Source: an uncultured delta proteobacterium (GTDB lineage: Bacteria; Myxococcota_A; Polyangia; Haliangiales; Haliangiaceae). From it: a stretch of DNA of 64,000 nucleotides. Below are positions 1-64,000 of this stretch, one piece after another. Where the stretch lies: the NCBI GenBank assembly GCA_963774445.1, contig CAVZFC010000035.1:197470-261469 (forward strand), given 5' to 3'. The position numbers and the translations under genes were made by a program. Under the pieces are notes generated by a model. The model was not told where the DNA came from and searched no databases. It worked only from the letters and a program-made list of their open reading frames with translations. The number at the start of each line of letters is the position of its first letter. Position 1 is the first letter of the stretch.

Positions 1-1230
1 GTCACCACCGCCGGCTGCGCCTTCGAGTACGACCTGCGCGAGGCGCTCTTCCCGCTCGGCAGCGTCATCCCGGGTGTGACCCTGCAGTTCCCCAGCACTA
101 CGTTCGAAGTGGGTTCGGCGCGCGTGCGCTCGAGCGAGCGAATGGGGCTGTTCCGGATCAAGTGCGGCATCGAGTTCCAGCCGCTGTCATCGTTGGAGCG
201 GGCCAAGATCTACGACGCCATCGTCCACTGCGACAAGCCCGGCATCCGCGACGGATCCGGTCGCTCATTCGACGAGCTCTGGGACTTCTTCCTGGACACC
301 GGGTTCCTCTATCCGGCCAAACTCGCGCAGCTCGACTGCGCCGCCGTTCGGTCGACCTACGAGGCGCTCCTCGCAAACCCCACACCGCTAGCCCAGTTCA
401 TCCTGTTCGAGGACGAGGGCAAGACATTCGGCCACGTGTCGGCGCTCCGTGCCTACAGCAAGACTTGCCTCGCCCAGCACCTCGCCGCGCGGCATGGCCT
501 CAACGGCGTGTCACTCGGACGGATGTTGACCATGGCGATGGTCCAGTTCCAAGAGTACCAGCCCGATATCGAGTGGATGAAGCTCTTCTATCGACCCAAC
601 AACCCCTGGCCGCGGTTCGTCTATGGGTCGTTTGCGCAGCGGGCGGCTGATTCGATCAGCGTCGACCACCGCACCTACGACTATCTCACCATGCCTCTGG
701 TCGCCGGTCTCGACGGAGTGCCCGGGCAGGTTCGCGCGATCGGACCGGAGGACGAGCCGGTGCTCGAGGCGTGGTTCATCGAGCACGGGCGAACTGCCCA
801 GATGCGGGCCGAGGACTTCGTCAGCGGGCGCATGGGCCTGCACGAGCTGGATCAGGAGTACGGCGCGCTGGGGTTGCACCGTCGCCGAGAGATCCTCGTG
901 TACGAGGAGCACGGCCGCCAGCGAGGTTTTGCCGCCCTCGAGCTGTCGAGCATCGGTCTCAACCTCAGCGAGCTGACCAACGCGTTTCGCCTGTTCCTGT
1001 TCGACGACGATCCCGAGGTCGTGGACGGGCTGGTGGCCGCGGCGGTCGCTCGCTACGCGGCATTGGGCGCGACCCGCTGCGTCGCCCTGGCCGAAGGGGC
1101 GCTATCGGGCCAGCTGCAGCGGTTGGGATTCACACGTGAGAAAGAGTACGCGGCTCTGATTTGGCACCGTTCGTCCTATGGACACTACTCGGAGCATGTC
1201 CACCGGGTGACGGCAGCGGAGTACGTATGA
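1..1230 (+). CDS. PilZ-domain protein with a C-terminal GNAT-like region (5' end lies outside the window)
   Basis: The frame is open from base 1 with no stop. The N-terminal part (…GVTLQFPSTTFEVGSARVRSSERMGLFRIKCGIEF…) looks like a PilZ c-di-GMP-binding fold. Stop at 1228-1230. Confidence 0.5.
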   Translation, partial: VTTAGCAFEYDLREALFPLGSVIPGVTLQFPSTTFEVGSARVRSSERMGLFRIKCGIEFQPLSSLERAKIYDAIVHCDKPGIRDGSGRSFDELWDFFLDTGFLYPAKLAQLDCAAVRSTYEALLANPTPLAQFILFEDEGKTFGHVSALRAYSKTCLAQHLAARHGLNGVSLGRMLTMAMVQFQEYQPDIEWMKLFYRPNNPWPRFVYGSFAQRAADSISVDHRTYDYLTMPLVAGLDGVPGQVRAIGPEDEPVLEAWFIEHGRTAQMRAEDFVSGRMGLHELDQEYGALGLHRRREILVYEEHGRQRGFAALELSSIGLNLSELTNAFRLFLFDDDPEVVDGLVAAAVARYAALGATRCVALAEGALSGQLQRLGFTREKEYAALIWHRSSYGHYSEHVHRVTAAEYV

Positions 1231-2021
1231 AAAGCCAATACCTGATGGAGAGCGCACTCGAAGCGGAGCGACTCGAGGAGAAGACCGATGCGGATGAGAC
1301 CCGACGCCAGCTCCTGCGCATCGGGCTCGAGCCCGGGCACGTCGTGCTCGATGCCGGAGGCGGGACCGGAGCGGTCGCCCGGGTCATGGCCGAGCTCGTC
1401 GGTCCGACGGGCCGAGCCGTCTGCCTCGACCGCTCGGTAGAGCGTCTGGCGGTAGGGGAAATCCTCGCCGAACGCGAGGGTCTGAAGAACCTGACCTTCG
1501 TGGCCGGCGACGTTACCGACCCACCGTTCGAACCGGTCTTCGATGTCGTCTGGGCGCGGTTCGTGGTCGAGTATCTTCCGGATCCGGTGGCGGCGATTCG
1601 TGCGTTGGCGGGAGTGCTCCGTCCGGGCGGCAAAGTGGTCGTCGGGGATGTCGACGGGCACGGCCTGTTTCTCAGCCCGATGACCGACACGTTGCAGGAC
1701 GGACTCGAGCGGTTGTTTCAAGGGCTTCGCGGTCGCTTCGATCCGTTCACCGGGCGCAAGCTGTTCGGTTACCTGCACGAGGCCGGGCTCGAGCAAGTGA
1801 AGGTTCACGTCATTCCGTACCACTTGTATGATGGCACTGCTCCGGAGGGTGACATGTCCAACTGGACGACAAAGTTTGACGTGGTGCGCGCCGCAGTACT
1901 GTCGCACTTTCCCAGCCCGCAGGCGTACGATGATTTCGTGGCGGAATACCTCGCGCACATGCGGTCGTCCGAGACGTTCCTCTACAGCTGTTTGATCCTC
2001 GCCGAGGGTAGGACACGGTGA
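1227..2021 (+). CDS. class I SAM-dependent methyltransferase
   Basis: Motif I VLDAGGGTGAVA and VLRPGGKVVV are present. ATG at 1227 overlaps the upstream stop (ATGA); the 3' end overlaps the next start by 4 nt. Confidence 0.8.
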   Translation: MKSQYLMESALEAERLEEKTDADETRRQLLRIGLEPGHVVLDAGGGTGAVARVMAELVGPTGRAVCLDRSVERLAVGEILAEREGLKNLTFVAGDVTDPPFEPVFDVVWARFVVEYLPDPVAAIRALAGVLRPGGKVVVGDVDGHGLFLSPMTDTLQDGLERLFQGLRGRFDPFTGRKLFGYLHEAGLEQVKVHVIPYHLYDGTAPEGDMSNWTTKFDVVRAAVLSHFPSPQAYDDFVAEYLAHMRSSETFLYSCLILAEGRTR

Positions 2022-4684
2022 ATCTGGGAGAGCGCTTCGGCCTTGGTAGCAGCAACACCGTCGTCGCAGCGACTTTTCAGGAACATGCTCGGCAGAAGAA
2101 TCTGGCGGCGGCGCGGATCCTCTGTGTCCTGATCGCGGTCCTGGTGCCGTCGGGCTTCTTGCTCGACCTCGTGGTGGCGCCCGAGCACATCGGGCAGTTC
2201 ATGGTCTACCGGCTGGTCAGCTCGGCCGCCGCCTTGTTTGGCCTGTGGCTATCGTTTCGTCCGTGGGCAGCGCGTCACGTATTTTGGGTTGGGTTCTTTC
2301 CCGCTCTGGCAGCGGCCATAGCGCTCGAGCTCATGATCATCGCGCTGGGCGCCCACTCGTCCACCTACTACGGCGGGCTGACGCAGTTGATCCTCGCCGT
2401 GGCCATCCTGGTCTACTGGCGCGTTCGGGACATCGGGCTCGCTGCTGTCATCTTCCTCGGCATCTGGCTGGTTCCCGCGCTCAGCGAGTGGGGCAACATC
2501 CACTGGCCGATCTTCCTCAACAACCTCTACGCCCTTGCGATCTTCCTCACGATCGCAGTTGCCGGATCGTGGACGCGCCGACGTTCACTCGCGCGCGAGT
2601 ACACCGCCCAGGCAGCCCTGGCCAAGACCACGGACGAGCTGTCCTCGGCGTTGTCGCAGCTGCGGGAGCTCGACGAGGCCAAGAACCGCTTCTTCGCGAA
2701 CGTTAGCCACGAGCTGCGCACTCCGATCACGCTGATCCTGGCACCGCTGGATGAAGCGCTCGCGGCCGACGCTGACGAGCTCGATCCGGCGGCGCGGGCT
2801 CAGCTGCACATGGCGCAGCGCAATGCCTTGAAGCTGTTGCGCCTGGTGGACGACATCCTCGAGCTGACCCGGCTCGAGTCCACGTCGGTGCGCCTGCGCG
2901 CCGAACCGATGGACCTGAGCAAGATGGCGATCGATCTGGCCGATCGAACGCGAGCCCTGGGGAAGCGCAAGGATGTGGAGGTTCGTGTCAACGTACCGGA
3001 AGGCGACTTCGGGATCGTTGCCGATTCCACGCAAATCGAGAAGGCTGTGCTCAACCTCCTGGCAAACGCGCTCAAGTTCACGGACGAAGGGACGGTCGTG
3101 GTGGGCGTTGCCGAGGCGGGCGACGAGGTGGAGATCTACGTCCGCGACTCCGGCATCGGCATCCCCGAGGATCAGTTGACGGCTGTTTTCGAGCGCTTCC
3201 GTCAGGTCGAGGACGGCAGTACTCGCCGCCACTCGGGGACAGGCATCGGCTTGGCGCTCGCCAAGGAAATGGTCGCGCTGCACGGCGGGCGGATCGTAGC
3301 CGAGAGTGAGGCCGGACGCGGCACCACGATGCGTGTGTGGCTGCCGCGCAAGGCTCGGATTCCCGGCCACGCCCTCGAGAGGCGAGCCCGCGAAGTGGTT
3401 GCCGACCGCGAGCGGCGCGAGCAGCGAGGCCTTCCCGAGTGGCACGCCGAATTGCGGGCGCGCGACGACTACAAGCTGCTCCACGTCGACGCTGCGACGG
3501 AGCGGCGAATCGTCGCCAGGCCGGAACGGGCTCCAAACCATGCCGCACGGGTCCTGGTCGTCGAGGACAACCCCGACATGATCCAGCTCATCGTTGGCTT
3601 GCTATCGTCCGACTACGAGGTCCTCGCCGCGACCGACGGCGAGCAGGGCCTCGCGCTCGCCAAGAAGAAGCTTCCGGATCTCGTCGTGTCAGACGTGATG
3701 ATGCCCAAGATGAACGGCTTCGAGCTCGTGCGTGCGTTGCGGGAGGATCCGAACACCAAACATATCCCCACGGTGCTTTTGACCGCCCGCGGTCAGGTCG
3801 AAGATCGAATCGAGGGACGCGAAGGCGGGGCGGATGCTCACCTGACCAAACCGTTTCGACCGGAGGAGTTGCGCGCAACCGTGCGCGATCTCCTGAAGAA
3901 GCAAGGGCAGATGCTCGACTCGTCGCGCGACGAGCGCGACGCGGCCATGCGCATCCTGTCCGAGGGGGTGGCGCACGAGATCCTCAACCCGCTTGGCTTC
4001 GTGCGCAATGCCTTCTACGCGCTGCGCGACGCGGTAGAGGATCTCCGCGAGCAGGTCCCGCGGAGTGGAAGCGCGGAAGAGGCGGAGCTGGACCAACGAA
4101 TCGAGCACCTCTACCAGGCCGGACAGGAGGGGATCGTGCGTACGCGGACCGCGGTCGACGATTTGCGCCGATTCGGCAAGGGTTCGGCCTTGCCTCCCAC
4201 CGTGCTCGACACCAACGACGTGGTTGCCCAGGTGGTTTCCGTGGTCAGTGCCCGCAGAGGAATGAAGGTCACCATGGAGCTGGAAGCCTCGACGCCTGCG
4301 TACGTTCCACCGGGGCAGATCGAAAAGATCCTCCTCAATCTGATCAAGAACGCGGGTCAGGCCGTGGAGGGCGATGCCGAGATCACCGTGCGGACGTGGA
4401 ACGCCGACGGTGGCGTTTGCCTGTCCGTCGCGGACCGCGGACCGGGCATCTCGCGGGACGACCTCGAGAAGATCTTCCACCCGTACTACACGACCAAGGA
4501 TCCGGATCAGGGGTCCGGCCTCGGTCTAGCACTCTGTCGCCAGATGGCTCGCGACATGGGTGGTCGTCTCGACGTCGACAGCGAGGTTGGCGTCGGCACC
4601 ACTTTCACGCTGTGGGTCCGCTGTCCGACGACCGAGGAGGCCAGTTACGCCACCGCGCGAATAGGCGCCGGAGACCCGCACTAG
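2018..4684 (+). CDS. hybrid sensor histidine kinase: polytopic membrane sensor, HisKA+HATPase, receiver, then a second HisKA-like+HATPase
   Basis: About 5-6 TM helices sit at the N-terminus. Features are an H-box FFANVSHELRTPIT, G-boxes GTGIGLALAKEMV, a REC domain (VLVVEDNPDMIQL…VVSDVMMPKMNGFEL), and a second H-box VAHEILNPLGF with a second ATPase GSGLGLALCRQMA. Confidence 0.85.
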   Translation: MNLGERFGLGSSNTVVAATFQEHARQKNLAAARILCVLIAVLVPSGFLLDLVVAPEHIGQFMVYRLVSSAAALFGLWLSFRPWAARHVFWVGFFPALAAAIALELMIIALGAHSSTYYGGLTQLILAVAILVYWRVRDIGLAAVIFLGIWLVPALSEWGNIHWPIFLNNLYALAIFLTIAVAGSWTRRRSLAREYTAQAALAKTTDELSSALSQLRELDEAKNRFFANVSHELRTPITLILAPLDEALAADADELDPAARAQLHMAQRNALKLLRLVDDILELTRLESTSVRLRAEPMDLSKMAIDLADRTRALGKRKDVEVRVNVPEGDFGIVADSTQIEKAVLNLLANALKFTDEGTVVVGVAEAGDEVEIYVRDSGIGIPEDQLTAVFERFRQVEDGSTRRHSGTGIGLALAKEMVALHGGRIVAESEAGRGTTMRVWLPRKARIPGHALERRAREVVADRERREQRGLPEWHAELRARDDYKLLHVDAATERRIVARPERAPNHAARVLVVEDNPDMIQLIVGLLSSDYEVLAATDGEQGLALAKKKLPDLVVSDVMMPKMNGFELVRALREDPNTKHIPTVLLTARGQVEDRIEGREGGADAHLTKPFRPEELRATVRDLLKKQGQMLDSSRDERDAAMRILSEGVAHEILNPLGFVRNAFYALRDAVEDLREQVPRSGSAEEAELDQRIEHLYQAGQEGIVRTRTAVDDLRRFGKGSALPPTVLDTNDVVAQVVSVVSARRGMKVTMELEASTPAYVPPGQIEKILLNLIKNAGQAVEGDAEITVRTWNADGGVCLSVADRGPGISRDDLEKIFHPYYTTKDPDQGSGLGLALCRQMARDMGGRLDVDSEVGVGTTFTLWVRCPTTEEASYATARIGAGDPH

Positions 4685-4775
4685 ACTGGCTCCACGGCTG
4701 AAGCTCTTCGCCTCAATCCGAGGCTGCGAACGGCGCGAGCACGCTGGCGAGGTACTCGACCAGCCTACCAGACGC

Positions 4776-5870
4776 CTACGGCAGGCTGTCGAGGATTGCA
4801 GCGGGCGCGCGTATCGGCAGCCGGATCGTGAAGGTCGTGCGACCGGGCTCGCTCTCGCAGCCGATCGTGCCGTGGTGGCCCTCGACGACGGTCTTGCAGA
4901 TTGCCAGGCCGAAGCCGGAGCCGCCGCTGCGGGCTTTGGTCGAGAACATCGGGTCGAAGATGTTGTCGCGAATCTCGGGGGCGATGCCGTGACCATCGTC
5001 CTCGACCTGCAGCTGGAGCATCTCCCCTGTGACCCGGTGCAGCCGGACGACGATCTGACCATCGTCAGCCGTCGCTTCGCGGGCATTGCGCAGGAGGTTG
5101 CCGACCATCCGATCGCAGCGGCTGCGCGACACCGGGATCTCGGGCAGGCCGTCCGAGAGCTCCATGGTGATGGTGCGTCCGCCCATGTTGGGATCGTGCC
5201 GGGCGAGTGAGATCGCGGAGCGAACGATCTCCTCCATGCTGAACATCGACAGCTCGTAGCGGGGAGGGCGGCCGCGCGCGATGGCCAGGAGCTCCTCGAC
5301 GAGGTCGCCGATGTTGTGCTCCACCTTGCGCAGCCGCTGAGCCAGCTCTTTGACACCGTCCGGGTCGGCCTCTTCCAGCAGGTCCGGGGTCGTCCGCAGG
5401 ACCACCATGTAGTTGCGCAGGTCGTGAATGACCGAGCCGACCAGGCTGCCGATCAGCGCCATCCCCTGGGCTCTGGACAGATCCAGGCGAGCCTGGCGGT
5501 GCTCGATCGCCCGCTGCAGATCCAGCTGAAGCTGCTCGGGATCCACGGGCTTGGCGATGAACCGGTAGACGCGAGCCTGGTTGATCGCCCGTCCGAGCAC
5601 TCCCGTGTCGCCGTACGCCGTGACCAGGAGGCGCATGCACTCCGGTTGGATCTTCTGCAGCTCGGCGAGGAAATCGATGCCGGTCATCTCCGGCATCCGG
5701 TAGTCGGCCATCGCCACGGCAAACGTCTGCGTGCGCGCCATCTCGAGCGCGCGGGTCGGAGACGTTGCCGTATGCACGTCGTACTTGCGCTTGAGGATCA
5801 GCGCAAGCAGATCGCAGTGTTCGCGTTCGTCGTCTACGACGAGAACAGATGGGCGCCCGGGTAAGCTCAT
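4776..5870 (-). CDS. response-regulator receiver fused to a histidine kinase core (REC-HisKA-HATPase)
   Basis: N-terminal REC (VLVVDDEREHCDL…ADYRMPEMTGIDFL), then the H-box region SVIHDLRNYM and the ATPase GSGFGLAICKTVV. Start taken at MSLPGRP (alternative upstream start at 5915). Confidence 0.85.
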   Translation of the reverse strand: MSLPGRPSVLVVDDEREHCDLLALILKRKYDVHTATSPTRALEMARTQTFAVAMADYRMPEMTGIDFLAELQKIQPECMRLLVTAYGDTGVLGRAINQARVYRFIAKPVDPEQLQLDLQRAIEHRQARLDLSRAQGMALIGSLVGSVIHDLRNYMVVLRTTPDLLEEADPDGVKELAQRLRKVEHNIGDLVEELLAIARGRPPRYELSMFSMEEIVRSAISLARHDPNMGGRTITMELSDGLPEIPVSRSRCDRMVGNLLRNAREATADDGQIVVRLHRVTGEMLQLQVEDDGHGIAPEIRDNIFDPMFSTKARSGGSGFGLAICKTVVEGHHGTIGCESEPGRTTFTIRLPIRAPAAILDSLP

Positions 5871-5997
5871 CGCACTCGGCACCAGAAGGACCCCATTGTA
5901 ACACGCCGGTCCCAATATCTCCCGCGACGGGACAGCAAAGAAATCAGTGGAAAAATCTGCTCACGACGGATGGTTCTTCCGCCGGCAACCCTGCGCG

Positions 5998-7626
5998 TTA
6001 GTCGGCCTTCGCCCCGGCCTGCCACTCACATTCGCAGGCCGCGAGCGCGGCGGTCAGCTCCGCGGCGCTGGCGAAGCGCTCGGCCGGATCCTTGGCCATC
6101 GCGCGCAGGACCACGGCTTCGACGTCATCCGGGAGCGGTTGGCCGACGACATAGTGTGGCGCGGCTAGCGGACGGTTGACGTGGGCGTTCATCACCTCGG
6201 CGGCACTGGCGCCGTCGAAGGGAGGCCTCCCGGTCAGCAGGAAGTACATTACCGCGCCAAAGGAGTAGACGTCGGTCCGGGCGTCCACCGGCTTGCCCAA
6301 CACCAGCTCCGGGGACATGTAATCGGGAGTGCCTCCCAGCCAGCCGGTATCGGTCAGGGTTTGGCCGGTAGAACCATCGGCGATCTTGGCGATGCCGAAG
6401 TCGAGCACCTTGAGAAAGTCGCGCTCGCCGCCGGCCCTGGTGACGAACAGGTTGGCCGGCTTGATGTCGCGGTGGATGATGCCGGTGGCGTGGGCCTCTG
6501 ACAACGCGCGCGCCGCCTGGGTCATCAGGTAGACGACGCGTTCTGGCGGCAGCGGGCCCACACGTTTCACCAGCGACCGCAGGTCCTCGCCGTCGAGGAG
6601 CTCCATCGCGTAGTACCAGAGGCCGTCGGCGGTCACCCCGTGATCGAAGACACGCACTGTATGCGGGTGGGTGAGCCTGACGGTCGCCGCCACCTCGCGC
6701 TCGAAGCGCGCGATACCGAGTTTTTTCCCGGAGCGGTCCGAACGCAGGATCTTGAGCGCCACGTCGCGCTTGAGTCCGGCGTGGTGGGCTCGCCAGACTT
6801 CGCCCATGCCGCCGGCGCCGATCCGCTTCTTCAAGCGGTACCGGCCGAGGTTTCGCGAGGCGTAGAGCTGCCGGCGGAGTGCCCACACCGCGTGGCTGCC
6901 GACGATGATCAGCAACAACGCGCTCGCGACGAAGATGACGTTGAGCCCGAACAGGGCCACCTGCCGGGTGTCGTGTAGCTGCGCCGCGATGGCTTGGTCC
7001 AGCGGCGCGAGGGCAAGCAGGATGCCGGGATAGAGCGCGGCGGGAAGGCCGAAGTAGAGCAGCCCGGCCCGCCAGTTGGTCGGCATTGCGGCGGCACGAC
7101 AGACGAGCACCAGCACGACACCCGCGTAGTACGGGCTGGTGATGCCACCGAACTCGACGCACATCAGCGTGATCATCGCGGCCACCAGGCTGAAGACGCC
7201 TAGGTCGAGCACCCGCAGCAGTCGCGGCGAAATCATCGGCTGCTTGAACGTGGTCAGGAAGGCGCCGCCCAGGCCGAGCGCGATCACGGCGCGCAGCTCC
7301 AGATAACGTTGCAGTCGGCCCCCGTCGATGTAGGTCACGACGAGCCAGTTGACCGCCACGAACAGCACGCAGACAATCAGCCCGCCGCCCGTCGCGAAGC
7401 GGAGCCGGGCCAGGTTCGTGCGGTGATCCTCATCGGCGATCGATGGTCCGACGTCGGCCGCCTGAAGCTCTGCGACCGACGCGGTCGGCGACAGCGAATC
7501 GGTGATCTGCGGCCGCGCGGCCGCGGCGGATTTCGTCGCCTCCGGAGCGCCGATGCGCGGCAGGGGCTGCGCCGCCGGCACCGCATCGGTTGCGACGTCA
7601 TCCGGCCGGTCGCGTTGCGGCGACAT
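5998..7626 (-). CDS. Ser/Thr protein kinase with an N-terminal polytopic membrane domain
   Basis: About 6 predicted TM helices are followed by a Hanks kinase domain (GAGGMGEVWRA, VALK, HRDIKPANLF, DFG, SPE). ATG at 7626 is preferred; TTG at 7656 is an alternative. Confidence 0.85.
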   Translation of the reverse strand: MSPQRDRPDDVATDAVPAAQPLPRIGAPEATKSAAAARPQITDSLSPTASVAELQAADVGPSIADEDHRTNLARLRFATGGGLIVCVLFVAVNWLVVTYIDGGRLQRYLELRAVIALGLGGAFLTTFKQPMISPRLLRVLDLGVFSLVAAMITLMCVEFGGITSPYYAGVVLVLVCRAAAMPTNWRAGLLYFGLPAALYPGILLALAPLDQAIAAQLHDTRQVALFGLNVIFVASALLLIIVGSHAVWALRRQLYASRNLGRYRLKKRIGAGGMGEVWRAHHAGLKRDVALKILRSDRSGKKLGIARFEREVAATVRLTHPHTVRVFDHGVTADGLWYYAMELLDGEDLRSLVKRVGPLPPERVVYLMTQAARALSEAHATGIIHRDIKPANLFVTRAGGERDFLKVLDFGIAKIADGSTGQTLTDTGWLGGTPDYMSPELVLGKPVDARTDVYSFGAVMYFLLTGRPPFDGASAAEVMNAHVNRPLAAPHYVVGQPLPDDVEAVVLRAMAKDPAERFASAAELTAALAACECEWQAGAKAD

Positions 7627-7844
7627 GCGCAGCGGCTCGATATCGGGTGCCGTCAACGTGGACGTGACGGGCTCGGGGGATCCTGCTCTTTCTCTGCCAA
7701 TCTGGCGCGCAGTCTACAGCGCCGCTCGAGCTCGCGGTCGGGCGCTTCCAGTCCGCCATCGCTACTGTTGTCGGGGCCACCTCGCGAGTGGCCGTTGGGG
7801 CTGGCCCGGTGAATGCATCGTTTTTTTGGCAAGGGGGCAAACAG

Positions 7845-8033
7845 ATGCAAGGAACCCACGTAGTGCACGCGAGTCTGGGCGATCTCGTGACGGCAGCATT
7901 CGATGCGGCGGCCGAGCTGACGCAAAATCCGGAGTTGGCCGCAGAGCTGGCTACGTGGGTCGTAGCGCAGGCGATCGTCGAATCCGGGGAGTACGAGGTG
8001 GTCGACGATCTGGACGCCGGGCTGGTCCACTAG
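7845..8033 (+). CDS. small hypothetical protein (62 aa)
   Basis: A short ORF MQGTHVVHASLGDLV… with an AAGGGGG RBS-like run upstream; no homology recognised. Confidence 0.3.
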   Translation: MQGTHVVHASLGDLVTAAFDAAAELTQNPELAAELATWVVAQAIVESGEYEVVDDLDAGLVH

Positions 8034-8062
8034 CTGGCCCGGCGGGGACCCGGCGGCGGCGA

Positions 8063-9553
8063 TCAGGGCCGCGTGCTTTTTTGCCGCGCTGGGGAATCGT
8101 GCCTCACTCCCGCGGCGACGACCTCATCGACGAGCAGGTCCGCCTGTTCCAAATCGGCACGGGGGCCGATGTAGCACGGGCGAATGGCGAAGATGTTCCG
8201 CACGCGTGTGGTCGATGGGACGGCCAGGCCGCGGGCGCGGATGTCGGCGACGATCGCCTGGTTGAGGCGCTCGAGGGTGCCCTGGTCGCGGATGGCCGGC
8301 GGGTGGTAGCGGAAGCAACAAATCGACAGCACGGGGTCGGCCAGGAGCTCGAGATCCGGATGCGCGCGGACGCGCTCGGCGACGCGGCGGGCGCAGTCGA
8401 GGTGGCGGGCGACGCGGGCGCGCATGCCGTCGGCCCCGATCTCGGCCAGCGCGGCCCAGACGGCGACGCCGCGCGACGGCGACGAGTGCTCGAGGGTGTG
8501 GTCGTGCGACGACTCGCCGAAGTGATCGAAGGTGGAGCGCGGCTCGCGTTCGGCGCCGCCCTCGACGTAGGCCGCCGGCTCCAGTGCCATCGCGCGCTCG
8601 AGCAGGCCGCCGTCGCGGACGAAGCCGGCGCCGCAGCCGACGGGGACGGCCAGCCACTTGTGCGGGTCAACGGCGAACGAATCGATCTTCGTCAGGTCGC
8701 CGTAGCGGTCGCGCACGCGTGGGTCGAGGACGCCGAAGCCGCCGTAGGCGCCGTCAACGTGCAGCCAGACCCCGCGGTCGTGGGCAATCACTCGCATGGC
8801 GTCGATCGGATCGATGGTGCCGGTGTTGACGTCACCAGCCGAGGCGACGACCGCGATCGGCGTGCGCCCTGCGGTGAGGTCGGCGTCGATGGCGGAGGCC
8901 AGGGCGTCGGTGTCCAGGCCGCGGCGCGGGTCGACGGGAACCCGCACCAGCGCCCTTCGCCCCAGACCGAGCAGGCCGAGCGAGCGCAGCATGACGTGGT
9001 GGACGTGGGCGCCGGCGTAGAGGCGCGGCTCGTTCATCGCCGCCACGCCGTCGGCGCTGGCATCGATGCCGCGCTGCTCGCCGGCGTGCTGGCGGGCGGC
9101 CGCGAGGCCGAGGAAGTTGGCCATCATGCCGCCGCTGACCAGGGCGCCGGCGGTGTCGCCGAGGCCCAGCAGCGATCGCAGCCAGCGCAGCGCGACCTCC
9201 TCGAGCAGGTTGCCCGGCGTGAGCCACCACTTTTGCGCCGACGAGATCGCGGCGGCGAGCTGCGCGACGGCGGGGACCACCGGCGGCGCGGTGGTGACCC
9301 AGCCGGAGAAGCCGGGGTTGCCCAGGCGCAGGCCGTAGGGAACGACCCACTCGGAAAGCAGGCGCAGCACGGCGTCGGCGCCAATGCCCTGGTCGGGCAG
9401 TGGGGTGTTCAGGCGCGCGCGCCACGCGTCGCGTTCGCCTACCCGGTCGGGGCCCTGCTGGGCGTCGGTGAACGCTTCGAGGGCGGGGGCGACGGCGTCG
9501 AGCGCGGCGGCGAGGCCGGCGATGCGGGCGCGTTCGCGGTGGTCCTGGTCCAT
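8063..9553 (-). CDS. PLP-dependent group II decarboxylase (aromatic-L-amino-acid/glutamate decarboxylase family)
   Basis: Fold type I motifs, including the PLP-lysine signature SFAVDPHKWLAVP and AMRVIAHDRGVWLHVDGAYGG. The N-terminus overlaps the upstream lipase ORF by ~115 nt, so the true start may be internal. Confidence 0.85.
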   Translation of the reverse strand: MDQDHRERARIAGLAAALDAVAPALEAFTDAQQGPDRVGERDAWRARLNTPLPDQGIGADAVLRLLSEWVVPYGLRLGNPGFSGWVTTAPPVVPAVAQLAAAISSAQKWWLTPGNLLEEVALRWLRSLLGLGDTAGALVSGGMMANFLGLAAARQHAGEQRGIDASADGVAAMNEPRLYAGAHVHHVMLRSLGLLGLGRRALVRVPVDPRRGLDTDALASAIDADLTAGRTPIAVVASAGDVNTGTIDPIDAMRVIAHDRGVWLHVDGAYGGFGVLDPRVRDRYGDLTKIDSFAVDPHKWLAVPVGCGAGFVRDGGLLERAMALEPAAYVEGGAEREPRSTFDHFGESSHDHTLEHSSPSRGVAVWAALAEIGADGMRARVARHLDCARRVAERVRAHPDLELLADPVLSICCFRYHPPAIRDQGTLERLNQAIVADIRARGLAVPSTTRVRNIFAIRPCYIGPRADLEQADLLVDEVVAAGVRHDSPARQKSTRP

Positions 9554-10401
9554 CGCGGCATTCTATGCGTCCCTTCGCGCGCGCGCAGCCGGCGGGCAAT
9601 TTCTCGATAGATCGGGCGGGCGTCGAAGGCGCGCGACCAGCCGATCTGCGCCCAGTGGTCGGCGTCCAGCTCGGCGATCACCTCGCCCCAGCGCTGCGAC
9701 TGGACCGGCACGATGCCGTCGCTCGATCCGGCGCGGCGTGCCATCAGCCGGCGGCCGGCGCGGAGGAGCGGATTGGCGCCCTCGGTCGGCGTGCGGCCGA
9801 CGACGCTGGCGTAGTAGACGCGCGGATGATCGGGGACGTCGGCGTTGAAGAGCGCCATCCGCTCGGGCGTCAGCCACTCGCTGGCGTCGGACGAGATGCC
9901 GGCGCGGGCGATGGCTCGGCGCAGGCCGGCGACCGGCGGCAGGTTGCCCAGGCGCGCCAGCGGCGTGCCGTGATGGGGCGAGCCGATGGTCACCAGTGAG
10001 GCGACTCGCTCGGCCAGGCCGAGGTGGGCGATCGCGTAGCGCGCGTCGACGCCGCCCATGCTGTGGGCGACCAGGTGGACGCGCGGCGCCTCCAGCGCAT
10101 GGACCGCGCGGGCCAGGGCTGCGGCGCGCTCTTCCACCGACGCCGCCGGCGGCAGGGTGACCACGTGCACCGGCGCCCCGACCTCTTCCATCGCTTCGCC
10201 GACGCCGCGGAAGTAGCGGTGGCGTCGACCGAACAGCTCGATCTCACCCCAGCCGAGAAAGCCGTGCACGAGCACGATCGGGTAGGGAGGCGCAGTCGGG
10301 GCGTGGCGCCGGCGCCAGGCGAGGAGCGCCAGCGCGGCGACCGCCCCGGCGATGACGAGGGCGTAGAGGATCCACATGGCGGGAGCGGGAGGGAGCTTCA
10401 T
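9439..10401 (-). CDS. secreted alpha/beta-hydrolase lipase/esterase (triacylglycerol lipase family)
   Basis: N-terminal TM/signal anchor, oxyanion-hole motif VLVHGFLG, and the nucleophile elbow AHSMGG. ATG at 10401. The low-complexity Pro/Ser tail at the 3' end overlaps the decarboxylase. Confidence 0.8.
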   Translation of the reverse strand: MKLPPAPAMWILYALVIAGAVAALALLAWRRRHAPTAPPYPIVLVHGFLGWGEIELFGRRHRYFRGVGEAMEEVGAPVHVVTLPPAASVEERAAALARAVHALEAPRVHLVAHSMGGVDARYAIAHLGLAERVASLVTIGSPHHGTPLARLGNLPPVAGLRRAIARAGISSDASEWLTPERMALFNADVPDHPRVYYASVVGRTPTEGANPLLRAGRRLMARRAGSSDGIVPVQSQRWGEVIAELDADHWAQIGWSRAFDARPIYREIARRLRAREGTHRMPRWTRTTANAPASPASPPRSTPSPPPSKRSPTPSRAPTG

Positions 10402-10431
10402 GATGCCAGGCGGATCGCCTGAAGCGAACTC

Positions 10432-11151
10432 TCATCGCGCAAGCCCGCGGATGTTCACGGTCCGCGGCGCGCCAGCACGAAGTAGTGATCCAGCGGGCGC
10501 TCCTCTCTGAAGGCGGAGCCGATCGAGACGTGAGTCGAACACCCGGCGCATGAAGTCGCGGGTCCGGTCGTAGACGAACTGCTGCGCGCCGCGGCTGTTG
10601 GGCACCACCTTGGGCCAGCAGTCGGGGACCGGGCCGTCGGGCACCTGGAAGTAGTCGATGACGACGGCGCCGCGCGCCTCCCAGTGTGGCCGGCCGGCGG
10701 TGGGCACGGCGACGAAGAAACCGGGCCCGACCAGGCGCCGCGTCGGTCCCTCGTTGTAGCCGAACAGTCAATCGCTGCCGTCGTCGGGGCGGCTGAAGCG
10801 CTTCTGGAAGCGGCGCAGGGGCGGCGGCAGCGGCAGCGTGTTGAGGCCGTCGTGGATCACCTCGGTGAGCGGCGGCGCGCCGCCGACGAGCTGCTCCAGG
10901 TCGATCGGCGCCGACTCGGCGGCCTTTTCGTAGAGCATGCGCTGCCGCGCGCGAGAGAGGCCGCCGACCTCTTCCCAGCGGGCGGGTGCATCGAGTTGAT
11001 CGAGGAGCGCGGCGATGGCGTCGATGCGCGCGGCGGGGTCGTCGATGAGGGCGTCGAGCTGCACCGGGCGATGGTAGCCGCACGGCGCTGATGGCGTCAG
11101 GCGCGACTTCCGTTCATGCGGAAACCGCAGGACGGGGGATCCCTCTGCCAC
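10432..11151 (-). pseudogene. hypothetical protein gene interrupted by an in-frame TGA at 10768-10770 (pseudogene, sequencing error, or recoded)
   Basis: Two track ORFs (10768..11151 and 10432..10707) share a frame, and my reading finds no other stop between them. Both halves have protein-like composition (…RFQKRFSRPDDGSD*LFGYNEGPTRRLVGPGFFVAVPTAGRPHWEARGAVVIDYFQVPDGP…). The gene lies 30 bp upstream of the lipase. Confidence 0.4.
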
Positions 11152-11212
11152 CTGTTGTTAGCTTCGCCACGTTCGCCAGCTTCGCGACGCAGCGTAGGCT
11201 TTCGCGGTCGCC

Positions 11213-11542
11213 ATGCAGAGCAGTGAGCCATTTGCCAGGATCGATCTCGACGAGTTGGACGAGTTGATCGAGGAGCCGGCCGAGCCGGTGCCTCCCCCCG
11301 GGCGGCGGCACCGTCGCGCGGGCACCGAGCCGGTCGAGAAGCTCGACCTCAACCGCGCCAGCGTCGAAGAGCTGGAGCTGTTGCCCGGCCTGGGCCCGCT
11401 TCGCGCCCGTCGCATCATCGCCTGGCGCAATCAGAGCGGACCGTTCGAGAGCCTCGAAGACCTGCGCTTCATCCGCGGCCTGGGTGAGCGTTCGGTCGCC
11501 GACCTCGCCCCCTACGTCATCGTCCGCGCGAACCGCCGCTGA
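11213..11542 (+). CDS. ComEA-like helix-hairpin-helix DNA-binding protein
   Basis: The C-terminus LDLNRASVEELELLPGLGPLRARRIIAWRNQSGPFESLEDLRFIRGLGERS matches the ComEA tandem HhH consensus. The N-terminus is acidic with no obvious TM segment. Confidence 0.75.
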   Translation: MQSSEPFARIDLDELDELIEEPAEPVPPPGRRHRRAGTEPVEKLDLNRASVEELELLPGLGPLRARRIIAWRNQSGPFESLEDLRFIRGLGERSVADLAPYVIVRANRR

Positions 11543-12986
11543 GCCGAACGCGGACCAGGTGGCCTTCGGGCACGAGCGTGAAGCTTCCGCCCGTCATTAG
11601 ACCGACCGGGTAGTAGAGGTAGACCGGCCGGCCGCTGGCGACCAGCTGGCCCAGGCGCTGGGCGGGCGGTCGCGTCAGCACGGTGACGTCCGGGCGGGCG
11701 CCGCGGACGATCTGGAAGTAGTCGTGGAAGACGGCGTTGCGCTGCCACTCGGGCGGCGTGGTGAAGTTGGCGATGACGGCGCCGGCGGGAAGCTCGCGGG
11801 TGAGCGCCTCGCCGTAGTCGCGTGCGGCGGTGTAGTCGGACAGATCGTTCTGCGCGAAGCTGCCGACCGCCATCGCCAGCGGCAGCGCGCCCAGCGCCAC
11901 GGCGACGCCGCGCGACAGGCCGGGGCGAAGTGCGTCGGCGATCTCTTGCACGCCGAAGCCGGCCAGGAGGCAGAGCGCCGCGGTGGTCGGCAAGAAGAAG
12001 ACCTCGACGTCGTGCACCTTGTAGTCGAAGAAGAAGTAGAGGTTGCCGGCGGCCATCGCCACCAGCGCGGCGCAGGCGAGCGGCCGGCGGCGCAACCCCA
12101 ACACGGCGCCGGCGGCGGCCAGCGCGATGCCGACCCAGCCGAGTTGCTCACCCAGGGAGGTGGCGATGCGCAGCGCGCGGCCACCGGTGGTCGGCACGTC
12201 GAACCAGTGCTTGTAGTTGCCGCCGGTGACGTGCCAGACGAGGCGCTGCCAGGTCTCCGGATCGCCAAAGTTGAGCGCCGGGTGCATCGACGCGCGCAGC
12301 GGCAGCCAGGCGAACACCAGCGCGGCGGCGGCGGCGGCGGCGCCCAGACAGGCGGCGGCCACCAGCAGGCGCCGGCGCAGTTGGTCGCGCGAGAACAAGC
12401 GCGCCAGCTCGCGCGGGCGGTCGACGCGCACGCCGGTGCCCAAGACCAGCAGGCCCAGCCCCACGCCGGTGGTTGCGATCGACATGTGCACGCCCATGCC
12501 GGCGCCGGCCAGCGCGCTGGCGCCGACGAGCAGGCGCGGCCGATTCTCGCGGACGCCGCGCGCGAGCAGCCACAGCACGGCGAAGAAGACCGCCAGGCCC
12601 GGGGTGTAGACCTCGGCGACCACCGCGTTGCCCCAGAAGACCGTGCCGGCGCCGAGGAGCGACGCCGAGAACGCGGCGGCCGGCCGGCGCAGCCCCAGGG
12701 CGCGCCCGGCGCCGAACGCCAGCCCCACGGCGACGGCGCCGAACACCGCGCTCACCGCGTTGACCGCGACGGCCGGGTCAACCGGCAGCCAGGTGAACAG
12801 GTGTGCGATCAGCGTGTAGAGCGGATAGCCGGGCGGGTGCGGGATGCCGATGGTCACCGCGGCAGCGACGTACTCGGCGCTGTCGTACCAGTAGACGGCG
12901 CGACACATCGTCGCCAGGTAGAGCGCGCCGAAGCTCGCCGCCAACCCGAGGCCTAGCCACAGGTCCGGACGGCGCGGTCGGTTCAC
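11517..12986 (-). CDS. DUF2723-family polytopic membrane protein (TMEM260-like, putative glycosyltransferase)
   Basis: YWYDSAEYVAAAVTIGIPHPPGYPLYTLIAHLF plus ~10 TM helices. The start is taken at GTG 12986, which overlaps the WS/DGAT stop (GTGA). The upstream ~134 codons of the track ORF are rejected as GC junk. Confidence 0.7.
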   Translation of the reverse strand: MNRPRRPDLWLGLGLAASFGALYLATMCRAVYWYDSAEYVAAAVTIGIPHPPGYPLYTLIAHLFTWLPVDPAVAVNAVSAVFGAVAVGLAFGAGRALGLRRPAAAFSASLLGAGTVFWGNAVVAEVYTPGLAVFFAVLWLLARGVRENRPRLLVGASALAGAGMGVHMSIATTGVGLGLLVLGTGVRVDRPRELARLFSRDQLRRRLLVAAACLGAAAAAAALVFAWLPLRASMHPALNFGDPETWQRLVWHVTGGNYKHWFDVPTTGGRALRIATSLGEQLGWVGIALAAAGAVLGLRRRPLACAALVAMAAGNLYFFFDYKVHDVEVFFLPTTAALCLLAGFGVQEIADALRPGLSRGVAVALGALPLAMAVGSFAQNDLSDYTAARDYGEALTRELPAGAVIANFTTPPEWQRNAVFHDYFQIVRGARPDVTVLTRPPAQRLGQLVASGRPVYLYYPVGLMTGGSFTLVPEGHLVRVRLSGGSRGR

Positions 12987-14422
12987 GCGATGCTCTCGGC
13001 CGGGTCGTCTCGAGCGGCCGCGGTTTCGAGCGCGGCGAACGACGCCTCGAGGTCGTCCGTGAAATCGTGAAGATCCGGCATCGACTGCCAGTCGCCGACG
13101 AGGCCCCAGCACAGGCTGCCGGCGTAGCTGAACAGCGCGATGCCCAGCGCCTGGTTCTCGATCAGCGGCACCAGCGGGAAGACTTCCTGGATCCGCGCGC
13201 CGAGAAGGTAGAGCGGGAACGGCGGACCGGGCACGTTGGTGATGACCACGTTGTAGGCGCGCTGGCGGCCGGCGGTGCGCAGCACCTGCTTGACCAGCGA
13301 TGTCGCGGTCAGATCGCTGATCTCCTCGATCAGCGCCGTGCTCTCGACCTGCCGCGACTGGGTCTTGAGGTGGGTCATCACCTCGCACACCCGCTCGAGG
13401 CAGAGCTGCGGGTCGGCCACCTCGATCGGCAGGTGGGCCAACATCATCGCCACCTTGTTGCCGCCGGAGCCGTGCTCACCCTGCTTGCGGATGCTGACCG
13501 GCACCAGCGCGCGGAAGTCGGTCAGGTTGCGCACGTCGGCGCCGCGGCGCTCGAGAAAGCGAGCCAGCGCCCCGGTGGCGGTGGCCAGGACCACGTCGTT
13601 GAGCTTGGCGCCCAGCGCGCGCTTGACCGCCTTGACGCGCTCGAGGTCGACGCGCCAGACGTCGAAGCGGCGGTGCGGTCCGATCTTGCGCGGGTTGATC
13701 GGCGTGGGCGACGCCGGGACGATGCCGGCGGCCAGCGAGTCGGCCAGGCCGATGGCGGTGTCCTTGGTCTCTTCCCACCAGCCGCGCGGATCGCGGGCCG
13801 CGGCGCGCAGGCGATCGAACACGGTGCGAGAGCCGCGCGCGCGGTGCTCGAGCTCGGCGGCCAAGAGCTCGGCCGACGACGGCGGCGGCGCCGGCTCCCA
13901 CGGCGCGGGCGCCGGTGGCAGCGTCTGATCCGGCGTGCCGCGCAGTAGCGCGGTCATGAGGTCGACGCCGGCGACGCCGTCGATCATCGCGTGGTGGATC
14001 TTGGAGATCAACGCGAAGCGGCCACCGGTCAGTCCCTCGACGATCCAGACCTCCCACAGCGGCCGCGTCCGATCGAGGCGATGCGAGAAGATGCGGCCGG
14101 CCAGCCGCTTGAGCACGCGCTCGTCACCCGGCCGCGGCAGCGCGGTGTGGCGCACGTGGTAGTTGATGTTGAAGTCCTCGTCGTCGACCCACACCGGGTG
14201 ATGCAGCCCGGGCACCCACGCCAGCTTCTGCCGGTAGCGCGGCAGCTTGGCGATGACCGCTTCGAAGTAGGGGGTCAGGGTCGCGAAGTCGATGCCGCCG
14301 TCGGCGGTGGCCAGTGGGCCGGACTCCAGTACCACCAGCGCGCCCACGTGCATGTGCGCGCGGTCGGTCTCGATCCCCAGAAAGGACGCATCCAACGCCG
14401 AAAGCCGCTGCCACCTCGCCAC
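12983..14422 (-). CDS. wax ester synthase/diacylglycerol acyltransferase (WS/DGAT) family
   Basis: Catalytic HHxxxDG motif (SKIHHAMIDGVAGVDL) and the N-terminal LSALDASFLGIETDRAHMHVG signature. GTG start at 14422; alternative ATG at 14548. The remainder of the 1248-aa track ORF is antisense junk. Confidence 0.85.
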   Translation of the reverse strand: MARWQRLSALDASFLGIETDRAHMHVGALVVLESGPLATADGGIDFATLTPYFEAVIAKLPRYRQKLAWVPGLHHPVWVDDEDFNINYHVRHTALPRPGDERVLKRLAGRIFSHRLDRTRPLWEVWIVEGLTGGRFALISKIHHAMIDGVAGVDLMTALLRGTPDQTLPPAPAPWEPAPPPSSAELLAAELEHRARGSRTVFDRLRAAARDPRGWWEETKDTAIGLADSLAAGIVPASPTPINPRKIGPHRRFDVWRVDLERVKAVKRALGAKLNDVVLATATGALARFLERRGADVRNLTDFRALVPVSIRKQGEHGSGGNKVAMMLAHLPIEVADPQLCLERVCEVMTHLKTQSRQVESTALIEEISDLTATSLVKQVLRTAGRQRAYNVVITNVPGPPFPLYLLGARIQEVFPLVPLIENQALGIALFSYAGSLCWGLVGDWQSMPDLHDFTDDLEASFAALETAAARDDPAESIA

Positions 14423-14551
14423 GCCGCCACCATACCCGGGACCGGATTCAGTCGGCAAGACGCGGGAATCATTCGGCTCCTTTGATGCGCGCGGGCCACC
14501 CCGGCCGCCGGCCTCGGTGCGCACTTTACTGCTCCCGACCGGCAGCATAAT

Positions 14552-16528
<1,977 letters not shown>

Positions 16529-16538
16529 GAGCCTCCCC

Positions 16539-17819
<1,281 letters not shown>

Positions 17820-17851
17820 CGAAGTCTGGTCGGGTAGCCTTCGCGCCAGCG

Positions 17852-18178
17852 ATGGCCAAGAAACCGAAACGCCCGCGCGTGCCGCGGCGGGTAGACGAGC
17901 GCCGGCTGCGCCGGGAGGTTCGCGAACGCGAGGCCCTGGCCGCGGCGTTGCCCGGCGGCACGCCCGAGCGACCGATCGAAGTGCCCACGCCCGCGGTGAT
18001 CGAGGGCCGCGCCCGGCGCGCGCCCTGCCCGCAGTGCGGCGGCAAGCTGCAGATCGAGGATCAGGCGGCGCTGCCGCAAGAGGACGGCGGCATCCTGCGC
18101 GAGATCCAGATGATCTGCACGCGCTGCCACGTGCGTCGCAGCCTGTGGTTCCTCGTGGTGCGGCCGGCGATCAACTGA
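17852..18178 (+). CDS. small basic zinc-ribbon protein (CxxC…CxxC)
   Basis: MAKKPKRPRVPRR… with CPQCGG and CTRCH pairs. Confidence 0.45.
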   Translation: MAKKPKRPRVPRRVDERRLRREVREREALAAALPGGTPERPIEVPTPAVIEGRARRAPCPQCGGKLQIEDQAALPQEDGGILREIQMICTRCHVRRSLWFLVVRPAIN

Positions 18179-18222
18179 CTGATCGACGGCCGGGGCCGTG
18201 GCCGGGGACCGCGGCGGACCTA

Positions 18223-18417
18223 CATGCGGATGTGGCCGGACGACAGCCCGGCGCTCACGACCCACATGCCGTAGACCAGGCCGATGATGACGACCAGAGC
18301 CCCGAGCGCACCCAGGGCCAGGATCCAGTGGCGCGTCCACATGCCCTCGGTCATGTCCTCGGGCGGCTTGCCGAACAGCTTGTCGACCATGCCGATCGCA
18401 TACCACGGCCGGCCCAT
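18223..18417 (-). CDS. small single-TM membrane protein
   Basis: [45 protein letters not shown]. Only the 3' third of a long junk track ORF looks coding. Confidence 0.3.
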
Positions 18418-18563
18418 CGCTGGCGAGCCCCGGGGGCGCCGCGAGGGCGATTTTGCTGCTGATTCGGGCAGATCTGGGCCTCCGGGGGACGGCCGCTGAC
18501 GGCTGTTCGTTGATCCGCGCCGCGGCCCCGGATACGGTGGAGAGTGCAGCTCAGGAGGGGTAC

Positions 18564-18995
18564 GTGGCGCTGACCTGGATTCGAGAAAAGGTGGCGGTGT
18601 GGGACGCGGGCAAGCAGGGGATCGTCGGGGAGGCCCCGGCGGGGGCGTTCGACCGGCGGTTTCGCACGCTGGTGCCCGGCGCGATCGTCCCTGGAGAATG
18701 GTGGCGGGTAGAAGAGGATGGGCGGGTCGTCGGCTACGGCTGGCTGGACGTGGTCTGGGGCGACGCCGAGATCTTGCTGGCGGTGGCGCCGGGAGCTCAG
18801 CGCCACGGCGTCGGCTCCTTCGTCCTGGAGAAGCTCGAGCAAGAGGCGCGCGCCCGCGGGCTGGCCTACCTGTACAACGTCGTGCGGCCGACTCACCCGG
18901 ACGCGGCGCACGTGACCGCGTGGCTGGTCGAGCGCGGCTTTCAGCCGTCGGAGGACGGCTGCCTCTTGCGCGCGGCGCTGGGCCGGCCCGGATGA
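18564..18995 (+). CDS. GNAT-family N-acetyltransferase
   Basis: Acetyl-CoA-binding motif region [21 protein letters not shown]. The stop overlaps the next start (ATGA). The start may be further upstream (18453). Confidence 0.6.
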
Positions 18996-20284
18996 TCGTA
19001 CGGGCCGCGTGGGTCACGGCGGCGGTTGCGCTGGCCGCTTGTCGCTTCGATCCGTCGGGCGTCGGATTCACCGATGATGGCGGCGGCGCGCGCATCGACG
19101 CGCGTCCAGGCACCGTTGACGCGGCGCAGGGGATGGTGGATGCGCGGCCGGGAAGCCCCGACGCGCGCCCCGACAGTCCGGACGCCAACTGCGCCTGGGA
19201 CTACGATCCGCTCTACTACGATCCGTGTAGCGGCGCCGAACCGACGCCGGGCCCGTCGCTCGACCTGAGCGCGACCGGCATCTACTACTACGACACCGAC
19301 TCCGGTGACCTGCAGCCGCCGTTCGGCCCCGTGCTCATGCCGCCCAGCACGGTGGTGGGGGGGGCGCGGCGCATCCTCACCAGCGGTTTTTCGCTGGGCT
19401 CCAGCTCCACCCTGCGCGTCAACGGCGGCCGCCCGCTGATCATCGTGTCGACCAATGACGCCACCATCGGCGGCACCATCGACGCCAGCAGCGTGTGGGT
19501 CAACATCCCCGGCTTCTACGCGCAGGGCGCCGGCGCGAACCCCGCCGCCTGTCCGGCATCACCGCCCGACCCGGGCGCCACGTGCGCGCAGCACGGCGGC
19601 AGCGGCGGCGGCGCCGGCGCGTTTGGCGGCGACGGCGGTGCGGGTGGCGAGGGCGGCGACGGCCACGATTGCGGTGACGGCGTCAACACCAGCGGCATCC
19701 CCGGCGGGGCCGGCGGTGTGCATCTGAACACCGCCCCGGCCACGATCCGCGGCGGTTGCGCGGGCCGCGACGGCGCGCCCAACAACGCCGCCGATCTGCA
19801 GGGCGCCGGCGCGCCCGGCGGCGGTGCCGTCCATGTGGCGGCGCGCGCCAACCTCACGGTCAGCGGCATCGTGCACGCCGGCGGCGCCGGCGGTCGTCCC
19901 GGCGGCGGCAGCCGCGCAGGCGCAGGCGGCGGCGGCAGCGGGGGCATGATCGGGCTCGAGGCCGCCAGCATCTCGATCGCGAACGGCGGCGTACTGGCTG
20001 CCAACGGTGGCGGTGGTGGCGGCGGCAGCGAGCAGTCAGCGGCGACGGCCGGCGAGGACGGCAAGCCCAGCGCCGCGGCCGCGATCGGTGGACCCGCGCA
20101 GGGCAACGGCAGCGCCGGTGGTGACGGCTCGGCGGCGGGCACGCTCGCGGGCGCCAGCTCGACGATCGCGTCGCGCGGTGGCGGCGGCGGTGGCGGCGGC
20201 GCCGGGTTCGTCGTCCTTTACTCGCCCGCGACACCGGTGGTCGGCACGACCGCCGTCATCTCGCCGGCCGCGACGATCCCGTAG
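18992..20284 (+). CDS. secreted glycine-rich repeat lipoprotein (beta-helix-like)
   Basis: Lipobox signal [17 protein letters not shown], then an N-terminal domain, then long GGxGG tracts interspersed with [11 protein letters not shown] / [14 protein letters not shown] repeats. Confidence 0.6.
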
Positions 20285-20288
20285 CCGA

Positions 20289-21503
20289 TCATTGGCACCA
20301 GTAGCCGATCGTGTCGCCCGCCCACTGGCACATGAGGCTGTCGGCGGCGCAGTCGCGCGTGCGCTCCTGCCCGGCTTCGCACCAGTGGACGACTTGGCCG
20401 TCGCAGCGGCCGAAGAAGTCGAGGCCCGGGCACGGATCGTCAACGCAGTAGACCCCAAGTCGGGCCTCGACCACGTCACAGCGCTGTCCGCACGCGGCGC
20501 AGTCGCGGCTACGCGATAAACCCTGCTCGCACCACCGGGCGACGTCGCCGTCGCAGGCGCCGTAGCCGTCAACCCCTTCGCACGAGTCCGGGCCGGAGAT
20601 ACAGCGGTAGCCGGCCGCCGTTGCGTCCCAGCCGCAGTGGGTTCCCGCGGCGCAGGCGTCGCTCTGGACCGCGTCGCCCGCGCAGTAGACCGCGGCGCCG
20701 TCGAAGCAGCGACCAAGGGCGTCAACGGTGTCGCAGCCGGCGGCGTCGACAATCGTCGGGCCGGTGTAGCCCTCGATCCAAATCCGGTTGGTGTCAACGC
20801 GCGCGAAGTGGTCGATGCCCAGGCAGCTTTCGGCCCCCTTGCTGAGCGCTCCGGCGACGCGAATCGTGCCGTCGTCCTCCATCACCAGCAGCGGCCCGCC
20901 CGAGTCCCCGAAGCAGGTGCCGTGGACTCCCTCACCGTCGATGGCGACGGTGGTATCGGCGACATCGACGATCGGCTCAGCGGTGAACAGTCGCGTGCCG
21001 CTGTCGCCGGTCTCGGTCCGGCCGTATCCAGACGCCTCGGCGGTGCGCCCGATCCAGCTGGCGTCGAGCGCCTGGGTCTCGATCGACAGCGGCACGATCG
21101 ACGGCAACAGCGCGCGCGGATCGCTGGCCAGCTCGACGAGCTCGAGATCCGCCTCCGGTGCGTCAACCACGCGACTCGCCGCGACGCACTGATCGGGCGA
21201 GGCGGGGAGGGTGCCGACGCAGAACGAGGTCCCCACCGGCACGCCGCAGTGCGCGGCGGTGAGCACCCACGTCGGCGCGATGAGCGATCCGCTGCACGGG
21301 CCGAAGGTGCCGATTGCCTGGATCTGTCCGGGCGAGAGCGGCAGGTACTGCGGTGCGGTGGTGCCGTTGTAGATCCGCAGCGCCGAACGGACATCGCCGC
21401 ACGTGTCGGTGCCGGCCGGTCGCTCGTTGTCGCCGCAGGCCCCCGCGCAGACGACTATGGATCCCGCTAGCAGGAGCGCGGGCGACACCGGTCGGCCAGC
21501 CAC
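20289..21503 (-). CDS. secreted trypsin-like (S1) serine protease with three C-terminal cysteine-rich repeats
   Basis: Catalytic triad context LTAAHC…GDSGGPL and a lipobox signal. C-terminal repeats have the form GRCdG…V.WCe.G…RDCA. Confidence 0.85.
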   Translation of the reverse strand: MAGRPVSPALLLAGSIVVCAGACGDNERPAGTDTCGDVRSALRIYNGTTAPQYLPLSPGQIQAIGTFGPCSGSLIAPTWVLTAAHCGVPVGTSFCVGTLPASPDQCVAASRVVDAPEADLELVELASDPRALLPSIVPLSIETQALDASWIGRTAEASGYGRTETGDSGTRLFTAEPIVDVADTTVAIDGEGVHGTCFGDSGGPLLVMEDDGTIRVAGALSKGAESCLGIDHFARVDTNRIWIEGYTGPTIVDAAGCDTVDALGRCFDGAAVYCAGDAVQSDACAAGTHCGWDATAAGYRCISGPDSCEGVDGYGACDGDVARWCEQGLSRSRDCAACGQRCDVVEARLGVYCVDDPCPGLDFFGRCDGQVVHWCEAGQERTRDCAADSLMCQWAGDTIGYWCQ

Positions 21504-21528
21504 TGCCGCCAGGATAGCTCATTGTCCG

Positions 21529-21580
21529 ATGTTCAAACCTTGTACGGACGTTGTTCAAAGCTTCGACGGCTTGAACGTAG
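21529..21580. promoter_or_regulatory. candidate operator: three GTTCAA half-sites including an imperfect palindrome TTGTTCAAAG-N9-CTTGAACG, in the divergent promoter between the S1 protease and Cys-rich lipoprotein genes
   Basis: Read from the sequence in a locally AT-richer 207-bp divergent intergenic region. Confidence 0.25.
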
Positions 21581-21710
21581 CGTCAGGCGCAACACTTACA
21601 ACTCTCGCAGAAGATCCGGGAGGCTGGCAGGTTCCCTCTGATGGCATGGTGATTGCTCTTACACCCTTTTCGTACAGGCAGACCACTGCTCCAGCCGAGG
21701 AAGGGGATCC

Positions 21711-22496
21711 ATGATGAGGCGTTTCGCAGAACTTCAGGCCATGACCATCGCGTTCGCAGCGCTGCTTGCGGGTGCGTGCACCACCGACATCGCCAGCACG
21801 CCCACCGGCGATCCGGTTCACAACGAGCCAATTGCCGATGGCTTCACGTTGGTTCACGGAGACACGGTCAACGGCGTCTACGCGACCTATCGCGACGGTG
21901 ACGTGGCTTTCCGCCTGGAGTCGCGGGTGGTGGGCGACCAGGTCCGGGCCACGGTGCGGACCGAGGACAACCAGCTGATCACCAGCCTGACCGTTCCGCT
22001 CGGAACCGATCAGGAAGTCGGCTCCAATCTGGGCACGCTTGCGCGCGCCGCGGCGTCGCAGCCGGCGGCCATCCCGGTGGACAACCTCCTTCCTTACTAC
22101 AGCGCCGCGCTGCAGAAGGTGTTCGACGCCACCGGCAAGATGGACCGGTCCACCGTGCGCTTCGCCCTGATGTGGCAGGAGGAGGTCCTGATCCGCGAGC
22201 TGAAGGATCCGACGGCGACCGACGTCTCCCGCGACACCTGGTGGGACGATCAGGTCTACGACCTCGACGATCCCAACGAGCTGGTTCACACCAACCTGAT
22301 GATCGCACCGTACGTCCAGAGCTACCGCACGGCGCCTCAAGGAGGGCAGGCCGAGGCCGAGAAGTGCAACCTCCACTGCAAGTGGTACGACGTCTGCTGT
22401 CAACACGACGAAGCGTGCGTCAACTGCGACCACTGGTACTGCGGCTGGGACTGCTGCCCCGGTTGCTTCGGCGGAGACTGCGGCGGCTGTCAGTGA
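21711..22496 (+). CDS. lipoprotein with an extremely cysteine-dense C-terminal tail
   Basis: Signal/lipobox AALLAGAC. The C-terminus is CNLHCKWYDVCCQHDEACVNCDHWYCGWDCCPGCFGGDCGGCQ. Divergent from the S1 protease gene. Confidence 0.6.
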   Translation: MMRRFAELQAMTIAFAALLAGACTTDIASTPTGDPVHNEPIADGFTLVHGDTVNGVYATYRDGDVAFRLESRVVGDQVRATVRTEDNQLITSLTVPLGTDQEVGSNLGTLARAAASQPAAIPVDNLLPYYSAALQKVFDATGKMDRSTVRFALMWQEEVLIRELKDPTATDVSRDTWWDDQVYDLDDPNELVHTNLMIAPYVQSYRTAPQGGQAEAEKCNLHCKWYDVCCQHDEACVNCDHWYCGWDCCPGCFGGDCGGCQ

Positions 22497-22520
22497 GCTA
22501 GCGAGCAGACTGAACCGAAC

Positions 22521-23012
22521 CTAACGATCGCGCCGGCGCCGGAGCAACACGTAGAGTGCTCCGGCGCCGCCGTCTTTCGGCAGCGCGCGGCAGAACGCCA
22601 GCACGTGAGTGGCGGCGTGGCCGCGCATCAGCTCGTCGGCGGCCAGCTCGGGAAGGACGCCGGCACCGCCGGAGTGGGCGCCGCGGCCGTGGATCACCAG
22701 CAGGCAGCGGGCGCCGCGTTCGGCGGCGGCGCGCACGCGATCGGCGAGCACCGCGCGGGCGTCGTCGGCGCGGAGCCCGTGCATGTCGAGGCGCTCGTCG
22801 GGCGGGATGCGACCGGCGCGCAGGTCGGCCATGCGCCGGTCGTTGACCCCGGCGGCGCGGCCGCCCTCCGGTTCGGCTTGCAGGCGAGTGGCCGGCGCGA
22901 CCCGCGGGGTCTCTCCTCGCCCACGCCGCGGAGCGACCCGGTCCCGGTCGGCGATGCAATCGACGCCGCGCATCGCCTCGGCGAACAGGTCGTCTTCGTC
23001 CTCGCCGGCCAT
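22521..23012 (-). CDS. stand-alone Smr-domain protein (MutS2 C-terminal-like nuclease fold)
   Basis: LDMHGLRADDARAVLADRV…CLLVIHGRGAHSGG matches the Smr consensus. Confidence 0.7.
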   Translation of the reverse strand: MAGEDEDDLFAEAMRGVDCIADRDRVAPRRGRGETPRVAPATRLQAEPEGGRAAGVNDRRMADLRAGRIPPDERLDMHGLRADDARAVLADRVRAAAERGARCLLVIHGRGAHSGGAGVLPELAADELMRGHAATHVLAFCRALPKDGGAGALYVLLRRRRDR

Positions 23013-23045
23013 GAGCGGATCATAGCGCGGCCGGACCGCCGCGGC

Positions 23046-24110
23046 TCAGCGGTACAGGATCAGCAGGGCCGACAACAGATATTGCGGCTCGGTGTGCGAC
23101 CCGCCGTCGTAGTCGCAGCCGCCGGCGATGCAACCGGTGCACGGCGCGGCGTCGGGTCGGCAGCTGTTTTCGTACGCGGCGACGTCGTAGCCGATGGTGA
23201 CGTCGCCGCCGCCGCTGGGCACGCCGCCGGTCACCAGGGCGAACCAGTAGTGAACCGTGGCGCCCGGGCACCAGCCGGCGCGGGCAAGGGTGTAGGTGCC
23301 CTGCTGATCCGGGACAGCGGTGGTCGCGCAGTCGTCGCGCCAGATCGTCCGCGTGCTCGGGGCGCCGCCGACGTCGATGGTGTGCTCGCGGGAGCAGAAC
23401 TCGGCGCAGTTCTCGGCGTTGCCCTGACCGTGCCCGGTGACGATACCGCGCATCGCTACGGTGCCGGCTCCCGGCGGCACGGTAACGGTGGTCTGGCGCG
23501 CGGTCGGTTGCGCCGGGTCGCCGTAGACGACGCTCTCGGGTGACCAGATCGGGATCACCGCGTACGGCTCGGGCGACGGGATGCCGCCGGTGTAGTCCAG
23601 GGACAGGTCGACCAGCCAGCCGGTTCCCTGGTCGCTGCCGGGGCCGACCCACGTGTCGATGAAGAGGCGTACGGTCTGCTCGCCGCGGAGCAGCGGCGAG
23701 ACGTCGGTGACGTCGATCTGGAAGTCGCCGCCGACGCGATACGGGGTGACGAAGCGGGCGATCTCAATCTCTCGCTCGTCGGCGGTGCCCGCCGCCTCGA
23801 CGATGGAGACCCGTCCGACCCGGTCCCACCAGTCGCAGCCACCGGTCGGGCAGGAGAGTCCAATATGCAGCGTCACCATCTGGTACGCCAGGTTGACGTC
23901 GGGAAGGACCACGTCGGTGTCGACGGTGCGCCGATTGGGATCGCCGAAGTAGACGTGCTCGCCGGAGAAAATGTCAACCTGCCGGTCTGGCCCGATCGGG
24001 CCGCCGCCGCCGTCACCGCCGCTGCCGCTTCCGCCGCTGCCACAGGCCGACATGATCGCCAGGGTCGCGAACGCGACAGAGCGCGCGCAAGCTCGGGAGC
24101 AGAGGGTCAT
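23046..24110 (-). CDS. PNGase F-like peptide-N4-(N-acetyl-beta-glucosaminyl)asparagine amidase, lipoprotein
   Basis: IARFVTPYRVGGDFQIDVTDVSPLLRGEQTVRLFIDTW, CAEFCSREHTIDVG and ARAGWCPGATV align with PNGase F core blocks. Lipobox IMSAC. Confidence 0.75.
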   Translation of the reverse strand: MTLCSRACARSVAFATLAIMSACGSGGSGSGGDGGGGPIGPDRQVDIFSGEHVYFGDPNRRTVDTDVVLPDVNLAYQMVTLHIGLSCPTGGCDWWDRVGRVSIVEAAGTADEREIEIARFVTPYRVGGDFQIDVTDVSPLLRGEQTVRLFIDTWVGPGSDQGTGWLVDLSLDYTGGIPSPEPYAVIPIWSPESVVYGDPAQPTARQTTVTVPPGAGTVAMRGIVTGHGQGNAENCAEFCSREHTIDVGGAPSTRTIWRDDCATTAVPDQQGTYTLARAGWCPGATVHYWFALVTGGVPSGGGDVTIGYDVAAYENSCRPDAAPCTGCIAGGCDYDGGSHTEPQYLLSALLILYR

Positions 24111-24196
24111 CGAGCCCGGCACCTTGGCAGACGGCAGCCGGCGCGGTCAACGGCGCGGTCCGCCACAGGCTCTCGCGGGAGTTCCCTCACAGCGAG

Positions 24197-26283
<2,087 letters not shown>

Positions 26284-26302
<19 letters not shown>

Positions 26303-27030
26303 GCGTCGCGGCAGCAGCGGAAGCCGATCTCGTAGAAGCGGAACGGGTCGGCGTGCACGGTGATGTTGCTCTGGCAGGTGCGCGACTCGGCCCAGTAGCG
26401 CCCCTTGAGGTTGCCGTCGTATTCGGGTCCGCCGCTGGTCCGGCGTCGCGTCCACTCCTCGACGTTGCCGACCAGATCGAGCACACCGGCGGCGCCGCGG
26501 CAGTCGGCATTGTCGCCGCTGCCCTCCCCTTGATAGAGGGCGGCGACGTGATCGGCAGCGGCTGCTGCAGTTGGCGATACGGCGCGCGCCCGCGTGAACA
26601 GCTCGTCGAGCGAGGTGACGTCGGGGGCGGAGACGCCGGACGGCCAGCCGTTGAGCAAGGTCTGGTCGTAGGCGATCCAGGTCTGCTCGTCGTTGCACAG
26701 GCCGGGGACGCGCGTGTTGCCGTAGGGGTAGGCGTTGCCGCCGGGCCCGGCACAGGCGGCCAGCCACTCGTCGTCGAAGCAGAGCCGCTTGCCGCGGGCG
26801 CCGCACCAGGCCTCGGCCTCGTGAAAGTCGTACATCACCAGTGGCAGGGCGCCGGGCAGGTTGGGCGCCTCGTAGAAGTCCATGCAGGTGTTGCCGACCA
26901 GCGCCATGTCGGCCGGGCAGGCGCCGGCGTCGGCGGGCGCCGCAGCGTCCCTGGCGCGGGCGGCGTCAGCGCGGGCGCCGCCCGCATCGACCGCCGCCGG
27001 TTGGTCGGAGCAAGCCCCGACCAACGCCAT
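26284..27030 (-). CDS. formylglycine-generating-enzyme (FGE/SUMF1) family protein, lipoprotein
   Basis: FGE-sulfatase fold signatures (RLCFDDEWLAACAG, GNVEEWT, RGGSW-like region) and lipobox MALVGAC. Lies directly downstream of the Cys-repeat protein on the same strand. Confidence 0.75.
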
Positions 27031-27035
27031 CACGG

Positions 27036-27440
27036 TCAGCGGCAGTAGGCGTCGTTGCCGCGAACGATGGCCTTGCACGCGTCGCTCGAGCAGTAGGCGT
27101 CGTTCTTGCGAACGTAGCCCTTGCAGTCGCTGGTCTTGCAGTAGGCGTCGTTCTTGCGAACGACCGCCTTGCAGTCGCCGGTCTTGCAGTAGGCGTCGTT
27201 GCCGCGCACGACCGCCTTGCAGTCGTCGGTGTCGCAGTAGGCGTCGTTGTTCCGGACCAGCGCCTTGCAGTCGCCGGTCTTGCAGTAGGCGTCATTGCCG
27301 CGCACCAGCGCCTTGCAGTCGTCGCCCGACCAGTGGCGATAGCCGGCCTTCAGCGGTCCGACCTTGCTCTCGGCGCGAATCAGGCCAACGGCGGCGGTGA
27401 GGATGATGGCGGCGGTGAGTACGGATGCGGCTGTGCGCAC
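27036..27440 (-). CDS. small secreted protein made of six tandem 16-aa double-cysteine repeats (DCKA[LV]VRxNDAYCxxx)
   Basis: Signal peptide VRTAASVLTAAIILTAAVGLIRA, then 6 near-identical repeats encoded by a 48-bp DNA tandem repeat. Start uncertain (27440 GTG or 27503). Confidence 0.6.
   Translation of the reverse strand: MRTAASVLTAAIILTAAVGLIRAESKVGPLKAGYRHWSGDDCKALVRGNDAYCKTGDCKALVRNNDAYCDTDDCKAVVRGNDAYCKTGDCKAVVRKNDAYCKTSDCKGYVRKNDAYCSSDACKAIVRGNDAYCR
27043..27330 (-). repeat. six copies of a 48-bp coding tandem repeat
   Basis: The repeated unit gcagtaggcgtcgtt[gc]…cttgcagtcg… is visible directly in the sequence. Confidence 0.8.
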
Positions 27441-27542
27441 GGGTAGGCCCTTTCCAGACGGTGCTCCGAATCTAATGGAAGGGTGGCCCGACCGCCACTG
27501 CAAATGCCCTCCCGGGGGGCGTTATGCGCTAAAAAGGGCGCC

Positions 27543-28619
27543 ATGGACAACGCAGGCGACTCCCGCCGCTCCGAGGGACGAGGAGACCCGACCCCGGAGC
27601 TGCGCAAGCTCCTCGAGCTGGCGACGAAGTATCCGGAGATCGGCCCGCCCGTGGCGGAGCTGGCATTCAAGCTCGGCTTCTCCGAGATCGGCGAGCGGGT
27701 GGTCAAGCTGGGCACCGAGGGTGACGCGCCCGGCGTCGAGTTCTACTTCGTCACCGCGCACGCCGCGCGGCGCGAGAAGCGCTGGGCCGACGCGATGCGC
27801 GCCACCGTGGATGCCGCCCGCGCCTATGTCGACGCCCCCGCCGAGGCGCGCGGCGAAGAGGACCAGAGTCGACTGTTGCACCTGGTGCGGCTCGGCTTCG
27901 CCACGCTGCTGTTCGAGGTCGGCGACGTGCGCGGCGAGCCGTGGTTCGTCGACGCGCTCGGTGAGATCTTCCCCCGGCTCGAAGAGGAGCTGGGCAGCGA
28001 TCCGTTCTTCCGCACGCTGGTCGCGCAGCAAGCCTGGTTCGCCGATCGCGAGCGCAGCGAGGCCGAGTGGGACCGCGCCGCCGAGCTGGGCAGCGCCGAG
28101 CTGACCTGGAACGCGCGCGGCACCTGGTACAAGGAAGCCGAGAAGGATGTGGATGGCGCCGAGCGCGCCTACCGCCGCGGCCTCGAGGTCGAGCCGCACA
28201 GCGCGCTGCTCATGCACAACCTGGCGCAGGTCCTGGTCGACCGCGCGGAGAAGCCGGAGACCAAGCCGCCGCAGGCGCGCAAGCTGTTGGGCGAGGCCGA
28301 GCAGCTGTTGCGCGACGGCCTGCGCGAAGACGCGCCCAAGGTGCGACGGCACATCCACGCCACCCGTGATCGGCTCTACGATCTGCGGCGCAAGCTGCCC
28401 AAGCCGCCGCGCCAGGGCGGCGAGCGCGGCGATCGGCGCGACCGCAGCGGCAACAACAAGGGTGGCAACCGCCGCGGCGGCAAGCCCTCCGGCGGCAAGC
28501 CCGGCGACGATCGGCGCGACGGCGCCAACTCGCCGGCGGTCAAGAAGTTCCTCAGCGAAGGCAAGGTCAACCTGGGCGAGATGATCCTGGCCAAGCTGAA
28601 GGAGCAGGGCCGGGACTAG
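27543..28619 (+). CDS. hypothetical helical (TPR-like) protein with a basic Gly/Arg-rich C-terminal tail
   Basis: Protein-like composition, an amphipathic helical repeat character, and the tail RQGGERGDRRDRSGNNKGGNRRGGKPSGGKPGDDRR. Confidence 0.5.
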   Translation: MDNAGDSRRSEGRGDPTPELRKLLELATKYPEIGPPVAELAFKLGFSEIGERVVKLGTEGDAPGVEFYFVTAHAARREKRWADAMRATVDAARAYVDAPAEARGEEDQSRLLHLVRLGFATLLFEVGDVRGEPWFVDALGEIFPRLEEELGSDPFFRTLVAQQAWFADRERSEAEWDRAAELGSAELTWNARGTWYKEAEKDVDGAERAYRRGLEVEPHSALLMHNLAQVLVDRAEKPETKPPQARKLLGEAEQLLRDGLREDAPKVRRHIHATRDRLYDLRRKLPKPPRQGGERGDRRDRSGNNKGGNRRGGKPSGGKPGDDRRDGANSPAVKKFLSEGKVNLGEMILAKLKEQGRD

Positions 28620-28633
28620 GGCGGCCCGCTGGG

Positions 28634-29269
28634 TCAGAAGCGGTAGGTCAGGCCGACGGTGCCGCCGGCGCCGTGCTTGGCCGGGGCCAGGTTGAGCCCC
28701 CAGCGCGGCTGCGGTTGCAAGCCCAGCCGCCAGCGCAGGGCGCGGACCTCGGAGTTGTGGTGCGCGGGTCCGGCCCAGACGTCGACGATCTCCCACAGGC
28801 GCAGCACGCCGAGGGCGATCGCGCTGAAGGCGAGCCAACCCTCGTTGCAGGTCGACGGGCCGTCGAGAGTCTCGTCGATGCAGTCGGTCATGGTCGAGAT
28901 CATCAGCGCCATTGCGCCGATCTCGCCTCCGGTGAAGATCCAGCCGCGGTCGCTCCAGCGGCCCTGGACGGCGTGGCCGAGGCCGAAGCCGAAGAAGGTG
29001 CCGATCAGGCCGCCGCCGACGATCTCGCCCTGCGAGTATTCGCCGCGCTGGAGCAGCATCTGCTCGTGCGGCGTCAGCTGGTAGACCGGTCGCTGGCACT
29101 GTGGTGCGTTCTGGCACGGCACCGGTTGCGTGTACGGCACCGGTTGCGTGTACGGCCCCGGTGCGGGCGGCGGCGGTTGCGGGTAGGTGCGACCCGGCTG
29201 CGCCGACGCCACGCCCGCGAGCGATCCCAGAACCCCCACCAGCACCGTGAACCGGCTGACCCAGCGCAT
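28634..29269 (-). CDS. secreted/membrane hypothetical protein with a Pro/Gln-rich N-terminus and a C-terminal aromatic residue
   Basis: Signal peptide MRWVSRFTVLVGVLGSLAGVASA, hydrophobic segments, and a terminal …TVGLTYRF. Confidence 0.5.
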   Translation of the reverse strand: MRWVSRFTVLVGVLGSLAGVASAQPGRTYPQPPPPAPGPYTQPVPYTQPVPCQNAPQCQRPVYQLTPHEQMLLQRGEYSQGEIVGGGLIGTFFGFGLGHAVQGRWSDRGWIFTGGEIGAMALMISTMTDCIDETLDGPSTCNEGWLAFSAIALGVLRLWEIVDVWAGPAHHNSEVRALRWRLGLQPQPRWGLNLAPAKHGAGGTVGLTYRF

Positions 29270-29350
29270 GGGTCAACGCTAGCACGCCGAAGGGCGCGTC
29301 CGGATGGCAACGATCGGCTTGCCGCCTGGCGTGCGCGACGTCACGCGGCG

Positions 29351-30931
29351 TTATTGCGCGCCGTCTTCCGGAGTCATCGGTCCCAGGCCGCCGTACTCCT
29401 TGCGCTGATCGCTCGTGAGCTGGCGCGCGGCGGCGATGTCGCCCAGGACGGTGGCACCTTCGGTGGGCGTGCGCTCGTAGGTGTCGTAGTTCACGCGGTA
29501 CAGCCCGAAGTGAGGGGTGAAGCCCTGATTCCACTCGAAGTTGTCGGTCAGGCTCCAGTGGTAATAGCCGCGCACGTCAACGCCGTCGTCGATCGCCCGC
29601 TGGATCTGCTCGAGCGAGCGGACGACGTGCTCGGCGCGGCGGCGGCCGACATCGGTGGCGATGCCCGACTCGGTCACCGTCAGCGGCAGGTCGGGCCAGC
29701 GCTGGGAGAAGTCGGCCAGCACGTTGTACAGGCCCGGCTCGTAATACTCGTAGCCCATGGTCGGCACCCAGTGAGTCGGGTCCTCCGGTGCCAGGCAGGA
29801 GCCGAGGTCGAAGCCGCCGAAGCAGACCATGGCGTCAACGCCGGGGATGATGGCGCGGTCGGCCGAGACGCTGATGCGGCTGTAGTACTGCACGCCCAGC
29901 CAGTCCAGCTTGCCCGCCCAGTCCGGGTGGCTCTCCTCGTAGGTGCCGTCAAGGTTCGAGTCGAAGGCGCCCTCGCGCAGCGCCTCGATGAACTCGTAGT
30001 GGTAGGCGTTGCGCACCCGCTCGGTGGCGGCGAGGTCGTCAGGGTTGTCGCTGGGCAGGTTGTCGCGCGCGGGCACCCACTCGGCGACGCTGAGGGTGAG
30101 CCCAACGCTGGCGGCCACGCCGTCGCCGTCGGCGTCGACCGTGTCGTACTGCTTGAGCGCGTCGTACATCGCCACGTGCGCGCGCACGTAGCCGCGGAAG
30201 ACGTCCATGAACCTGGGAAAGTCACTGATCAGCAGGCTGCGCCCCGGCGGCATGAAGCCGACGCCGTAGCTGGCAATGAGGTAGTTGACCGGCTCGTTCA
30301 CCGTGGCCCACTCGTCAACCCGGTCGCCGTAGCGCTCGGCCAGCAGCCTGGCATGGGCGGCCATCGCCGCGACGATGGCGTCGGCGCCGTCGGGATAGTT
30401 CCAGCCGCACAGGTAGTCGGCGGTGACGCCATCGGGGCAGCCAACGACGCGCGGGTCGGCGACCCAGGTCGGGTTGGAGAAGTGGTGGATCGTGATCATC
30501 GGCTTGATGCCGCGCTCGACCAGCGCGTCGATCAGCGCGTCGTAGTGGGCCAGGGCGGCCTCGTCGATCACCCCCGGCTGCGGCTCGATGCGCGCCCATT
30601 CGATGCTGAAGCGATACGAGTCGAGGTGCATCGCCGCGAGCAGATCGATGTCGTCGATCGCGTGGGTGTAGCCCATGGTCGCGTCGCCGACGAAGGTGTC
30701 CTTGCCGAGTCCGCCGTCGGCCGTCGGCGCCGTCCACGCCCACCAGTCGGTGTTCGTGTCCATATCCTCGATCTGCGTCGCCGCCGTCGACGCGCCGAAG
30801 CGGAAGCTGCCCTTGCCCGACGGCGCCGAAATCGAGCCCGGCGTCGCGAAGTCGATCGTCGGCGGCGGATCGTTGCCGCACGCGGTGGCGAGGAGCAGGG
30901 CCGAGAGCGCGAGAACCGACAGCGTACGCAC
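29351..30931 (-). CDS. glycoside hydrolase family 1 beta-glucosidase, lipoprotein
   Basis: GH1 signatures RFSIEWARIEP, the acid/base region TVNEP and the nucleophile region VTESG, plus HWSLTDNFEW. Lipobox LLATAC. Confidence 0.85.
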   Translation of the reverse strand: MRTLSVLALSALLLATACGNDPPPTIDFATPGSISAPSGKGSFRFGASTAATQIEDMDTNTDWWAWTAPTADGGLGKDTFVGDATMGYTHAIDDIDLLAAMHLDSYRFSIEWARIEPQPGVIDEAALAHYDALIDALVERGIKPMITIHHFSNPTWVADPRVVGCPDGVTADYLCGWNYPDGADAIVAAMAAHARLLAERYGDRVDEWATVNEPVNYLIASYGVGFMPPGRSLLISDFPRFMDVFRGYVRAHVAMYDALKQYDTVDADGDGVAASVGLTLSVAEWVPARDNLPSDNPDDLAATERVRNAYHYEFIEALREGAFDSNLDGTYEESHPDWAGKLDWLGVQYYSRISVSADRAIIPGVDAMVCFGGFDLGSCLAPEDPTHWVPTMGYEYYEPGLYNVLADFSQRWPDLPLTVTESGIATDVGRRRAEHVVRSLEQIQRAIDDGVDVRGYYHWSLTDNFEWNQGFTPHFGLYRVNYDTYERTPTEGATVLGDIAAARQLTSDQRKEYGGLGPMTPEDGAQ

Positions 30932-30985
30932 ACCTTCACATACGCGAGATATCGGGCCAGTCCAAGCGCAATCCGCGCGCGCGCG

Positions 30986-33016
30986 TCAGCCTTCCGTGGG
31001 CTCGTCGGGTGCATCCCCCAGGCCGAGCAGGGCGCGGATGTCAACGCCGCCATTGGTCCGGCCGGGGGCGAGCGGCAGGTGTGCGAGCAGACGCGCGGCG
31101 ACATCGGCGACGCTGTCGCCGCCGAGGATCGCCAGCGGCGACAGGTTGCGCGACAGCTCGCCGGCGAGCTTCTGGCCGGCCACGGTTCGCAACGTGGCGA
31201 CCAGCTCGGGGGCGATCGCTTCCATCTCGGTGCGAAAGGCAGCAGCGCGGGCTTCCAGGCGGCGGCGCTCGACCTCGCTATCTTCGGCGGCCAGAGCGAG
31301 GCGGGTTCGCTCGAGGCGATCCAGGGCGTCGGCCTCGGCGGCGGCGCGGCCCACGCGCTCCAGCCGGTCAACCTCGACGCGGGTGCCGGCCTCGGCCAGC
31401 GCCAGCTCGCGGGCGCGCGCCTCCAGCGCGGCCCGGGCGGTGTCGGTCTCGGCGCGGGCCTCGAGGATCGCCCGCTCGACCCGCTGCTCGAGCTCCTGAT
31501 CGCCCAGTCGCAGCTCGGCCTGCTTGCGCGTGATGTCCGAGACAATCGCCACCCGCTGGGCGTCGCACAGGAGGTCGTCGACATCGTCGTCGAGGATGCG
31601 CACGTCGAGTACCTCGACGTCGTAGACCCACAGGCCGTTTTCGGCGAAGTGGCGGCCCTCACGCTCGCCGCCGTCGGTGCGCGCACCGAGGACGGCCGTG
31701 CGCAGGACGTCGGTCGACCGGGCGTGGAACGACTCGATCGGCGTCGCCCGCGCGGCGGCGCGAATGATCGACGCCAGGTGGTCGCACAGCAGGCCGACGT
31801 AGTCCTTGACGTTGAACCAGCGCTCGCTGTCGCCGGCGAACGACACCCGGTACGACAGGTCGACCTCCAGCCCGACGTGGTCGGCGGTCTTGACGGCGAC
31901 GCGGTCCGAGACCTTGTTGCCCTGGATGCGCAAGAAACAGGTGGGCAAGAGCGTGTCGTCCGACTTGGGTCGTCCCGTCGACAGCGTCAGCGTTTCGAGC
32001 TCCTCGTCGTAGGCGAGCACGCGCGTGGTCGGCCCGATCACCACCTCGCGGCGATCGCGTGCGGTGACCATGACCGCGGTGCTGGGCGGCACGTAGATGG
32101 TGGGCGCGCGATCGTCGCCCGCGGCGGCGACCTGGTAGTGCGCGCGGGTCGCCGGATCCAGCCGCCGCCGCACCAGCTCCTCGCGAGTCGGGTTGACCAG
32201 GTAGGTGCGCGGCCCGGCGACGGTGGCGATCCGCCCGCTGGCGCGATCGCGGACGTAGATCGCCTCGCGCTCGGCCAGCGCGATCGGCTCGACGACGCCG
32301 ACCACCTCGAGCGCCTCGGTGGGAAAGAAGTAGCCCTCGCACCCGCGGAGGAACAGATCCTGTCCCGGCTGGTAGTGGCCCGGCGGCACCTGGTCGCCAT
32401 CGGCGGCATCGAACGGCGCGCTGACCCGCAGGTGCAAACCGCCGCGGCCATCCAGGCGCCAGGCCTGGCGCTCGTAGCGGCCGCCGGCGTTGGGCACCAC
32501 CTCGCGCCCGCTGGGCGGGACGTAGAACGACACGTCGCTGCCGCGGATGATGCTCTCGGTGCCGATCGGCGTGCCCGAGCCGTCGTCGTCGTAGACGCGA
32601 ACCACCAGGTACTCGTCGTCGCGAAGCTGGTGGCCGTCGATCACCTGCGCGCGCTGTCCCGGCCACAGGGGAAAGCGGGCGGGGCCGGGCACGACGATCG
32701 TCCGCCCCATGCGCAGCGGCACCGCCGAGCAGGCGCCCTTGACCGGTGTCGCGTCGGCGTCGGCGGCCGGGTTCTCGAGGATGATGTACTGCGACGAGCT
32801 GGCCTCGACGAACGGGTGCACGCCGAGGCCGGCCTCGTCGCCGCGCACCGGGGCGAACCGACCGTCGCGCAGGATCACCATGCGCTCGGTGTTCGACAGG
32901 CTGATCTTGGTAGGCCCGACGTAAAGGACGATGTCGCCCTTGGTCAGGTCTTGCACGTAGGCGTACTCGTTGGGCGCGACCAGGATGTCGCGTTCGCGGA
33001 CTTCACGTTCACTCAT
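30986..33016 (-). CDS. major vault protein (MVP) homolog
   Basis: Multiple MVP repeat domains ([54 protein letters not shown]). The shoulder domain matches [11 protein letters not shown]…[19 protein letters not shown] and [24 protein letters not shown]…LRTAVLG. A C-terminal coiled-coil cap-helix is also present. Confidence 0.85.
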   Translation of the reverse strand: [676 protein letters not shown]

Positions 33017-33176
33017 GCGGTGTCTCCTCCGGCTGTTCACCGGAAGGAAGAGCAACGCGCGTGCCGCGGGCAAGTGGGCGAAAGCGCGTCGGGCGCTTGC
33101 GCCGCTGCGGCGCAGCTGCGCCGCCCCGAAGCAGCGCCGGCGGTTTTCTTGCCGCCTGCGCGTGCCTGTACCTACA

Positions 33177-33629
33177 ATGTCCTACATGTTCGACATCTTC
33201 GACGTAAGTTCGCAGAAACGTTCCAATCCGCGGATTCCGGTCGAGGCGTTCTGCACGGAGATTGTTGACAACGACGGGGCGGAGGCGCTCCGCCACGGGG
33301 TGGTCGTAGACCTTTCGGCCGAGGGGCTGCGCATCCAGCGGCCGCTCTTCGGTCGAATGCCGCGGCTGGTGCGGCTCGAGCTCGAGCTGCCCGAGGTCGA
33401 CGAGGTGATGTGGGCGCAGGGCGCCGTCCGATTCGACGAGATCTGGCGACTGCCGCGGGGCGCCGACGGCGGCCTGTCGGGCGTGGTTCGCACCACCGGG
33501 ATCGAGATCGTTTCGGCGGCGTCGCGCCACCGGCGGATGCTGAACGAGTACGTCGTCGAGAGCTGGCGGCGCGCGCGCGCCGAAGAAGAGGGGTGGTTGC
33601 TCAACGCCTCCTGCTACCTGCGCGGCTGA
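33177..33629 (+). CDS. PilZ-domain protein
   Basis: RxxxR…D.S..G arrangement (RIPVEAFCTEIV…GVVVDLSAEGLRIQ). Divergent from the MVP gene. Confidence 0.6.
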   Translation: MSYMFDIFDVSSQKRSNPRIPVEAFCTEIVDNDGAEALRHGVVVDLSAEGLRIQRPLFGRMPRLVRLELELPEVDEVMWAQGAVRFDEIWRLPRGADGGLSGVVRTTGIEIVSAASRHRRMLNEYVVESWRRARAEEEGWLLNASCYLRG

Positions 33630-33638
33630 CGGCGCCGA

Positions 33639-35205
33639 TCAATCCTGGCCGGCGAACGCGCCCTGCTCGACATCGGTCGGCGTGCCGTCCGGCTGCCAGT
33701 AGTGCCAGGTGCCGACGCGGGCGCCGTCGCGGTAGTCACCCTGGGCGGCGAGCTGGCCGTTGGGGTGCCACTCGCGGTACGGGCCGTTCTCCTTCTGTCG
33801 GACGAAGACCCCTTCGGCCCAGCGCGAGCCGTCGTCGCGGTAGGCGGTGAAGCGGGCCTCGGCGCCGCGCTTCGAGTAGGTCGTCTCGCGCACCAGGCGG
33901 CCGTCTTCGTACGTCTTCCACCGTCCGTCCTTGGCCCCGGCGACGTAGCTGCCCTCCGCGGCGACCGCGCCGTCGGGCTGGTAGTGCACCCAGTGGCCGG
34001 TCATCTGGCCGCCGGCGAAGGCGCCGCGCGACTTGACCGAGCCGCTGGCGTACCACTCGGTCCACGGGCCGTGCTTGGCGCCACGGCGCTCGCACCACTG
34101 GGCGCGGCTGTCGGGCGGCGGCGCGCCGTGAAGCGAGGTACCGGCGGGGCAGGGGCCGTGATTCTCCGCGGTGGCGCCTGTGCGGCTGCAGCCGGTGGCG
34201 AGCAGCGCGATCAGGCCGAGGAGCAGCCACCACGAGGCGGGGCCGCCCGTGCTGCAACCGCCGCCACCGCACGGGCGGTAGCAGCTGCAGTTGGCTGCAC
34301 AGACGCCGCCACCGCAGTCTGCGTCGGTCGTGCAGCTGCCAGCAAAGCTGCCCGGCTCCATGCCGGCCAGGCCGCAGCGGCCGTCGTCGGCGCAGGCCGT
34401 GCCGGCCGGGCAATCGCCGTCGGTGGTGCAGGTCGAGTCGCACAGCGAGTCGCCTGCGCCGAGTGGCGCTCGCGCTCCGGGCGCCGCGACGCCGTCGATC
34501 GCGCGGAGCGTGTCCTGGATCCAGGCGCGGTCGACGTCGAGCCGCGCGTTGACGCTGGTGAGCGCACAGTCGGGATCTCCCGAGACGGTGACGCCGGCGA
34601 TCGTGTCGCCGGCTGCGCTCGCGCGCAGCACCGGGCCGCCGCTGTCGCCCTCGCAGCTGTTGGCCGGCGCCGGGGTGGCGACGAACGTCAGCGGCCTCAG
34701 CTCGGACACCTGCGAGCTGCCCTGCCGCCGCGTGCCAGTGACGTCCGTGTCGTCGACGCCGAAGCCGACGACGCGCACGCTCTCGCCGACGAAGGTGCTG
34801 TCCAGCGCGCGATCGTCGATGGGCAGCGGCGCGACGCCGACGACCGGCTGGCGCAGCGACAGGATCGCCAGGTCGTGATCGGCCGCGGCGTGGGCCGGAT
34901 GCGGCCACGCCTGCTCGACCTCGATCCGATCGCCGTCGCCGCCTACCTGCGACCCGACGAATAGCTGGAGGGTTCCGGGCGGCGCCAGGTCGAACGCAGT
35001 GTGCGGCGGTCAGGACCGCGCGCGGGCCGATCAGGGCGCCGCTGCACAGCACCTGCTCGCTATCGCCACACGAGAGCGGCGGCGCGATCAGCGCGACCGC
35101 CGCCGCATCCGCGGTCGCCGGCTCACCGCCGACGACGGCGGCGCCGACGACGCCTCGCGATGGCTGGCGCTGGCACGCCGACGCCATGGCCACGAGCGCG
35201 GTCAT
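33639..35205 (-). CDS. trypsin-like S1 protease (split across two frames near 34995) with a Cys-rich extension, a MYXO-CTERM-like hydrophobic segment and C-terminal MORN repeats
   Basis: LTAAHC is in track ORF 33736..35427. The Asp region (HDLAILSL) and GDSGGP are in the frame of ORF 33639..34778. The single reading frame continues through CGGGGCSTGGPASWWLLLGLIALLATGCS into MORN repeats (GPWTEWYASG…, GPYREWHPNGQ…). Confidence 0.6.
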
Positions 35206-35209
35206 CACG

Positions 35210-35929
35210 CTAGCAGCAGTTGTAGCTGGAGAACGAATAGTCGTCGCTCGCGGCCCACCAGCTGCCGAGCCCGTAGTCGTGCTTGGCGCAGTCTTGCGTG
35301 TAGGTGCCCGTGGTGTAGCCGGAGCACTCGTTGTCGGAGCCGCAGCCGACGCCGCAACGTCCCTTGCACGCGTTGCCACTGCCGCCGGTGCACGACGTGG
35401 ACTGACCCGCCTGGCGGTAGTAGCCACTGCCGATGTACTGGGTCTTGCAGGTGCAGGAGATGTGAACCCACCCGCGCTGACTGACGAAGGTTCCCGCCTC
35501 GAGCGCCTCTCCCGCGGGGACGATGTGCATCAGGCTGGTGACGCGAACCGCGACGTCTTCCACCAGCGGGCGCTGGTCGGCGCTCGCCGCCAGCTCCGGT
35601 TGCAGCTCCTCGTAGAACGCCTCGAGGGCCGACTTCTGGTCCTCGCGCAGCGCCCCGGTGTTTGGGTCGAAGTCGCCGGTCCCCTCGTTGTAGTCGAGGT
35701 GGAACGCGATCAGCTGGTCACCGAAATCGTAGGTGACGTCGACGACGTTGCTCTCGCTCTCGACGAACTGGAAGGCCAGGTCGACGCCGAAGCCGCGGTA
35801 GGTGCCCGACAACTCCGTCTGGTCGTGGGCGGCGATCGACAGGCCATCTCCGGCCGGTCCGGGCGCTGGTTCCTGGCCGGTACAACCGGCGGCAGCAAGA
35901 ATCGCGGCAATAATCGTTACTCGTAGCAT
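35210..35929 (-). CDS. lipoprotein with a Cys-rich C-terminal region
   Basis: Lipobox ILAAAGC and a C-terminus SCTCKTQ…CTGGSGNACKGRCGVGCGSDNEC…SSYNCC. Lies 4 bp upstream of the second S1 protease gene. Confidence 0.6.
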   Translation of the reverse strand: MLRVTIIAAILAAAGCTGQEPAPGPAGDGLSIAAHDQTELSGTYRGFGVDLAFQFVESESNVVDVTYDFGDQLIAFHLDYNEGTGDFDPNTGALREDQKSALEAFYEELQPELAASADQRPLVEDVAVRVTSLMHIVPAGEALEAGTFVSQRGWVHISCTCKTQYIGSGYYRQAGQSTSCTGGSGNACKGRCGVGCGSDNECSGYTTGTYTQDCAKHDYGLGSWWAASDDYSFSSYNCC

Positions 35930-36170
35930 GTGTATCCCTCCGCCCTCTTTATTCAGATGGGCGGGGAGATTGCAACGGCTGTTCCAGGATGGCGGATTTT
36001 CTAAGAGGCTGGAATGGCTGGATATTCATGCGACACCAAGATGGTGCCCTGTTCAAGAGTTGTTCAGCGCTGTCCAATGCGAGTTCACGGTTTGAACGGT
36101 GTAGCGCGCCCGACTACAGCGAAATTGCACCGCGAAGTGGCTCGTTCTCGGCTGCTACTCTGGCCGCGTC

Positions 36171-36746
36171 GTGGCGCGCGCGCGAATCATCGCCTTCGTC
36201 GTCGCGGGGGGCGTGCTGCTGGCGGGCATCGCGTTGCTCCTCGTCGAATCGCGCCGTAGCCCGGCCTCTCGCGTGGCGGCGAGCGCGCCGCCGCTGGATG
36301 CGCGCTTGCCCGGCGACGCGCCGCGGCCACCGCGGTCGGTGACGATGCGTGCGCCGAGCAACGCTCGGGCTTCCGCGGCCTCGCCAGGCGTCGGCCTCCG
36401 CGATGCGGGCTCGCCCCGCGACTGGCGCCCCGACGACGTCCCGGCCGGGGTCCACTGGGATCAGTTGATGGGCGCCGCCCGTCCGCTGCTCACCGCGGCG
36501 GTGCGCGACTGCTTCGACGGTCGCCCCGACGAGGACCACGTGCGCGTCAACTTTCGCCTGCGGGTGCGCGGCGGCTGGGCCACCGTGGTCGACCCGCGCG
36601 CGGACGGGCGGGCCGAGGCCGATCCGCTGGCTGCCTGCGTGCTGGAGCAGCTGCGCGCCCTCCGCCTGCCCGGTGGCGAGGTCGATTTCGAAACCCCGGT
36701 TGCCGACGACTTCATCGCCTGGGAGGTGCGCGAGCGCGGCCGCTAG
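36171..36746 (+). CDS. membrane-anchored hypothetical protein
   Basis: N-terminal TM IIAFVVAGGVLLAGIALLLV and a protein-like C-terminal domain. Confidence 0.45.
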   Translation: MARARIIAFVVAGGVLLAGIALLLVESRRSPASRVAASAPPLDARLPGDAPRPPRSVTMRAPSNARASAASPGVGLRDAGSPRDWRPDDVPAGVHWDQLMGAARPLLTAAVRDCFDGRPDEDHVRVNFRLRVRGGWATVVDPRADGRAEADPLAACVLEQLRALRLPGGEVDFETPVADDFIAWEVRERGR

Positions 36747-36835
36747 TGCGCCGATCGGTGCGCCTGACCGAGCAATTTCGTCGAGATGCGAGCAAACCGG
36801 TCGGCGCTCCGGGGCTCTGGTAGGCTCCTGCCGAC

Positions 36836-38860
36836 ATGGCCAATTCGTCCAATCCACTCACCACCGTGAAGTTCGCGGTCCCGTTCGACCGCATCTCCGC
36901 TGAGCACGTAGAGCCGGCGGTCGACGAGCTGATCGCCGCCGGGCAGTCCGCGATCGAGGCGATCGCGGACGACCCCGCGCCGCGCAGCTACGACAGCACT
37001 CTGGGCGCGCTCGAGCGGGCGACGGAAACCCTGGAGTGGGCGATGACGGTGGTCGGCCACCTCGAGTCGGTGGCGACCACACCCGCGCTGCGCGACGCCT
37101 ACAACACGGTGCAGCCGCGAGTCAGCGCCTTCTGGTCGAAGATCCCGATGCACGCCGGGCTGTGGCAGGCGCTGCGCGACTTCGCCGAGACCGACGAGGC
37201 GCGCGCGCTTACCGGCGCTCGCAAGCGCCACCTGGAAAAGACGCTCGACGAGTTCCGCCGCCACGGCGCCGAGCTCGACGACGCCGGCAAAGAGACGCTG
37301 GCCGCCATCGACGTCGAGCTGTCGACGCTGACCACCACCTTTTCGCAGCACACCCTCGACGCGACCAACGCCTTCGAGCTGATCGTCACCGACGAGACGC
37401 GCCTGGCCGGCCTTCCCGAGTCGGCGCGGGCAGCCGCCCGCGAGAGCGCCCGGCAGAAGGGGATCGAAGGCTGGCGCTTCACCCTGCAAGCGCCCAGCGT
37501 CATCCCGGTGCTCACATATATGGAGGACACCGCCACCCGCGAGGCGGTCTGGCGCGCCTACAACGACCGCGCCTACGGCGGCGATCTCGACAACGCGGCG
37601 ATCATCGCCCGGGTGCTGGAGCTGCGCGGGCAGAAGGCGCGCCTGCTCGGCTACCGCGACTGGGCCGACTTCGTGCTCGCCGACCGGATGGCCGGCAACG
37701 CCGCCCGCGCGCGCACCTTCGTCGACGAGCTGCGCGACAAGACCCTCGCCGCCTTCGAGCGCGAGAACCGCGCGCTGATCGACTTTCGCCGCGCGGCCGG
37801 CGACGACGGCGAGATGCAGGCGTGGGACGTCTCCTTCTGGTCGGAGAAGCAGCGCAAGTCGCTGTACGCCTTCGACGAGGAGGAGCTGCGCCCGTACTTC
37901 CCGGCCGCCGCGGTGCTGCGCGGGGTCTTCGACACCGTCAACCGCCTCTACGGCATCAGGGTCGAGACGGACGACGACGCCCCCACCTGGGATCCGGAGG
38001 TGACCGCCTATCGCATGGTCGACGCAGACGGCAGCCACCTGGCGTCGTTCTACGTCGACCTCTACCCGCGCGAGAACAAGCGCGGCGGCGCGTGGATGAA
38101 CGGACTGATCACCGGCGTGCGGCCGTCGCCGCACCTGGGCCTGTTTTGCGCCAACGTCAACCGCCCGGTCGGCGATACGCCAGCGCTGCTCACCCACCGC
38201 GAGGTCGAGACCATCTTCCACGAGTTCGGTCACCTGGTGCACCACTGCGTGGGCAACTCTCCGGTGCGCAGCCGCGGGGCGATGAACGTGGCCTGGGACT
38301 TCGTCGAGCTGCCGTCGCAGATCATGGAGAACTGGTGCTGGGAGCGCGAGGCGCTGGATCTGTTCGCCCGCCACTGGCAGACCGGCGAGACCATCCCCGA
38401 CGAGCTGCTCGGCAAGATGCAGCGCGCGCGCACCTACCGGGCGGGCAATGCGCAGATGCGCCAGCTCGGCTTCGCCGCGGTCGACCTCGCGCTGCACTGC
38501 GACTACGACCCGGCGCGCGACGGCGAGGTAGTGGCCTACGCGCGCGGCGTGTTGCAGGCCCACACGCCGACGCCGCTGCCCGAGCGCTACGCGATGATCT
38601 GCTCGTTCGGCCACCTGTTCGCCAGCCCGGTCGGCTACGCCGCCGGCTACTACTCGTACAAGTGGGCCGAGGTGCTGGACGCCGACGCCTTCACCCGCTT
38701 CCGCGACGAGGGGGTGTTCAATCGCGAGGTCGGTCAGGCGTTCCTCCACGAAGTGCTCGCCCCGGGTGACACGCGGGATGCGATGGAGCTGTACCGCGCG
38801 TTCATGGGCCGCGAGCCGGCGCTGGAAGCGCTACTCGAGCGGCTGGGGCTGGCCAGCTGA
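36836..38860 (+). CDS. M3-family zinc oligopeptidase (peptidyl-dipeptidase Dcp / oligopeptidase A-like)
   Basis: HEFGHLVHH zinc motif and a downstream E ligand region; the length is typical for M3. Confidence 0.9.
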   Translation: MANSSNPLTTVKFAVPFDRISAEHVEPAVDELIAAGQSAIEAIADDPAPRSYDSTLGALERATETLEWAMTVVGHLESVATTPALRDAYNTVQPRVSAFWSKIPMHAGLWQALRDFAETDEARALTGARKRHLEKTLDEFRRHGAELDDAGKETLAAIDVELSTLTTTFSQHTLDATNAFELIVTDETRLAGLPESARAAARESARQKGIEGWRFTLQAPSVIPVLTYMEDTATREAVWRAYNDRAYGGDLDNAAIIARVLELRGQKARLLGYRDWADFVLADRMAGNAARARTFVDELRDKTLAAFERENRALIDFRRAAGDDGEMQAWDVSFWSEKQRKSLYAFDEEELRPYFPAAAVLRGVFDTVNRLYGIRVETDDDAPTWDPEVTAYRMVDADGSHLASFYVDLYPRENKRGGAWMNGLITGVRPSPHLGLFCANVNRPVGDTPALLTHREVETIFHEFGHLVHHCVGNSPVRSRGAMNVAWDFVELPSQIMENWCWEREALDLFARHWQTGETIPDELLGKMQRARTYRAGNAQMRQLGFAAVDLALHCDYDPARDGEVVAYARGVLQAHTPTPLPERYAMICSFGHLFASPVGYAAGYYSYKWAEVLDADAFTRFRDEGVFNREVGQAFLHEVLAPGDTRDAMELYRAFMGREPALEALLERLGLAS

Positions 38861-39651
38861 TGCGCGTGGCCACGCTGCTGGTCGCGGCGCTGGCTGTCGG
38901 CGCGTGCGGCAAGTCGCACGACAAGGGCAAGGCAGCGGCGCCGCCGCCGAGCGTGCCGGTGACGCTGGGGGCGTGCACGATCGAGGCGCCGGCGGCCAAG
39001 GTGCTGCCGGCCGGGCCCGGCTCCCGGGCCAGCCTCGCGCTCGGCGCGCCCGAGGTCACCGGGCTCGAGGTCGACCCGGTGCGTCGCTTCTTCGGCGAGC
39101 AGGCGGGCGCGCTGAAGGGCTGCTACGAGGCCGAGCTGGTGACGAGTCCGAGCCTGGCCGGCACCCTCACCATCGACGTGACGCTGAACGACGGCGGTGA
39201 CATCCTGACCCTCGACGCCCGCGGTGTCGATCCGGCCGTCGATGCCTGCGTGGCCCGGCGGCTGCGCATGACCATGGCGTTCGCCCCGGCGCGCGGGGAA
39301 AAGTCGGCGCGCATCCACATCGCGCTGACCTTGCGGCCGCCGAAGACGCAGGCGAGCGCCGGCGCGCCCGCGGCCGCGCCGGCCCCGGAGGTGCGAACCG
39401 TGGCCAATCCGATGGCGCCGCTGACGGCCGAGCTCGGAGCCTGCTTCGCGGCCCGGACCGCGCAGCCGCCCGGCACCGCTGAAATCCGCGTCGCGATGGG
39501 CGACGGCGGGCTGGTCAGCGCCGTGGAGGTCCAGGGCGTGACCGATCGCGCGGCGATCTCCTGCGTCACCCGCGTGGTCCGCCAGGCCGTCTGGCCCGAG
39601 GGGGACGGCGCGTACCGCTGCGCGGTGTCGTATGGCGCAAAATCGCCCTGA
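38860..39651 (+). CDS. lipoprotein with two AgmX/PglI C-terminal-like (TonB-C-like) domains
   Basis: Lipobox ALAVGAC and two repeats (GALKGCYEAEL…GTLTIDVTLNDGG; LGACFAARTAQPPGTAEIRVAMGDGG). The start overlaps the M3 stop (TGATG). Confidence 0.6.
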   Translation: MRVATLLVAALAVGACGKSHDKGKAAAPPPSVPVTLGACTIEAPAAKVLPAGPGSRASLALGAPEVTGLEVDPVRRFFGEQAGALKGCYEAELVTSPSLAGTLTIDVTLNDGGDILTLDARGVDPAVDACVARRLRMTMAFAPARGEKSARIHIALTLRPPKTQASAGAPAAAPAPEVRTVANPMAPLTAELGACFAARTAQPPGTAEIRVAMGDGGLVSAVEVQGVTDRAAISCVTRVVRQAVWPEGDGAYRCAVSYGAKSP

Positions 39652-39752
39652 CCGGGCTTGTGAGGCCAATTGGGCGCCCTTGGGTCCTGTCGCCAGGAGT
39701 CGCCGGCGGCAATGGGCGAGAGTCGGCTTCACGTGCTACGGTGTGGCCGTCC

Positions 39753-39790
39753 GATCGCGGCGCGCGCCGCGGGAAAGGAAAATTTTGCAC
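39753..39790 (+). terminator. GC-rich palindrome (CGCGGCGCGCGCCGCG) followed by an A/T tract; candidate intrinsic terminator for the M3/AgmX-like operon
   Basis: A perfect 16-nt palindrome followed by gggaaaggaaaatttt. The U-run is not directly adjacent to the stem, so this is weak. Confidence 0.3.
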
Positions 39791-39819
39791 ATCAAACGTA
39801 ACCACCGAGGAATTCAGTA

Positions 39820-40029
39820 GTGGCAAGAAACCCAGCAACGTTCGCAAAGCGGCAGCGCGAGCTGCAGAAACAGCAGAAGCGCAAGGAAAAGGCCAAGCGC
39901 CGCGCTATCCGCAAGCAGGAAAAGGACATGACGACCACCGATGCCCCTCCCGGCATCGACCCCGATATCGCGGGGATCGTCCCCGGACCCCAGCCGATTC
40001 CCTGGGCCGACGAGCTGGACGCCGAGTAA
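39820..40029 (+). CDS. small highly charged Lys/Arg-rich protein (69 aa)
   Basis: MARNPATFAKRQRELQKQQKRKEKAKRRAIRKQEKD… preceded by an unusually AT-rich stretch (aaattttgcacatcaaacgtaacc). Confidence 0.4.
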   Translation: MARNPATFAKRQRELQKQQKRKEKAKRRAIRKQEKDMTTTDAPPGIDPDIAGIVPGPQPIPWADELDAE

Positions 40030-40072
40030 GCCTCGGCGACCCGAGGCCCGGCGCATCGAGTAGAGTATCGAT

Positions 40073-40267
40073 ATGCGCGTCGAGCCTCGAGGAGAGATCG
40101 CGCTCCTGCGACTGGAGGCGGGCAATGCCAATGCCTTCGGTCGAGCGCTGATCGCCCGCCTGGCCGGCCGGGTCGACGAGGTGGTCGGATCCGGTACACG
40201 TGGGCCGGTCATGCCCGGCTACGGGCAGCGCCGCCTGCGCGCCGCCGTGGCGAGGCTCGGGGCCTAG
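40073..40267 (+). CDS. small hypothetical protein (64 aa)
   Basis: Protein-like composition; the stop overlaps the next start by 1 nt. Confidence 0.25.
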   Translation: MRVEPRGEIALLRLEAGNANAFGRALIARLAGRVDEVVGSGTRGPVMPGYGQRRLRAAVARLGA

Positions 40268-41157
40268 TGCTGTTGCGCCGGCTCCTGGTCGTCGACCAGC
40301 GACCACTGTTGCGCGAGTGCGACGCGCTGATCGAGGCGATGGCGGCGTCCTCTCCCGAGGCGTCTGCCGAGGAGCTCGACGGCTGCGTCGGCGCGGTGAT
40401 GCATCGGCTCGACGACGCCCGCCTGTCCGGCTCGCCCGGCGGAGAGGTGCTGGCCCAGCGGATCCGCGGGCAGCTCGAATTCGGCAACACCAACGGCGCC
40501 CGCGCCGTGATCCGCGCGCACGTGCCGGCGCAGTCGCCCGCCTGGCCGGTCCTGCTGCCGGTGCTGCTGGGCGGCGGCGGGCTGACGCTGGCGCTGATCG
40601 GGCCGCTGTTCCTCCCCTTGAGTCGCGTGGCCCGGCTGTTCCTGTTGGGCCTGGGCGCGGGCGGCACGGTGGTCGTTGTCACCGCGGCGATGGCGGTGGC
40701 GCGTTTTCGCCGCCATTTCCCCACCGCGGTGGTCGCCTCCGACGAGCTGGTAGAGCTCGAGCAGTCGCTCGACGACGAGCGCTTTGCCGTCGCGTCGGTG
40801 TCGTTCGAGCGGTTGCGCGAGCTCGCCGACGAGCATCCCGATGAAGCCGAGCTCCTCTCGGTCGTGCTCCTTCGCGGCGCCGCCGAGGTGGCGCGGGCGC
40901 CTCGGGTGGATCTGGAGCTGGCCGAACAGTCCCTCGACGCCGTCACGATGGCGCTGCGCTCGCCGGTGGCGTCCGAGCGTGGGCTCTATTTCGCGACCCT
41001 GGCGCTAGGGGGCCTGGCCGAACGCCTGGCGGTCTCGCGGTCGGAGCGGGCTGACATCGCGCTGGCCCTGCTCGCCCAGCTCGCCGAGCGGCGCACCGAA
41101 TACGGCTGGGTCCTGGCCAGCGCCCGTCGCCGCGTCGAACGCGCGCGCCGCGACTAG
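40267..41157 (+). CDS. hypothetical membrane protein (2 TM helices)
   Basis: The hydrophobic segments PVLLPVLLGGGGLTLALIGPLFL and LFLLGLGAGGTVVVVTAAMAV are flanked by helical charged regions. Confidence 0.5.
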   Translation: MLLRRLLVVDQRPLLRECDALIEAMAASSPEASAEELDGCVGAVMHRLDDARLSGSPGGEVLAQRIRGQLEFGNTNGARAVIRAHVPAQSPAWPVLLPVLLGGGGLTLALIGPLFLPLSRVARLFLLGLGAGGTVVVVTAAMAVARFRRHFPTAVVASDELVELEQSLDDERFAVASVSFERLRELADEHPDEAELLSVVLLRGAAEVARAPRVDLELAEQSLDAVTMALRSPVASERGLYFATLALGGLAERLAVSRSERADIALALLAQLAERRTEYGWVLASARRRVERARRD

Positions 41158-41285
41158 CAGCCCGGGGGCTCGGCCCGGCCGGGGTCGGGCGACCGCAGGC
41201 GGGGGGCGGGCTCCCAGCGAGACCGGCGCAAGCCACTGGAATTACACGGCGAGAAGTTGGCCCCAGGGTCGCACTACAGTTCGCC

Positions 41286-41939
41286 ATGCTACGTGCGGGT
41301 GTCGCCATTGCTCTCTCCTGCCTCCTCGGCTCGTCGGCGTGGGCGCACACGCGTCTCACCTATCCGGCCCCGCGCAGCCCCAGCGACGGGCTCAAGACCG
41401 GCCCGTGCGGCGGCGTGCCCCCCGGCACGCCCAACCTGATCGCGGTCGGCTCGACCATCACCGTGGTGTGGAACGAGACCATCGATCACCCCGGCTACTT
41501 CCGCATCGCCTGGTCGCCGCCCGGTGACCAGGGCTTCGAGGAGAACATCCTCCTCGACCAGATCCAGGATCAGGTCTGCACCGCGCCGCCGTGCGAGTAC
41601 CGGGCCGACGTGACCCTGCCGGACCAGCCGTGCACCGGCTGCGCACTGCAGATCATCCAGTTCATGGGCACGGCCGCGCCGTACTCGCCGTACTTCTCCT
41701 GCGCCGACGTCGACCTGGTCGACCCCTCCGAGATTCCCGACGCCGGGCCGCCGATGAGCGATGCCGGCGCCAGTGGTAGCGACCCCGACGCGGGGGTCGC
41801 GGGCGACGGCGACGCGGGCATCGGCGGCGGCGCCGCAACCGGCGTCAACGGTGGATGCGCGGCGGGCGGGCAGGGCGGCAGTGGCTTCCTCGCGCTGCTC
41901 GGTCTGGCGCTGGTCGTGGCGCGCCGTCGCCGCTCCTAG
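41286..41939 (+). CDS. secreted His1 (LPMO-like/copper-binding candidate) protein with a MYXO-CTERM sorting tail
   Basis: Signal peptide cleavage is predicted at SAWA|HTRLTYPAPRS, leaving an N-terminal His. A second His lies in TIDHPGYFRIAW. The C-terminus GGCAAGGQGGSGFLALLGLALVVARRRRS is a MYXO-CTERM tail. Confidence 0.65.
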   Translation: MLRAGVAIALSCLLGSSAWAHTRLTYPAPRSPSDGLKTGPCGGVPPGTPNLIAVGSTITVVWNETIDHPGYFRIAWSPPGDQGFEENILLDQIQDQVCTAPPCEYRADVTLPDQPCTGCALQIIQFMGTAAPYSPYFSCADVDLVDPSEIPDAGPPMSDAGASGSDPDAGVAGDGDAGIGGGAATGVNGGCAAGGQGGSGFLALLGLALVVARRRRS

Positions 41940-43261
41940 TCGAAGTCGGGGGCATAGACCGCGTCGCGGTCGACCTTCTTCTTCGGCTGCTTCTTCTTCG
42001 GCTGCTTGGCCTTCTTCGTCGCCGGATGCGCCGGCTTCTTCACCTTCTTTGCCGGCGTCGGTTTCTCGGGCGGCGAGGCGACCGGCGCGGGCGGCGTCGC
42101 GTCGACGCTCGGGACCGCCGCGTCAACCGGTGACGGCGCGACCGCGGGCGCCGGCGCCGGTGCCGTCGCGGGCGCCGGTGCCGTCGCGGGAGTCGCTTCG
42201 TCGGCGGCCGGAGGCGGCTCGGGTGCGCGCCGCAGCAGGCCGGCGATCACGAACGCCACGACCATCGCGCCGGCCACGGCCAGCGGCACTGCCCGCGGCG
42301 CCCGATGGTGGACCGGTCGCTGGCGCTCGCCCGCGATCGGGAACGGCGTGGCGGCGACCGGCGGCATCGGCGTCGGCCGGGAGACCGGCGTGGCGCTGCC
42401 GTACTCGGCCAGGTGCCGCATCGGGTCGGCGATGGCCCGGCCCATCTCGGTCATCGACGCGAACCGCCGGTCGCGGTTCTTCTCCAGGGCGTGCATCACG
42501 ATGGCGTCCAGCTCGGGCGGCACGCCGGGCTCGATCGAGCTGGGCAGCGGCGGAGCCTGGAACAGGTGGCCTTGCAATGCTTCCTTCATGCCGCCGGGGA
42601 ACGGCAGGCGGCCGGTCAGCAGCTCGAACAGCACCACGCCCAGGGCGTAGACGTCCGCGCGCGGATCGATGTCGCGCTTGCCCTGGCACTGCTCCGGGCT
42701 CATGTAGGCGGGCGTTCCCAGCGCCACGCCCAGGCGGGTGCGCGCGGACGCCATGCTCGGGTCGAGCAGCTTGGCGATGCCGAAGTCCATGATCTTGACG
42801 AACAGCGGGTTCGACCGCCGCGGACAGACGTAGATGTTCTCCGGCTTCAGGTCGCGGTGGACGATGCCGTGGTCGTGCGCCGCCTGCAGGGCGTCGCAGC
42901 ACTGGGCCATGATGGTGCGGATCCCGTCGATTGACAGCCCCGCACGTCGGCGCCAGGCGGTCAGGCTCTCGCCGTCGAGGAGCTCCATCATCATGTAGAC
43001 CATCGGGCCGTGCTCGGTCTCGAGGGTCCCGAAGTCCATCACCTCGACGATGTTCTCGTGACCGATGGACGCAGCGGCCCGCGCCTCCTGGAAGAACCGC
43101 GACACCAGCTCGGGGTCGCTGGCGTTCTCCTCGTGCAGCACCTTGAGCGCCCGGGTCTGCGCGATGAGCGGGTGCTCGCACAGATAGACGGTGCCCATGC
43201 CGCCGGCGCCCAACTGCTTCTCGACGACGAAGTTGCCGATGTGGGCGCCGACGAGGTTCAT
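41936..43261 (-). CDS. Ser/Thr protein kinase with a Pro/Ala-rich linker and a Lys-rich C-terminal tail
   Basis: GAGGMGTVYLC, ALKVL, HRDLKPENIYV, DFG and SPEQ motifs, plus the tail KKVKKPAHPATKKAKQPKKKQPKKK. ATG at 43261. Confidence 0.85.
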   Translation of the reverse strand: MNLVGAHIGNFVVEKQLGAGGMGTVYLCEHPLIAQTRALKVLHEENASDPELVSRFFQEARAAASIGHENIVEVMDFGTLETEHGPMVYMMMELLDGESLTAWRRRAGLSIDGIRTIMAQCCDALQAAHDHGIVHRDLKPENIYVCPRRSNPLFVKIMDFGIAKLLDPSMASARTRLGVALGTPAYMSPEQCQGKRDIDPRADVYALGVVLFELLTGRLPFPGGMKEALQGHLFQAPPLPSSIEPGVPPELDAIVMHALEKNRDRRFASMTEMGRAIADPMRHLAEYGSATPVSRPTPMPPVAATPFPIAGERQRPVHHRAPRAVPLAVAGAMVVAFVIAGLLRRAPEPPPAADEATPATAPAPATAPAPAPAVAPSPVDAAVPSVDATPPAPVASPPEKPTPAKKVKKPAHPATKKAKQPKKKQPKKKVDRDAVYAPDFD

Positions 43262-43410
43262 GGCCGCGGCGGTCCTTCTCGCGCAGCCCCGGCGTGGCCG
43301 ACGGGGCCGCGGCGCAAATCATTCGGATTCGGATCGGCGAAGCGCCTGTTTTTCCGCATCGACTCGAAGGAGTGCAAGCGGCGCGCCGGGGCGAGCTACC
43401 CGAACAACGG

Positions 43411-44097
43411 TCAGTCGGCGCGGGTCACCAGCGTGAGCAGGCTGCCCTCCTGGTGCTTCCACGTTGGGGTCTCTCCGGACGCCAGCGGCGCGCGCAGTCG
43501 CGCTTGCTCGACCACGCGCAGGCCGGCTGCTTCCATCGCGGCGCGCCACTCCGCCTCGGTGAGCAGCTGGAGCGGCAGGTTCATCTCCGCGGGCCAGCTG
43601 TGGCTGGCCTCGTTCTCGCCGTAAAAGTCGACCACGCAGGCGAACCGCCCGCCGGGGCGCAGGAGCGAGCGCACCGCCCGCAGCCCGGCCGCCAGATCGT
43701 CGAGGTAGTAGAAGACCTCCATCGAGAAGACCGCGTCGAACCTGTCGGCCGGCAGCGCCGCCGACGGAAACGCGTCGCACACGAAGTTGACCCCGTCGAT
43801 CGATTCGGCCGCGGTTCGCGCCCGGGCGATCATCTCGGCCGAGACGTCCAGCCCGGTCGCGCGCGCGCCGGCCGCCGCCGCCCACCTGACCGTGTAGCCG
43901 TTGCCGCAGCCGATGTCGAGGTAGCGCGTGCCGTCGCCGACCTCGAGCCGGTCGAAGCCCTGGCGGGCGGTGGGACCGTGCCCCCGCTCCATCCCCTCGG
44001 CGCGCCCGCGGCGGGCCCAGTCGTCGAACACATCACGAACGCGGGTCGTCTGCTCGGACATGGCTGCTTCATACGCCGGCAGCGGTGCTCGGGGCAA
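43411..44097 (-). CDS. class I SAM-dependent methyltransferase
   Basis: Motif I YLDIGCGNGYTVRWAA and LLRPGGRFACVVDF. Lies 13 bp downstream of the M48 peptidase gene. Confidence 0.8.
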   Translation of the reverse strand: MPRAPLPAYEAAMSEQTTRVRDVFDDWARRGRAEGMERGHGPTARQGFDRLEVGDGTRYLDIGCGNGYTVRWAAAAGARATGLDVSAEMIARARTAAESIDGVNFVCDAFPSAALPADRFDAVFSMEVFYYLDDLAAGLRAVRSLLRPGGRFACVVDFYGENEASHSWPAEMNLPLQLLTEAEWRAAMEAAGLRVVEQARLRAPLASGETPTWKHQEGSLLTLVTRAD

Positions 44098-44109
44098 CCC
44101 CGCCGTGAC

Positions 44110-46122
44110 TCACTCGCCGCCCGCGATGTACACGCCGTAGCGGTTCATCACGTTGTCGCGGATGCGGCCGGTCATGTGCTGCTCCAGCCCCTCGCGGTTG
44201 ACCATCAGCGACCACGCGTCGCGCTCGGCTTCGCCCGGCGCGAGCTTCGGCTCCGCGGCGCCGATGGCGTGGGCCCAGCGGAAGCGGTCGATCGGTCGCG
44301 GGTGGGTATCGTAGCCGCGCGGCTCGCGGTTGATCGCGGCCTCGACTTCGCGCGCGACCTCCTGCTCGTCGGGCGTCTCGCCCGGCTCGTAGGTGTAGAG
44401 GTTGCGCAGTGACGCGCTGGTGCTGGTCACCTCGGCCAGCGTCTTGTTGACGTGGTGATCGAAGCGCACGCTCCGTTCGATCACGTGGCGCAGGCCGGTC
44501 TCGAAGTGGTTGGCGCCGTAGCCGATCACCGCCCAGCGATCCGCCAGGATCTCCTGCAGCCGGGTGGCGCCGCCCGAGATCCGCTGGAACACGGCGTTGA
44601 AGGCGCGGAAGAACAACCAGGCCGGGTTGTACCAGGCAGCCGCGCCGCTTTCGGCCAGGCGGATGGCCATGGTCATCATCGATCGCCGGACCGCCAGCGC
44701 GAAGCCGCCGCCGGCGGTGTCGCGGTTGGTGAAGTGGCCGTACTCGTGGGCCAAAATCGCCTTGAACGCGGGCAGCGGCATGCCGTCGAGCGCGGCCGCG
44801 CCGAGCACGAGGCAGCGCTCCGAGGTGTGGCGCAGCTGCCGTCCCACGCTGCCGCGTTCGAGCACGGCGACCTCGACTCCGGGCGTCATGTAGACGTTGT
44901 CCACCGGGCGCGTGCCGATCTTCTGCGCGACCTCCCGCAGCACCGCAGCCAGCTCCGGGTGGTGCTCGAGCTCGAGCCGTGTGCCCGGTGCCTGGTCCTT
45001 GCCGCGCACGAACATCGACTTGACGATCGCGCCGACCGTGACGACGGTGACGATGCCGATCAGGATGACCAGCTTGATCGGGATGTAGCCGGCCTCGAAG
45101 AAGGCGAAGATAGTCCCGCCGCCGGCCAGGATGACCAGGCCGAGGACGAACGGCATCGACAGGTAGTAGGCGATGCAGCTCAGGTGCAGCACGCCCGAGT
45201 AGACCCGGCGCAGCGACGCGCTGGCGGCCTGGATCGGCGCGTCGGCGCTGGCGCCGCCGGTGGCGTTGGCGGCGCGGAAGGTCCGCCGACTGAGCAGCCC
45301 GCCGGCGATCGCGATCAGCAGCATCACGCCCAGCCACACTCCGACGATGAGCCCGGCGATGCCGAGGATCGTCGGCCACAGCGGCTCGTGCTCGGAGATG
45401 ATGTCGTCGATGTGACCGTAGGTCTCGTCGTCCAGTCCCAGGGCGTGCGCCCGCTCGGCGTAGTCCCTCGCGGCGCTCCACCGTCCGGCCGCGGCGGCGG
45501 CCGCCGCGGAGAAGACGTAGCCGGCAGGCTGGTCCGGCTCGAGCTGGCGCAGCCGCTCGCCGCAGTGACTCAGGACACCCATCGCGTTCTGCTGGTTGGC
45601 GAGCTGGCAGTGGACCCCCCAGGCCAGGGCGTTGTCGGGATCGGCAGTGAGGGCGTTCGTGGCCAGCTCGTCGGCGCGGACGCGATCGGCCGACGTTGGC
45701 TGACTGTCACCGGGGATCATCAGCACCAGGGCGGTGGTCGCAGCGTTCTCGGGAGTATGGTCTGCGGCAAGCGCGGCGTTGCACAGCTCGAGGGCGGCGT
45801 TTCGGTGACCGAGCGAGCTCTCGATCTCGCACAGGCGTCGCTGTGCGTGGGTGAACCCGGGAACCTTGTCGAGAAGGGCCCGGTATCCGGCGGCGGCCGG
45901 CTCGAGATTTCGCGCCCGGCGCGCCGCTTCGGCCTTGCGCAAAAGTGGCAGCGCGTCGGGTGCGATGCCCGACAGCTCGGCTTCGACGCGGGCCTCGAAG
46001 TCGTCGCGGCGCTGCTTTCGCGCGGCGACGGCGCCGTCGACCTGGCCCGCATGGGCGGTCGCGGGCAGCGCGAGGAGGAACAGAATGAGCAGACAGGAGG
46101 GGCGGAGGCGATTGGAGCTCAT
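44110..46122 (-). CDS. M48-family zinc metallopeptidase with an N-terminal signal peptide plus TPR-like repeats and TM segments
   Basis: HExxH within AILAHEYGHFTNRD and a downstream E. Signal MSSNRLRPSCLLILFLLALPATAHA, with an AAGGAG-like RBS context. The N-terminal ~160 codons of the track ORF are rejected. Confidence 0.8.
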   Translation of the reverse strand: MSSNRLRPSCLLILFLLALPATAHAGQVDGAVAARKQRRDDFEARVEAELSGIAPDALPLLRKAEAARRARNLEPAAAGYRALLDKVPGFTHAQRRLCEIESSLGHRNAALELCNAALAADHTPENAATTALVLMIPGDSQPTSADRVRADELATNALTADPDNALAWGVHCQLANQQNAMGVLSHCGERLRQLEPDQPAGYVFSAAAAAAAGRWSAARDYAERAHALGLDDETYGHIDDIISEHEPLWPTILGIAGLIVGVWLGVMLLIAIAGGLLSRRTFRAANATGGASADAPIQAASASLRRVYSGVLHLSCIAYYLSMPFVLGLVILAGGGTIFAFFEAGYIPIKLVILIGIVTVVTVGAIVKSMFVRGKDQAPGTRLELEHHPELAAVLREVAQKIGTRPVDNVYMTPGVEVAVLERGSVGRQLRHTSERCLVLGAAALDGMPLPAFKAILAHEYGHFTNRDTAGGGFALAVRRSMMTMAIRLAESGAAAWYNPAWLFFRAFNAVFQRISGGATRLQEILADRWAVIGYGANHFETGLRHVIERSVRFDHHVNKTLAEVTSTSASLRNLYTYEPGETPDEQEVAREVEAAINREPRGYDTHPRPIDRFRWAHAIGAAEPKLAPGEAERDAWSLMVNREGLEQHMTGRIRDNVMNRYGVYIAGGE

Positions 46123-46208
46123 GACACACTTATCGGGATACGGCGTTCCGCGGTTGCCCCTGGCGCGGAAAGCCCGGTAATTGCAGGGGCGCGAGCGGCG
46201 AGCCATCC

Positions 46209-46409
46209 TCACCGCCCGCGACCGTGAGCATACTTCTTCGCCGGCGTGTGCAGGGCGAACCGGGCGCCCTGCGGATCGGTGGCCACGCCGAAGCGGCCGA
46301 CCTCCGGGATCTCCTGCGGCGGCACGATCATCGTGCCGCCGAGCTCGGTGACCCGCTTGGCGGCGGCGTCGGCATCGGCCACGCCCAGGTAGCCCATCCC
46401 CGGATGCAT
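46209..46409 (-). CDS. glyoxalase/VOC-family fragment (66 aa)
   Basis: MHPGMGYLGVADADAAAKRVTELGGTMIVPPQEIPEVGRFGVATDPQGARFALH resembles the C-terminal half-module of VOC proteins; likely a remnant. Confidence 0.3.
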   Translation of the reverse strand: MHPGMGYLGVADADAAAKRVTELGGTMIVPPQEIPEVGRFGVATDPQGARFALHTPAKKYAHGRGR

Positions 46410-46474
46410 CGGTCGAGCGAGCCCGACGGCGGCGTGTCTGACGACCGTTCCTGGCGGGCGCTACCCGGGCTACC

Positions 46475-48416
46475 ATGTCGGGGATGTTCCTGGTGCTCGC
46501 CTCGCTGGTCGTCTCCAACGGCGTCTCCGTGGCCCACTGCGACGGCAGCGGTCGGGTCGACTCGCTGCGCGCGCATCTGTACGCGGCGCGCGACGCCGGG
46601 ACGCCCACGGTCGAACGGATGGGCGCGCTCTACTTCGGCGTGCGCTCGGGCGGCACCAACGCCTGGCTCGACGGCGACGCCCCCGACGCGTCGGGCTACC
46701 TGGGAGACGGCGGCGTCGCGACCATGACGTGGGAGCGCGACGGCCTCCGCGTCACCGAATATCTGTTCGCGTCGTTCGCGACCGAGGCGCCGCACCTGGT
46801 CGCGCTGCTCGAGGTGACCAACACCGGCAGCGCGGCGCTGGCCGACGCGGCGATCTTCTCGCTCGAGCAGACCGTCGCCGGCGGCGACGAGAGCGCGACC
46901 TGGACCGGCGGCGCGTTCGAGGAGCGCGGCGACGTGCTGCTGCTCCACCGCCCGCTGGGCGCGCTGGCTCATCACGCGATCGATCCGCGGGCGCAGGTCG
47001 ACGCGGGCGGTCACCTGGCCGATGCCGACACGACGGGGCCGATGCCGTCCCTGGCGGTCGGCTTCGAGTGGGCGCTCGACGGACTGGTGCCCGGAGCATC
47101 GCGCACGGTCGGCGTGATCGTTGGCGTGCGCGACGACGGCGATCGCGCCGCGCTGGACGCCGGTCTCGCCGCCGTGGCGTCGGACCCCGCGCAGGCGCTG
47201 GCCGACGCGCGCGCCGACTGGGACGACTTCTTCGCCCGCGCGGCCGAGCCGCCGGGGCTCGACGGCGACGAGCGCGCGGTCTACCGCCGCTCGCTGGCGC
47301 TCCTGCGCATGGCCCAGGTGCGCGAGGCGGGCGCGCCTGCCGGGCAGATCGTCGCCGCGCTCTATCCGCTGGCCGCCGGGCGGGCGTGGGTGCGCGACGA
47401 GGCCTATGCCGCGCGGGCGCTGGTGCGCGCCGGGCTGCTCGACGAGGCGCGGGCGGCGCTGGCGTTCGTGCTGGCGGCCGGCGCCGGTACCTACCAGAGC
47501 GAGATCGGCGAGCCGTACGCCGTCAGCGTGCTGCGCCAGCGCGGTGACGGCAGCGAGGAGAGCGACGACACCGGCGCCGGGCCGCTGGTCGGCATCGACG
47601 GCTTCGGCCTGGTGCTCGGCGCGGTCAACGAGTACGTCCAGGCCAGCGGCGACACCGCGTTCGCCAGCGACCGAGCCGAGGCGCTGTTCGACCTGACGGC
47701 CACGGTGCTGACCCACCGCATCGACGTCAACGACACGCTGCTGGTCCGCCCCGACAACTCGGTGTGGAACGGCGACCGGCGCAAGTACACCTTCAGTCAG
47801 GCGGCCACGGTGTGGGGCCTGCGCGCGGCGGTGCGGCTGGCCTCCGGCGATGCGCGCGCCGACTCGTACCGCGGGGCCGCAGAATCTGTTTGCCGGCGCC
47901 ATCGCCCAGCGCCTGGTCAACGGCGGCGTGCTGACCGGCGCGCTCGAGCGCGCCGCCGGGCGGCTCGACAGCGCCGCGACGCAGGCGTTCCTCTGGGAGG
48001 TGTTGCCGCCCGACGGCGACGTCGCCCGCGCCACCCTCGACGCTGTCAACCAGGCGCTGCGGCTGCCCGACGGCAGCTACCGGCGCAACGACGAGGCGCC
48101 CGCCGAGGCGTCGCCGACCGCGGCGCTGTGGCTGGCGATGGCCAACGCTCGCGCGGGCAACGACGACCGGGCGGCCGAGATCTTGGCCGGCGTCACTGCC
48201 CGGGCCCGGACGCGCGCCGACCTCGTCGCCGGCGCCGACGGGGAGCCGGTGATCGGCCTGGGCGCCGGGTTGTTCGTCCTGGCCGCCTGGGATCGGCCGG
48301 CGGCCGCGGGCGGCGGCGGGTGTGGATGCGGCAGCGGCGGCCCCGGCGGCGGTGCGCTCCTCTTGCTCGCCGTGGCCGCCGGCCTGCGCCGTCAGCGCCG
48401 CGCGGTCGGGCCGTGA
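46475..48416 (+). CDS. GH15-like six-hairpin glycosidase (glucoamylase/glucodextranase-like) with a MYXO-CTERM tail; split across two frames near 47850-47890
   Basis: The N-terminal ~470 aa are in track ORF 46475..48493 and the C-terminal part is in ORF 47850..48416 (different frame). The tail GGGGCGCGSGGPGGGALLLLAVAAGLRRQRR is a MYXO-CTERM. Confidence 0.6.
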
Positions 48417-48464
48417 AGCATTATTTGGAAGATCGTCGTTCTCTTTGTTCCTCAGGAGCCACGC

Positions 48465-49551
48465 ATGTCCCCGACCGATCACCTCCCCGCTGATACCACC
48501 GTGCTGGTCACCGGAGCCTCCGGCTTCATGGCCGAGCACACCATCCTCCGCCTGCTCGAGGCCGGCTACCGGGTGCGCGGCACCCTGCGCTCGCTGGCCA
48601 AGGCCGATCGTGTGCGCGCCGTGCTCGCCGCCAACTCCGGCGCCGTCGATCGGGTTGAGCTCGTCGCCGCCGATCTGACCAGCGACGACGGCTGGCGCGA
48701 CGCCGTGCGCGGCTGCCGCTTCGTCTTGCACGTCGCCTCGCCCCTGCCCAGCAAACCGCCGAAAGACGAGAACGAGCTGATTGTCCCCGCGCGTGACGGC
48801 GCCCTGCGCGTGCTCGCCGCGGCCGTGGCCGAGAAGGTCGACCGCGTGGTGATGACCTCGTCGGTGGCTGCGGTGTTGTACGGTCACGCGCGCGACGGCA
48901 GCAAGACCTACGACGAGAACGACTGGTCGGAGCTGACCCGCGAGGTCGGCGCCTACGAGAAGAGCAAGACCATCGCCGAGCGCGCCGCGTGGGACTACAT
49001 GGACAGCCTGCCCGAGGAGCAGCGCGTCGAGTTGTGCACCGTCAACCCGGGCCTGGTGCTCGGCCCGGTGCTGTCGCCCGACTTCAGCACCTCGGGCGAG
49101 GTGGTGCGCAAGCTCCTGGCCCGCGAGATGCCCGGCTGCCCCGACATCGGCTGGGCCGTGGTCGAACGTGCGCGACGTCGCCGACGCCCAGCTGGCGGCG
49201 ATGATCACGCCGGAGGCGGCGGGCAAGCGCTTCGTCCTGGCGATCGAGCACGCCTCGATGCTCGACATCGCGACCATCCTGCGCGACAAATTCGCCGACC
49301 GCGGCTTCAAGGTACCGACGCGCAAGGTGCCCGGCTGGCTGCTCAAGTTGGTGTCGGTCTGGGACAAGACCGCCAAGCTGGCGGTGCCGGAGCTGGGCAA
49401 GCGCCAAGATGTGTCGCACCAGCGCGCCACCGAGCTCCTCGGCTGGCACCCCCGCCCGCTCGACGAGATGGTCACGTCGATGGGCGAGAGCATGATCCAG
49501 CACGGTGTGGTGCGCGGCAAGGGTCAGCGCAGCGTGACCGCGACCTCGTAG
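48465..49551 (+). CDS. NAD(P)-dependent SDR-family reductase/epimerase (cinnamoyl-CoA reductase / DFR-like); split across two frames near 49160
   Basis: VLVTGASGFMAEHTILRLL Rossmann motif and YEKSK active site in ORF 48465. The C-terminal part (RDVADAQLAAM…) is in ORF 49168..49551. Restoring one base regenerates the family motif GWAVVDVRDVA. Confidence 0.7.
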
Positions 49552-49940
49552 GTCGTCCCGTCGCCGCGGTCCAGGTGCAGCAGCGTGGCTCGCTGGCCGA
49601 CCGGCGCGCTGGTGGTGCCGCGAAAGCTCAGCTGGTCGGAACCGCCGGTCTGGTGCCGGTCGAGCTCGACGGTCAGCGACGGGGCGCGCTTGTCGTGCTT
49701 GCCGCTGTCCCGCCACAGCTTGACGTGGTACTCGGCGCCGCCGAGATGGGTTGACAGCTGCGCCGGGCTCTGGTCGTCGATCATCGCCAACGTGAAGCTG
49801 AGCGACTTGCTGCCGCTCTTTCCGGTCTCGACCAGCTCGACGCGGGCGTTGGTCGGAGCCTTGTCGGCGAGGGCCGGTGCCGCCGCGGCGCCGAGGGTGA
49901 GGAAGACGAGCGATACGGGAAGCCAGGTTCGATGAGTCAT
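49524..49940 (-). CDS. small secreted hypothetical protein
   Basis: Signal peptide MTHRTWLPVSLVFLTLGAAAAPALA followed by a beta-rich domain. Confidence 0.5.
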   Translation of the reverse strand: MTHRTWLPVSLVFLTLGAAAAPALADKAPTNARVELVETGKSGSKSLSFTLAMIDDQSPAQLSTHLGGAEYHVKLWRDSGKHDKRAPSLTVELDRHQTGGSDQLSFRGTTSAPVGQRATLLHLDRGDGTTYEVAVTLR

Positions 49941-50083
49941 CAGGGGTGTCCTTTCGCGGGGCCTCTCCAGCAAGCGCCGGGCCAGCGTGAAACTGCGCGA
50001 AACCGCGTCGGCTGCCGGTGGGGCGCGTGTCAACTTGGCGAGTCGGCCGCCCGCGCCGCGCCTGTGCGGCATAGACTCGCGTC

Positions 50084-51673
50084 ATGGAGGCGCGCGGCGC
50101 GCCAGATGAGCAGTCGCCGGATTTTCGGCCGCGGCTGCGACGCTGGTTGGAGTGGGCCGATGCGCGCGTCGGTCGGCCGGCGCACGGTTACTGGCTGACG
50201 CGGTTTGCGCTGCTGCGCGCGCTCGGCTTCATCTACTTCGTCGCCTTCCTGTCGGCGACCCAGCAGCTGGTGCCGCTGATCGGCGCCCACGGCATCACCC
50301 CGGCCGGCGACTACCTGGCCAGGCTGTCGGCCGACGGATACGGCTCGGGCGATGTGCCGACGCTGTTCTGGATCACCTCGTCGGACACGGCGCTGCTGGT
50401 GGTCGCGTGGCTGGGCGCAGCGCTGTCGCTGGCGGTCTTGTGCGGCGTGACCAACGCGCCGGTCATGGCGGCGCTGTGGATCCTCTACAGTTCGATCGTC
50501 AACGTCGGCCAGGTCTGGTACGGCTACGGCTGGGAGCTGATGCTGCTGGAGGCCGGCTTCCTGGCGATCTTCCTCTGTCCGCTGCGCGGCCTCCACCCGC
50601 TGGCGCCGCGGATGCCGCCGTCGCGGGTGGTGATCTGGCTCTACCGCTGGATGCTGTTCCGGGTGATGTTCGGCGCCGGTTTGATCAAGCTGCGCGGCGA
50701 CGACTGCTGGCGCCAGCTCACCTGTCTCGACTACCACTACGAGACCCAGCCGATCCCCAGCCCGCTGAGCTGGTACTGGCACCACCTGCCCGACTGGGTG
50801 CACCGGGTCGAGGTCGCCGGCAACCACGTGCTCGAGCTGATCGTGCCGTGGCTGATCTTCGGGCCGCGGCGCGTGCGCCACGTGGCCGCGCTGATCCTCA
50901 TCGGCTTTCAGGTGATGTTGATCCTCAGCGGCAACCTGTCGTTCCTCAACTGGCTGACCATCGCCATCTGCCTGGCCTGTTTCGACGACGGCGCCCTCGG
51001 CCGGCTCTTTGCCCGGCGCGCGCGAGGGCTGGTCGCCAGGCTGCACCGGCGGGTGCGCCCGACCGACGCCCAGAGGCTGGTGGTCCTGGGCCTGGCCGCA
51101 GTCATCGCGGTGCTCAGCATCGAGCCCGCACTCAACCTGGTTTCCAGCAGCCAGCGGATGAACGCCGCCTACGACCGGTTCAGCATCGTCAACACCTACG
51201 GCGCCTTCGGCTCGGTGGGGGATGCGCGCTACCAGGCGGTCATCCAGGGCACCGACGACCCGTCGCCCGACGGCGCCCACTGGAAGAGCTACGTCCTGCC
51301 GTGCCAGCCGGGGCCGCTCGATCGCCGGCCGTGCATGATCTCGCCGTACCAGTTGCGTCTCGACTGGCAGCTGTGGTTCGCCGGTCCGTCAACCCCGTCG
51401 CGCAACCCGTGGCTGGTCAGCCTGGTCTATCAGCTCCTCGGCGGTGACGACGACGTGACCACGCTGTTTGCCGTCGACCCGTTCCCCGATCGGCCGCCGC
51501 GCTTCGTCCGCGTGATGCGCTACCGCTATCGCTTCACCGATCCGGGCGAGCCCGGCTGGTGGACGCGCGAGCCGGCCGGCGAGATCCTTGGCCCGGTGTC
51601 GGCGGACGACCCGGGGCTGCTCGAGTTCCTCCGGCGTCACGGGTTTCTGGTCGCGCGTCAACGTGATATGTGA
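50084..51673 (+). CDS. lipase maturation factor (LMF1/DUF1222) family polytopic membrane protein
   Basis: Near-identity to conserved LMF blocks: YWLTRFALLRALGFIYFVAFL, MAALWILYSSIVNVGQVWYGYGWELMLLEAGFLAIFLCPL, and FGAGLIKLRGDDCWRQLTCLDYHYETQPIPSPL. Confidence 0.85.
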   Translation: MEARGAPDEQSPDFRPRLRRWLEWADARVGRPAHGYWLTRFALLRALGFIYFVAFLSATQQLVPLIGAHGITPAGDYLARLSADGYGSGDVPTLFWITSSDTALLVVAWLGAALSLAVLCGVTNAPVMAALWILYSSIVNVGQVWYGYGWELMLLEAGFLAIFLCPLRGLHPLAPRMPPSRVVIWLYRWMLFRVMFGAGLIKLRGDDCWRQLTCLDYHYETQPIPSPLSWYWHHLPDWVHRVEVAGNHVLELIVPWLIFGPRRVRHVAALILIGFQVMLILSGNLSFLNWLTIAICLACFDDGALGRLFARRARGLVARLHRRVRPTDAQRLVVLGLAAVIAVLSIEPALNLVSSSQRMNAAYDRFSIVNTYGAFGSVGDARYQAVIQGTDDPSPDGAHWKSYVLPCQPGPLDRRPCMISPYQLRLDWQLWFAGPSTPSRNPWLVSLVYQLLGGDDDVTTLFAVDPFPDRPPRFVRVMRYRYRFTDPGEPGWWTREPAGEILGPVSADDPGLLEFLRRHGFLVARQRDM

Positions 51674-51695
51674 GAGGCCAGCGCGGGAGGATGTC

Positions 51696-52436
51696 GTGAT
51701 CGAAAAAGCCATCGAGATTGCCACGCCCGACGGCACCGCCGACGGGTTCCTTTTTTGCCCCGACGACCAGCCTCGCCCCGGGGTGATCCACCTGACCGAC
51801 ATCTGGGGGATCCGGCCGGCGCAAAAGGAGATGTGCCGGCACCTGGCGGCCGAGGGCTACACGGTGCTCCTGCCCAACGTCTTCTACCGGGCTGGGCGGC
51901 CGCCGCTCTTTCCCGCCGGCGCCAAGTTCGGCGAGCCGGCGACGATGAAGCGCTTCGGCGAGGTCACCCAGCCGCTCACGCCCGAGGCGGTCGAGCGCGA
52001 CGCCGGCGCCTACGTCGACTTCCTGCGGGGCCAGAAGAACGTGGCCGGCGACACCGTCGCGGCGGTCGGTCACTGCTTCACCGGCGCCGTCGCCCTGCGC
52101 ATCGCGGCGGCGCAGCCGGATAGCGTCGCGTTGGCGGTCTCGTTCCATGGCGGCCGGCTGTACACCGACGATCCGACCAGCCCGCACCTTGTGCTGCCAA
52201 AGGTGCGCGCGCGCCTCTACTTCGGCCACGCGGTCGAGGACGGCAGCATGCCGGCCGAGGCGATCGCCAAGCTCGATCAGGCGCTGGCAGAGTGGGGCGG
52301 CCGCTACGAGAGCGAGGTCTACGACGGCGCGCTCCACGGCTGGACCACGCTCGAGTCCGAGCGCTATCACCCCGAGCAGGCCGCGCGCGCGTTCGCCGTG
52401 CTCACCGGGCTGCTCAGCGAGACCTTCGGCTCATAG
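51696..52436 (+). CDS. dienelactone hydrolase-family alpha/beta hydrolase
   Basis: DLH fold with nucleophile region VGHCFTGAV, and Asp/His downstream. GTG start with a GGGAGGA RBS; 23 bp after the LMF gene. Confidence 0.8.
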   Translation: MIEKAIEIATPDGTADGFLFCPDDQPRPGVIHLTDIWGIRPAQKEMCRHLAAEGYTVLLPNVFYRAGRPPLFPAGAKFGEPATMKRFGEVTQPLTPEAVERDAGAYVDFLRGQKNVAGDTVAAVGHCFTGAVALRIAAAQPDSVALAVSFHGGRLYTDDPTSPHLVLPKVRARLYFGHAVEDGSMPAEAIAKLDQALAEWGGRYESEVYDGALHGWTTLESERYHPEQAARAFAVLTGLLSETFGS

Positions 52437-54447
52437 CAGCGCCAGGAACGCGCGCAGCGCCTGCTGCTCCCCGGCAGTCAGCGCCGGCGGATCGGCATCG
52501 GCGCCTTCGTGGTGGAAGGCGCCGGTCGCCGGATCGACGCGCACCCGCGCCAAGAGCTCCTCCAGACTGTCGGCGCTGCCGTTGGTGAAGTAGGGATGCT
52601 TGCGGTAGAGGCGCCGTAGCGACGGCACCCGCGAGCCCAGCGGGTGGACGTACGGCTCGACGCCGGTCTTCTGGTAGCCGTCGCTGCCCCAGACGATCGG
52701 TCCGCGTGCGCTCATCACCAGCGCCTCCCAGCGGTCGAACGGCACCCGCGTGGCCGGGTCGTCGGCCTGCAGGCGCGCGGCGTGGCAGCCCTCGCAGTGG
52801 TCGCGGAACAGCTCGGCGCCGCGCCGCTCGTCGTCGCCGAAGCTCGTCCGTCCCGCGACGGCCGGGTTGCTGGCGTGGGTGTAGACCATGAGGAACGACA
52901 TCAGCGCCCGGCGCAGCTCGACCGGGTCGAGCGTCGTCTGCTGCAGGCCGAGGAGCGGCAGCCACGGCACCACCGAGGTGTCGACCGAGAACCACGATGA
53001 TCGTCCGCTGTGCGCGTTGACCACGCGGAACTCGCTGTCAACCATGTCGGCCATGGTCCGGTCGAGGGCGCGCGAAAAGTGGGGCCGGTTGTTGAACAGC
53101 CCGCGGACCGAGCGGGTGGTGGCGTAGATGTCGTCGCGCCCGGTGTAGTGCGTGCGGCCGTCGCTGTAGCCGTCGTGGTGGCAGCTTTGACAGGTGAAGC
53201 GGCTGTCGGCGCCGTCGCTGCCGTTCCACGGCGCGATCAGCGTGGTGCTGTAGAGCGCCTCGCCCAGGCGGACCTCGGCGGAGACGGCGTCGGCGCCGGC
53301 GACCTGGACGATCGCCCGCGTGACACCGTCGGGCTCGACCGCGACCCAGGCGTCGAGCAGCGGGTTGGCGGCGACGGCGGCGCCGGTGGCGTCGTAGGCG
53401 ATGGCCGTGGCTCCGGGCGGCGCGCTGCTCGTCGCGACCGCCGGCGCCGCGGCGCCGGCCGACCAGCTGATCGTCGCCCCGCGGTCGCTGCCGGCGGCGG
53501 CCACCCGCGACACCGCCAATCCGTCGGCGGCCACGCGCAGGTCGATCGCTTCCGGCATCACCACGCCGGCCGCCGACAGGTTGACCTCGCCGCGGCGGTC
53601 GAGGACGCCGGCGCCGTCGACCGTGTAGAGGAAGGCGAACGAGTCGAGGTTGCCGAAGCCGCCACCGGTGCGATCGAGCGGGCGGTCCTCCAGGCCGCCG
53701 GCGGCGACGAGCAGCCGGCTGCCGTTGACCGCGGCCGCCACCGACACCAGCGGCCCGTCGTGGCGGATGGCCGCGACCTCGGCGACGGCGCCATCGGTCA
53801 CGCGATAGAATCTCGACCGCGCGATCGAGCAGACAGTCGACGACCAGATAGTCGCCGGCGGTGGCCAGCCGGTGCGGGCCCGGGCAACGGGCCAGCTCGC
53901 GCGCGGTGCCGGTGGCGGTGGCGACCGCCAGGATCCTCCCGGCCAGCTCGTCGGCGACGTAGAGGGTTCCGGCCGGGCCGGTGGCGACGTCGGCGATCGA
54001 TCCGACCTGGCCGGCCAGCCAGGTGGCGTGCGGCGACAGCGCGCCACCGGCGCCGCGCTGGTAGCCGCGGAGCTCGAGCGAGTCGTGGCCGCCGACCCAA
54101 ATCACACCGGCGCCGTCCGCCGCGACCGCCGTTGGCGTCAACGGCGCCGCCTCGCGCGCCAGCTCCAGGCCATCGGCGTCGATCAGCACCACCGCGTCGT
54201 CGCCGGCCAGCACCCCGGCGAAGCCACCGCCAGAGAGCGCGGCGAGGTCGACCGGGTCCGGACCGAGGGCGTGCTCGGCGGGCGGCAGCGCGGCGAAGTC
54301 GGTGGCCGCGCGCATCGAAGCCTCGTACGCGCGCAGCGGCGCCAACCGGTCGGCATCGTCGCCCGCGACCTGGCCCACCGTGCACGCGAGGAGCGCGAAC
54401 GCGGGGGCCAGGCAGAGCGCCCTACCAGCCGCCGGTCCCGCCGCCAC
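52431..54447 (-). CDS. lipoprotein fusion: beta-propeller-like N-domain + di-heme cytochrome c peroxidase (CCP/MauG family) C-domain; split across two frames near 53800-53830
   Basis: Lipobox LAPAFALLAC and the propeller-like part are in track ORF 53038..54570. The CCP part, with CQSCHH and CEGCHA heme motifs, is in ORF 52431..54047. Removing one base gives a continuous …LLDRAVEFYRVTDGAV…. Confidence 0.6.
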
Positions 54448-54964
54448 CCGTGCCACCACCGCCGGTGCCGCCGCCGCTACCGGTGCCGGCCAGGCTGGTG
54501 ATCCAACCCTGCACGCAGCCGAGCTCTTCGGTGTCGAGCGCCAGGCCGGTCGGCGGCATCGCCGTGCCACACGCGGGAGCGCCGCTGATCTTGTCCATGA
54601 GGTAGCTGCTCGTCGGATTGCCGGCCACGACCAAAACGTGGTTGGCGCAGGTCGAAGTGACGCCCATCAGTCGCTGGGCTACGCCGGCGCTGGCCAGGTC
54701 GAGTCCGGCGGCGGGCGCGTCGGCGTCGTGACAGGCGGCGTTGGTGCAGCGCGCCGCGAGCACCGTGGTCGGCGCGTTGGTGGCGCTGCACGCGGCCGTG
54801 CCCCCATCGGGGCCGGCGCCGGTGTCGTCGCCGCCGCCTGCGCCACCGCCACCGCCGCCGCCGCCGGGTGTGGGGTCGTAGGGCTGCACGGTGCAGGCGA
54901 CCGCGAGGGGAAGGAGAACGGCCAGCAGGCCGGGCAGGCGAATGGAACGTAGTAGCGTGGTCAC
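54422..54964 (-). CDS. PSCyt1-type (planctomycete cytochrome c domain) lipoprotein with poly-Gly linkers
   Basis: Lipobox LPLAVAC and PSCyt1 consensus features (C..ACH heme-like motif, VVAGNPTSSYL, MPPTG, QGWI). Directly upstream of the propeller-CCP gene on the same strand. Confidence 0.6.
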   Translation of the reverse strand: MTTLLRSIRLPGLLAVLLPLAVACTVQPYDPTPGGGGGGGGAGGGDDTGAGPDGGTAACSATNAPTTVLAARCTNAACHDADAPAAGLDLASAGVAQRLMGVTSTCANHVLVVAGNPTSSYLMDKISGAPACGTAMPPTGLALDTEELGCVQGWITSLAGTGSGGGTGGGGTGGGGTGGW

Positions 54965-55215
54965 GGTGATGGTCTCCCTTGTCTCCCCCGAGCAAACAGC
55001 AAGGGACGTACCGACGGCGCGATCGGCGCGAGATGGCCGCAAACCGCCGGTTTCGTCCGCCCGCGCGGGAGCGGGGGCGTGCGCCCGACGGCCTGGACCC
55101 ACACGGCGGTGACGCGCTCCCCCGGCACGGGTGGGGCCGGTGGAATCATCCGGGCTGCGGCTGGCTCCCGGCGCCGAATGAGGCGATAGTCAGCTGTTCC
55201 GCTGCGCTCTGGGCA

Positions 55216-57252
55216 ATGAACCTATCCAAGTTCTGGTTGGACTTCAGCCGCGGCTTCGGCGGCGCTGATACGCGTTCTCTCACCGTCGCCGCCGCGATCG
55301 GCATCGCTACCGGTTTTGGCGCCCTCGGCTTTCGCGCGCTGGTCGACGGCGTCACCCACACCAGCTTCGGCAGCGGCAGCTCACTCCTGGCGCAGGTGAG
55401 GGGAATGCCCTGGGAGCTGGTGCTGGGGCTGCCGGTGATCGGCCTCGTGATCGTTGCCAACCTGACCCAGTCCCTGGCCAAGGAGGCCAAGGGCCACGGT
55501 GTTCCCGAAGTGATGGAGGCGGTCGCCCACGGCGGCGGCAAGATCCGTCCGCGTCTGGTGGTGGTGAAGGCGTTGGCCTCGGCCATCAACATCGGCACCG
55601 GCGGGTCGGTTGGCCGCGAGGGGCCGATCGTGCAGATCGGCTCGTCGTTCGGCTCGTCGGTGGGGCAGGCACTCAAGGTTCCCGAGCAGCAGATGCGGCT
55701 GCTGGTGGCGTGCGGCGCGGCTGCCGGCATCGCGGCCACCTTCAACGCGCCGCTGACCGGCGTGATCTTCGCCGTCGAGATCGTCCTCGGGTCGGCTGCG
55801 ATCCGCACCTTCAGCCCGATCGTGGTCTCCAGCGTGCTGGCCACGGCGGTGTCGCGCTGGTTCCTGGGCGGCGCGCCGACCTTTGCCATTCCCGCGTACA
55901 CGTTGCGCAGCCCGGCGGAGTTGATCGCCTACACGCTCCTCGGCGTGCTCGCCGGTCTGATGGGCGTGGCCTTCATCCGCGTGCTCTACGGCATGGAGGA
56001 TCTGTTCGAACGGATGCCCGCGCAGCGGCTGGTGCCTCCGGTCGTCGCCGGGTTGATCGTCGGCGGACTGGCGCTGGTCGTGCCCAACGTGCTCGGCCTG
56101 GGCTACGAGACCATCGACATCGAGCTGCAGGGCACCCTGGCGCTGGGGATGCTGGCGCTGCTCCTGGTCGCCAAGCTGCTGGCGACCACGGCGACCCTGG
56201 CCGGCGGCGGCTCGGGCGGCATCTTCGCGCCGTCGCTGTTTCTCGGCGCGTCGCTGGGCGGCGCCTTCGGCGTGCTGGCGGGCCAGCTTGCGCCGTGGCC
56301 GACCGCGCACGTCGGCGCCTACGTGCTGGTCAGCATGGGCGCCGTCGTCGCGGCCACGACCCACGCGCCGCTCACCGCGATCCTCATCATCTTCGAGCTC
56401 AGCGGCGACTACGACATCATCTTGCCGCTCATGCTGGCCTGCATCGTCGGCACGCTGCTGTCCACGGCGGTCCACCGCGGATCGATCTACACCGAGAAGC
56501 TGGCCCGCCGCGGCATCCACATGGGCGGTGGCAAGGAGGTGATGGCGGTCCTGCGTACGCCGGTGCCGGAGCTGATGCGCCGCCCGACTAACTCGATCTC
56601 GCCCGCGCTGGCGTTCGACCAGGTGGTCGGCAGCGTGCTCGAGTCGGGCGGTGACGTCCTCTACGTGGTCAACGACCAGAAGGTGCTGCTGGGGGAGATC
56701 GTGCTCGACGAGATCCGCGGGGTGATCCGCGAGGACGTCCCGGCCGCCAACGCCGTCGACTGCATGACCGCGTGCCCGGCGGTGGTCGGCGAGAGCGAAA
56801 CCGTGGAGCAGTGCCTGGCGGCGTTCGCCGACAGCGACGCCGAGGAGCTGCCGGTCATCGATAGCCAGCGGCGGCTGGTCGGCGTGATCAAGCTCAAGGA
56901 TATCGTCGGCCTGTACAACCGCGAGCTGTTGCGCAAGAGCGACCTCGGGCTGCGCTTCCTCAGCCGGGTCGAGGAGCGCGAGAAGAAGGATTATGTCGAG
57001 CTACCGTCGGGCCACATCGTCGACGCCGTTCCCTGCCCGGACGAATTCGTCGGCAAGACCCTGCGCGAGCTCGACCTGCGGCGCAAGAACGAGGTCATGG
57101 TCGTCGGCCTGCGCCTGCCAGGCGTCGCCGGTACGGCGCGCCGGTCGCCGGATCCGGACGCGCCGCTGCCGCGCGGCGCGATCCTGGTGATCACCGGCCC
57201 GCGGGATCGGGTCCTGGCGCTCCGCCAGGGCGCCGAGTCGGCCAAAGGCTGA
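55216..57252 (+). CDS. ClC-family chloride channel/transporter with C-terminal tandem CBS domains and a TrkA-C domain
   Basis: ClC selectivity motifs GSGIP-like (GTGGSVGREGPIVQIG), GxFxP-like and broad TM topology. Two CBS modules are present. The TrkA_C-like tail is ELDLRRKNEVMVVGLRLPG…ILVITGPRDRV. Confidence 0.9.
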   Translation: MNLSKFWLDFSRGFGGADTRSLTVAAAIGIATGFGALGFRALVDGVTHTSFGSGSSLLAQVRGMPWELVLGLPVIGLVIVANLTQSLAKEAKGHGVPEVMEAVAHGGGKIRPRLVVVKALASAINIGTGGSVGREGPIVQIGSSFGSSVGQALKVPEQQMRLLVACGAAAGIAATFNAPLTGVIFAVEIVLGSAAIRTFSPIVVSSVLATAVSRWFLGGAPTFAIPAYTLRSPAELIAYTLLGVLAGLMGVAFIRVLYGMEDLFERMPAQRLVPPVVAGLIVGGLALVVPNVLGLGYETIDIELQGTLALGMLALLLVAKLLATTATLAGGGSGGIFAPSLFLGASLGGAFGVLAGQLAPWPTAHVGAYVLVSMGAVVAATTHAPLTAILIIFELSGDYDIILPLMLACIVGTLLSTAVHRGSIYTEKLARRGIHMGGGKEVMAVLRTPVPELMRRPTNSISPALAFDQVVGSVLESGGDVLYVVNDQKVLLGEIVLDEIRGVIREDVPAANAVDCMTACPAVVGESETVEQCLAAFADSDAEELPVIDSQRRLVGVIKLKDIVGLYNRELLRKSDLGLRFLSRVEEREKKDYVELPSGHIVDAVPCPDEFVGKTLRELDLRRKNEVMVVGLRLPGVAGTARRSPDPDAPLPRGAILVITGPRDRVLALRQGAESAKG

Positions 57253-57264
57253 GAACCGCTCGTC

Positions 57265-58383
57265 CTACTTGCGGCGGGACAGCCAGCTGGGCAGCCAGCT
57301 CTTGCGCCCGTCGTCGCCGGCGGGGCCAGCTTCGCCCGGCAGGTGGATCAGGCCCGACTCTTCCACCGGCACCGGGGTCTCGAAGCGCGAGCCCTGGGTG
57401 CGGTGGCCCAGCTCCAGATCCTGGCGCGCGCTCCCGACCGTACGGGCCAGGAGCGCGTAGATATCCTCGCCCGGGGTCGCGCGGCCGAGGACGCCGCCGA
57501 GTCGCCGGGCCATCTCGCGCACCGACGGGAAGCGATCCTCCGGGTCGAGCGACAGCGAGCGGTGGACGGTCTCCACCAGCTCGTCGGGCAGATCCTGACG
57601 GGCTCGCGGCAACGGCTCGTACCGTCCCTGGGCGATGCGGCGCAGCGCCTCGAACTGGTTGGCCTCGCCAAAGAGGCGCCGTCCCGTCAGCGACTCCCAC
57701 AGCACCGCGCCGGCCGCGAACTGATCCGAGGCCGGCGTCGCGCGCTCGCCGCGCACCACCTCGGGCGCCAGGTAGGCCGGCTTGCCCTTGGCGATGCCCT
57801 GCTCGGTGCGCTCGCCCTCGCGGTCGCGCGCCAGCGACAGGCCGAAGTCGATCAGGCGGGCGCTGCCCTTGTCGCCGATCAGCACGTTGTGCGGGGTCAC
57901 GTCGCGGTGGACGATCGGCTGGGCCACGCCGTCGTCGTCGGTCCGCTCGTGGGCGGCCGCCAGCCCGCGCAGCATGCCGATCGCGACGGCGACCATCAGC
58001 TCCCAGCGGGTCTGCCGGCCGCTGCGGTTGACGACGTGATCGATATAGGTGAACAGGTTGACCCCTTCGACCCACTCGATGACCAGGTAGAAGGATCCGT
58101 TGTTGACCAGGAAGTCGTGAATCTGGGCGATGTTCGGATCCTGGAGGGCGGCGCCGATGCGCGCCTCCTCGAAGAACATCTCGCGGTAGAGCGGCTGGGT
58201 CGCCAGGTGCGGGTACATCTGCTTGAGCGCCACGGTGCGCCGGAACTTGCCCGGGCCGTGCTGGAACGCCCGCCAGACCGTGGACATGCCGCCGCGACCG
58301 GCGATCTCGAGCACCTCGTATTTCCCCGCGATCCGGCCGGTCGGCCGGGGCGGCGGGATCGGGGGCGGCCCGCTGGGGTTCAC
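57265..58383 (-). CDS. Ser/Thr protein kinase
   Basis: GRGGMSTVWRA, ALKQM, HRDVTPHNVLI, DFG, APE motifs. GTG start. Confidence 0.85.
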   Translation of the reverse strand: MNPSGPPPIPPPRPTGRIAGKYEVLEIAGRGGMSTVWRAFQHGPGKFRRTVALKQMYPHLATQPLYREMFFEEARIGAALQDPNIAQIHDFLVNNGSFYLVIEWVEGVNLFTYIDHVVNRSGRQTRWELMVAVAIGMLRGLAAAHERTDDDGVAQPIVHRDVTPHNVLIGDKGSARLIDFGLSLARDREGERTEQGIAKGKPAYLAPEVVRGERATPASDQFAAGAVLWESLTGRRLFGEANQFEALRRIAQGRYEPLPRARQDLPDELVETVHRSLSLDPEDRFPSVREMARRLGGVLGRATPGEDIYALLARTVGSARQDLELGHRTQGSRFETPVPVEESGLIHLPGEAGPAGDDGRKSWLPSWLSRRK

Positions 58384-58415
58384 CCGTGCCTCCGGACGCC
58401 GCGCATCCCTCTATC

Positions 58416-59939
58416 TTAATCCGTTCGCAGCGTGTCGATAAAGCGGCGAGCGACCGCGCGCGGCGATTGGCCCTGCTCGTCCACAGCGCGGTTCATGGCG
58501 CGCATGGCGGCGGCGTCGATCGCGCCGTCGAGGGCACGCACGGCCCGGATCACGGCGGGATGACGGCCGGTCAGGCCCGGGCCGGCCAGGATCAGCGCGT
58601 CGTACGGCGGGATCGCGCCGCGATCGTCGCGCAGGACCACCAGATCGAAGGCGGCGATGCGACCATCGGTGGAGTAGGCGCTGATCACGTCCACCTGGCG
58701 GTCGGCGATCGCCTGGTACATCAGCGAGGGGTCCATGCTGCGCTGTTTGGCGAAGGCGAGGCCGTATTTCTGCCGCAGGGCGGCCCATTCGGGGCGGGAG
58801 AAGAACTCGTAGTCGGCGCCGATCGACAGATCGCCGGCGTGGGCGGCCAGGTCGCCGATGGTCTGGATGCCCAGGCGCTCGGCGTCGATGCGACGCATGG
58901 CCAGGCAGTAGGCGTTCTCGAAGCCGAGGGCGCCGACGACCGTGACGCCGTCGCGCCTGCGGAGCTCCCGCGTGACCGCGGCCTGGACCGCGGCGCGGTC
59001 GGCGGTGTCGCCCTCGCGGTGAAGGACCGTGGTCCAGAGCGTGCCGCTGTAGTCGACGTAGAGATCGATGTCGCCGGAGACCAGGCCGTCGTAGGCCACG
59101 GTCGATCCGAGCGACGGCAGGATGCGGGTGGACAGGCCGGTGCCGTCGCGCACCCGGTCGGCGAGGATTTCGGACAGGATGTACTGCTCGGTGAACGGCT
59201 TGGCGCCGACGACCACGTCGGCGCGTCCGCGTCCGCCTGCGCCCGTGACCATCGACACCCCTACATAGAGGTAGAGCAGGGACAGCGTCGCGGCGGCGAC
59301 GACGACCAGGGCCCGGCGGTGCCGCGCCATGCCGACGGCGAGTAAGAGGATCAGCCCGTCCAGGAGCAGCGCCAGCGCCGCGGCGGCCGCGCAGCCGACG
59401 ATGATGGCGTTGACGTTGCGCGTCTGCAGCCCGCTGAAGATGTAGTTGCCAAGGCTGGGCGCGCCGACCGGCGTCGACAGGGTCGCCATGCCCACGGTCC
59501 AGACCGCCGCCGTGCGCACGCCGGCGATGATCACCGGCAGCGCCAGCGGCAGCTCCACCCGCCAGAGGCGCTGGCCCGAGGTCATGCCGACGCCGTCGGC
59601 CGCCTCGATGACGGCGGCGTCGATGCCGCGCAGCCCGACCACCGTGTTGCGCAGGACCGGCAGCATGCCGTAGAGAACCAGCGCGATGAACGCGGGCAGA
59701 AAGCCGATGCCCGGCAGTCCGAGCGAGGAGAGCAGCGGCACCAGGATCGCCAGCAGCGCCAGGCCGGGCACCGTCTGCACCACGCTGGCAACGCCCGTGA
59801 CCGGCGTCTCCAGCCAGCGCACCCGCGCCGCCAGCACCCCCAGCGGAACGCTCAGCACCACGCCGCAGAAAAGCGCCAGCAGCGACAGCTGCAGGTGCGC
59901 GCCGCCGTAGGCGGGCAGCAGGGCGAGCTGCTCACGCAC
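58416..59939 (-). CDS. osmoprotectant (glycine betaine/choline, OpuC/OpuB-type) ABC transporter: permease fused to substrate-binding domain
   Basis: The N-terminal half is an ABC TMD with an EAA-like loop (AAVIEAADGVGMTSGQRLWRVELP). The C-terminal half is an OpuAC/OpuCC-type SBP. Confidence 0.85.
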   Translation of the reverse strand: MREQLALLPAYGGAHLQLSLLALFCGVVLSVPLGVLAARVRWLETPVTGVASVVQTVPGLALLAILVPLLSSLGLPGIGFLPAFIALVLYGMLPVLRNTVVGLRGIDAAVIEAADGVGMTSGQRLWRVELPLALPVIIAGVRTAAVWTVGMATLSTPVGAPSLGNYIFSGLQTRNVNAIIVGCAAAAALALLLDGLILLLAVGMARHRRALVVVAAATLSLLYLYVGVSMVTGAGGRGRADVVVGAKPFTEQYILSEILADRVRDGTGLSTRILPSLGSTVAYDGLVSGDIDLYVDYSGTLWTTVLHREGDTADRAAVQAAVTRELRRRDGVTVVGALGFENAYCLAMRRIDAERLGIQTIGDLAAHAGDLSIGADYEFFSRPEWAALRQKYGLAFAKQRSMDPSLMYQAIADRQVDVISAYSTDGRIAAFDLVVLRDDRGAIPPYDALILAGPGLTGRHPAVIRAVRALDGAIDAAAMRAMNRAVDEQGQSPRAVARRFIDTLRTD

Positions 59940-60696
59940 CGTCGACCTCGAGCAGCGCCGCCAGCTCGCGCGCCTGCCTGCGCGGCGTGTCCAGGAGTCG
60001 CGCGACCTCGTCGTCGGCCGGCGCGTCGATCAGCGCGCGCGGCGTGTCGATCTGCACCAGGGCGCCGTCGCGCAGCACGGCGATCCGGTCGGCCAGGAGC
60101 AGCGCCTCGACCACGTCGTGGGTGACGAAGACCGCGGTCAGCCCCAGCCTGCGGCGCAGCTTGCCGAACGACCGCTGCAGCCGGTCGCGGGTCAGCGGAT
60201 CGAGCGCGCCAAAAGGCTCGTCGAGCAGCATCAGCGCCGGCTTCGCCGCCAGCGCCCGGGCCACGCCGACCCGCTGCTGCTGTCCACCCGACAGCTCCGC
60301 CGGCATGCGCGATCCCATCGACGCCCCCAGCTCGACCAGCTCCAGCAGCTCGTCCACCCGCGCCCGCGTCTGGTCCCGCGCCCAGCCCGCCAGCGCCAGC
60401 GGCACGCCGACGTTGGCCGCCACCGTCATGTGCGGGAACAACCCGATGCGCTGGAAGACGTAGCCGATCCGCCGCCGCAACAGCGGCGCCGGCATCCCGG
60501 CGGCGTCATCGCCGTCGATGAGCACCTGGCCGTCGCTCGGCTCGACCAGCCGGTTGATCATCTTGAGCGTCGTCGTCTTGCCCGAACCCGAGCTGCCCAG
60601 CAGCACCACCAGCTCGCCCGCCTCGATCGTGAGCGACACGCCGTTGACCGCGACCGTGTCACCGAAACGCTTGGTCAGCTGGCGAAGCTCGATCAC
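59932..60696 (-). CDS. ABC transporter ATP-binding protein (OpuCA/ProV-like)
   Basis: Walker A GSSGSGKTT, signature LSGGQQQRV and Walker B LLLDEPFGALD. Overlaps the permease start by 8 nt. Confidence 0.9.
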   Translation of the reverse strand: MIELRQLTKRFGDTVAVNGVSLTIEAGELVVLLGSSGSGKTTTLKMINRLVEPSDGQVLIDGDDAAGMPAPLLRRRIGYVFQRIGLFPHMTVAANVGVPLALAGWARDQTRARVDELLELVELGASMGSRMPAELSGGQQQRVGVARALAAKPALMLLDEPFGALDPLTRDRLQRSFGKLRRRLGLTAVFVTHDVVEALLLADRIAVLRDGALVQIDTPRALIDAPADDEVARLLDTPRRQARELAALLEVDGA

Positions 60697-60731
60697 CGGC
60701 GCATCATAGCGTCCGGGCTAGCGCGGTTGGG

Positions 60732-62834
60732 CTACCAGACCGTGCACATGTTGTCGCGGTTCATCGGCGTGCCCTTGGCGCACTTGAACGCCTCGCCAAA
60801 GGCGGGCAGGTTCGACAGCGCGCCGTCGACGCGGAAGTGCGGCGGCGAGTGCGGGTCGGTCTTGACGCGCAGGCGCGCGGTCTCGTCGCGACTCTTGGTG
60901 CACCAGGCCTGGCCGACGGCGATGAAGTACTGCTGGTCCTCGGTGAAGCCGCCGGCCAGAACCTTCTCCTTGGCGTCCTTGCGCATGGCGCGGTAGGCCT
61001 CGAACGCCAGCTTGACGCCGCCCATGTCGGCGATGTTTTCGCCCAGGGTGAGCTCGCCGTTGAGGTGCACGCCGGGCAGCGGCTCGTAGCCGTTGTACTG
61101 GTCGATCACGCACTGCTTCTTGCCGTCGAAGTTCTTGGCCACCGCCGGCGACCACCAGTTCTTCAGCGCGCCGTTGCCGGCGAACTGCGAGCCCTGGTCG
61201 TCGAAGCCGTGGGTCAGCTCGTGGCCGACGATCATGCCCATGCTGCCCAGGTTGACCGCGGCGTCGGCCTTGGGGTCGTAAAACGGCGGCTGCAGGATGC
61301 CGGCCGGGAAGACCATGTGGTTCATGCTGGGGTTGTAGTAGGCGTTGACCGTCGGGGCGCTCATCATCCACTCGGTCCGGTCGACCGGCTTGCCCAGCTT
61401 GCTCAGGTCGTAGGCCTGCTGGAAGTGATCGGCGGCGATGGCGTTGGCGGCGTAGTTGTCGGGCGTGACCGCGAAGTCGTAGCTCTTCCACTTGTCGGGG
61501 TAGCCGATCAGGTAGGCCATCATCGACAGCTTCTCGCGGGCGAGCTTGCGAGTGGCATCGTCCATCCAGCTGTCGCTGGCCAGCCCCTGGCCGAAGGCGT
61601 TGCTGATGCCGTGGACCATCGACTCGGCCGCCGCCTTGGCGTCGCCGCCGAACTTGGCCTTGACGAACGCCGGGCCGAGGAGGTCGGGCAGCGCGTGGTC
61701 GGTGGCGCGGACGCAGCGCTTCCACCGGTCCTCGATCTGCTCCTGCCCGGTGAGGGTCTTCCGCATCGCGAAGTTCTCGTCAACGAACGCCTTGGGCAGG
61801 CGGCCGGCTTCGCTGTCGAGGATCTGCCACGCGAGGTAGCTCCGCCACACGTTCGCCTTGGTGTGGACGAGCATCTGGTTGATCTCCTCGAAGAACTTCG
61901 GCGACGAGATGTTGATCGCGGTCCAGTCGGGCCGTCCAAGGCCCTTGAAGTAGCCTTTCCAGTCGAAGTTGGGCACCAGCTTGTCGATGCCCTTGCGGTC
62001 GACGCGGTTGTCGAGGCCGTGCGGGTCGCGCATCTCGACGCGGCTCTTGGACGCCTTGGCCAGCTGGGTCTCGAGCGCCATCACGTTGGCGGCGTCGCGC
62101 TTGGCGGCAGCCGGCTTGTCGCCGGCGAGCTGGAACATCTTGGTGACGTGCTGGACGTAGGCCGTGCGAATAGCCTTGGTCTTGTCGTCGTCGTTGAGGT
62201 AGTAGTCGCGATCCGGGAGCCCCAGGCCGCCCTGCCAGAGCTGGGTGACCATCATGGTCGGATCCTTCAGATCCTGATCCACGTAGAGGGTGAACAGGGC
62301 GCCGACGCCGTTGGCGTGGAGCTGGGTCACCAGGGCGGTCACGTCCTTCTTGTTACGCACCTTGCCGGCCTGCTTCAGCCACGGCTGAATGGCGGACAGC
62401 CCGGCCTTTTCGATCGCGGCCTCGTCCATGCACGAGGAATAGAAGGCGCCCAGCTTCTTGGTGCCGGCGTCCTGGTCGGCTCCGCCGGCCGCCGCCGCCT
62501 CGAGGATCTGCCGCAGCGTCTTCTGGTTGCGCTCGTAGATCTCACTGAAGCCGCGGCTCCAGGTCGAGCGATCCGCGGGGATCTTGGTCTTGTCCAGCCA
62601 GCCGCCGCAGGCAAACTGGTAGAAGTCGTCACAGGGATCCGCGCTGCGATCCAGTGCCGTCTCGGACAGGCCGACCTGCTCGAGCGACTTCTCCACGACC
62701 GGCGGCCCGCTGGGGCCCGCGTCCGACGTCGCAGCCGAGGTCGGCTGCGGCGGTACCGCGGGCGGCGTGGGATTCGAGGAGCAGGCGGCGATCAGCGTCG
62801 CCAGCGAAGAACAAATCAAGAGGGTGCGTCCCAT
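60732..62834 (-). CDS. M13-family zinc metallopeptidase (neprilysin/PepO-like), lipoprotein
   Basis: HExxH VGHELTHGFD and ExxxD motif GENIADMGG. Lipobox LIAACS. ATG at 62834 with an AAGGAGA RBS. Confidence 0.9.
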   Translation of the reverse strand: MGRTLLICSSLATLIAACSSNPTPPAVPPQPTSAATSDAGPSGPPVVEKSLEQVGLSETALDRSADPCDDFYQFACGGWLDKTKIPADRSTWSRGFSEIYERNQKTLRQILEAAAAGGADQDAGTKKLGAFYSSCMDEAAIEKAGLSAIQPWLKQAGKVRNKKDVTALVTQLHANGVGALFTLYVDQDLKDPTMMVTQLWQGGLGLPDRDYYLNDDDKTKAIRTAYVQHVTKMFQLAGDKPAAAKRDAANVMALETQLAKASKSRVEMRDPHGLDNRVDRKGIDKLVPNFDWKGYFKGLGRPDWTAINISSPKFFEEINQMLVHTKANVWRSYLAWQILDSEAGRLPKAFVDENFAMRKTLTGQEQIEDRWKRCVRATDHALPDLLGPAFVKAKFGGDAKAAAESMVHGISNAFGQGLASDSWMDDATRKLAREKLSMMAYLIGYPDKWKSYDFAVTPDNYAANAIAADHFQQAYDLSKLGKPVDRTEWMMSAPTVNAYYNPSMNHMVFPAGILQPPFYDPKADAAVNLGSMGMIVGHELTHGFDDQGSQFAGNGALKNWWSPAVAKNFDGKKQCVIDQYNGYEPLPGVHLNGELTLGENIADMGGVKLAFEAYRAMRKDAKEKVLAGGFTEDQQYFIAVGQAWCTKSRDETARLRVKTDPHSPPHFRVDGALSNLPAFGEAFKCAKGTPMNRDNMCTVW

Positions 62835-63026
62835 ACCGTTTCTCCTTGCCCGGCGTTGGGGGCGGCCGAGCGGCCGCGAGCCTAACATGACCGCCATACC
62901 CGCGGGTTGGGGCCGCAAGCCGGTAGAATCACTGCCCGTGGGCCCGGGACCAATCGTGAAGGCCGCGCTGATCACTGCCGCAACCGGGGCTGTCGTGGTC
63001 CGGCGGCTAGATGTCGGCGCCGCCGC

Positions 63027-64000
<974 letters not shown>

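What the first reader, a model, noticed from the sequence alone, without database searches (positions are those of the whole stretch)
30986..33016. Full-length bacterial homolog of the eukaryotic major vault protein
The 677-aa product aligns block by block with eukaryotic MVP. It has several N-terminal MVP repeat domains, the shoulder domain (e.g. [24 protein letters not shown] versus human [44 protein letters not shown] versus [20 protein letters not shown]), and a C-terminal coiled-coil cap-helix that drives vault assembly in eukaryotes. Vaults are regarded as eukaryotic organelles, and bacterial MVP homologs are rare and uncharacterised. It sits between a GH1 lipoprotein gene and a divergent PilZ gene, with no TEP1/PARP4-like partners visible.
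Basis: partly seen in the sequence, partly recalled or inferred. Interest (0 to 1): 0.8.

Follow-up and report, generated by a model that had tools for sequence, protein, structure and literature searches.

The report
Short bacterial major-vault-protein homologue (Myxococcota)
This gene really does encode a bacterial relative of the protein that builds eukaryotic "vault" particles, but it is a shortened six-repeat version from a large family first reported in 2013, and nobody has yet shown what any bacterial member does.

Summary
Window 30986..33016 (minus strand) encodes a 676-aa protein. It matches Pfam MVP_shoulder (E=7.8e-30) and human/rat major vault protein (MVP) in the PDB (E=5e-31; profile 1e-54). 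An AlphaFold model hits vault structures first (Foldseek E~1e-30).

- Architecture is β-repeats, shoulder and a 121-residue helix, but with about six repeats rather than nine.
- No cap-ring similarity is detectable, and only 3 of 12 human NAD+-pocket residues are kept.
- One quoted "shoulder" motif lies in repeat R8.
- Bacterial homologues are not rare: at least 600 close relatives (mostly Myxococcota) and 1,601 clusters at 50% identity.
- Homologues in Myxococcota and other bacteria were already reported (Daly 2013; Sokolskyi 2019).

No partner emerges. No neighbour is conserved across 64 loci. The 40 window genes scanned carry no TROVE, PARP, vWA or TIR domain, and the window has no vault RNA.

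Most likely it self-assembles into a hollow dome or cage, like MVP and the related SPFH cage proteins. This is inferred, not shown.

In passing, longer relatives are common in huge phages.

Verdict: a new member of a known, uncharacterised kind; moderate interest.

The parts
30986..33016 (-). Coding sequence of the MVP homologue, 676 aa plus stop codon
   Evidence: ORF. Start supported by the ribosome-binding site and by the family alignment. MVP homology shown.
33024..33030 (-). Shine-Dalgarno-like GGAGGAG, 7 nt upstream of the ATG
   Evidence: Read directly from the sequence.
32846..32989 (-). Repeat A (aa 10-57), the position of MVP R1 and the most conserved module of the protein
   Evidence: AF2 β-module. 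Mean column conservation is 0.90, with 27 of 48 residues invariant across 32 homologues. The motif [21 protein letters not shown]...VGPTK.SLSNTER is also recognisable in distant long forms.
31931..32845 (-). Repeats B-F (aa 58-362), five further β-repeat modules. C-F align to human R6-R9. The low-confidence stretch aa 128-184 lies in repeat C.
   Evidence: AF2 secondary structure. HMM alignment of query 148-366 to human 292-519. Profile hit to murine R1-R7 (3gf5, E=3e-6). Foldseek hit to 3gng R1-R7, E=1e-13. Internal repeat homology A-E 77% and C-D 64%. Vault_3 and Vault_4 are just sub-threshold.
31589..31930 (-). Shoulder domain (aa 363-476), an SPFH-like α/β fold. Includes the conserved GRPK (aa 348-351, at the repeat F/shoulder junction) and TADH (aa 377-380) motifs shared with human MVP.
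   Evidence: Pfam PF11978, E=7.8e-30, residues 367-476. 35 of 114 residues are invariant. Foldseek hits to SPFH cages.
31226..31588 (-). Cap-helix equivalent (aa 477-597): one uninterrupted 121-residue Ala/Glu/Arg-rich helix
   Evidence: AF2 helix H477-597. Aligned to human about 647-777. It is the least conserved structured part (0.58) and has no significant 3.5-3.6-residue periodicity.
31079..31225 (-). Conserved C-terminal helical segment (aa 598-646) with the invariant motif SPLAILGG-S...LL..LP; proposed to close the cap
   Evidence: Conservation 0.77, 16 of 49 invariant. Three short helices in AF2 at low confidence. No sequence match to MVP or to anything else in the PDB.
30989..31078 (-). 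Variable, probably disordered C-terminal tail (aa 647-676)
   Evidence: pLDDT below 50; conservation 0.37.

Best explanation
The gene encodes a chromosomal, vertically inherited, short (six-repeat) member of the prokaryotic MVP-like family that is widespread in Myxococcota. Shown: homology to MVP, the module order (six β-repeats, SPFH-like shoulder, 121-residue helix, conserved C-terminal segment), a soluble acidic protein with no membrane anchor, and no genetically linked partner. Inferred: many copies pack side by side. The helices form a parallel barrel that tapers into a cap closed by the conserved C-terminal segment. The shoulder and repeats form a thin wall, giving a hollow dome. Two domes may join through the very conserved N-terminal repeat A, as vault halves join through R1, to make a closed cytoplasmic cage shorter than the eukaryotic vault. 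The cage would enclose or sequester macromolecular cargo that is not encoded next to it. It probably does not use the NAD+/ADP-ribose pocket of human MVP, nor a PARP4/TEP1-type interior. My confidence that it is an MVP homologue is about 0.97. My confidence that it forms a cage or dome is about 0.6. The cargo and physiological role are unknown.
For: Homology. Fold: the AF2 model (mean pLDDT 70.7) matches human, rat and rabbit vault chains first (E 1e-27 to 1e-30) and then R1-R7 crystal structures (1e-13). After that it matches only SPFH cage formers (flotillin, prohibitin, HflK/C, stomatin, erlin) for the shoulder plus helix. From my own knowledge, every solved protein with this shoulder-plus-long-helix architecture forms a closed dome. 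Strong purifying selection: 54-92% identity across Haliangiales, Polyangiales and Myxococcaceae/Archangiaceae genomes. The highest conservation lies in repeat A and in the C-terminal segment, which are the two ends that form the waist and the cap in vaults. There is no transmembrane segment (maximum Kyte-Doolittle 19-residue mean 1.32) and the protein is acidic. It is a stand-alone gene: no conserved neighbour in 64 chromosomal loci or in 32 phage-type loci (30 IMG/VR contigs plus L067 and L069). This fits a self-sufficient shell, as MVP alone builds vault shells (10.64898/2026.05.01.722283, MVP-only reconstitution). Published multimer models of Asgard and Borg homologues give cup- or barrel-like assemblies (PMC12962969; 10.1101/2024.11.05.622173).
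Against: No assembly was computed or observed here; only a monomer model of moderate confidence exists (pTM 0.46; aa 128-184 and 600-676 are poorly predicted). The helix shows no significant heptad or 3.6-residue periodicity in hydrophobicity or conservation and is the least conserved structured region. Three repeats are missing relative to MVP, the cap-ring is not detectably conserved, and only 3 of 12 mapped NAD+-pocket residues are retained (with PMC12280208). Geometry and function may therefore differ from vaults. As far as I could find, no vault-like particles have been reported in myxobacterial cells.
Confidence: 0.6

Rival explanations
1. It forms a membrane-docked half-dome that works like SPFH proteins (HflK/C, flotillin, stomatin). 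A single cup would sit on the cytoplasmic membrane and fence off or regulate a membrane protein, rather than forming a free two-halved vault.
For: The shoulder is an SPFH-type fold, and the next-best structural matches after MVP are all membrane-attached SPFH cages. Eukaryotic vaults have now been seen attached to membranes in situ (PMC13100048). The highly conserved repeat A could be a docking surface instead of a half-to-half interface.
Against: There is no transmembrane or hydrophobic N-terminal segment, whereas SPFH cages are anchored by one. No NfeD, FtsH, protease or channel gene is conserved nearby. Pfam assigns the domain to MVP_shoulder and not to Band 7. Six soluble β-repeats occupy the place of the anchor.
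Confidence: 0.2
2. It is a domesticated shell gene from a mobile element (huge phage or Borg-like element). It would act in phage-host conflict, for example by trapping phage components or nucleotides, rather than serving as a housekeeping compartment.
For: Relatives of 803-1058 aa are encoded on at least 30 IMG/VR viral contigs, many of 100-500 kb. They also occur in GenBank 'uncultured phage' records of 462 and 735 kb and in phage-like contexts, one next to a NADAR gene. Borgs carry MVP-like genes (10.1101/2024.11.05.622173). Vault components are linked to NAD+ depletion immunity (10.64898/2026.05.01.722283).
Against: The window copy sits in ordinary chromosome, with GC uniform at about 0.70, GC3 of 0.91, and no phage, integrase or defence genes among the 40 genes scanned. 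There are no PADLOC or PHROGs hits. Identity to phage copies is only 27-37%, against 54-92% within Myxococcota, and falls with taxonomic distance, which indicates long vertical inheritance. The NAD+ pocket is not conserved.
Confidence: 0.1
3. It does not assemble. It acts as a soluble nucleotide-binding or sequestering protein, or as a TolA-like protein, as proposed by Sokolskyi (2019).
For: That preprint predicted GMP and CMP pockets in the shoulder region of bacterial homologues and noted TolA similarity in the helix (10.1101/872010). Human MVP does bind NAD+ and ADP-ribose near the shoulder (PMC12280208).
Against: The mapped human pocket is largely replaced: R507 to S, P508 to D, H509 to D, R511 to L, D521 to N, F522 to K, W545 to V, P565 to K and K573 to D. 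Only R504, K506 and L517 are kept. In human MVP the pocket is formed between two neighbouring subunits, so it presupposes assembly. No TolA family appears in Pfam at E<=1, and the helix is Ala/Glu/Arg-rich, so TolA similarity is probably compositional.
Confidence: 0.07
4. It is a recent transfer from a eukaryote, or eukaryotic contamination of the assembly.
For: Horizontal transfer from eukaryotes was suggested for cyanobacterial MVP homologues at about 54-56% identity (PMC3762200).
Against: Identity to human MVP is only 29%. A profile of the family scores 420-1085 bits on prokaryotic and phage relatives but 189 bits on human MVP. Composition is native to the host. The locus is syntenic in a related genome and the family is present across Myxococcota orders.
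Confidence: 0.01

Closest known systems
Eukaryotic major vault protein (human Q14764; rat vault PDB 4V60/4HL8; human 9BW5, 11DR)
   Same: Same module order: N-terminal β-repeats, SPFH-like shoulder, very long helix. The sequence match runs from R6 to the cap-helix (29% identity, E about 1e-31 to 1e-54). Shared motifs include GRPK and TADH. It is the best structural match.
   Different: About six repeats instead of nine, with no equivalents of three mid-array repeats. By position these are R3-R5, the PARP4 MINT-binding platform in human MVP (PMC12280208). The helix is shorter, 121 residues against about 155 (from memory). The C-terminal region is not detectably related. The NAD+/ADP-ribose pocket is mostly not conserved. 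No TEP1, PARP4 or vault RNA is encoded nearby. Assembly is unproven.
Previously reported bacterial MVP homologues: Corallococcus coralloides H8MNI3, Plesiocystis pacifica A6FXM1 and A6FXE2, Enhygromyxa salina A0A0C2D5V5, Melittangium boletus (PMC3762200; 10.1101/872010; 10.1101/2023.11.10.566534)
   Same: Same phylum (Myxococcota), about 25% identity to eukaryotic MVP as reported there, the same predicted MVP fold, and uncharacterised. The window protein belongs to this known group. Its nearest database relative is 92% identical, from an uncultured deltaproteobacterial genome bin (MAG).
   Different: I could not retrieve those UniProt entries here, so identity and repeat number relative to them were not measured. 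The earlier papers did not describe the six-repeat architecture, the absence of conserved neighbours, or the true size of the family.
Long-form prokaryotic, huge-phage and Borg MVP-like proteins (800-1060 aa)
   Same: Clear homologues at 27-40% identity and 310-530 bits. They share the N-terminal repeat A motif, the shoulder and the helix.
   Different: They carry 150-250 extra residues inside the repeat array, for example a block duplication in P0124. Many lie on phage-like or huge-phage contigs, whereas the window copy is chromosomal.
SPFH/Band-7 cage proteins (HflK/C, flotillin, prohibitin, stomatin, erlin, QmcA)
   Same: The shoulder plus long helix superimposes on them (Foldseek E 1e-7 to 1e-4). 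All of them build closed domes from a parallel helix barrel, which is the mechanistic template for my model.
   Different: They have a membrane anchor and no β-repeat array. This protein has no hydrophobic segment and has six β-repeats. Pfam Band 7 does not match.
Asgard archaeal MVP homologues (PMC12962969)
   Same: Also shortened (five repeats), with a predicted shoulder and cap-helix, and modelled as closed cups.
   Different: A different lineage. That paper places half of the Asgard sequences with eukaryotic MVPs. The relationship to the myxobacterial clade was not tested here.

Membership tests
Major vault protein (MVP) family | MVP shoulder domain (Pfam PF11978) | tested here: met
   E=7.8e-30, 103.8 bits against a cut-off of 25; residues 367-476 cover model positions 3-118 of 118.
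Major vault protein (MVP) family | MVP-type β-repeat domains recognised by sequence (Pfam PF01505 Vault, PF17795 Vault_3, PF17796 Vault_4) | tested here: inconclusive
   Vault_3 scores 28.1 bits against a cut-off of 28.8. Vault_4 scores 20.9 against 22.9. PF01505 is not reported at E<=1. The family profile does hit murine R1-R7 (3gf5, E=3e-6). The N-terminal 148 aa alone hit nothing.
Major vault protein (MVP) family | MVP-type β-repeat fold (structure) | tested here: met
   Foldseek to R1-R7 crystal structures 3gng, 3gf5 and 3gnf at E about 1e-13, and to full vault chains at E about 1e-30. The model pLDDT is 70-93 for most repeats but below 50 for aa 128-184.
Major vault protein (MVP) family | Nine repeats (R1-R9) before the shoulder | tested here: not met
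   The shoulder begins at aa 367 against 520 in human MVP. There are six β-modules in the model. Query 148-366 aligns to human 292-519, which is R6-R9, leaving room for only two more repeats.
Major vault protein (MVP) family | Long cap-helix after the shoulder | tested here: met
   A single helix spans aa 477-597 and aligns to human about 647-777. It is shorter than in MVP and shows no significant heptad signal.
Major vault protein (MVP) family | Cap-ring / C-terminal closure homologous to MVP 803-845 | tested here: inconclusive
   A profile of aa 586-660 finds no MVP chain in the PDB (best E=1.5, to unrelated proteins). A weak pattern resemblance (A..P..L...G...L) rests only on my memory of the human sequence.
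Major vault protein (MVP) family | NAD+/ADP-ribose pocket between neighbouring shoulder regions (human R504, K506, R507, P508, H509, R511, L517, D521, F522, W545, P565, K573; PMC12280208) | tested here: not met
   Mapping through the alignments shows only R504=R349, K506=K351 and L517=L362 retained. The basic residues R507, H509, R511 and K573 become S, D, L and D. R437 could not be mapped.
Major vault protein (MVP) family | Self-assembly into a 39-fold half-vault and a 78-mer barrel | not testable with these tools
   Only monomer prediction was available, so no multimer modelling or experiment was done.
Vault ribonucleoprotein (whole particle) | Partners TEP1 (TROVE/NACHT/WD40), PARP4 and vault RNA | tested here: not met
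   No TROVE, PARP, vWA, TIR, NADAR or macro domain appears in the 40 window genes scanned. No Rfam family reaches its gathering score in 64 kb. No neighbour is conserved in 64 loci. Partners elsewhere in the genome could not be excluded.
SPFH / Band-7 family | Band 7 domain recognised by sequence (PF01145) | tested here: not met
   Not reported at E<=1; only MVP_shoulder matched. Structural similarity is present.
SPFH / Band-7 family | N-terminal membrane anchor (transmembrane helix or hairpin) | tested here: not met
   The maximum 19-residue Kyte-Doolittle mean is 1.32, found inside a β-repeat. The N-terminus is charged ([10 protein letters not shown]).
Known anti-phage defence systems (PADLOC) / phage protein families (PHROGs) | Match to any catalogued model | tested here: not met
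   No hits for the window protein or for two long-form relatives.

The most novel reading that the evidence does not exclude
The six-repeat protein builds a genuine prokaryotic vault-like nanocompartment that is vertically inherited across Myxococcota. The vault lineage as a whole would then be primarily a prokaryotic and huge-phage shell family with a variable repeat number, and the eukaryotic nine-repeat vault would be one offshoot of it. Myxobacteria, and huge phages, would then offer a genetically tractable route to the 40-year-old question of what vault shells are for.
Probability: 0.45. Interest if true: 0.75.

Novelty: new member of a known kind. Interest (0 to 1): 0.45.

Why it matters
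The function of vaults has been unresolved since 1986, and their prokaryotic roots are debated. This locus adds no new kind of protein, but the analysis sharpens the picture in four ways. First, bacterial MVP relatives are abundant, under strong constraint, and genetically solitary. Second, the myxobacterial form is a compact six-repeat version. By position it lacks the mid-array repeats R3-R5, which form the PARP4-binding platform in human MVP, and it lacks most of the human NAD+ pocket, so the shell itself is the conserved unit. Third, the two most conserved parts are the two ends, which in vaults make the waist and the cap. Fourth, many relatives sit in huge phages. If assembly is confirmed, a cultivable myxobacterium with a single-gene knockout could make vault-shell function directly testable. 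A shorter self-assembling cage could also be useful as an engineering scaffold.

Tried and rejected
1. Conserved gene neighbourhood. I clustered all ORFs within 8 kb either side of the gene in 64 chromosomal loci. Only Ser/Thr kinases recur (23 of 64), at variable distance and strand, and these are abundant throughout Myxococcota. GH1 and PilZ adjacency is shared only with the 92%-identical relative. The same analysis on 32 phage-type loci found nothing.

2. Vault partners. Pfam scans of 40 window genes and an Rfam scan found none.

3. Coiled-coil periodicity. There is no significant 3.4-3.8-residue signal in hydrophobicity or conservation (permutation p 0.13-0.94). I therefore do not call the helix a classical coiled coil.

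4. Cap-ring homology. A profile of the C-terminal segment found nothing.

5. R1/R2 homology by single-sequence search found nothing. It rests on the profile and the fold.

6. NAD+ pocket conservation was tested and mostly not met.

7. NCBIfam, PHROGs and PADLOC gave no hits.

8. The TolA relationship proposed in 10.1101/872010 has no Pfam support and looks compositional.

9. Eukaryote-to-bacterium transfer or contamination was rejected on identity, bit scores, composition and synteny.

11. No formal phylogeny was built, because no maximum-likelihood tool or full eukaryotic sequence set was at hand. Relationships are argued from bit scores and identities only.
Full report
**Observation**

The window has about 70% G+C throughout. 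On the minus strand an ORF runs from 33073 (first TTG) to 30986. The real start is the ATG at 33016. It is preceded by GGAGGAG with a 7-nt spacer, and 32 homologues align from exactly this methionine. Third-position G+C is 0.91, like the neighbouring genes.

**Is it an MVP homologue?**

Yes, beyond reasonable doubt.
- Pfam MVP_shoulder matches end to end at E=7.8e-30.
- phmmer against PDB sequences returns only major vault proteins. Human MVP 11dr_A scores E=5.4e-31, with query 145-611 aligned to MVP 291-770.
- A profile of the family raises this to 1.2e-54 and adds the murine R1-R7 fragment at 3e-6.
- BLASTP against the human segment 292-777, transcribed, gives 29% identity over 441 residues.
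- An AlphaFold2 model built on 32 homologues has mean pLDDT 70.7 and pTM 0.46.
- Foldseek matches that model to human, rabbit and rat vault chains at E 1e-27 to 1e-30, then to R1-R7 crystal structures at 1e-13. After those it matches only the SPFH cage proteins (flotillin, prohibitin, HflK/C, stomatin, erlin), at 1e-7 to 1e-4, for the shoulder plus helix.

However, the EAIYVRD... motif aligns to human 383-408, which is repeat R8 and not the shoulder.

**Anatomy**

The model and alignments give the following layout.
- Six β-rich modules: A (aa 10-57), B (58-127), C (128-185, low confidence), D (186-243), E (244-302) and F (303-362).
- An α/β shoulder at aa 363-476.
- One uninterrupted helix at aa 477-597.
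- Three short helices at aa 603-645, followed by a disordered tail.

Modules C-F align to human R6-R9. Profile-profile comparison detects homology between some modules: A-E at 77% probability and C-D at 64%. The shoulder starts 153 residues earlier than in human MVP, so the protein has about six repeats and not nine.

By position, the missing ones correspond to mid-array repeats. In human MVP, R3-R5 form the docking platform for the PARP4 MINT domain (PMC12280208). The repeats are mutually homologous, so this one-to-one assignment is positional and not proven.

The Pfam repeat models Vault_3 and Vault_4 fall just below their cut-offs, and PF01505 does not match. The N-terminal 148 residues alone find nothing in the PDB by sequence. 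The protein is acidic (84 K+R against 109 D+E) and has no hydrophobic segment.

**Conservation pattern**

Across 32 homologues at 54-92% identity, the most conserved module is repeat A (mean 0.90, 27 of 48 residues invariant). The shoulder (0.76) and the C-terminal helical segment (0.77, motif SPLAILGG-S...LL..LP) are also strongly conserved. The long helix is the least conserved structured part, at 0.58.

The helix is Ala/Glu/Arg-rich and shows no significant 3.5-3.6-residue periodicity. A profile of the C-terminal segment finds no MVP chain, so cap-ring homology is not demonstrated.

**The human nucleotide pocket**

I mapped the residues listed in PMC12280208 through the alignments. The numbering checks exactly (G503-R504-P505-K506 and so on).
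- Retained: R504 (R349), K506 (K351) and L517 (L362).
- Replaced: R507 to S, P508 to D, H509 to D, R511 to L, D521 to N, F522 to K, W545 to V, P565 to K and K573 to D.

The basic diphosphate-binding character is therefore lost, although the GRPK loop and the TADH motif are conserved from bacteria to human. NAD+ or ADP-ribose binding of the human type is unlikely.

**Relatives and distribution**

A word-seeded search returned 600 clusters at 90% identity (capped), all 645-760 aa. The best is 92% identical. Names, where given, are Haliangium, Kofleriaceae, Labilithrix, Archangium and Myxococcota.

A scan of species-representative genomes found 64 loci. Identity falls with taxonomic distance.
- The closest uncultured deltaproteobacterial genome bin (MAG): 92%.
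- Haliangium/Kofleriaceae: 61-68%.
- Polyangiales/Polyangiaceae: 54-62%.
- Myxococcaceae/Archangiaceae: 53-56%.

A few bins labelled Planctomycetota, Acidobacteriota, Clostridia or Methanosarcinales also appear.

An exhaustive profile search of 1.84 billion representatives found 1,601 clusters at 50% identity with E<=1e-3, of which 702 have E<=1e-30. The short form collapses into a handful of clusters, and most representatives are 800-950 aa. All of the top 150 score 420-1085 bits, against 189 bits for human MVP with the same profile. The long forms carry 150-250 extra residues inside the repeat array, and P0124 shows a block duplication.

The family is therefore neither rare nor eukaryote-derived in this lineage.

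**Prior knowledge**

- Daly et al. 2013 (PMC3762200) listed Corallococcus, Plesiocystis, Microscilla, Saprospira, Flexibacter and Herpetosiphon homologues at about 25% identity to eukaryotic MVP.
- Sokolskyi 2019 (10.1101/872010) analysed Enhygromyxa and others.
- A 2023 preprint reported two gut-phage MVPs.
- A 2026 paper reported five-repeat Asgard homologues modelled as closed cups.
- Borg elements carry MVP-like genes.

I found no experimental study of any bacterial homologue.

**Genomic context**

The 92% relative is syntenic: PilZ-like gene, MVP, GH1, trypsin-MORN and M3 peptidase. A 62% relative has entirely different neighbours.

Clustering all flanking ORFs of the 64 loci shows no conserved neighbour. 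Only Ser/Thr kinases recur, at variable positions. GH1 and PilZ adjacency is confined to the closest relative.

There is no terminator-like site in the 54-nt gap before GH1, so co-transcription is possible here, but it is lineage-specific.

Pfam scans of 40 window genes show ordinary myxobacterial chromosome and no TROVE, PARP, vWA, TIR, NADAR or macro domains. Rfam finds nothing. PADLOC, PHROGs and NCBIfam have no model for the protein.

**Mechanism**

The following is shown: homology to MVP, the module order, solubility, strong constraint, and genetic autonomy.

The rest is inferred. Every solved protein with a shoulder-type domain followed by a very long helix (MVP and the SPFH cages) forms a closed dome, in which the helices make a parallel barrel and the C-termini close the apex. 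This is my own knowledge of those structures, consistent with the list.

The two most conserved parts here are the two ends of the elongated monomer. In vaults, these ends form the waist (R1) and the cap. I therefore consider a self-assembling hollow dome, possibly pairing through repeat A into a shortened vault-like cage, the most likely mode of action (about 0.6).

The rivals are as follows.
- A membrane-docked single dome (about 0.2). Argued against by the lack of any anchor.
- A domesticated mobile-element shell acting in phage conflict (about 0.1). Argued against by the chromosomal context and the vertical identity pattern.
- A non-assembling nucleotide binder (about 0.07). Argued against by the degraded pocket.
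- Recent transfer from a eukaryote (about 0.01).

The cargo and physiological role remain unknown.

**Seen in passing**

Long-form relatives lie in runs of small co-directional unannotated genes on contigs of 138 and 470 kb. One has a NADAR gene immediately upstream. At least 30 IMG/VR viral contigs, many of 100-500 kb, encode 803-1058-aa homologues. Three GenBank 'uncultured phage' records of 462 and 735 kb also match. This suggests that MVP-like shells are a recurrent feature of huge phages, well beyond the two gut phages so far described.

**Verdict**

The finding is real and correctly recognised, but it is a new member of an already reported, abundant and experimentally uncharacterised family. 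It is a shortened variant, not a full-length counterpart of eukaryotic MVP. Interest is moderate (0.45). Its value lies in making vault-shell function testable in bacteria, not in novelty.

Noticed in passing
L067 8001-10442 (contig Ga0309773_1000015, 469,617 bp); L069 8001-10532; L070-L099; GenBank LR756500, LR756501 and LR756503: Long-form MVP homologues (803-1058 aa, 27-37% identical to the window protein) are encoded on many huge-phage-like contigs. At least 30 IMG/VR contigs carry one, many of 100-500 kb, with G+C from 25% to 62%. Three GenBank 'uncultured phage' records of 462 and 735 kb also match. Only two gut-phage MVPs appear in the literature I could search. No neighbour is conserved among these phage loci.
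   Followed up: partly
L067 7090-7926 (upstream of the MVP homologue at 8001-10442): In one 470-kb phage-like contig the gene directly upstream of the MVP homologue is a NADAR (ADP-ribose-processing) domain protein, and DUF5662 lies downstream. This is suggestive given the NAD+/ADP-ribose link of human vaults, but it was seen in one contig only (L068 is a second assembly of the same locus).
   Followed up: no
L065 8001-10283 (MAG labelled Methanosarcinales, contig CAZYIM010000027.1); also L012, L024, L029, L030, L050, L051, L054, L023: Homologues occur in genome bins labelled Methanosarcinales (38% identity; possibly a Borg-type element, since Borgs are reported to carry MVP-like genes), Planctomycetota, Gemmataceae, Acidobacteriota/Blastocatellia and Clostridia (46-57%). 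I did not determine whether these reflect mis-binning or real transfers.
   Followed up: no
window 27036-27503 (-): A 155-aa predicted secreted protein made of about six tandem Cys-rich repeats of roughly 19 residues (consensus ...VRxNDAYCKTxDCKA...). It has no significant Pfam family, only a sub-threshold YdjO match.
   Followed up: no
window 50084-51673 (+), 11517-13388 (-), 23046-24122 (-), 41286-41939 (+), 60732-62975 (-): Several families best known from eukaryotes sit in the same 64 kb: lipase maturation factor LMF1 (E=7e-70), a TMEM260-like protein O-mannosyltransferase, PNGase F, a BIM1-like copper acquisition factor, and an M13 neprilysin-type peptidase. The window also holds at least three Ser/Thr kinases.
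   Followed up: no
window 1-6000, especially 1231-4775: The first 6 kb has about 65% G+C, against 70-74% elsewhere. The stretch 1231-4775 has no ORF that passes my codon-bias filter. I did not examine what lies there.
   Followed up: no
window 33639-34778 (-), possibly extending upstream to about 35427: A trypsin-like protease fused to MORN-variant repeats lies next to the PilZ gene. The ORF boundaries are ambiguous, and the syntenic gene in L001 is 458 aa.
   Followed up: no

Follow-up and report, generated by a model that had tools for sequence, protein, structure and literature searches.

Gene architecture

The window, that is, the whole 64,000-nucleotide stretch of DNA analysed here, carries on its minus strand, at positions 33639..35205, a rare but genuine myxobacterial gene that encodes an S1 protease fused to a module of MORN repeats. 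The catalytic triad of this gene is split over two reading frames, and the assembly contains no continuous frame that spans it. The features of the gene and its upstream neighbor are as follows:

33639..35205, minus strand: whole gene (S1 protease, Cys-rich spacer, MYXO-CTERM-derived segment, lipobox and MORN module), with the frame broken in the assembly by a 1-nt insertion
35173..35205, minus strand: N-terminal MTALVAMASAC, a short lipoprotein-like signal that is free of Lys/Arg and whose hydrophobic core is weak
34999..35001, minus strand: catalytic His codon (LTAAHC), upstream frame; H67, invariant in alignment A1
34993..34994, minus strand: single extra base and frame-change site (TT versus one base in the orthologues), located by DNA alignment
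34872..34874, minus strand: catalytic Asp codon (DHDLAIL), downstream frame; D109, invariant in alignment A1
34758..34778, minus strand: region in which the downstream frame has its first start codon, GTG 34776-34778, which opens the 379-aa ORF P0001
34641..34643, minus strand: catalytic Ser codon (GDSGGP); S186, invariant in alignment A1
34269..34448, minus strand: Cys-rich spacer, common to free-standing MYXO-CTERM proteases and P0003/P0004, deleted in L001/L081
34188..34271, minus strand: MYXO-CTERM-derived segment CGGGGC-STGGPAS-WWLLLGLIALLA-TG-C, without Arg cluster
34254-34256, minus strand: signature Cys of this segment
34197-34232, minus strand: hydrophobic helix of this segment
34188-34190, minus strand: lipobox Cys
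34092..34151, minus strand: CPAG..G.PP....WC motif, including a conserved pair of Cys; in free-standing homologues that are exported, this motif stands at the head of the MORN module
33642..34073, minus strand: MORN_2 repeats, about 5 full and 1 partial (PF07661 match)
33639-33641, minus strand: stop codon of the gene
35210..35929, minus strand: conserved upstream partner gene for a lipoprotein of 239 aa whose C-terminal domain is Cys-rich, neighbor of the fusion gene in L001, L002 and L003

After repair of the frame, the translation comprises 522 aa with a leading GTG codon, or 521 aa from the ATG at 35203-35205, which starts MTALVAMASAC...LTAAHC, and aligns end to end with the orthologous protein P0002. 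A Pfam search seeded with the repaired translation identified Trypsin (PF00089; 71.2 bits, cut-off 20.6), with the triad His, Asp and Ser in the proper order, and MORN_2 (PF07661; 40.4 bits, cut-off 29.6), of which two stretches pass individually. By eye we count about 5.5 MORN_2 repeats with no stop codon before 33639-33641, in good agreement with the preliminary description, which had the frame continuing into about six MORN repeats. The score of the protein against the adhesin family NF033566 is 60 bits (cut-off 250). The lipoprotein signal at the N-terminus is clearer in the relatives P0003 (MKLAFLALLAISC), P0004 (MK..LLALLAGC) and P0071 (MRLLLVALLASAC). The 239-aa upstream partner produced no Pfam match. 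In L081, a 239-aa gene occupies the same position; this match is one of length and location.

The AF2 model of the orthologue P0002 consists of two confident domains joined by a linker of low confidence, in which one helix is modeled at residues 263-274. The protease domain (pLDDT mostly above 85) is predicted to adopt the trypsin-like two-barrel fold, with Foldseek matches to kallikrein, thrombin and trypsin (E about 1e-13, target-normalised TM-score about 0.76), and the MORN part is modeled as an array of beta-hairpins with pLDDT above 90. The model contains no confident contact between the two domains (pTM 0.58), so it is silent on the possibility that the MORN module is an inhibitor of the protease.

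The junction between the protease and the MORN module

MYXO-CTERM sorting tags consist of an invariant Cys, a transmembrane helix and a cytoplasmic Arg cluster, and are cleaved by the myxosortase MrtX, probably once the Cys is lipidated (PMC11980579; bioRxiv 10.1101/2023.06.07.544157); true MYXO-CTERM domains are located near the C-terminus (bioRxiv 10.1101/2023.06.07.544157). The junction segment of the window gene, CGGGGCSTGGPASWWLLLGLIALLATGCS at 34188-34271, reads in frame into the MORN_2 repeats. Its signature motif CGGGGCS, which includes the invariant Cys, aligns from position 1 of the TIGR03901 profile onward and is followed by a strongly hydrophobic stretch of only 12-14 residues. The Arg-rich cluster behind the helix is absent, the next residues being TGCSRTGATAENHG. 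The profile match covers positions 1-28 of 34 and scores 16.2 bits, below the 20-bit cut-off, and the score rises to 32.0 bits when RRRRS is grafted in place of TGCS. Judging from these profile comparisons, the resemblance to MYXO-CTERM exceeds chance, and the segment was accurately characterized at the outset as a MYXO-CTERM-like tail minus its Arg-rich end. The host uses canonical tags, which are found on two other ORFs of the window (26.1 and 24.7 bits with TIGR03901). The segment shares with the MYXO-CTERM/MrtX system the signature Cys motif and the hydrophobic stretch behind it but, in addition to lacking the Arg cluster and the full profile score, is internal rather than C-terminal, with 206 residues beyond the lipobox Cys, namely the MORN module and the short linker ahead of it. 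A match to the NCBIfam family 'LAXTG_small_WW' (16.9 bits, cut-off 65) was dismissed because the segment contains no LAxTG motif.

The segment ends with L-A-T-G-C, which we recognized as a lipobox by eye against the consensus, as we did L-V-G-C in P0002, I-A-G-C in P0216 and A-G-G-C in P0083. The lipobox segment begins about 320 residues into the protein, not at the N-terminus. In the window, no Lys or Arg is present within the 14 residues upstream of it; in P0002 and P0216, an Arg is found three residues ahead of the hydrophobic core. None of the other junctions compared has a 12-mer as hydrophobic as that of the window protein. We conclude that the junction is a condensed form of a MYXO-CTERM tag and a lipoprotein signal peptide.

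We also considered internal initiation, by which a separate MORN lipoprotein would be produced. Canonical Met-led signal peptides are present in P0003 and P0071; nothing usable was found in the window, P0002 or P0004, so that internal initiation is not the general explanation. Near the lipobox segment of the window, there is no in-frame ATG, GTG or TTG codon and no ribosome-binding site either. The lipobox nature of ATGC and the condensed makeup of the junction had both been missed in the preliminary description.

Orthologues, relatives and known systems

Two orthologous loci, L001 (protein P0002; a MAG) and L081 (protein P0216; a Logan assembly of run SRR31012009), come from separate projects and assemblies and share the junction and the gene neighborhood with the window. 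Each encodes one uninterrupted ORF of 458 aa, in which the GC motif, a 12-residue hydrophobic helix, the lipobox Cys and the MORN module succeed one another. The nucleotide identity of L001 to the window is 82 %, and P0002 and P0216 are 86 % identical at the amino acid level, that is, these are different species. A partial metagenomic protein, P0083, contains the same condensed junction.

The more distant one-ORF relatives P0003, P0004, P0071 and P0217 consist of the same modules in the same order, joined by a sorting-tag helix and a lipobox. Unlike the window clade, with its single hydrophobic segment, these proteins possess two such segments around RRR (a plausible transmembrane hairpin), namely a complete MYXO-CTERM, RRR and a lipoprotein signal peptide, and then MORN. 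The layout of two signals followed by MORN is also seen in P0094, there with an unrelated passenger domain, on 5 contigs from different samples. In one lineage (loci L073-L076; 6 contigs), homologues of both halves, the S1 protease P0005 and the MORN lipoprotein P0126, are encoded in the same order by neighboring genes 4 nt apart, and are 52 % and 53 % identical, respectively, to the two halves of P0004. These differ from the fusion in being two genes in different frames, with P0005 lacking MYXO-CTERM and P0126 endowed with its own signal peptide. Comparison of orthologous loci, which the preliminary description had singled out as informative, accordingly yields a single ORF in L001, L081 and the distant relatives, and separate genes in the P0005/P0126 lineage.

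Among previously known proteins, free-standing myxobacterial S1 peptidases with a MYXO-CTERM tail (such as P0006 of Cystobacter fuscus, P0074 and P0075) resemble the window protein in the protease family (39-44 % identity), Cys-rich spacer, GC motif and hydrophobic helix, but terminate after an Arg cluster at 350-420 aa, whereas the window protein has no such cluster. The MORN_2/YwqK-type lipoproteins (PF07661, COG2849; LIC20035-like adhesin NF033566) share the repeat type, and the CP.G..G.PP...C head is common to the free-standing homologues; unlike these, the module in the window sits behind a protease and lacks its own N-terminal signal. The free-standing MORN homologues inspected that have a readable N-terminus are exported and mostly lipoproteins, and most of those inspected combine an N-terminal signal or lipobox with the CP..C motif. 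The NCBIfam family NF058595 ('lipo-invert putative C-terminal anchoring domain') is similar in that it joins a sorting-tag helix to a lipobox; the window protein does not match it, and P0094 and P0004 score 20 and 9-11 bits, respectively, against a cut-off of 37 bits. Our literature search retrieved no description of 'lipo-invert' or of an internal lipobox. The gene is a rare combination of known parts.

Proposed origin and processing of the fusion protein

The presence of both signals in one ORF in some relatives and of two genes in one lineage points to fusion followed by condensation. A MYXO-CTERM protease gene and an adjoining MORN lipoprotein gene would have been joined in frame, and the stretch between the two hydrophobic segments would subsequently have been deleted. 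We consider it likely that the locus is a genuine single gene for a two-module envelope protein, which is fused, has a condensed junction and might be processed as proposed below. The modules are, in order, a short lipoprotein-like signal, the S1 protease with its His/Asp/Ser triad intact, the Cys-rich spacer, the MYXO-CTERM-derived segment, the lipobox Cys and the MORN_2 beta-hairpins. The intact precursor would be exported and then cut at the junction, by a myxosortase at the GC motif and/or by signal peptidase II at the lipobox, so that the protease, anchored at the surface, and the MORN lipoprotein would arise in a fixed 1:1 ratio, where the MORN module could be a binding partner of the protease, such as an anchor, chaperone or inhibitor.

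Under the strongest version of this proposal, the condensed junction would serve two sorting purposes at once: its short hydrophobic segment lies between a MYXO-CTERM cysteine and a lipobox cysteine, and myxosortase and signal peptidase II would produce two separately lipid-anchored proteins from one precursor. The gene would then encode an envelope polyprotein built on back-to-back sorting signals, with P0003, P0004, P0071, P0217 and P0094 representing the unreduced form. This we regard as possible though not probable. As an ordinary transmembrane helix, a single hydrophobic segment of 12-14 residues cannot place both flanking Cys motifs in the periplasm, and given this topological conflict, dual cleavage in the condensed variant is speculative; likewise, with a weak N-terminal signal devoid of Lys/Arg in the window clade, it is uncertain that the protease domain is exported. 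If processed as proposed, the protein would chain a C-terminal sorting tag and an N-terminal lipoprotein signal within one polypeptide and supply two envelope proteins at fixed stoichiometry, an arrangement for which no description was found in the searchable literature. As a Rosetta-stone link, the fusion predicts a functional partnership between the S1 protease family and the otherwise uncharacterised family of MORN lipoproteins.

The same junction could be read as that of an uncleaved single-pass membrane protein, with the protease and spacer outside, the segment as a stop-transfer anchor, a cytoplasmic MORN module and Cys motifs that are mere relics. The presence of only one hydrophobic segment between the domains, its top rank in hydrophobicity among the junctions compared and the one helix in the flexible linker of the AF2 model are all consistent with such an anchor. 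However, its length is that of a signal peptide rather than of a transmembrane helix, no positive cluster follows it, and the lipobox Cys and GC motif are kept in four proteins with condensed junctions; furthermore, most of the inspected free-standing MORN homologues are exported or lipoproteins and retain the same Cys pair. We therefore view this topology as unlikely.

Still less probable is the decay of the protease in this clade, under which the working product would be the MORN lipoprotein, with the internal segment and lipobox serving as its signal peptide behind a long leader that is dispensable, and the frameshift would be real and tolerated. The dN/dS values for the protease after the His codon (0.575 for window versus L001, 0.435 for window versus L081 and 0.416 for L001 versus L081, hence 0.42-0.58) are higher than that of the MORN module (about 0.25), the N-terminal signal is weak, the Cys-rich spacer was lost in the sister lineage, the 379-aa ORF still encodes the segment and MORN, and an Arg lies upstream of the hydrophobic core in P0002 and P0216. 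Nevertheless, all these dN/dS values are well below 1 and not raised on the window branch, conservation is strong over the N-terminal 68 codons (dN/dS 0.09-0.32), and neither the catalytic triad nor any structural Cys varies among the three species; the segment also has no start codon or ribosome-binding site nearby.

The preliminary description had left the choice between a genuine chimera and an assembly error. In the latter case, a small deletion would have misjoined two separate genes, one for a MYXO-CTERM protease and the other, downstream of it, for a MORN lipoprotein. The chimera stands and the erroneous fusion does not: although the Arg-rich end and stop of the tail are missing and one lineage does have separate genes, the junction is in frame and conserved, and its identical one-ORF form in L001 and L081, different species from separate projects and independent assemblies, and its presence in P0083 as well, show that the read-through into MORN is not an assembly artefact, which leaves a misjoin with hardly any credibility.

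The frame break

According to the preliminary description, the catalytic His lies in one frame and the Asp and GDSGGP regions in another, with the switch within about 10 nt of 34995. This holds for the His codon at 34999-35001 as against Asp at 34872-34874 and GDSGGP at 34632-34649, and the DNA alignment places the switch at 34993-34994. The protease resumes in the next frame from 34994 downward (FDLAPPGTLQLF...). Alignment with the syntenic orthologue revealed exactly one 1-nt indel within the coding region, CACTGCGTTCGAC in the window versus CATTGTG-TCAAC in L001; the residues across the site are HCVNLAPPG in L001 and HCIDLAPPG in L081. In the downstream frame, a stop codon is located just upstream and the first start codon is GTG 34778, which leaves 77 coding-like codons (GC1/2/3 of 0.82/0.48/0.90) without a start, the sole case of a coding-like leader ahead of the first start codon in our test of coding-like ORFs over the 64 kb. 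The protease-MORN gene is also the only frame-split gene in the syntenic set (1 of 18). The extra base is absent from both closest syntenic species, each with its intact 458-aa protein, and by these alignments the frameshift is specific to this assembly relative to the two nearest species.

The extra base may well be an assembly or consensus indel, and a very recent inactivating mutation is a serious contender. Long-read indels typically fall in long homopolymers; the extra base sits in a 2-base run, which counts against an assembly indel. By dN/dS, there is no other decay of the window gene. A systematic miscall at GTCGAC, the likely true sequence of the site, was rejected as the cause: the window contains 73 intact GTCGAC sites, and no other break was flagged by the screen of coding-like ORFs. 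In JGI metagenomes, a search with a DNA pattern that spanned the site of the frameshift and accepted either no or one extra base gave zero matches, and a protein-guided scan found no second copy of the species but relatives whose identity did not exceed 34 %.

Programmed +1 ribosomal frameshifting at GUU CGA C, which would restore the full-length protein, is highly improbable. In its favor, the ribosome could pause at CGA, an Arg codon that is rare in GC-rich genomes, and the zero frame stays open for about 420 more codons (alternative-frame ORF 33736..35427), so no stop forces termination. Against it, re-pairing of tRNA-Val on UUC is poor, no Shine-Dalgarno-like stimulator is seen in the bases just upstream, and neither of the two closest orthologues is shifted at the site. 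The database entry P0001 (379 aa) is the truncated product of the frame break and holds only the C-terminal part of the protease.

A protease–MORN gene divided between two frames

The gene examined here lies on the minus strand and joins an S1 protease to a MORN module. Its features are as follows.

35203-35205, minus: start ATG, 4 nt past the stop of the preceding gene; the product opens MTALVAMASACQRQ...CSGALIGPRAVLTAAHC
34999-35001, minus: catalytic His codon, upstream frame
34872-34874, minus: catalytic Asp (DHDLAIL), downstream frame
34641-34643, minus: catalytic Ser (GDSGGP), downstream frame
34269-34448, minus: Cys-rich spacer, after the protease
34188-34271, minus: MYXO-CTERM-like segment CGGGGCSTGGPASWWLLLGLIALLATGCS, after the spacer
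minus: CPAG...WC motif, between this segment and the repeats
minus: MORN_2 repeats, about 5.5 copies, after the CPAG...WC motif
33639-33641, minus: stop codon

The preliminary description placed the His in one frame and the Asp and GDSGGP regions in another, with the switch near 34995, and both description and coordinates proved correct upon translation and DNA alignment. Immediately past the His codon the upstream frame turns into Arg-rich nonsense, and the next frame carries on a normal trypsin-like protease, beginning FDLAPPGTLQLFVGSQ. The downstream frame has a stop codon just upstream of the switch, and its earliest possible start is GTG 34778; the 77 start-less codons ahead of this GTG show clear coding composition (GC1/2/3 = 0.82/0.48/0.90). 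Pfam searches with the repaired translation detected Trypsin (71.2 bits) and MORN_2 (40.4 bits); the frame runs on past the MYXO-CTERM-like segment into the repeats.

The closest relative, P0002, encoded at locus L001 on a 422-kb MAG contig ('uncultured delta proteobacterium MFD05684.bin.1.144'), is an intact protein of 458 aa that aligns with full coverage (61% identity by BLAST, 76% in global alignment). Its neighborhood is the same as in the window, namely an M3 peptidase, a 203-aa gene, a 239-aa Cys-rich lipoprotein, the protease–MORN gene, a PilZ gene on the opposite strand and a major-vault-protein-like gene. In the nucleotide alignment of the two loci (82% identity), the coding region contains a single 1-nt indel, CACTGCGTTCGAC in the window versus CATTGTG-TCAAC in L001. 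The gene is also intact in a third species (P0216 at L081, Logan assembly of SRR31012009), the product of which is 86% identical to P0002 and which is represented by a 6-kb contig with five complete genes in an order matching the P0002 locus; past the His, P0216 reads HCIDLAPPG and the window sequence, minus one T, reads HCVDLAPPG. Among 18 syntenic genes compared using tblastn, this is the only one split between frames, and a composition screen of the long, clearly coding-like ORFs of the window found no other with a coding-like stretch ahead of the first start.

Judged by its codons and conserved residues, the window gene is without signs of decay. In the alignment the residues of the catalytic triad and the structural cysteines are all retained, the 68 codons that precede the shift show conservation (dN/dS 0.26-0.32), and past the His codon the dN/dS of the protease is 0.575 for the window versus L001 and 0.435 for the window versus L081, compared with 0.416 for the intact pair L001 and L081. 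Given this absence of decay and an extra base seen in this assembly alone, the break reflects either an indel made during assembly or consensus calling, or a mutation that arose very recently, with the balance tilting toward error; in itself it is ordinary. The lack of conservation at the site and of any visible stimulator sequence makes programmed frameshifting, which would restore the full-length protein, unlikely.

Fusion of the protease with the MORN module

Two explanations had been offered for the read-through, an assembly error fusing a protease to a MORN lipoprotein and a genuine protease-TM-MORN chimera. Comparison of orthologous loci supports the latter: L001 and L081 each hold one uninterrupted ORF, not separate genes, with the junction ...GGCSAGGRG(A/S)WWLLL(V/A)LVAL(LV/IA)GC(G/S)RTGAAERASGPCPAG..., and the partial metagenomic protein P0083 reads ...GAGCSAAPGSGAGLGGAITLGLALLLVAAGGCRGANGQPSGHCPSD... 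at this point. Because the same junction is present in all three proteins, an assembly join in the window is excluded, and fusion of two separate genes by assembly is rejected.

Relatives at a greater distance (aligning to P0002 with 33-41% identity) are single ORFs with two complete signals back to back. The junction reads SGGCAIGG...AAWLTIAILAMRALRRR-TIGPLALAALLSAC-SEPRGNCPEG in P0003, which reaches the MYXO-CTERM cut-off when trimmed at RRR (20.1 bits), and ...LALRRR-MKAGIVLLLLAGGGSLVGGC-HRPRGNCPDG in P0071; those of P0004 and P0217 are similar. P0094 (L078, 6001-7572; also L079), found on five contigs from different samples, combines a protease of the same family, MYXO-CTERM, RRRRR and a lipoprotein signal peptide with an unrelated passenger of ~100 aa, which suggests that the succession of sorting tag and lipoprotein signal serves as a reusable junction independent of MORN. 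When 1.84 billion representative proteins were searched with a profile, both modules were covered by four matches only: P0004 and P0071 at full length, the truncated 379-aa database ORF of the window gene (P0001) and partial P0083. Free-standing MYXO-CTERM proteases of 350-420 aa were numerous in this search. The fusion is thus uncommon, yet it recurs.

In one lineage (L073-L076), the protease and the MORN protein are encoded by separate adjacent genes, in different frames and 4 nt apart; the MORN gene occurs on six contigs, four of them represented by these loci. The protease (P0005) lacks MYXO-CTERM, the MORN lipoprotein (P0126) has its own signal, MRRLSSVALALGVVAIVSGC, and the two share 52% and 53% identity with the respective halves of P0004. 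The stretch that separates the protease stop from the MORN signal peptide (L073 5812-6192; L074 4380-4760) looks AT-richer by eye than its surroundings, a hint that a rearrangement or insertion at this place divided the genes or that they never joined.

The junction: a MYXO-CTERM remnant ending in a lipobox

The window segment matches positions 1-28 of 34 of the MYXO-CTERM model TIGR03901 with 16.2 bits (cut-off 20), and the score rises to 32.0 bits when RRRRS is put in place of TGCS.... Two other ORFs in the window, ~41055-41939 and 47712-48416 (both plus strand), have canonical MYXO-CTERM tails with Arg clusters (26.1 and 24.7 bits), so the host uses the standard tag elsewhere. On this sequence evidence, the segment is best described as MYXO-CTERM minus its Arg tail, as the preliminary description had correctly recognized. 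Its final residues, L-A-T-G-C, form a lipobox, the cleavage site of signal peptidase II, and the lipobox Cys is kept in all four proteins with this condensed junction. In alignment, P0003 and P0004 have an RRR loop, a second hydrophobic stretch and one more MORN repeat, all three missing from the window clade.

All the parts are known: S1 peptidase, myxobacterial Cys-rich spacer, MYXO-CTERM, lipobox and MORN_2 repeats. By its definition, the MYXO-CTERM family does not include the window protein, whose segment is non-C-terminal, devoid of an Arg cluster and below the cut-off, and whose junction differs from a canonical lipoprotein signal in being internal and lacking an n-region. The NCBIfam model NF058595 ('lipo-invert putative C-terminal anchoring domain') matched P0094 and P0004 weakly and below threshold and did not match the window protein, and a literature search for the 'lipo-invert' domain found no paper; the model offers no classification, but a hint that curators may have come across related tails with two segments.

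Predicted structure, topology and processing

Most free-standing MORN homologs with a readable N-terminus carry N-terminal signal peptides or lipoboxes, and they share the CP.G..G.PP....C head with two cysteines; hence the MORN module most likely resides outside the cytoplasm. The AF2 model of P0002 comprises two confident domains (pLDDT mostly 85-97 for the protease, >90 for MORN) connected by a low-confidence linker with one helix (residues 263-274), with no confident inter-domain packing (pTM 0.58). In a structure search with this model, the protease domain matched kallikrein, thrombin and trypsin structures.

For the two-segment relatives, we infer a self-consistent topology in which the N-terminal lipoprotein signal would export the protease, the MYXO-CTERM helix would cross inward, RRR would remain cytoplasmic, and the second, signal-peptide-like segment would cross outward, so that the lipobox Cys and MORN face the periplasm. 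Myxosortase cuts after a probably lipidated Cys (PMC11980579; bioRxiv 10.1101/2023.06.07.544157). Both cleavages on the two-segment precursor would yield two lipid-anchored proteins.

The window clade has a single hydrophobic segment of 12-14 residues between the two Cys motifs, both of which therefore cannot face the periplasm if it is an ordinary transmembrane helix. For this condensed form, we prefer putative processing at one or both Cys motifs. In two other readings, the protein would span the membrane once, uncleaved, with MORN in the cytoplasm, or the protease would be decaying and would form a long leader in front of the MORN lipoprotein. The N-terminal signal of this clade is weak (12-mer hydrophobicity of +3.0 to +4.8 kcal/mol on a crude scale, versus -1.3 to +1.2 in the relatives) and contains no Lys or Arg. 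The occurrence of the two modules as neighboring genes in one lineage speaks for a functional partnership, with anchor, chaperone or inhibitor as the candidate partner role.

Neighboring genes and other features of the window

Immediately upstream of the fusion gene (35210-35929, minus strand) lies the gene for the 239-aa lipoprotein, which has no Pfam family and whose C-terminal domain is Cys-rich (RGWVxIxC...CKGRCGxGCG...DCAxHDY). The gene is conserved at this place in L001, L002 and L003, and L081 has a 239-aa gene there, matched by size and position; this conservation makes it probably a third partner in the cassette. The PilZ-domain gene (33186-33629, plus strand; 147 aa), conserved in L001 and L081, is convergent with the protease–MORN gene, the stops being 9 nt apart. 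The major-vault-protein-like gene (30986-33073, minus strand; 695 aa; MVP_shoulder 8e-30 and Vault_3) occupies the same position in both loci. At 40073-40222 (plus strand) lies a remnant of an enoyl-CoA hydratase gene, residues 1-50 only, which is intact (248 aa) at the syntenic L001 4403-5149; ~600 nt appear to have been lost from the window genome by deletion. The window's first S1 protease (20289-21518, minus strand; Trypsin 3e-15) has ~30% identity to P0002 and a long C-terminal Cys-rich repeat region, and ends without a MYXO-CTERM tail.

Follow-up and report, generated by a model that had tools for sequence, protein, structure and literature searches.

Whether a small bacterial protein with a predicted histidine-brace copper site works at the cell surface as an enzyme or as a carrier is the question raised by one gene in the stretch of DNA analysed here, hereafter the window (64,000 nucleotides from an uncultured delta proteobacterium). 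Histidine-brace proteins range from C-H-oxidising LPMOs to redox-inert carriers such as CopC and Bim1, and what decides between these outcomes is an open question (PMC7529816, PMC10952591). An earlier note on this DNA had proposed, from the letters alone, that ORF 41286..41939 encodes a MYXO-CTERM-anchored protein whose mature form starts with a histidine and which might be a small copper protein resembling AA10 LPMOs. We explored the coding status of this ORF, its signal peptide, fold, copper-site residues, sorting signal, relatives and genomic neighbours, and weighed the readings of its function against one another.

The ORF (41286..41939, + strand) begins at the first ATG downstream of a stop and encodes 217 amino acids. 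The codon-position GC values of the part encoding the domain (0.63/0.53/0.92 at positions 1/2/3) are usual for genes in the window, which has a GC content of 70.5%. Compared with an 87%-identical orthologue at locus L001, the domain had a dN/dS of 0.14, and we therefore consider the ORF a real gene under purifying selection; the linker and tail taken jointly gave 0.22, above the domain value. The region upstream of the gene was 83% identical to that of L001 and contained two conserved blocks, and a promoter and terminator scan of the gene returned nothing usable. The TAG stop codon (41937..41939, +) shares two bases with that of a convergent Ser/Thr kinase gene (41936..43261, -). No identical record was retrieved for the protein by exact-sequence look-up, and no paralogue of the gene was found within the window.

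The protein starts with a predicted Sec signal peptide (residues 1-20; 41286..41345, +) in which an n-region containing Arg3 is followed by a hydrophobic core and by an A-W-A end that places Ala at -3 and -1; residues 3-13 form a helix in the full-length AlphaFold2 model. The sequence at the junction, MLRAGVAIALSCLLGSSAWA followed by HTRLTYPAPRSP, matches the one quoted in the earlier note, according to which cleavage between SAWA and H would expose a histidine as mature N-terminus. Consistently with this prediction, the AxA motif directly precedes His21 (codon 41346..41348, +), the predicted mature His1 and first arm of the brace, and a histidine was found at this position in 77/77 homologues covering the N-terminus. 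Position -1 was Ala in 66 homologues and Gly in 9 (thus Ala or Gly in 75/75), position -3 was Ala in 61, and the prepeptide had a median length of 22 residues. Since the histidine and the residues at -1 and -3 are conserved across homologues, the AxA-His junction is a property of the family and not a chance occurrence. On the strength of the AxA rule and of this conservation, we infer that the mature protein starts at His21.

The residues that follow (21-145; 41346..41720, +) form a predicted LPMO-like beta-sandwich domain of 125 amino acids (13.4 kDa, pI 4.3). The protein is a direct member of NF043005, the "SCE4755 family polysaccharide monooxygenase-like protein" with Sorangium cellulosum sce4755 as its type, which it matched with 108.8 bits (cutoff 75; E 2.3e-31; residues 15-142, profile positions 3-145 of 146); this model is a "hypothetical equivalog", named by similarity only. 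The protein also passed the Pfam BIM1-like model (PF20238; 30.4 bits, gathering 27; residues 20-146). The LPMO_10 scan (PF03067), proposed in the earlier note as a check of AA10 likeness, turned out less favourable, with 19 bits, below the cutoff of 23, and an alignment confined to profile positions 86-183, the C-terminal half. Some relatives within the family do pass LPMO_10, at 25-34 bits.

AlphaFold2 modelling of residues 21-150 with an 81-sequence alignment predicted an eight-stranded sandwich (pLDDT 96.6, pTM 0.90), and the domain thus has the Ig-like beta-sandwich core of 7-8 strands that is one criterion of the LPMO superfamily; Foldseek comparison was in accord with an LPMO-type sandwich. 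At the level of these models, the compact, beta-rich domain of the earlier claim is upheld, and the unrelated fold that had been named as its refutation did not appear. Because strands 1 and 2 are separated by only 23 residues in the AlphaFold2 model, the broad flat binding surface of AA9 and AA10 is probably absent. When a profile of the family (A2) was compared with solved structures, the best match was 5msz, an AA15 structure (E 7.9e-7), followed more weakly by AA10, AA13, AA9, AA11 and AA16 chains, and the X325 structure 6ibh was matched neither by A2 nor by another family profile, A6, up to E 10. Structure-based identity was 30% to AA15 and 18% to X325. A relationship to CopC was rejected (profile E 1.8, not significant), as was one to YcnI (Foldseek E 0.049, TM 0.32). 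Taken together, the protein very probably belongs to the LPMO superfamily as a minimal member of 125 residues, within the SCE4755 family and with a surface-anchored architecture.

Comparison with characterised LPMOs refined this assignment. The AA10 N-terminal motif is H-G-[YF]-[VI]-x-x-P-x-S-R, and the spacing H-x5-P-x2-R at the predicted N-terminus of the window protein fits it. Like the AA10 proteins ScLPMO10C (CelS2, 4oy7) and JdLPMO10A (5aa7, 142 residues), the window protein is bacterial, with predicted Sec export and a His1 start, and its C-terminal half aligns to AA10. In contrast to AA10, it has an axial Tyr instead of Phe and is missing the large L2 region, which makes up the binding surface in AA10. 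With a sub-threshold LPMO_10 score and no L2 region, it does not qualify as a canonical AA10; the AA10 likeness put forward earlier thus holds for the LPMO superfamily as a whole and fails for AA10 as the nearest relative, AA15 and X325/BIM1-like proteins being nearer. The nearest solved relative in both sequence and structure is the AA15 protein TdAA15A of Thermobia domestica (5msz), a proven chitin- and cellulose-active LPMO (PMC5823890). AA15 proteins are eukaryotic or viral, have 195 residues and five disulfides, and surround the site with an extended surface (PMC5823890), whereas the window protein is bacterial, a third smaller with its 125 residues, and predicted to be lipid-anchored; moreover, the AA15 Glu two residues before the axial Tyr (Tyr-2) corresponds to a Ser, and the Ala two residues before the second His (His-2) to Ile66.

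In the proposed site, His21 would contribute its amino group and imidazole, and His68 its imidazole, to the binding of one copper, with Tyr136 in the axial position. His68 (codon 41487..41489, +), the predicted second brace histidine, belongs to the TIDHP loop that joins strands 3 and 4 and was present, within TIDHPGYF, in 81/81 sequences, so that the second conserved histidine pointed out earlier proved invariant. It aligned to His91 of TdAA15A and to the equivalent His of ScLPMO10C (in its AAHPGDF motif), AoAA13 and PcGH61D. Tyr136 (codon 41691..41693, +; motif Y-F-S-C-A-D), the predicted axial tyrosine, was found in 80/81 sequences and aligned to Tyr184 of TdAA15A and to the first Phe of FFSCSDV in ScLPMO10C. 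His91 and Tyr184 of TdAA15A are, respectively, its brace histidine and its axial tyrosine (PMC5823890).

The surroundings of this predicted site are also strongly conserved, with Arg30, Lys37, Glu64, Cys116, Cys119, Gln122, Gln125, Met127, Tyr136 and Asp141 each retained at 90-100%, including Gln122 and Glu64 in 80/81 sequences, Gln125 in 79/81 and Met127 in 80/81. Two of the six domain cysteines (41, 98, 103, 116, 119 and 139), Cys41 and Cys139, are invariant, and Cys116 and Cys119 nearly so; Asp34 is not conserved across the family. The segment Gln125-Phe126-Met127 (41658..41666, +) ends strand 7, and both Gln125 and Met127 are candidate second-sphere residues: the hairpin register, derived with DSSP strand positions, would place them cross-strand from Tyr136 and Ser134. 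The second-sphere Glu or Gln at Tyr-2 is absent, this position being occupied by Ser134 in the window protein; among 80 relatives, 36 have Asp there, 25 have Ser and only 4 have Glu or Gln. It may be that the invariant Gln125 and Glu64 stand in for it from other positions, and Glu64 is a possible copper ligand. Within NF043005, the window protein belongs to a sub-clade in which Tyr136 is preceded by the short loop MGTAAPYSPY, with no conserved Asp and no Gly-rich segment.

C-terminal to the domain, the protein continues into an acidic linker rich in Gly, Ala, Asp and Pro (residues 146-190; 41721..41855, +; G13 A8 D7 P5) that contains four D-A-G repeats and is predicted to be disordered, with a pLDDT of 46-76 and no secondary structure in AlphaFold2. 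The full-length model accordingly comprises a signal helix, a confident domain, a low-confidence structureless stretch at 151-199 and a helix at 200-216. The last residues (189-217; 41850..41936, +) form a MYXO-CTERM sorting signal, composed of Gly-Gly-Cys191 (Cys191 codon 41856-41858), the TM helix GFLALLGLALVVA and an RRRR cluster. As the earlier note had stated, this tail, GGCAAGGQGGSGFLALLGLALVVARRRRS, is of the MYXO-CTERM type: it scored above the cutoffs of both TIGR03901 (21.9 bits, cutoff 20) and TIGR03382 (22.5 bits, cutoff 15.85). The anchor Cys was conserved in more than 90% of the aligned homologues, MYXO-CTERM-like tails were present in 54/80 nearest homologues, and 135/224 family members had a C-terminal hydrophobic anchor followed by a basic cluster. 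A Sorangium member of NF043005 (P0040) combines the same domain with MYXO-CTERM, and another MYXO-CTERM tail is encoded in the window itself at 48318..48416.

MYXO-CTERM is defined by a signature that contains an invariant Cys, then a TM helix and an Arg-rich end, together with an N-terminal signal peptide, and experiments on TraA showed that the tail helix holds such proteins in the inner membrane (PMC11980579). The window protein has the same tripartite tail and signal peptide as TraA, the prototype of the MYXO-CTERM/MrtX system, with a predicted copper-site domain as cargo; a monooxygenase or copper cargo is unmentioned in the MYXO-CTERM literature that we searched, including PMC11980579. 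By family conservation, the protein would be exported by Sec and cut by signal peptidase I after Ala20, leaving His21 N-terminal. By analogy to TraA, the C-terminal helix would then retain it in the inner membrane, Cys191 would be lipidated, the myxosortase MrtX would cut off this helix, and type II secretion would deliver the protein to the outer face of the outer membrane. The mature form, on the same analogy, would extend from His21 to the lipidated Cys191 (171 residues, 17.4 kDa), and the disordered acidic linker of about 45 residues would let the domain swing above the surface. MrtX and type II secretion genes were not among the annotated genes of the window.

We then considered how widely this architecture is distributed. 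The 80 nearest homologues were drawn from 5.8 billion proteins, and many of them are annotated MYXO-CTERM. A phmmer search with the mature domain returned 1,372 clusters at 50% identity with E <= 1e-3, and 579 with E <= 1e-10. The genome loci belonged to Myxococcota, to many Bdellovibrionota (Bacteriovoracaceae, Bdellovibrionales and Oligoflexia) and to some Gammaproteobacteria, a lineage list that does not measure enrichment since the genome scan used close-clade peptide patterns; the closest locus was in an "uncultured delta proteobacterium" MAG. Proteins of the SCE4755 family thus occur in predatory lineages (Myxococcota and Bdellovibrionota), with stray eukaryotic members. A divergent clade from Hyphomonadaceae and Caulobacteraceae has no anchor. 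Multi-domain relatives add FN3, PKD and Ig modules, and no carbohydrate-binding module was recognised in the 20 of them that were scanned. One eukaryotic member, from the transcriptome of the amoebozoan Vermistella antarctica, has the domain fused to a PQQ-type glucose/sorbosone dehydrogenase; no second fusion of this kind was seen in a search that was swamped by matches to the dehydrogenase domain. The Bdellovibrionota relatives have a ChaN-like metal-uptake protein as neighbour, and their C-terminus is a Pro-rich arm that finishes with Cys-His.

The survey of genomic context covered 27 genome loci together with 3 contexts from metagenomes or genomes, with comparison of myxobacterial, Sorangium, alphaproteobacterial and Bdellovibrionota settings. 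Around the gene, the window encodes two peptidases (M3 and M48), a lipoprotein with an AgmX/PglI tail, a 296-amino-acid membrane protein of no known family, a methyltransferase and the convergent Ser/Thr kinase. The AgmX/PglI "myxo_SS_tail" domain, present in the neighbour at 38860..39651, marks the host as a myxobacterium, as do the second MYXO-CTERM tail of the window and the nearest homologues. Synteny with the window was limited to L001, the closest relative. No recurrent CAZyme gene and no recurrent copper gene (transporter, chaperone or regulator) was found near family members in the loci surveyed. A methyltransferase link between the window and locus L028 was rejected, the two proteins sharing a generic 31% SAM-fold similarity without being orthologues, and the partner lipoprotein of the Bdellovibrionota relatives had no homologue among the window neighbours.

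With copper binding and oxidase activity both inferred for the window protein, we weighed what its site would do. The reading that we slightly favour over copper capture, at a confidence that stays a little short of even, is a redox-active LPMO-type copper centre performing oxidative chemistry at the cell surface; the centre would either cleave a glycan in its vicinity (exopolysaccharide of the cell itself, or a wall polymer of prey or fungi) or produce H2O2. In the clade of the window protein, the loop before Tyr136 (MGTAAPYSPY) has no conserved carboxylate and lacks the Asp and Gly-rich segment that provide the fourth ligand and the redox-inertness of X325/Bim1; we therefore take the fourth equatorial position to be free, like that of true LPMOs. 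Also in favour are the proven chitin and cellulose activity of the nearest solved relative, the conservation of axial Tyr136 and of Gln122, Gln125 and Glu64 near the site, and the existence of several relatives that exceed the LPMO_10 gathering score and carry FN3, PKD or Ig modules. The dehydrogenase fused to the domain in V. antarctica is a plausible electron donor, although this fusion is a single transcriptome sequence. Further points weigh against a redox-active centre, namely the Ser at Tyr-2, a position that is variable in the family, the short stretch between strands 1 and 2 with its probable loss of a flat binding surface, the lack of any CBM in the multi-domain relatives scanned and of any CAZyme as conserved neighbour in the loci examined, and, moreover, the invariant Met127 and the Bim1-like layout of domain, linker and lipid, which fit copper trafficking at least equally well.

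The main alternative, which we regard as a serious if less probable possibility, is that bacteria use this protein much as fungi use Bim1/X325: tethered at the surface, it would capture scarce Cu(II) and pass it to an uptake route in the outer membrane or periplasm, or else buffer copper there, and it would cleave no polysaccharide. X325 proteins are fungal and GPI-anchored, have an Asp from a Gly-rich loop as fourth equatorial ligand, and are redox-inert without polysaccharide activity (PMC7529816). X325/Bim1 (6ibh, 6ibj) and the window protein have in common a small LPMO-like His-brace domain joined by a disordered linker to a C-terminal lipid surface anchor, this shared layout being in itself an argument for the alternative; the anchor is MYXO-CTERM in one case and GPI in the other, an analogous outcome rather than a homologous one. 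Copper capture is also consistent with the score above the Pfam BIM1-like threshold, the truncated region between strands 1 and 2, the lack of CBM or CAZyme context, the Ser in place of a catalytic Glu or Gln, and the invariant Met127 that hairpin register would put beside the site. Moreover, the invariant Glu64 near the brace recalls Glu27 of CopC, which makes CopC a tight, redox-inert chelator of Cu(II) (PMC7529816), and the Bdellovibrionota relatives have their ChaN-like metal-uptake neighbour and terminal Cys-His. The absence of a copper transporter, chaperone or regulator as conserved neighbour in the loci examined speaks against this alternative, however, as do the failure of A2 and A6 to match X325 while A2 finds chains of six LPMO families, the higher structure-based identity to AA15, and the lack, in the clade of the window protein, of a conserved counterpart to the Asp on the Gly-rich loop that defines X325.

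Two other explanations are much less probable. It is improbable that the domain is a non-catalytic surface binding module or adhesin, an Ig-like sandwich whose conserved His, His and Tyr would have a structural role or bind a different metal. Least probable of all is that His21 is not the mature N-terminus, with cleavage elsewhere or a lipoprotein cut at Cys12 and hence no histidine brace: Cys12 does sit within the hydrophobic core of the signal peptide, but the AxA-His junction is kept in essentially all homologues although their signal-peptide sequences are unrelated. Lipoprotein cleavage at Cys12 was itself rejected, as this Cys is not conserved and its A-L-S-C context does not fit the lipobox motif, [LVI][ASTVI][GAS]C.

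As for novelty, the statement in the earlier note that such a protein would be novel was too strong, since the family is already present in NCBIfam as NF043005 and is large (about 1,370 clusters in environmental data). In our full-text search, neither sce4755 nor the pairing of MYXO-CTERM with LPMO came up in any paper, and nothing relevant appeared among the top-ranked results on LPMOs and myxobacteria. We put forward, as a tentative and rather doubtful proposal, that the window protein represents, as its first member to be studied, a large family of bacterial LPMO-fold copper proteins that are minimal (roughly 125 residues), are displayed on the surface by C-terminal lipid or TM anchors and have a non-canonical second sphere (cross-strand Gln125 and Met127, with Glu64, instead of the Glu or Gln at Tyr-2), and that these proteins act in contact-dependent glycan oxidation or in Bim1-like scavenging. 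The target of contact-dependent oxidation would be a cell-wall glycan such as peptidoglycan or chitin. If the proposal is true, either activity would establish a new functional family of LPMO-like proteins, and their domain would be the smallest scaffold to support histidine-brace chemistry.

For annotation, the "polysaccharide monooxygenase-like" label of this family denotes a fold assignment and not a demonstrated activity. The SCE4755 family retains the His, His and Tyr of the copper site and yet rearranges the second sphere, and it appears to be tethered to the bacterial surface as fungi tether Bim1. One characterised member would tell Bim1-like bacterial copper capture from a contact-dependent oxidative enzyme, and the domain could provide a minimal scaffold for engineering copper oxygenases. 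The window protein is an experimental lead of moderate interest on how, at the histidine brace, a copper enzyme differs from a copper carrier.

Upstream of the gene encoding the LPMO-like histidine-brace protein (41286..41939, + strand), the 128-bp intergenic region (window 41158..41285) was compared with the orthologous region of the closest relative, the syntenic locus L001 (7893..8000). The two regions are 83% identical and have a pair of long blocks in common, GCGACCRCAGGCGGGGGGCRGGCTCCCAGCGA and AAGTTGGCCYCARGGTCGCACTACRGTTCSCC; judged by how far the genes have diverged at synonymous sites, less conservation would be expected. A promoter scan detected no sigma-70-like promoter in 41158..41285. 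At the other end of the gene, its stop (TAG, 41937-41939) overlaps that of a convergent Ser/Thr kinase gene (41936-41938, - strand) inside the palindrome CTAG (window 41936..41939), leaving an intergenic spacer of 0 between the two genes, where no terminator was found.

Further upstream, a predicted lipoprotein (MRVATLLVAALAVGAC...; window 38860..39651, + strand) carries an AgmX/PglI C-terminal 'myxo_SS_tail' domain, which is related to the gliding-motility protein GltG and further marks the window as myxobacterial. A second MYXO-CTERM-like tail, GCGCGSGGPGGGALLLLAVAAGLRRQRRAVGP, closes an ORF at 47850..48416 (+ strand, ORF end 48416). It is preceded by a long ORF on the same strand in another frame (window region 46475..48493), which matches GH15 weakly, at 16.7 bits and below threshold; the two may represent one frameshifted or split gene, the product of which may be a surface-anchored glycoside-hydrolase-like protein.

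Beyond bacteria, one eukaryotic family member, from an amoebozoan transcriptome (P0184 / P0225; Vermistella antarctica, EukProt EP01104), is a fusion of the histidine-brace domain with a glucose/sorbosone dehydrogenase domain of the PQQ type (PF07995). The Vermistella member is 44% identical to the domain encoded in the window, and its axial Tyr is preceded by a Q-D-Y motif; it may have originated by contamination or horizontal transfer, and the homologue search found no second fusion of this kind.

In Bdellovibrionota, homologues have a Pro/Thr-rich linker in place of the MYXO-CTERM tail (L003:7986-8522, L004:602-1141, L009:903-1430, L010:7908-8459 and L013:7935-8525, also L011 and L012) and end abruptly in Cys-His (or Cys-Ala-Lys), this terminal Cys aligning with the MYXO-CTERM Cys. 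Such an end might act as a minimal signal of the lipidation or CAAX-like kind; alternatively, it might be an arm that binds copper, recalling the C-terminal HCH motif of Ctr1. Several of these loci also contain a gene for a ChaN-like protein (PF04187, 'haem-binding uptake, Tiki superfamily'; L004:2075-2941, L009:2155-3021, L011:8174-9025, L012:9595-10446 and L013:9795-10643) at a distance of 1-2 kb from the LPMO-like one, which hints faintly at a neighbourhood for metal acquisition.

A gene for a Cys-rich predicted lipoprotein of ~190 aa, without counterpart in the window, always lies 5' of the LPMO-like gene in the Bdellovibrionota loci, in the same orientation and either adjoining or overlapping it (L003:7411-7989, L004:24-605, L009:350-895, L010:7303-7938, L011:5974-6558, L012:7295-7960 and L013:7342-7989). 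The lipoprotein matches no Pfam or NCBIfam family, retains seven to eight conserved Cys and shows 35-41% identity between lineages whose GC spans 48-63%; it is likely a functional partner of the Bdellovibrionota LPMO-like protein.

Follow-up and report, generated by a model that had tools for sequence, protein, structure and literature searches.

A bacterial member of the lipase maturation factor family and its dienelactone-hydrolase-type neighbor

Animal lipase maturation factors (LMFs) raise a simple question when they are met in a bacterium: what does such a protein act on, and is a hydrolase encoded beside it the client? The question arose from a stretch of 64,000 nucleotides from an uncultured delta proteobacterium, hereafter the window, in which an LMF-like gene is followed by an alpha/beta hydrolase gene. 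The original prediction had read the two as a chaperone and its client, analogous to LMF1 and lipase. Our analysis identified the LMF and the hydrolase as proposed and gave the pair a different interpretation, in which the two genes are probably independent. The features of the locus are listed in Table 1.

Table 1. Features of the LMF locus, with coordinates in the window.
Feature	Position	Strand	Basis
Left boundary: divergent gene for a 138-aa protein, signal-peptide-like N-terminus, no Pfam match	49527..49940	-	ORF, Pfam
LMF-family gene, polytopic membrane protein	50084..51673	+	ORF, 529 aa, stop codon included
Pfam LMF1 core domain, aa 146-305, best-conserved membrane part	50519..50998	+	Pfam
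Lys202 codon; Lys202 pairs with catalytic Lys218 of GGCX in a profile alignment of low confidence	50687..50689	+	Conservation, hhalign
Beta-rich LMF1_C domain, aa 368-501, with a predicted location outside the cytoplasmic membrane	51185..51586	+	PF25179, AF2 strands
Intergenic gap, 22 nt, Shine-Dalgarno-like GGGAGGA at 51685-51691	51674..51695	+	Sequence
Dienelactone-hydrolase-family (DLH) gene, 246 aa, GTG start, stop included	51696..52436	+	Pfam DLH, no signal peptide
Cys127 codon, predicted DLH nucleophile (GHCFTG)	52074..52076	+	Alignment with 3f67 and 7jka
Right boundary: convergent cytochrome-c-like gene, frameshifted in the window	52431..54399	-	Weak Pfam Cytochrom_C; tblastn

The upstream ORF encodes the polytopic membrane protein of 529 aa that had been described, and its membership in the LMF family was confirmed by HMM. 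The protein matched both Pfam profiles. PF06762 (LMF1) was covered from position 1 to 161 of its 163, with 234.8 bits (cutoff, 27) and E = 6.7e-70; PF25179 (LMF1_C) scored 135.2 bits (cutoff, 34.2) with E = 2e-39. Using BLASTP, it was 45% identical over 491 aa to the 'lipase maturation factor 1-like' protein of Priapulus caudatus (P0256; E = 9e-144), with which it shares near-identical blocks. The near-identity to LMF1 claimed originally holds for this comparison and fared less well for the human protein: the quoted human LMF1 peptide, used as a query, returned four short fragments only (73-84% identity). The block quoted from the window LMF corresponds to aa 128-167 (nucleotides 50465-50584) and matches the human block at 30 of 40 positions, provided that the human sequence was quoted accurately. 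Judged by its sequence, this bacterial protein is truly related to the lipase maturation factor of animals.

An exact look-up of the protein gave no match. An ortholog (P0001) is 86% identical at 99% coverage of the window LMF, and the nearest named homologs, from Sorangium and Polyangiaceae, are 55-57% identical, relatives from other phyla being equally close. The family comprises 8,971 clusters at 50% identity. NCBI already has a name for proteins of this family; a search of NCBIfam for an LMF model found none. Literature searches gave no paper on a bacterial role of the family, in agreement with the earlier statement that its prokaryotic role is essentially undescribed. Within this known family, the window LMF is an ordinary member.

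The AF2 model of the window LMF had a pLDDT of 84.5, with strands at residues 382-390, 474-484, and 493-505 of the C-terminal domain. Segments rich in Arg and Lys occur at residues 1-37, 168-182, and 300-331, and residues 67-103 are poor in both. Hydropathy, the distribution of Lys and Arg, and the AF2 helices would fit a protein whose N-terminus is cytoplasmic and whose C-terminal domain is extracytoplasmic, and the Lys/Arg pattern agrees with the published topology of LMF1 (PMC11526315). Based on this topology and the positive-inside rule, the LMF1_C domain and the conserved parts of the protein most likely face the periplasm. Within the LMF1 core, E156, K202, D206, W209, Q222, E251, N284, N289, and D302 are invariant or nearly so. 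Specifically, E156, Q222, and D302 are invariant among 121 LMF proteins; K202 is kept in all 121 and E251 in 118.

Foldseek searches with the LMF model returned 15 GGCX entries at E values of 3e-6 to 2e-4, the next match being at 0.27. By this comparison, the window LMF has the fold of the GGCX/HTTM superfamily. The sequence link is weak. Hhalign aligned LMF 177-307 with GGCX 193-317 at a score of 30.4 (P = 0.007; probability only 5%), and this signal came only from a broader profile-profile run; the reversed controls scored 18, and 40 block shuffles reached a maximum of 29.2. No link emerged from hmmsearch --max between LMF and GGCX, from hhalign of the LMF profile against a single GGCX sequence, or from a search of PDB sequences with the LMF profile for GGCX. 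Similarly, Pfam HTTM (PF05090) had no match at E ≤ 10 in any of 25 LMF proteins. The low-confidence alignment pairs K202 with K218 of GGCX, which is its catalytic Lys (PMC13486548), and E251 with D263. The equivalence of K202 and K218 is a candidate only, and K202 and E251 may have a catalytic role. There was no indication that the window LMF depends on vitamin K or a quinone or that it has a Gla-type substrate.

It is possible, and we hold the idea tentatively, that LMF proteins, including human LMF1, are GGCX-like enzymes rather than passive chaperones, with a center at K202 and E251 that would face the periplasm or ER lumen and might be quinol-driven. The LMF1 literature counts against such catalysis, as it favors a chaperone or thiol-redox role. 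The lead concerns the whole LMF family and is not particular to this window. Carriers of the gene that can be cultured include Chitinophaga agrisoli, Mucilaginibacter pocheonensis, and Hymenobacter spp. If it is true, the culturable carriers Chitinophaga, Mucilaginibacter, Hymenobacter, and Sorangium would offer a tractable route to an LMF activity, the one that underlies a human hypertriglyceridemia gene. Were the invariant Lys and Glu center catalytic, the view of how LMF1 acts in human lipid disease would change.

The conserved cysteines raise the possibility of another function, a thiol relay, in which LMF would take reducing equivalents from thioredoxin in the cytoplasm and pass them to oxidoreductases in the periplasm, in the manner of DsbD/CcdA. 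The window LMF has eight cysteines (residues 120, 165, 208, 214, 296, 299, 407, and 417), including all of the conserved ones. Six of them (C165, C208, C214, C299, C407, and C417) are common to the Priapulus protein, and four are each displaced by 23 in numbering from redox-active cysteines of human LMF1, namely C188, C231, C237, and C322 (PMC11526315). A DsbD-like role has also been proposed for LMF1 in the literature, which names it a candidate shuttle of ER reductant, and genes for DCC1-like thiol-disulfide oxidoreductases adjoin LMF in 2 of 95 loci. However, the bacterial family does not have these cysteines throughout: C208 occurs in 81 of 121 proteins, C214 in 76, and C407/C417 in 37, and Bacteroidota members do not have the C208/C214 pair. 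In this they differ from K202, E156, Q222, and D302. Moreover, the fold is that of GGCX, not DsbD. A relay of this kind is rather unlikely.

With respect to the arrangement of the locus, the LMF and DLH genes form a two-gene unit because the genes on both sides lie on the opposite strand. Orthologs of the left-boundary protein, likewise of 138 aa, are present in L081, L082, and L163, three loci orthologous to that of the window. The right-boundary gene was detected by tblastn as pieces in frames -3 and -2 and encodes 657 aa in its orthologs. The close, same-strand spacing of LMF and DLH noted originally was observed, with a correction to its length: the gap is 22 nt, not 23, because the likely DLH start, GTG at 51696, is preceded by GGGAGGA. 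A terminator scan revealed no terminator-like site between the two genes. A scan for sigma-70-like promoters found no sites and is uninformative for a genome so rich in G+C (69-77%). Since DLH lies 22 nt downstream of LMF on the same strand, co-transcription is plausible in this lineage, and the tight spacing suggests that the two genes are co-expressed in this organism.

The downstream gene encodes an alpha/beta hydrolase of the dienelactone hydrolase family, as had been stated (PF01738; 124.1 bits against a cutoff of 21, E = 7.9e-36). Its matches in the PDB were 3f67, 7jka, and 1din, with a best E value of 1.5e-10. The GHCFTG motif aligned with GFCWGG of 3f67 and GFCFGG of 7jka. Asp182 and His214 aligned with the Asp and His of 3f67 and are the likely triad partners of Cys127. 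The alignment with 1din ran from residue 2 to residue 2, leaving no N-terminal extension with respect to ClcD. Scans of the protein revealed no signal peptide, transmembrane segment, or N-terminal hydrophobic segment. Because of this and the flush N-terminus, the protein is predicted to be cytoplasmic. It would be an esterase of the dienelactone hydrolase type whose nucleophile is a Cys. The orthologs in L081, L082, and L163 are also 246 aa long. Pfam matches identified no chlorocatechol-pathway genes nearby.

Conserved synteny between LMF genes and alpha/beta hydrolases, set beforehand as a check on the proposed pairing, was not observed, and by this result the chaperone-client reading fails the test that the original prediction had set for it. 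In tblastn searches with the window DLH, none of approximately 160 other LMF loci from many phyla had an adjoining DLH. The adjacency is restricted to one lineage, whose identity to the window is 84% or more, and occurs there in the window, L081, and L163; the gap in the orthologous loci is 56-69 nt. In the fourth member of the lineage, L082, a GH43/PA14 gene lies between LMF and DLH, and DLH retains its own leader of approximately 55 nt. A Pfam census of 95 loci outside the Udaeobacter clade found no enrichment of alpha/beta hydrolases among the immediate neighbors of LMF, and such censuses found no recurring neighbor family outside one clade. Indeed, the ten close, same-strand downstream neighbors in other lineages all belonged to different families (PAS/STAS, Na/H exchanger, DUF72, S41 peptidase, SerRS, flavoprotein, amidase, methyltransferase, beta-propeller, and one unannotated).

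The Udaeobacter clade has an arrangement of its own. At 12 loci or more, LMF is followed after 20-50 nt by a gene for a GDSL-like protein without a signal peptide, and nearby lies a convergent gene in which a PlsC-type acyltransferase is joined to an ABHD18-like domain. These neighbors were rejected as a general link to lipases, as the arrangement is limited to one clade in which the LMF proteins are 73-100% identical. Apart from this arrangement, a cluster of 524-aa neighbors of LMF, considered as a second copy of it, proved to be a flavin amine-oxidase-type protein.

The hydrolases in these two settings could reflect a joint small-molecule or lipid pathway, in which LMF would be a membrane enzyme for a lipid or quinone-like substrate, with the cytoplasmic ester hydrolase handling the product or precursor. 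We consider this quite improbable. In its favor, an ester hydrolase without a signal peptide directly follows LMF in two unrelated lineages, and the Udaeobacter clade also has the acyltransferase fusion. Further, the LMF fold is GGCX-like, and in giant viruses epoxidases of the GGCX-like kind occur as fusions with lipid desaturases (PMC13486548). However, two of approximately 30 LMF lineages is near the chance expectation for such common hydrolase families, and DLH and the GDSL-like proteins differ in fold. In addition, the Udaeobacter arrangement follows relatedness, and the LMF-DLH pair is broken in L082.

Enzymes of the DLH family, several of which have crystal structures, are small and are not known to need helpers for folding, which counts against the chaperone-client pair. 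The proposal that LMF folds or matures the adjacent DLH, as LMF1 does dimeric lipases or Lif does LipA, draws on the shared strand, the 22-nt gap without a terminator, the order preserved in L081 and L163, and the published requirement of alpha/beta-fold lipases for LMF1, but is highly improbable: DLH adjoins LMF at 0 of 160 other loci, hydrolases are not enriched at the 95 loci, a GH43 gene splits the pair in L082, and DLH, whose N-terminus is as in ClcD, has no export signal, whereas the lumenal side, where LMF1 meets its clients (PMC11526315), corresponds to the periplasm. The proposed chaperone-client pair is unsupported because the adjacency is confined to one narrow lineage and because DLH is predicted to stay intracellular.

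The explanation that we favor, and regard as probable, is that LMF and DLH are independent neighbors, LMF being a periplasm-facing protein with putative GGCX-like catalysis and DLH a cytoplasmic protein that is not its client. The two genes would be functionally independent and brought together in one narrow lineage, where they are probably co-transcribed. The tight spacing of the pair and the ester hydrolase that also follows LMF in the Udaeobacter clade count against independence, and a functional link to ester hydrolases keeps a small probability. LMF is a polytopic inner-membrane protein with the vitamin-K gamma-carboxylase fold, whose polar center (E156, K202, D206, Q222, E251, N284, N289, and D302) and C-terminal beta-domain are most likely oriented toward the periplasm. 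Its site of action is most likely periplasmic, where it would work on exported substrates. By analogy with LMF1, its role may lie in protein maturation or redox, and its mechanism would be catalytic, GGCX-like, and centered on K202 and E251 rather than passive chaperoning. As a chaperone-client pair, the locus could have served as a model of lipase maturation in bacteria; the evidence does not bear this out. The gene neighborhood of LMF is uninformative as to function. What stays is a well-conserved, widespread bacterial family with the vitamin-K carboxylase fold, whose member here is 45% identical to an animal LMF1-like protein.

Comparison with known systems places the window LMF close to eukaryotic LMF1 and LMF2 (PF06762 and PF25179; IPR009613). 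Both Pfam domains are full length, and the conserved blocks, the cysteines, the polytopic build, and the large C-terminal domain, predicted to be extramembrane, are alike. Many eukaryotic LMFs carry an N-terminal extension, whereas the window LMF does not. The clients of LMF1 and LMF2 (LPL, HL, EL, fibronectin, and LDLR) and their partners (calnexin, ERp44/72, ERdj5, and Sel1L) are absent because the window LMF is bacterial. With GGCX, the comparison also reveals a difference, as N290 of GGCX is opposite a Leu in LMF. DsbD/CcdA resemble the window LMF in having conserved cysteines in membrane and extracytoplasmic segments, but differ in fold, and large parts of the bacterial LMF family do without these cysteines. 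The window DLH is like ClcD (dienelactone hydrolase/carboxymethylenebutenolidase) in length and N-terminus, and shares the Cys nucleophile motif with the solved DLHs at low identity. Lif/LipB and LipA of Pseudomonas and Burkholderia form the classical bacterial chaperone-client operon. There the client, a lipase, carries a signal peptide and is secreted, and its gene stays paired with that of the foldase. LMF-DLH is unlike this system in that its hydrolase lacks a signal peptide and other lineages do not keep the two genes together; to our knowledge, the folds of LMF and Lif are also unrelated. What the two loci share is their layout: in both, the gene of a membrane-anchored protein adjoins a hydrolase gene on one strand.

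The LMF gene (lipase maturation factor family) encodes a protein that matched the Pfam models LMF1 (PF06762; 234.8 bits, E = 6.7e-70, aa 146-305) and LMF1_C (PF25179; E = 2e-39, aa 368-501), which places it in the family by HMM. A BLASTP comparison with P0256, a Priapulus caudatus protein named 'lipase maturation factor 1-like' in NCBI and UniRef and recovered by an exhaustive HMMER search, revealed 45% identity over 491 aa (E = 9e-144), with near-identical blocks and cysteines common to both. The original prediction of a bacterial LMF1 homolog sharing such blocks with LMF1 is therefore confirmed, the blocks having been seen against this animal LMF1-like protein. The human LMF1 peptide quoted in that prediction, set there against aa 128-167 of the window protein, returned four short fragments and nothing more when used as a query.

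The family is known and widely annotated, and the window gene belongs to it as a genuine and ordinary member. A word-indexed search yielded at least 8,000 candidates, at least 7,989 of them with E ≤ 1e-5, and matches in Sorangium, Polyangiaceae, Acidobacteria and others carry the NCBI name 'lipase maturation factor family protein'. With clusters drawn at 50% identity, exhaustive searching gave 8,971 representatives at E ≤ 1e-3; tightening the cutoff to E ≤ 1e-30 left 2,257. Look-up of the exact window protein found no record. Its closest relatives, P0001 and P0002, are 86% identical; beyond these, identity is at most 57%, with Myxococcota, Acidobacteriota, Verrucomicrobiota and Bacteroidota all represented. 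Identity of animal LMF1-like proteins to the window LMF is 45-48%, and a Neospora caninum protein annotated 'rhoptry protein ROP14' (P0306) is a homologue with 43% identity in its best stretch. Such conservation across domains is unusually high, pointing to horizontal transfer or to strong constraint. Two homologues (L026, L065) come from contigs assigned to Methanosarcinales and Woesearchaeota MAGs; the binning may be wrong and the contigs bacterial.

The gene directly after LMF, on the same strand, belongs to the dienelactone hydrolase (DLH) family as predicted (Pfam DLH, E = 7.9e-36), and its GHC127FTG motif lines up with the motif that holds the nucleophilic Cys in solved DLHs. Its likely start is a GTG, 5 nt past GGGAGGA, so that the gap is 22 nt and not 23. 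The upstream part of the DLH reading frame, which overlaps the LMF 3' end, does not look protein-like, and the DLH orthologues likewise have 246 aa. No terminator-like hairpin was found between the two genes, and co-transcription is plausible from their arrangement.

Coordinates of the LMF-DLH pair and surrounding genes in the window
Feature	Coordinates	Strand	Description
GH15-like gene	46475-48299		644 aa; frameshifted vs orthologues
SDR/NmrA-like gene	48465-49551		361 aa; frameshifted, 1-nt insertion 'A' at 49165
Left boundary gene	49527-49940	-	138 aa; divergent, signal-peptide-like N-terminus
LMF	50084-51673	+	529 aa
DLH	51696-52436	+	246 aa
Right boundary gene	52464-54399	convergent to pair	cytochrome-c-like; 657 aa in orthologues, frameshifted in window

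Among close relatives, LMF is followed by DLH with the flanking genes of the window in L081 (JGI sample 3300009702; gap 69 nt) and L163 (Logan SRR31012009; gap 56 nt). In a third locus, L082 (region 8001-11163), a GH43/PA14 gene (9622-11163) that has no window counterpart separates the two, LMF has a disrupted reading frame (near 9067), and DLH retains the same leader of ~55 nt. LMF and DLH are therefore neighbours in a single lineage, at least 84% identical to the window, and even there the arrangement is unstable. The window LMF diverges from its orthologues over its final ~10 residues (51640-51695 vs L081 6185-6275 and L163 9572-9650): a deletion in the window moves the LMF stop into the conserved DLH leader, reducing the gap from 56-69 nt to 22 nt. 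In the window LMF and DLH are intact, and three genes around them carry frameshifts when compared with orthologues in these three loci; the frameshifts reflect either indel-prone assembly or real gene decay. Upstream, the three loci carry glyoxalase and TetR genes; in the window the former is reduced to a 49-aa remnant (46251-46397) and the latter is missing.

The conservation of the pairing was evaluated in 80 LMF loci from species-representative genomes and 80 from metagenomes. Using the window DLH as a tblastn query (E ≤ 1e-3), no DLH was detected outside close relatives, save one weak match in L051, 5.7 kb from LMF on the opposite strand. Unbiased clustering of all flanking ORFs confined recurrent neighbours to one clade. 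Similarly, in a Pfam census of immediate neighbours (132 loci downstream, 143 upstream), the recurrent families, ABHD18 (14), PlsC-type acyltransferase (13) and GDSL (11), all came from that one clade, a Udaeobacter/Chthoniobacterales group, and no further family occurred in more than 6 loci. With that clade left out, no alpha/beta-hydrolase or GDSL family occurred in two or more of 95 loci. A same-strand gene starts within ~130 nt downstream of LMF in only 6 of 29 sequence lineages, and the 10 genes found close downstream on the LMF strand in other lineages were all unlike one another. Conserved LMF-hydrolase synteny, whose absence had been named beforehand as refuting the prediction, was found neither as an adjoining DLH beyond the close relatives nor as hydrolase enrichment beyond that clade.

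In the Udaeobacter/Chthoniobacterales clade, a GDSL-like hydrolase lacking a signal peptide follows LMF on the same strand after 20-50 nt (L006, L013, L015, L021, L078, L088, L091, L096, L099, L107 and others; for example, L099 3701-4741), and close by a convergent gene joins a PlsC-type acyltransferase to an ABHD18-like domain. This neighbourhood is lipid-flavoured and limited to one clade. Flavin or pyridine-nucleotide-disulfide oxidoreductase genes adjoin LMF in 4/95 downstream and 5/143 upstream cases (neighbour sets A3 and A4), and DCC1-like thiol-disulfide oxidoreductases in 2/95. The redox theme is faint and may be due to chance.

A relation between LMF and vitamin-K gamma-carboxylase (GGCX) was not seen by profile, Pfam, hmmsearch or single-sequence hhalign comparison. 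Aligning a 121-sequence LMF alignment with 24 GGCX/HTTM sequences in hhalign placed LMF 177-307 collinear with GGCX 193-317 (score 30.4, P = 0.007, probability only 5%); reversed controls scored 18, and 40 block shuffles averaged 20.2 with a maximum of 29.2. In this low-probability alignment, K202 lies opposite K218, the catalytic base of GGCX (residue roles per PMC13486548), and E251 opposite D263. All 121 sequences have K202 and 118 of them E251; E156, D206, W209, Q222, N284, N289 and D302 are likewise invariant or nearly so. Residues 143-155 (window 50510-50548; QVWYGYGWELMLL) resemble GGCX 392-404 (NGLYGYSWDMMVH), part of a GGCX region that carboxylation is reported to require; this match breaks the collinear order of the remaining alignment and is not significant (hhalign probability 1.6%). 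We hypothesize that LMF proteins have a GGCX-like fold in which invariant Lys and Glu residues form a centre; no genomic partner is conserved alongside them. This lead concerns the whole family and is not established by the present analysis; no published link between LMF1 and GGCX was found in the literature.

The literature regards LMF1 as a chaperone with an ER redox role and a candidate DsbD-like reductant shuttle. The cysteines stressed in that work are not universal (C208 in 81/121, C214 in 76/121, C407/C417 in 37/121); the window protein retains all of them, and numbering differs by a constant 23 between four of its cysteines and human C188, C231, C237 and C322. No published study of a bacterial member was found.

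Finally, the proposal that DLH is a client of an LMF chaperone was weighed against cellular location. LMF is rich in Lys/Arg in segments 1-37, 168-182 and 300-331 and poor in 67-103, a distribution consistent with the N-terminus in the cytoplasm and the C-terminal domain outside it. The DLH N-terminus is not hydrophobic and carries no extension, since its residue 2 aligns with residue 2 of ClcD (1din). With DLH lacking N-terminal export features and the LMF C-terminal domain external in the predicted topology, a client role for such a cytoplasmic esterase is unlikely. The pairing is not conserved either; the chaperone-client reading is not supported, and DLH is a lineage-specific neighbour of LMF. 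The topology inferred for the window LMF agrees with that published for LMF1, which puts loops A and C and the C-terminus on the lumenal side (PMC11526315).
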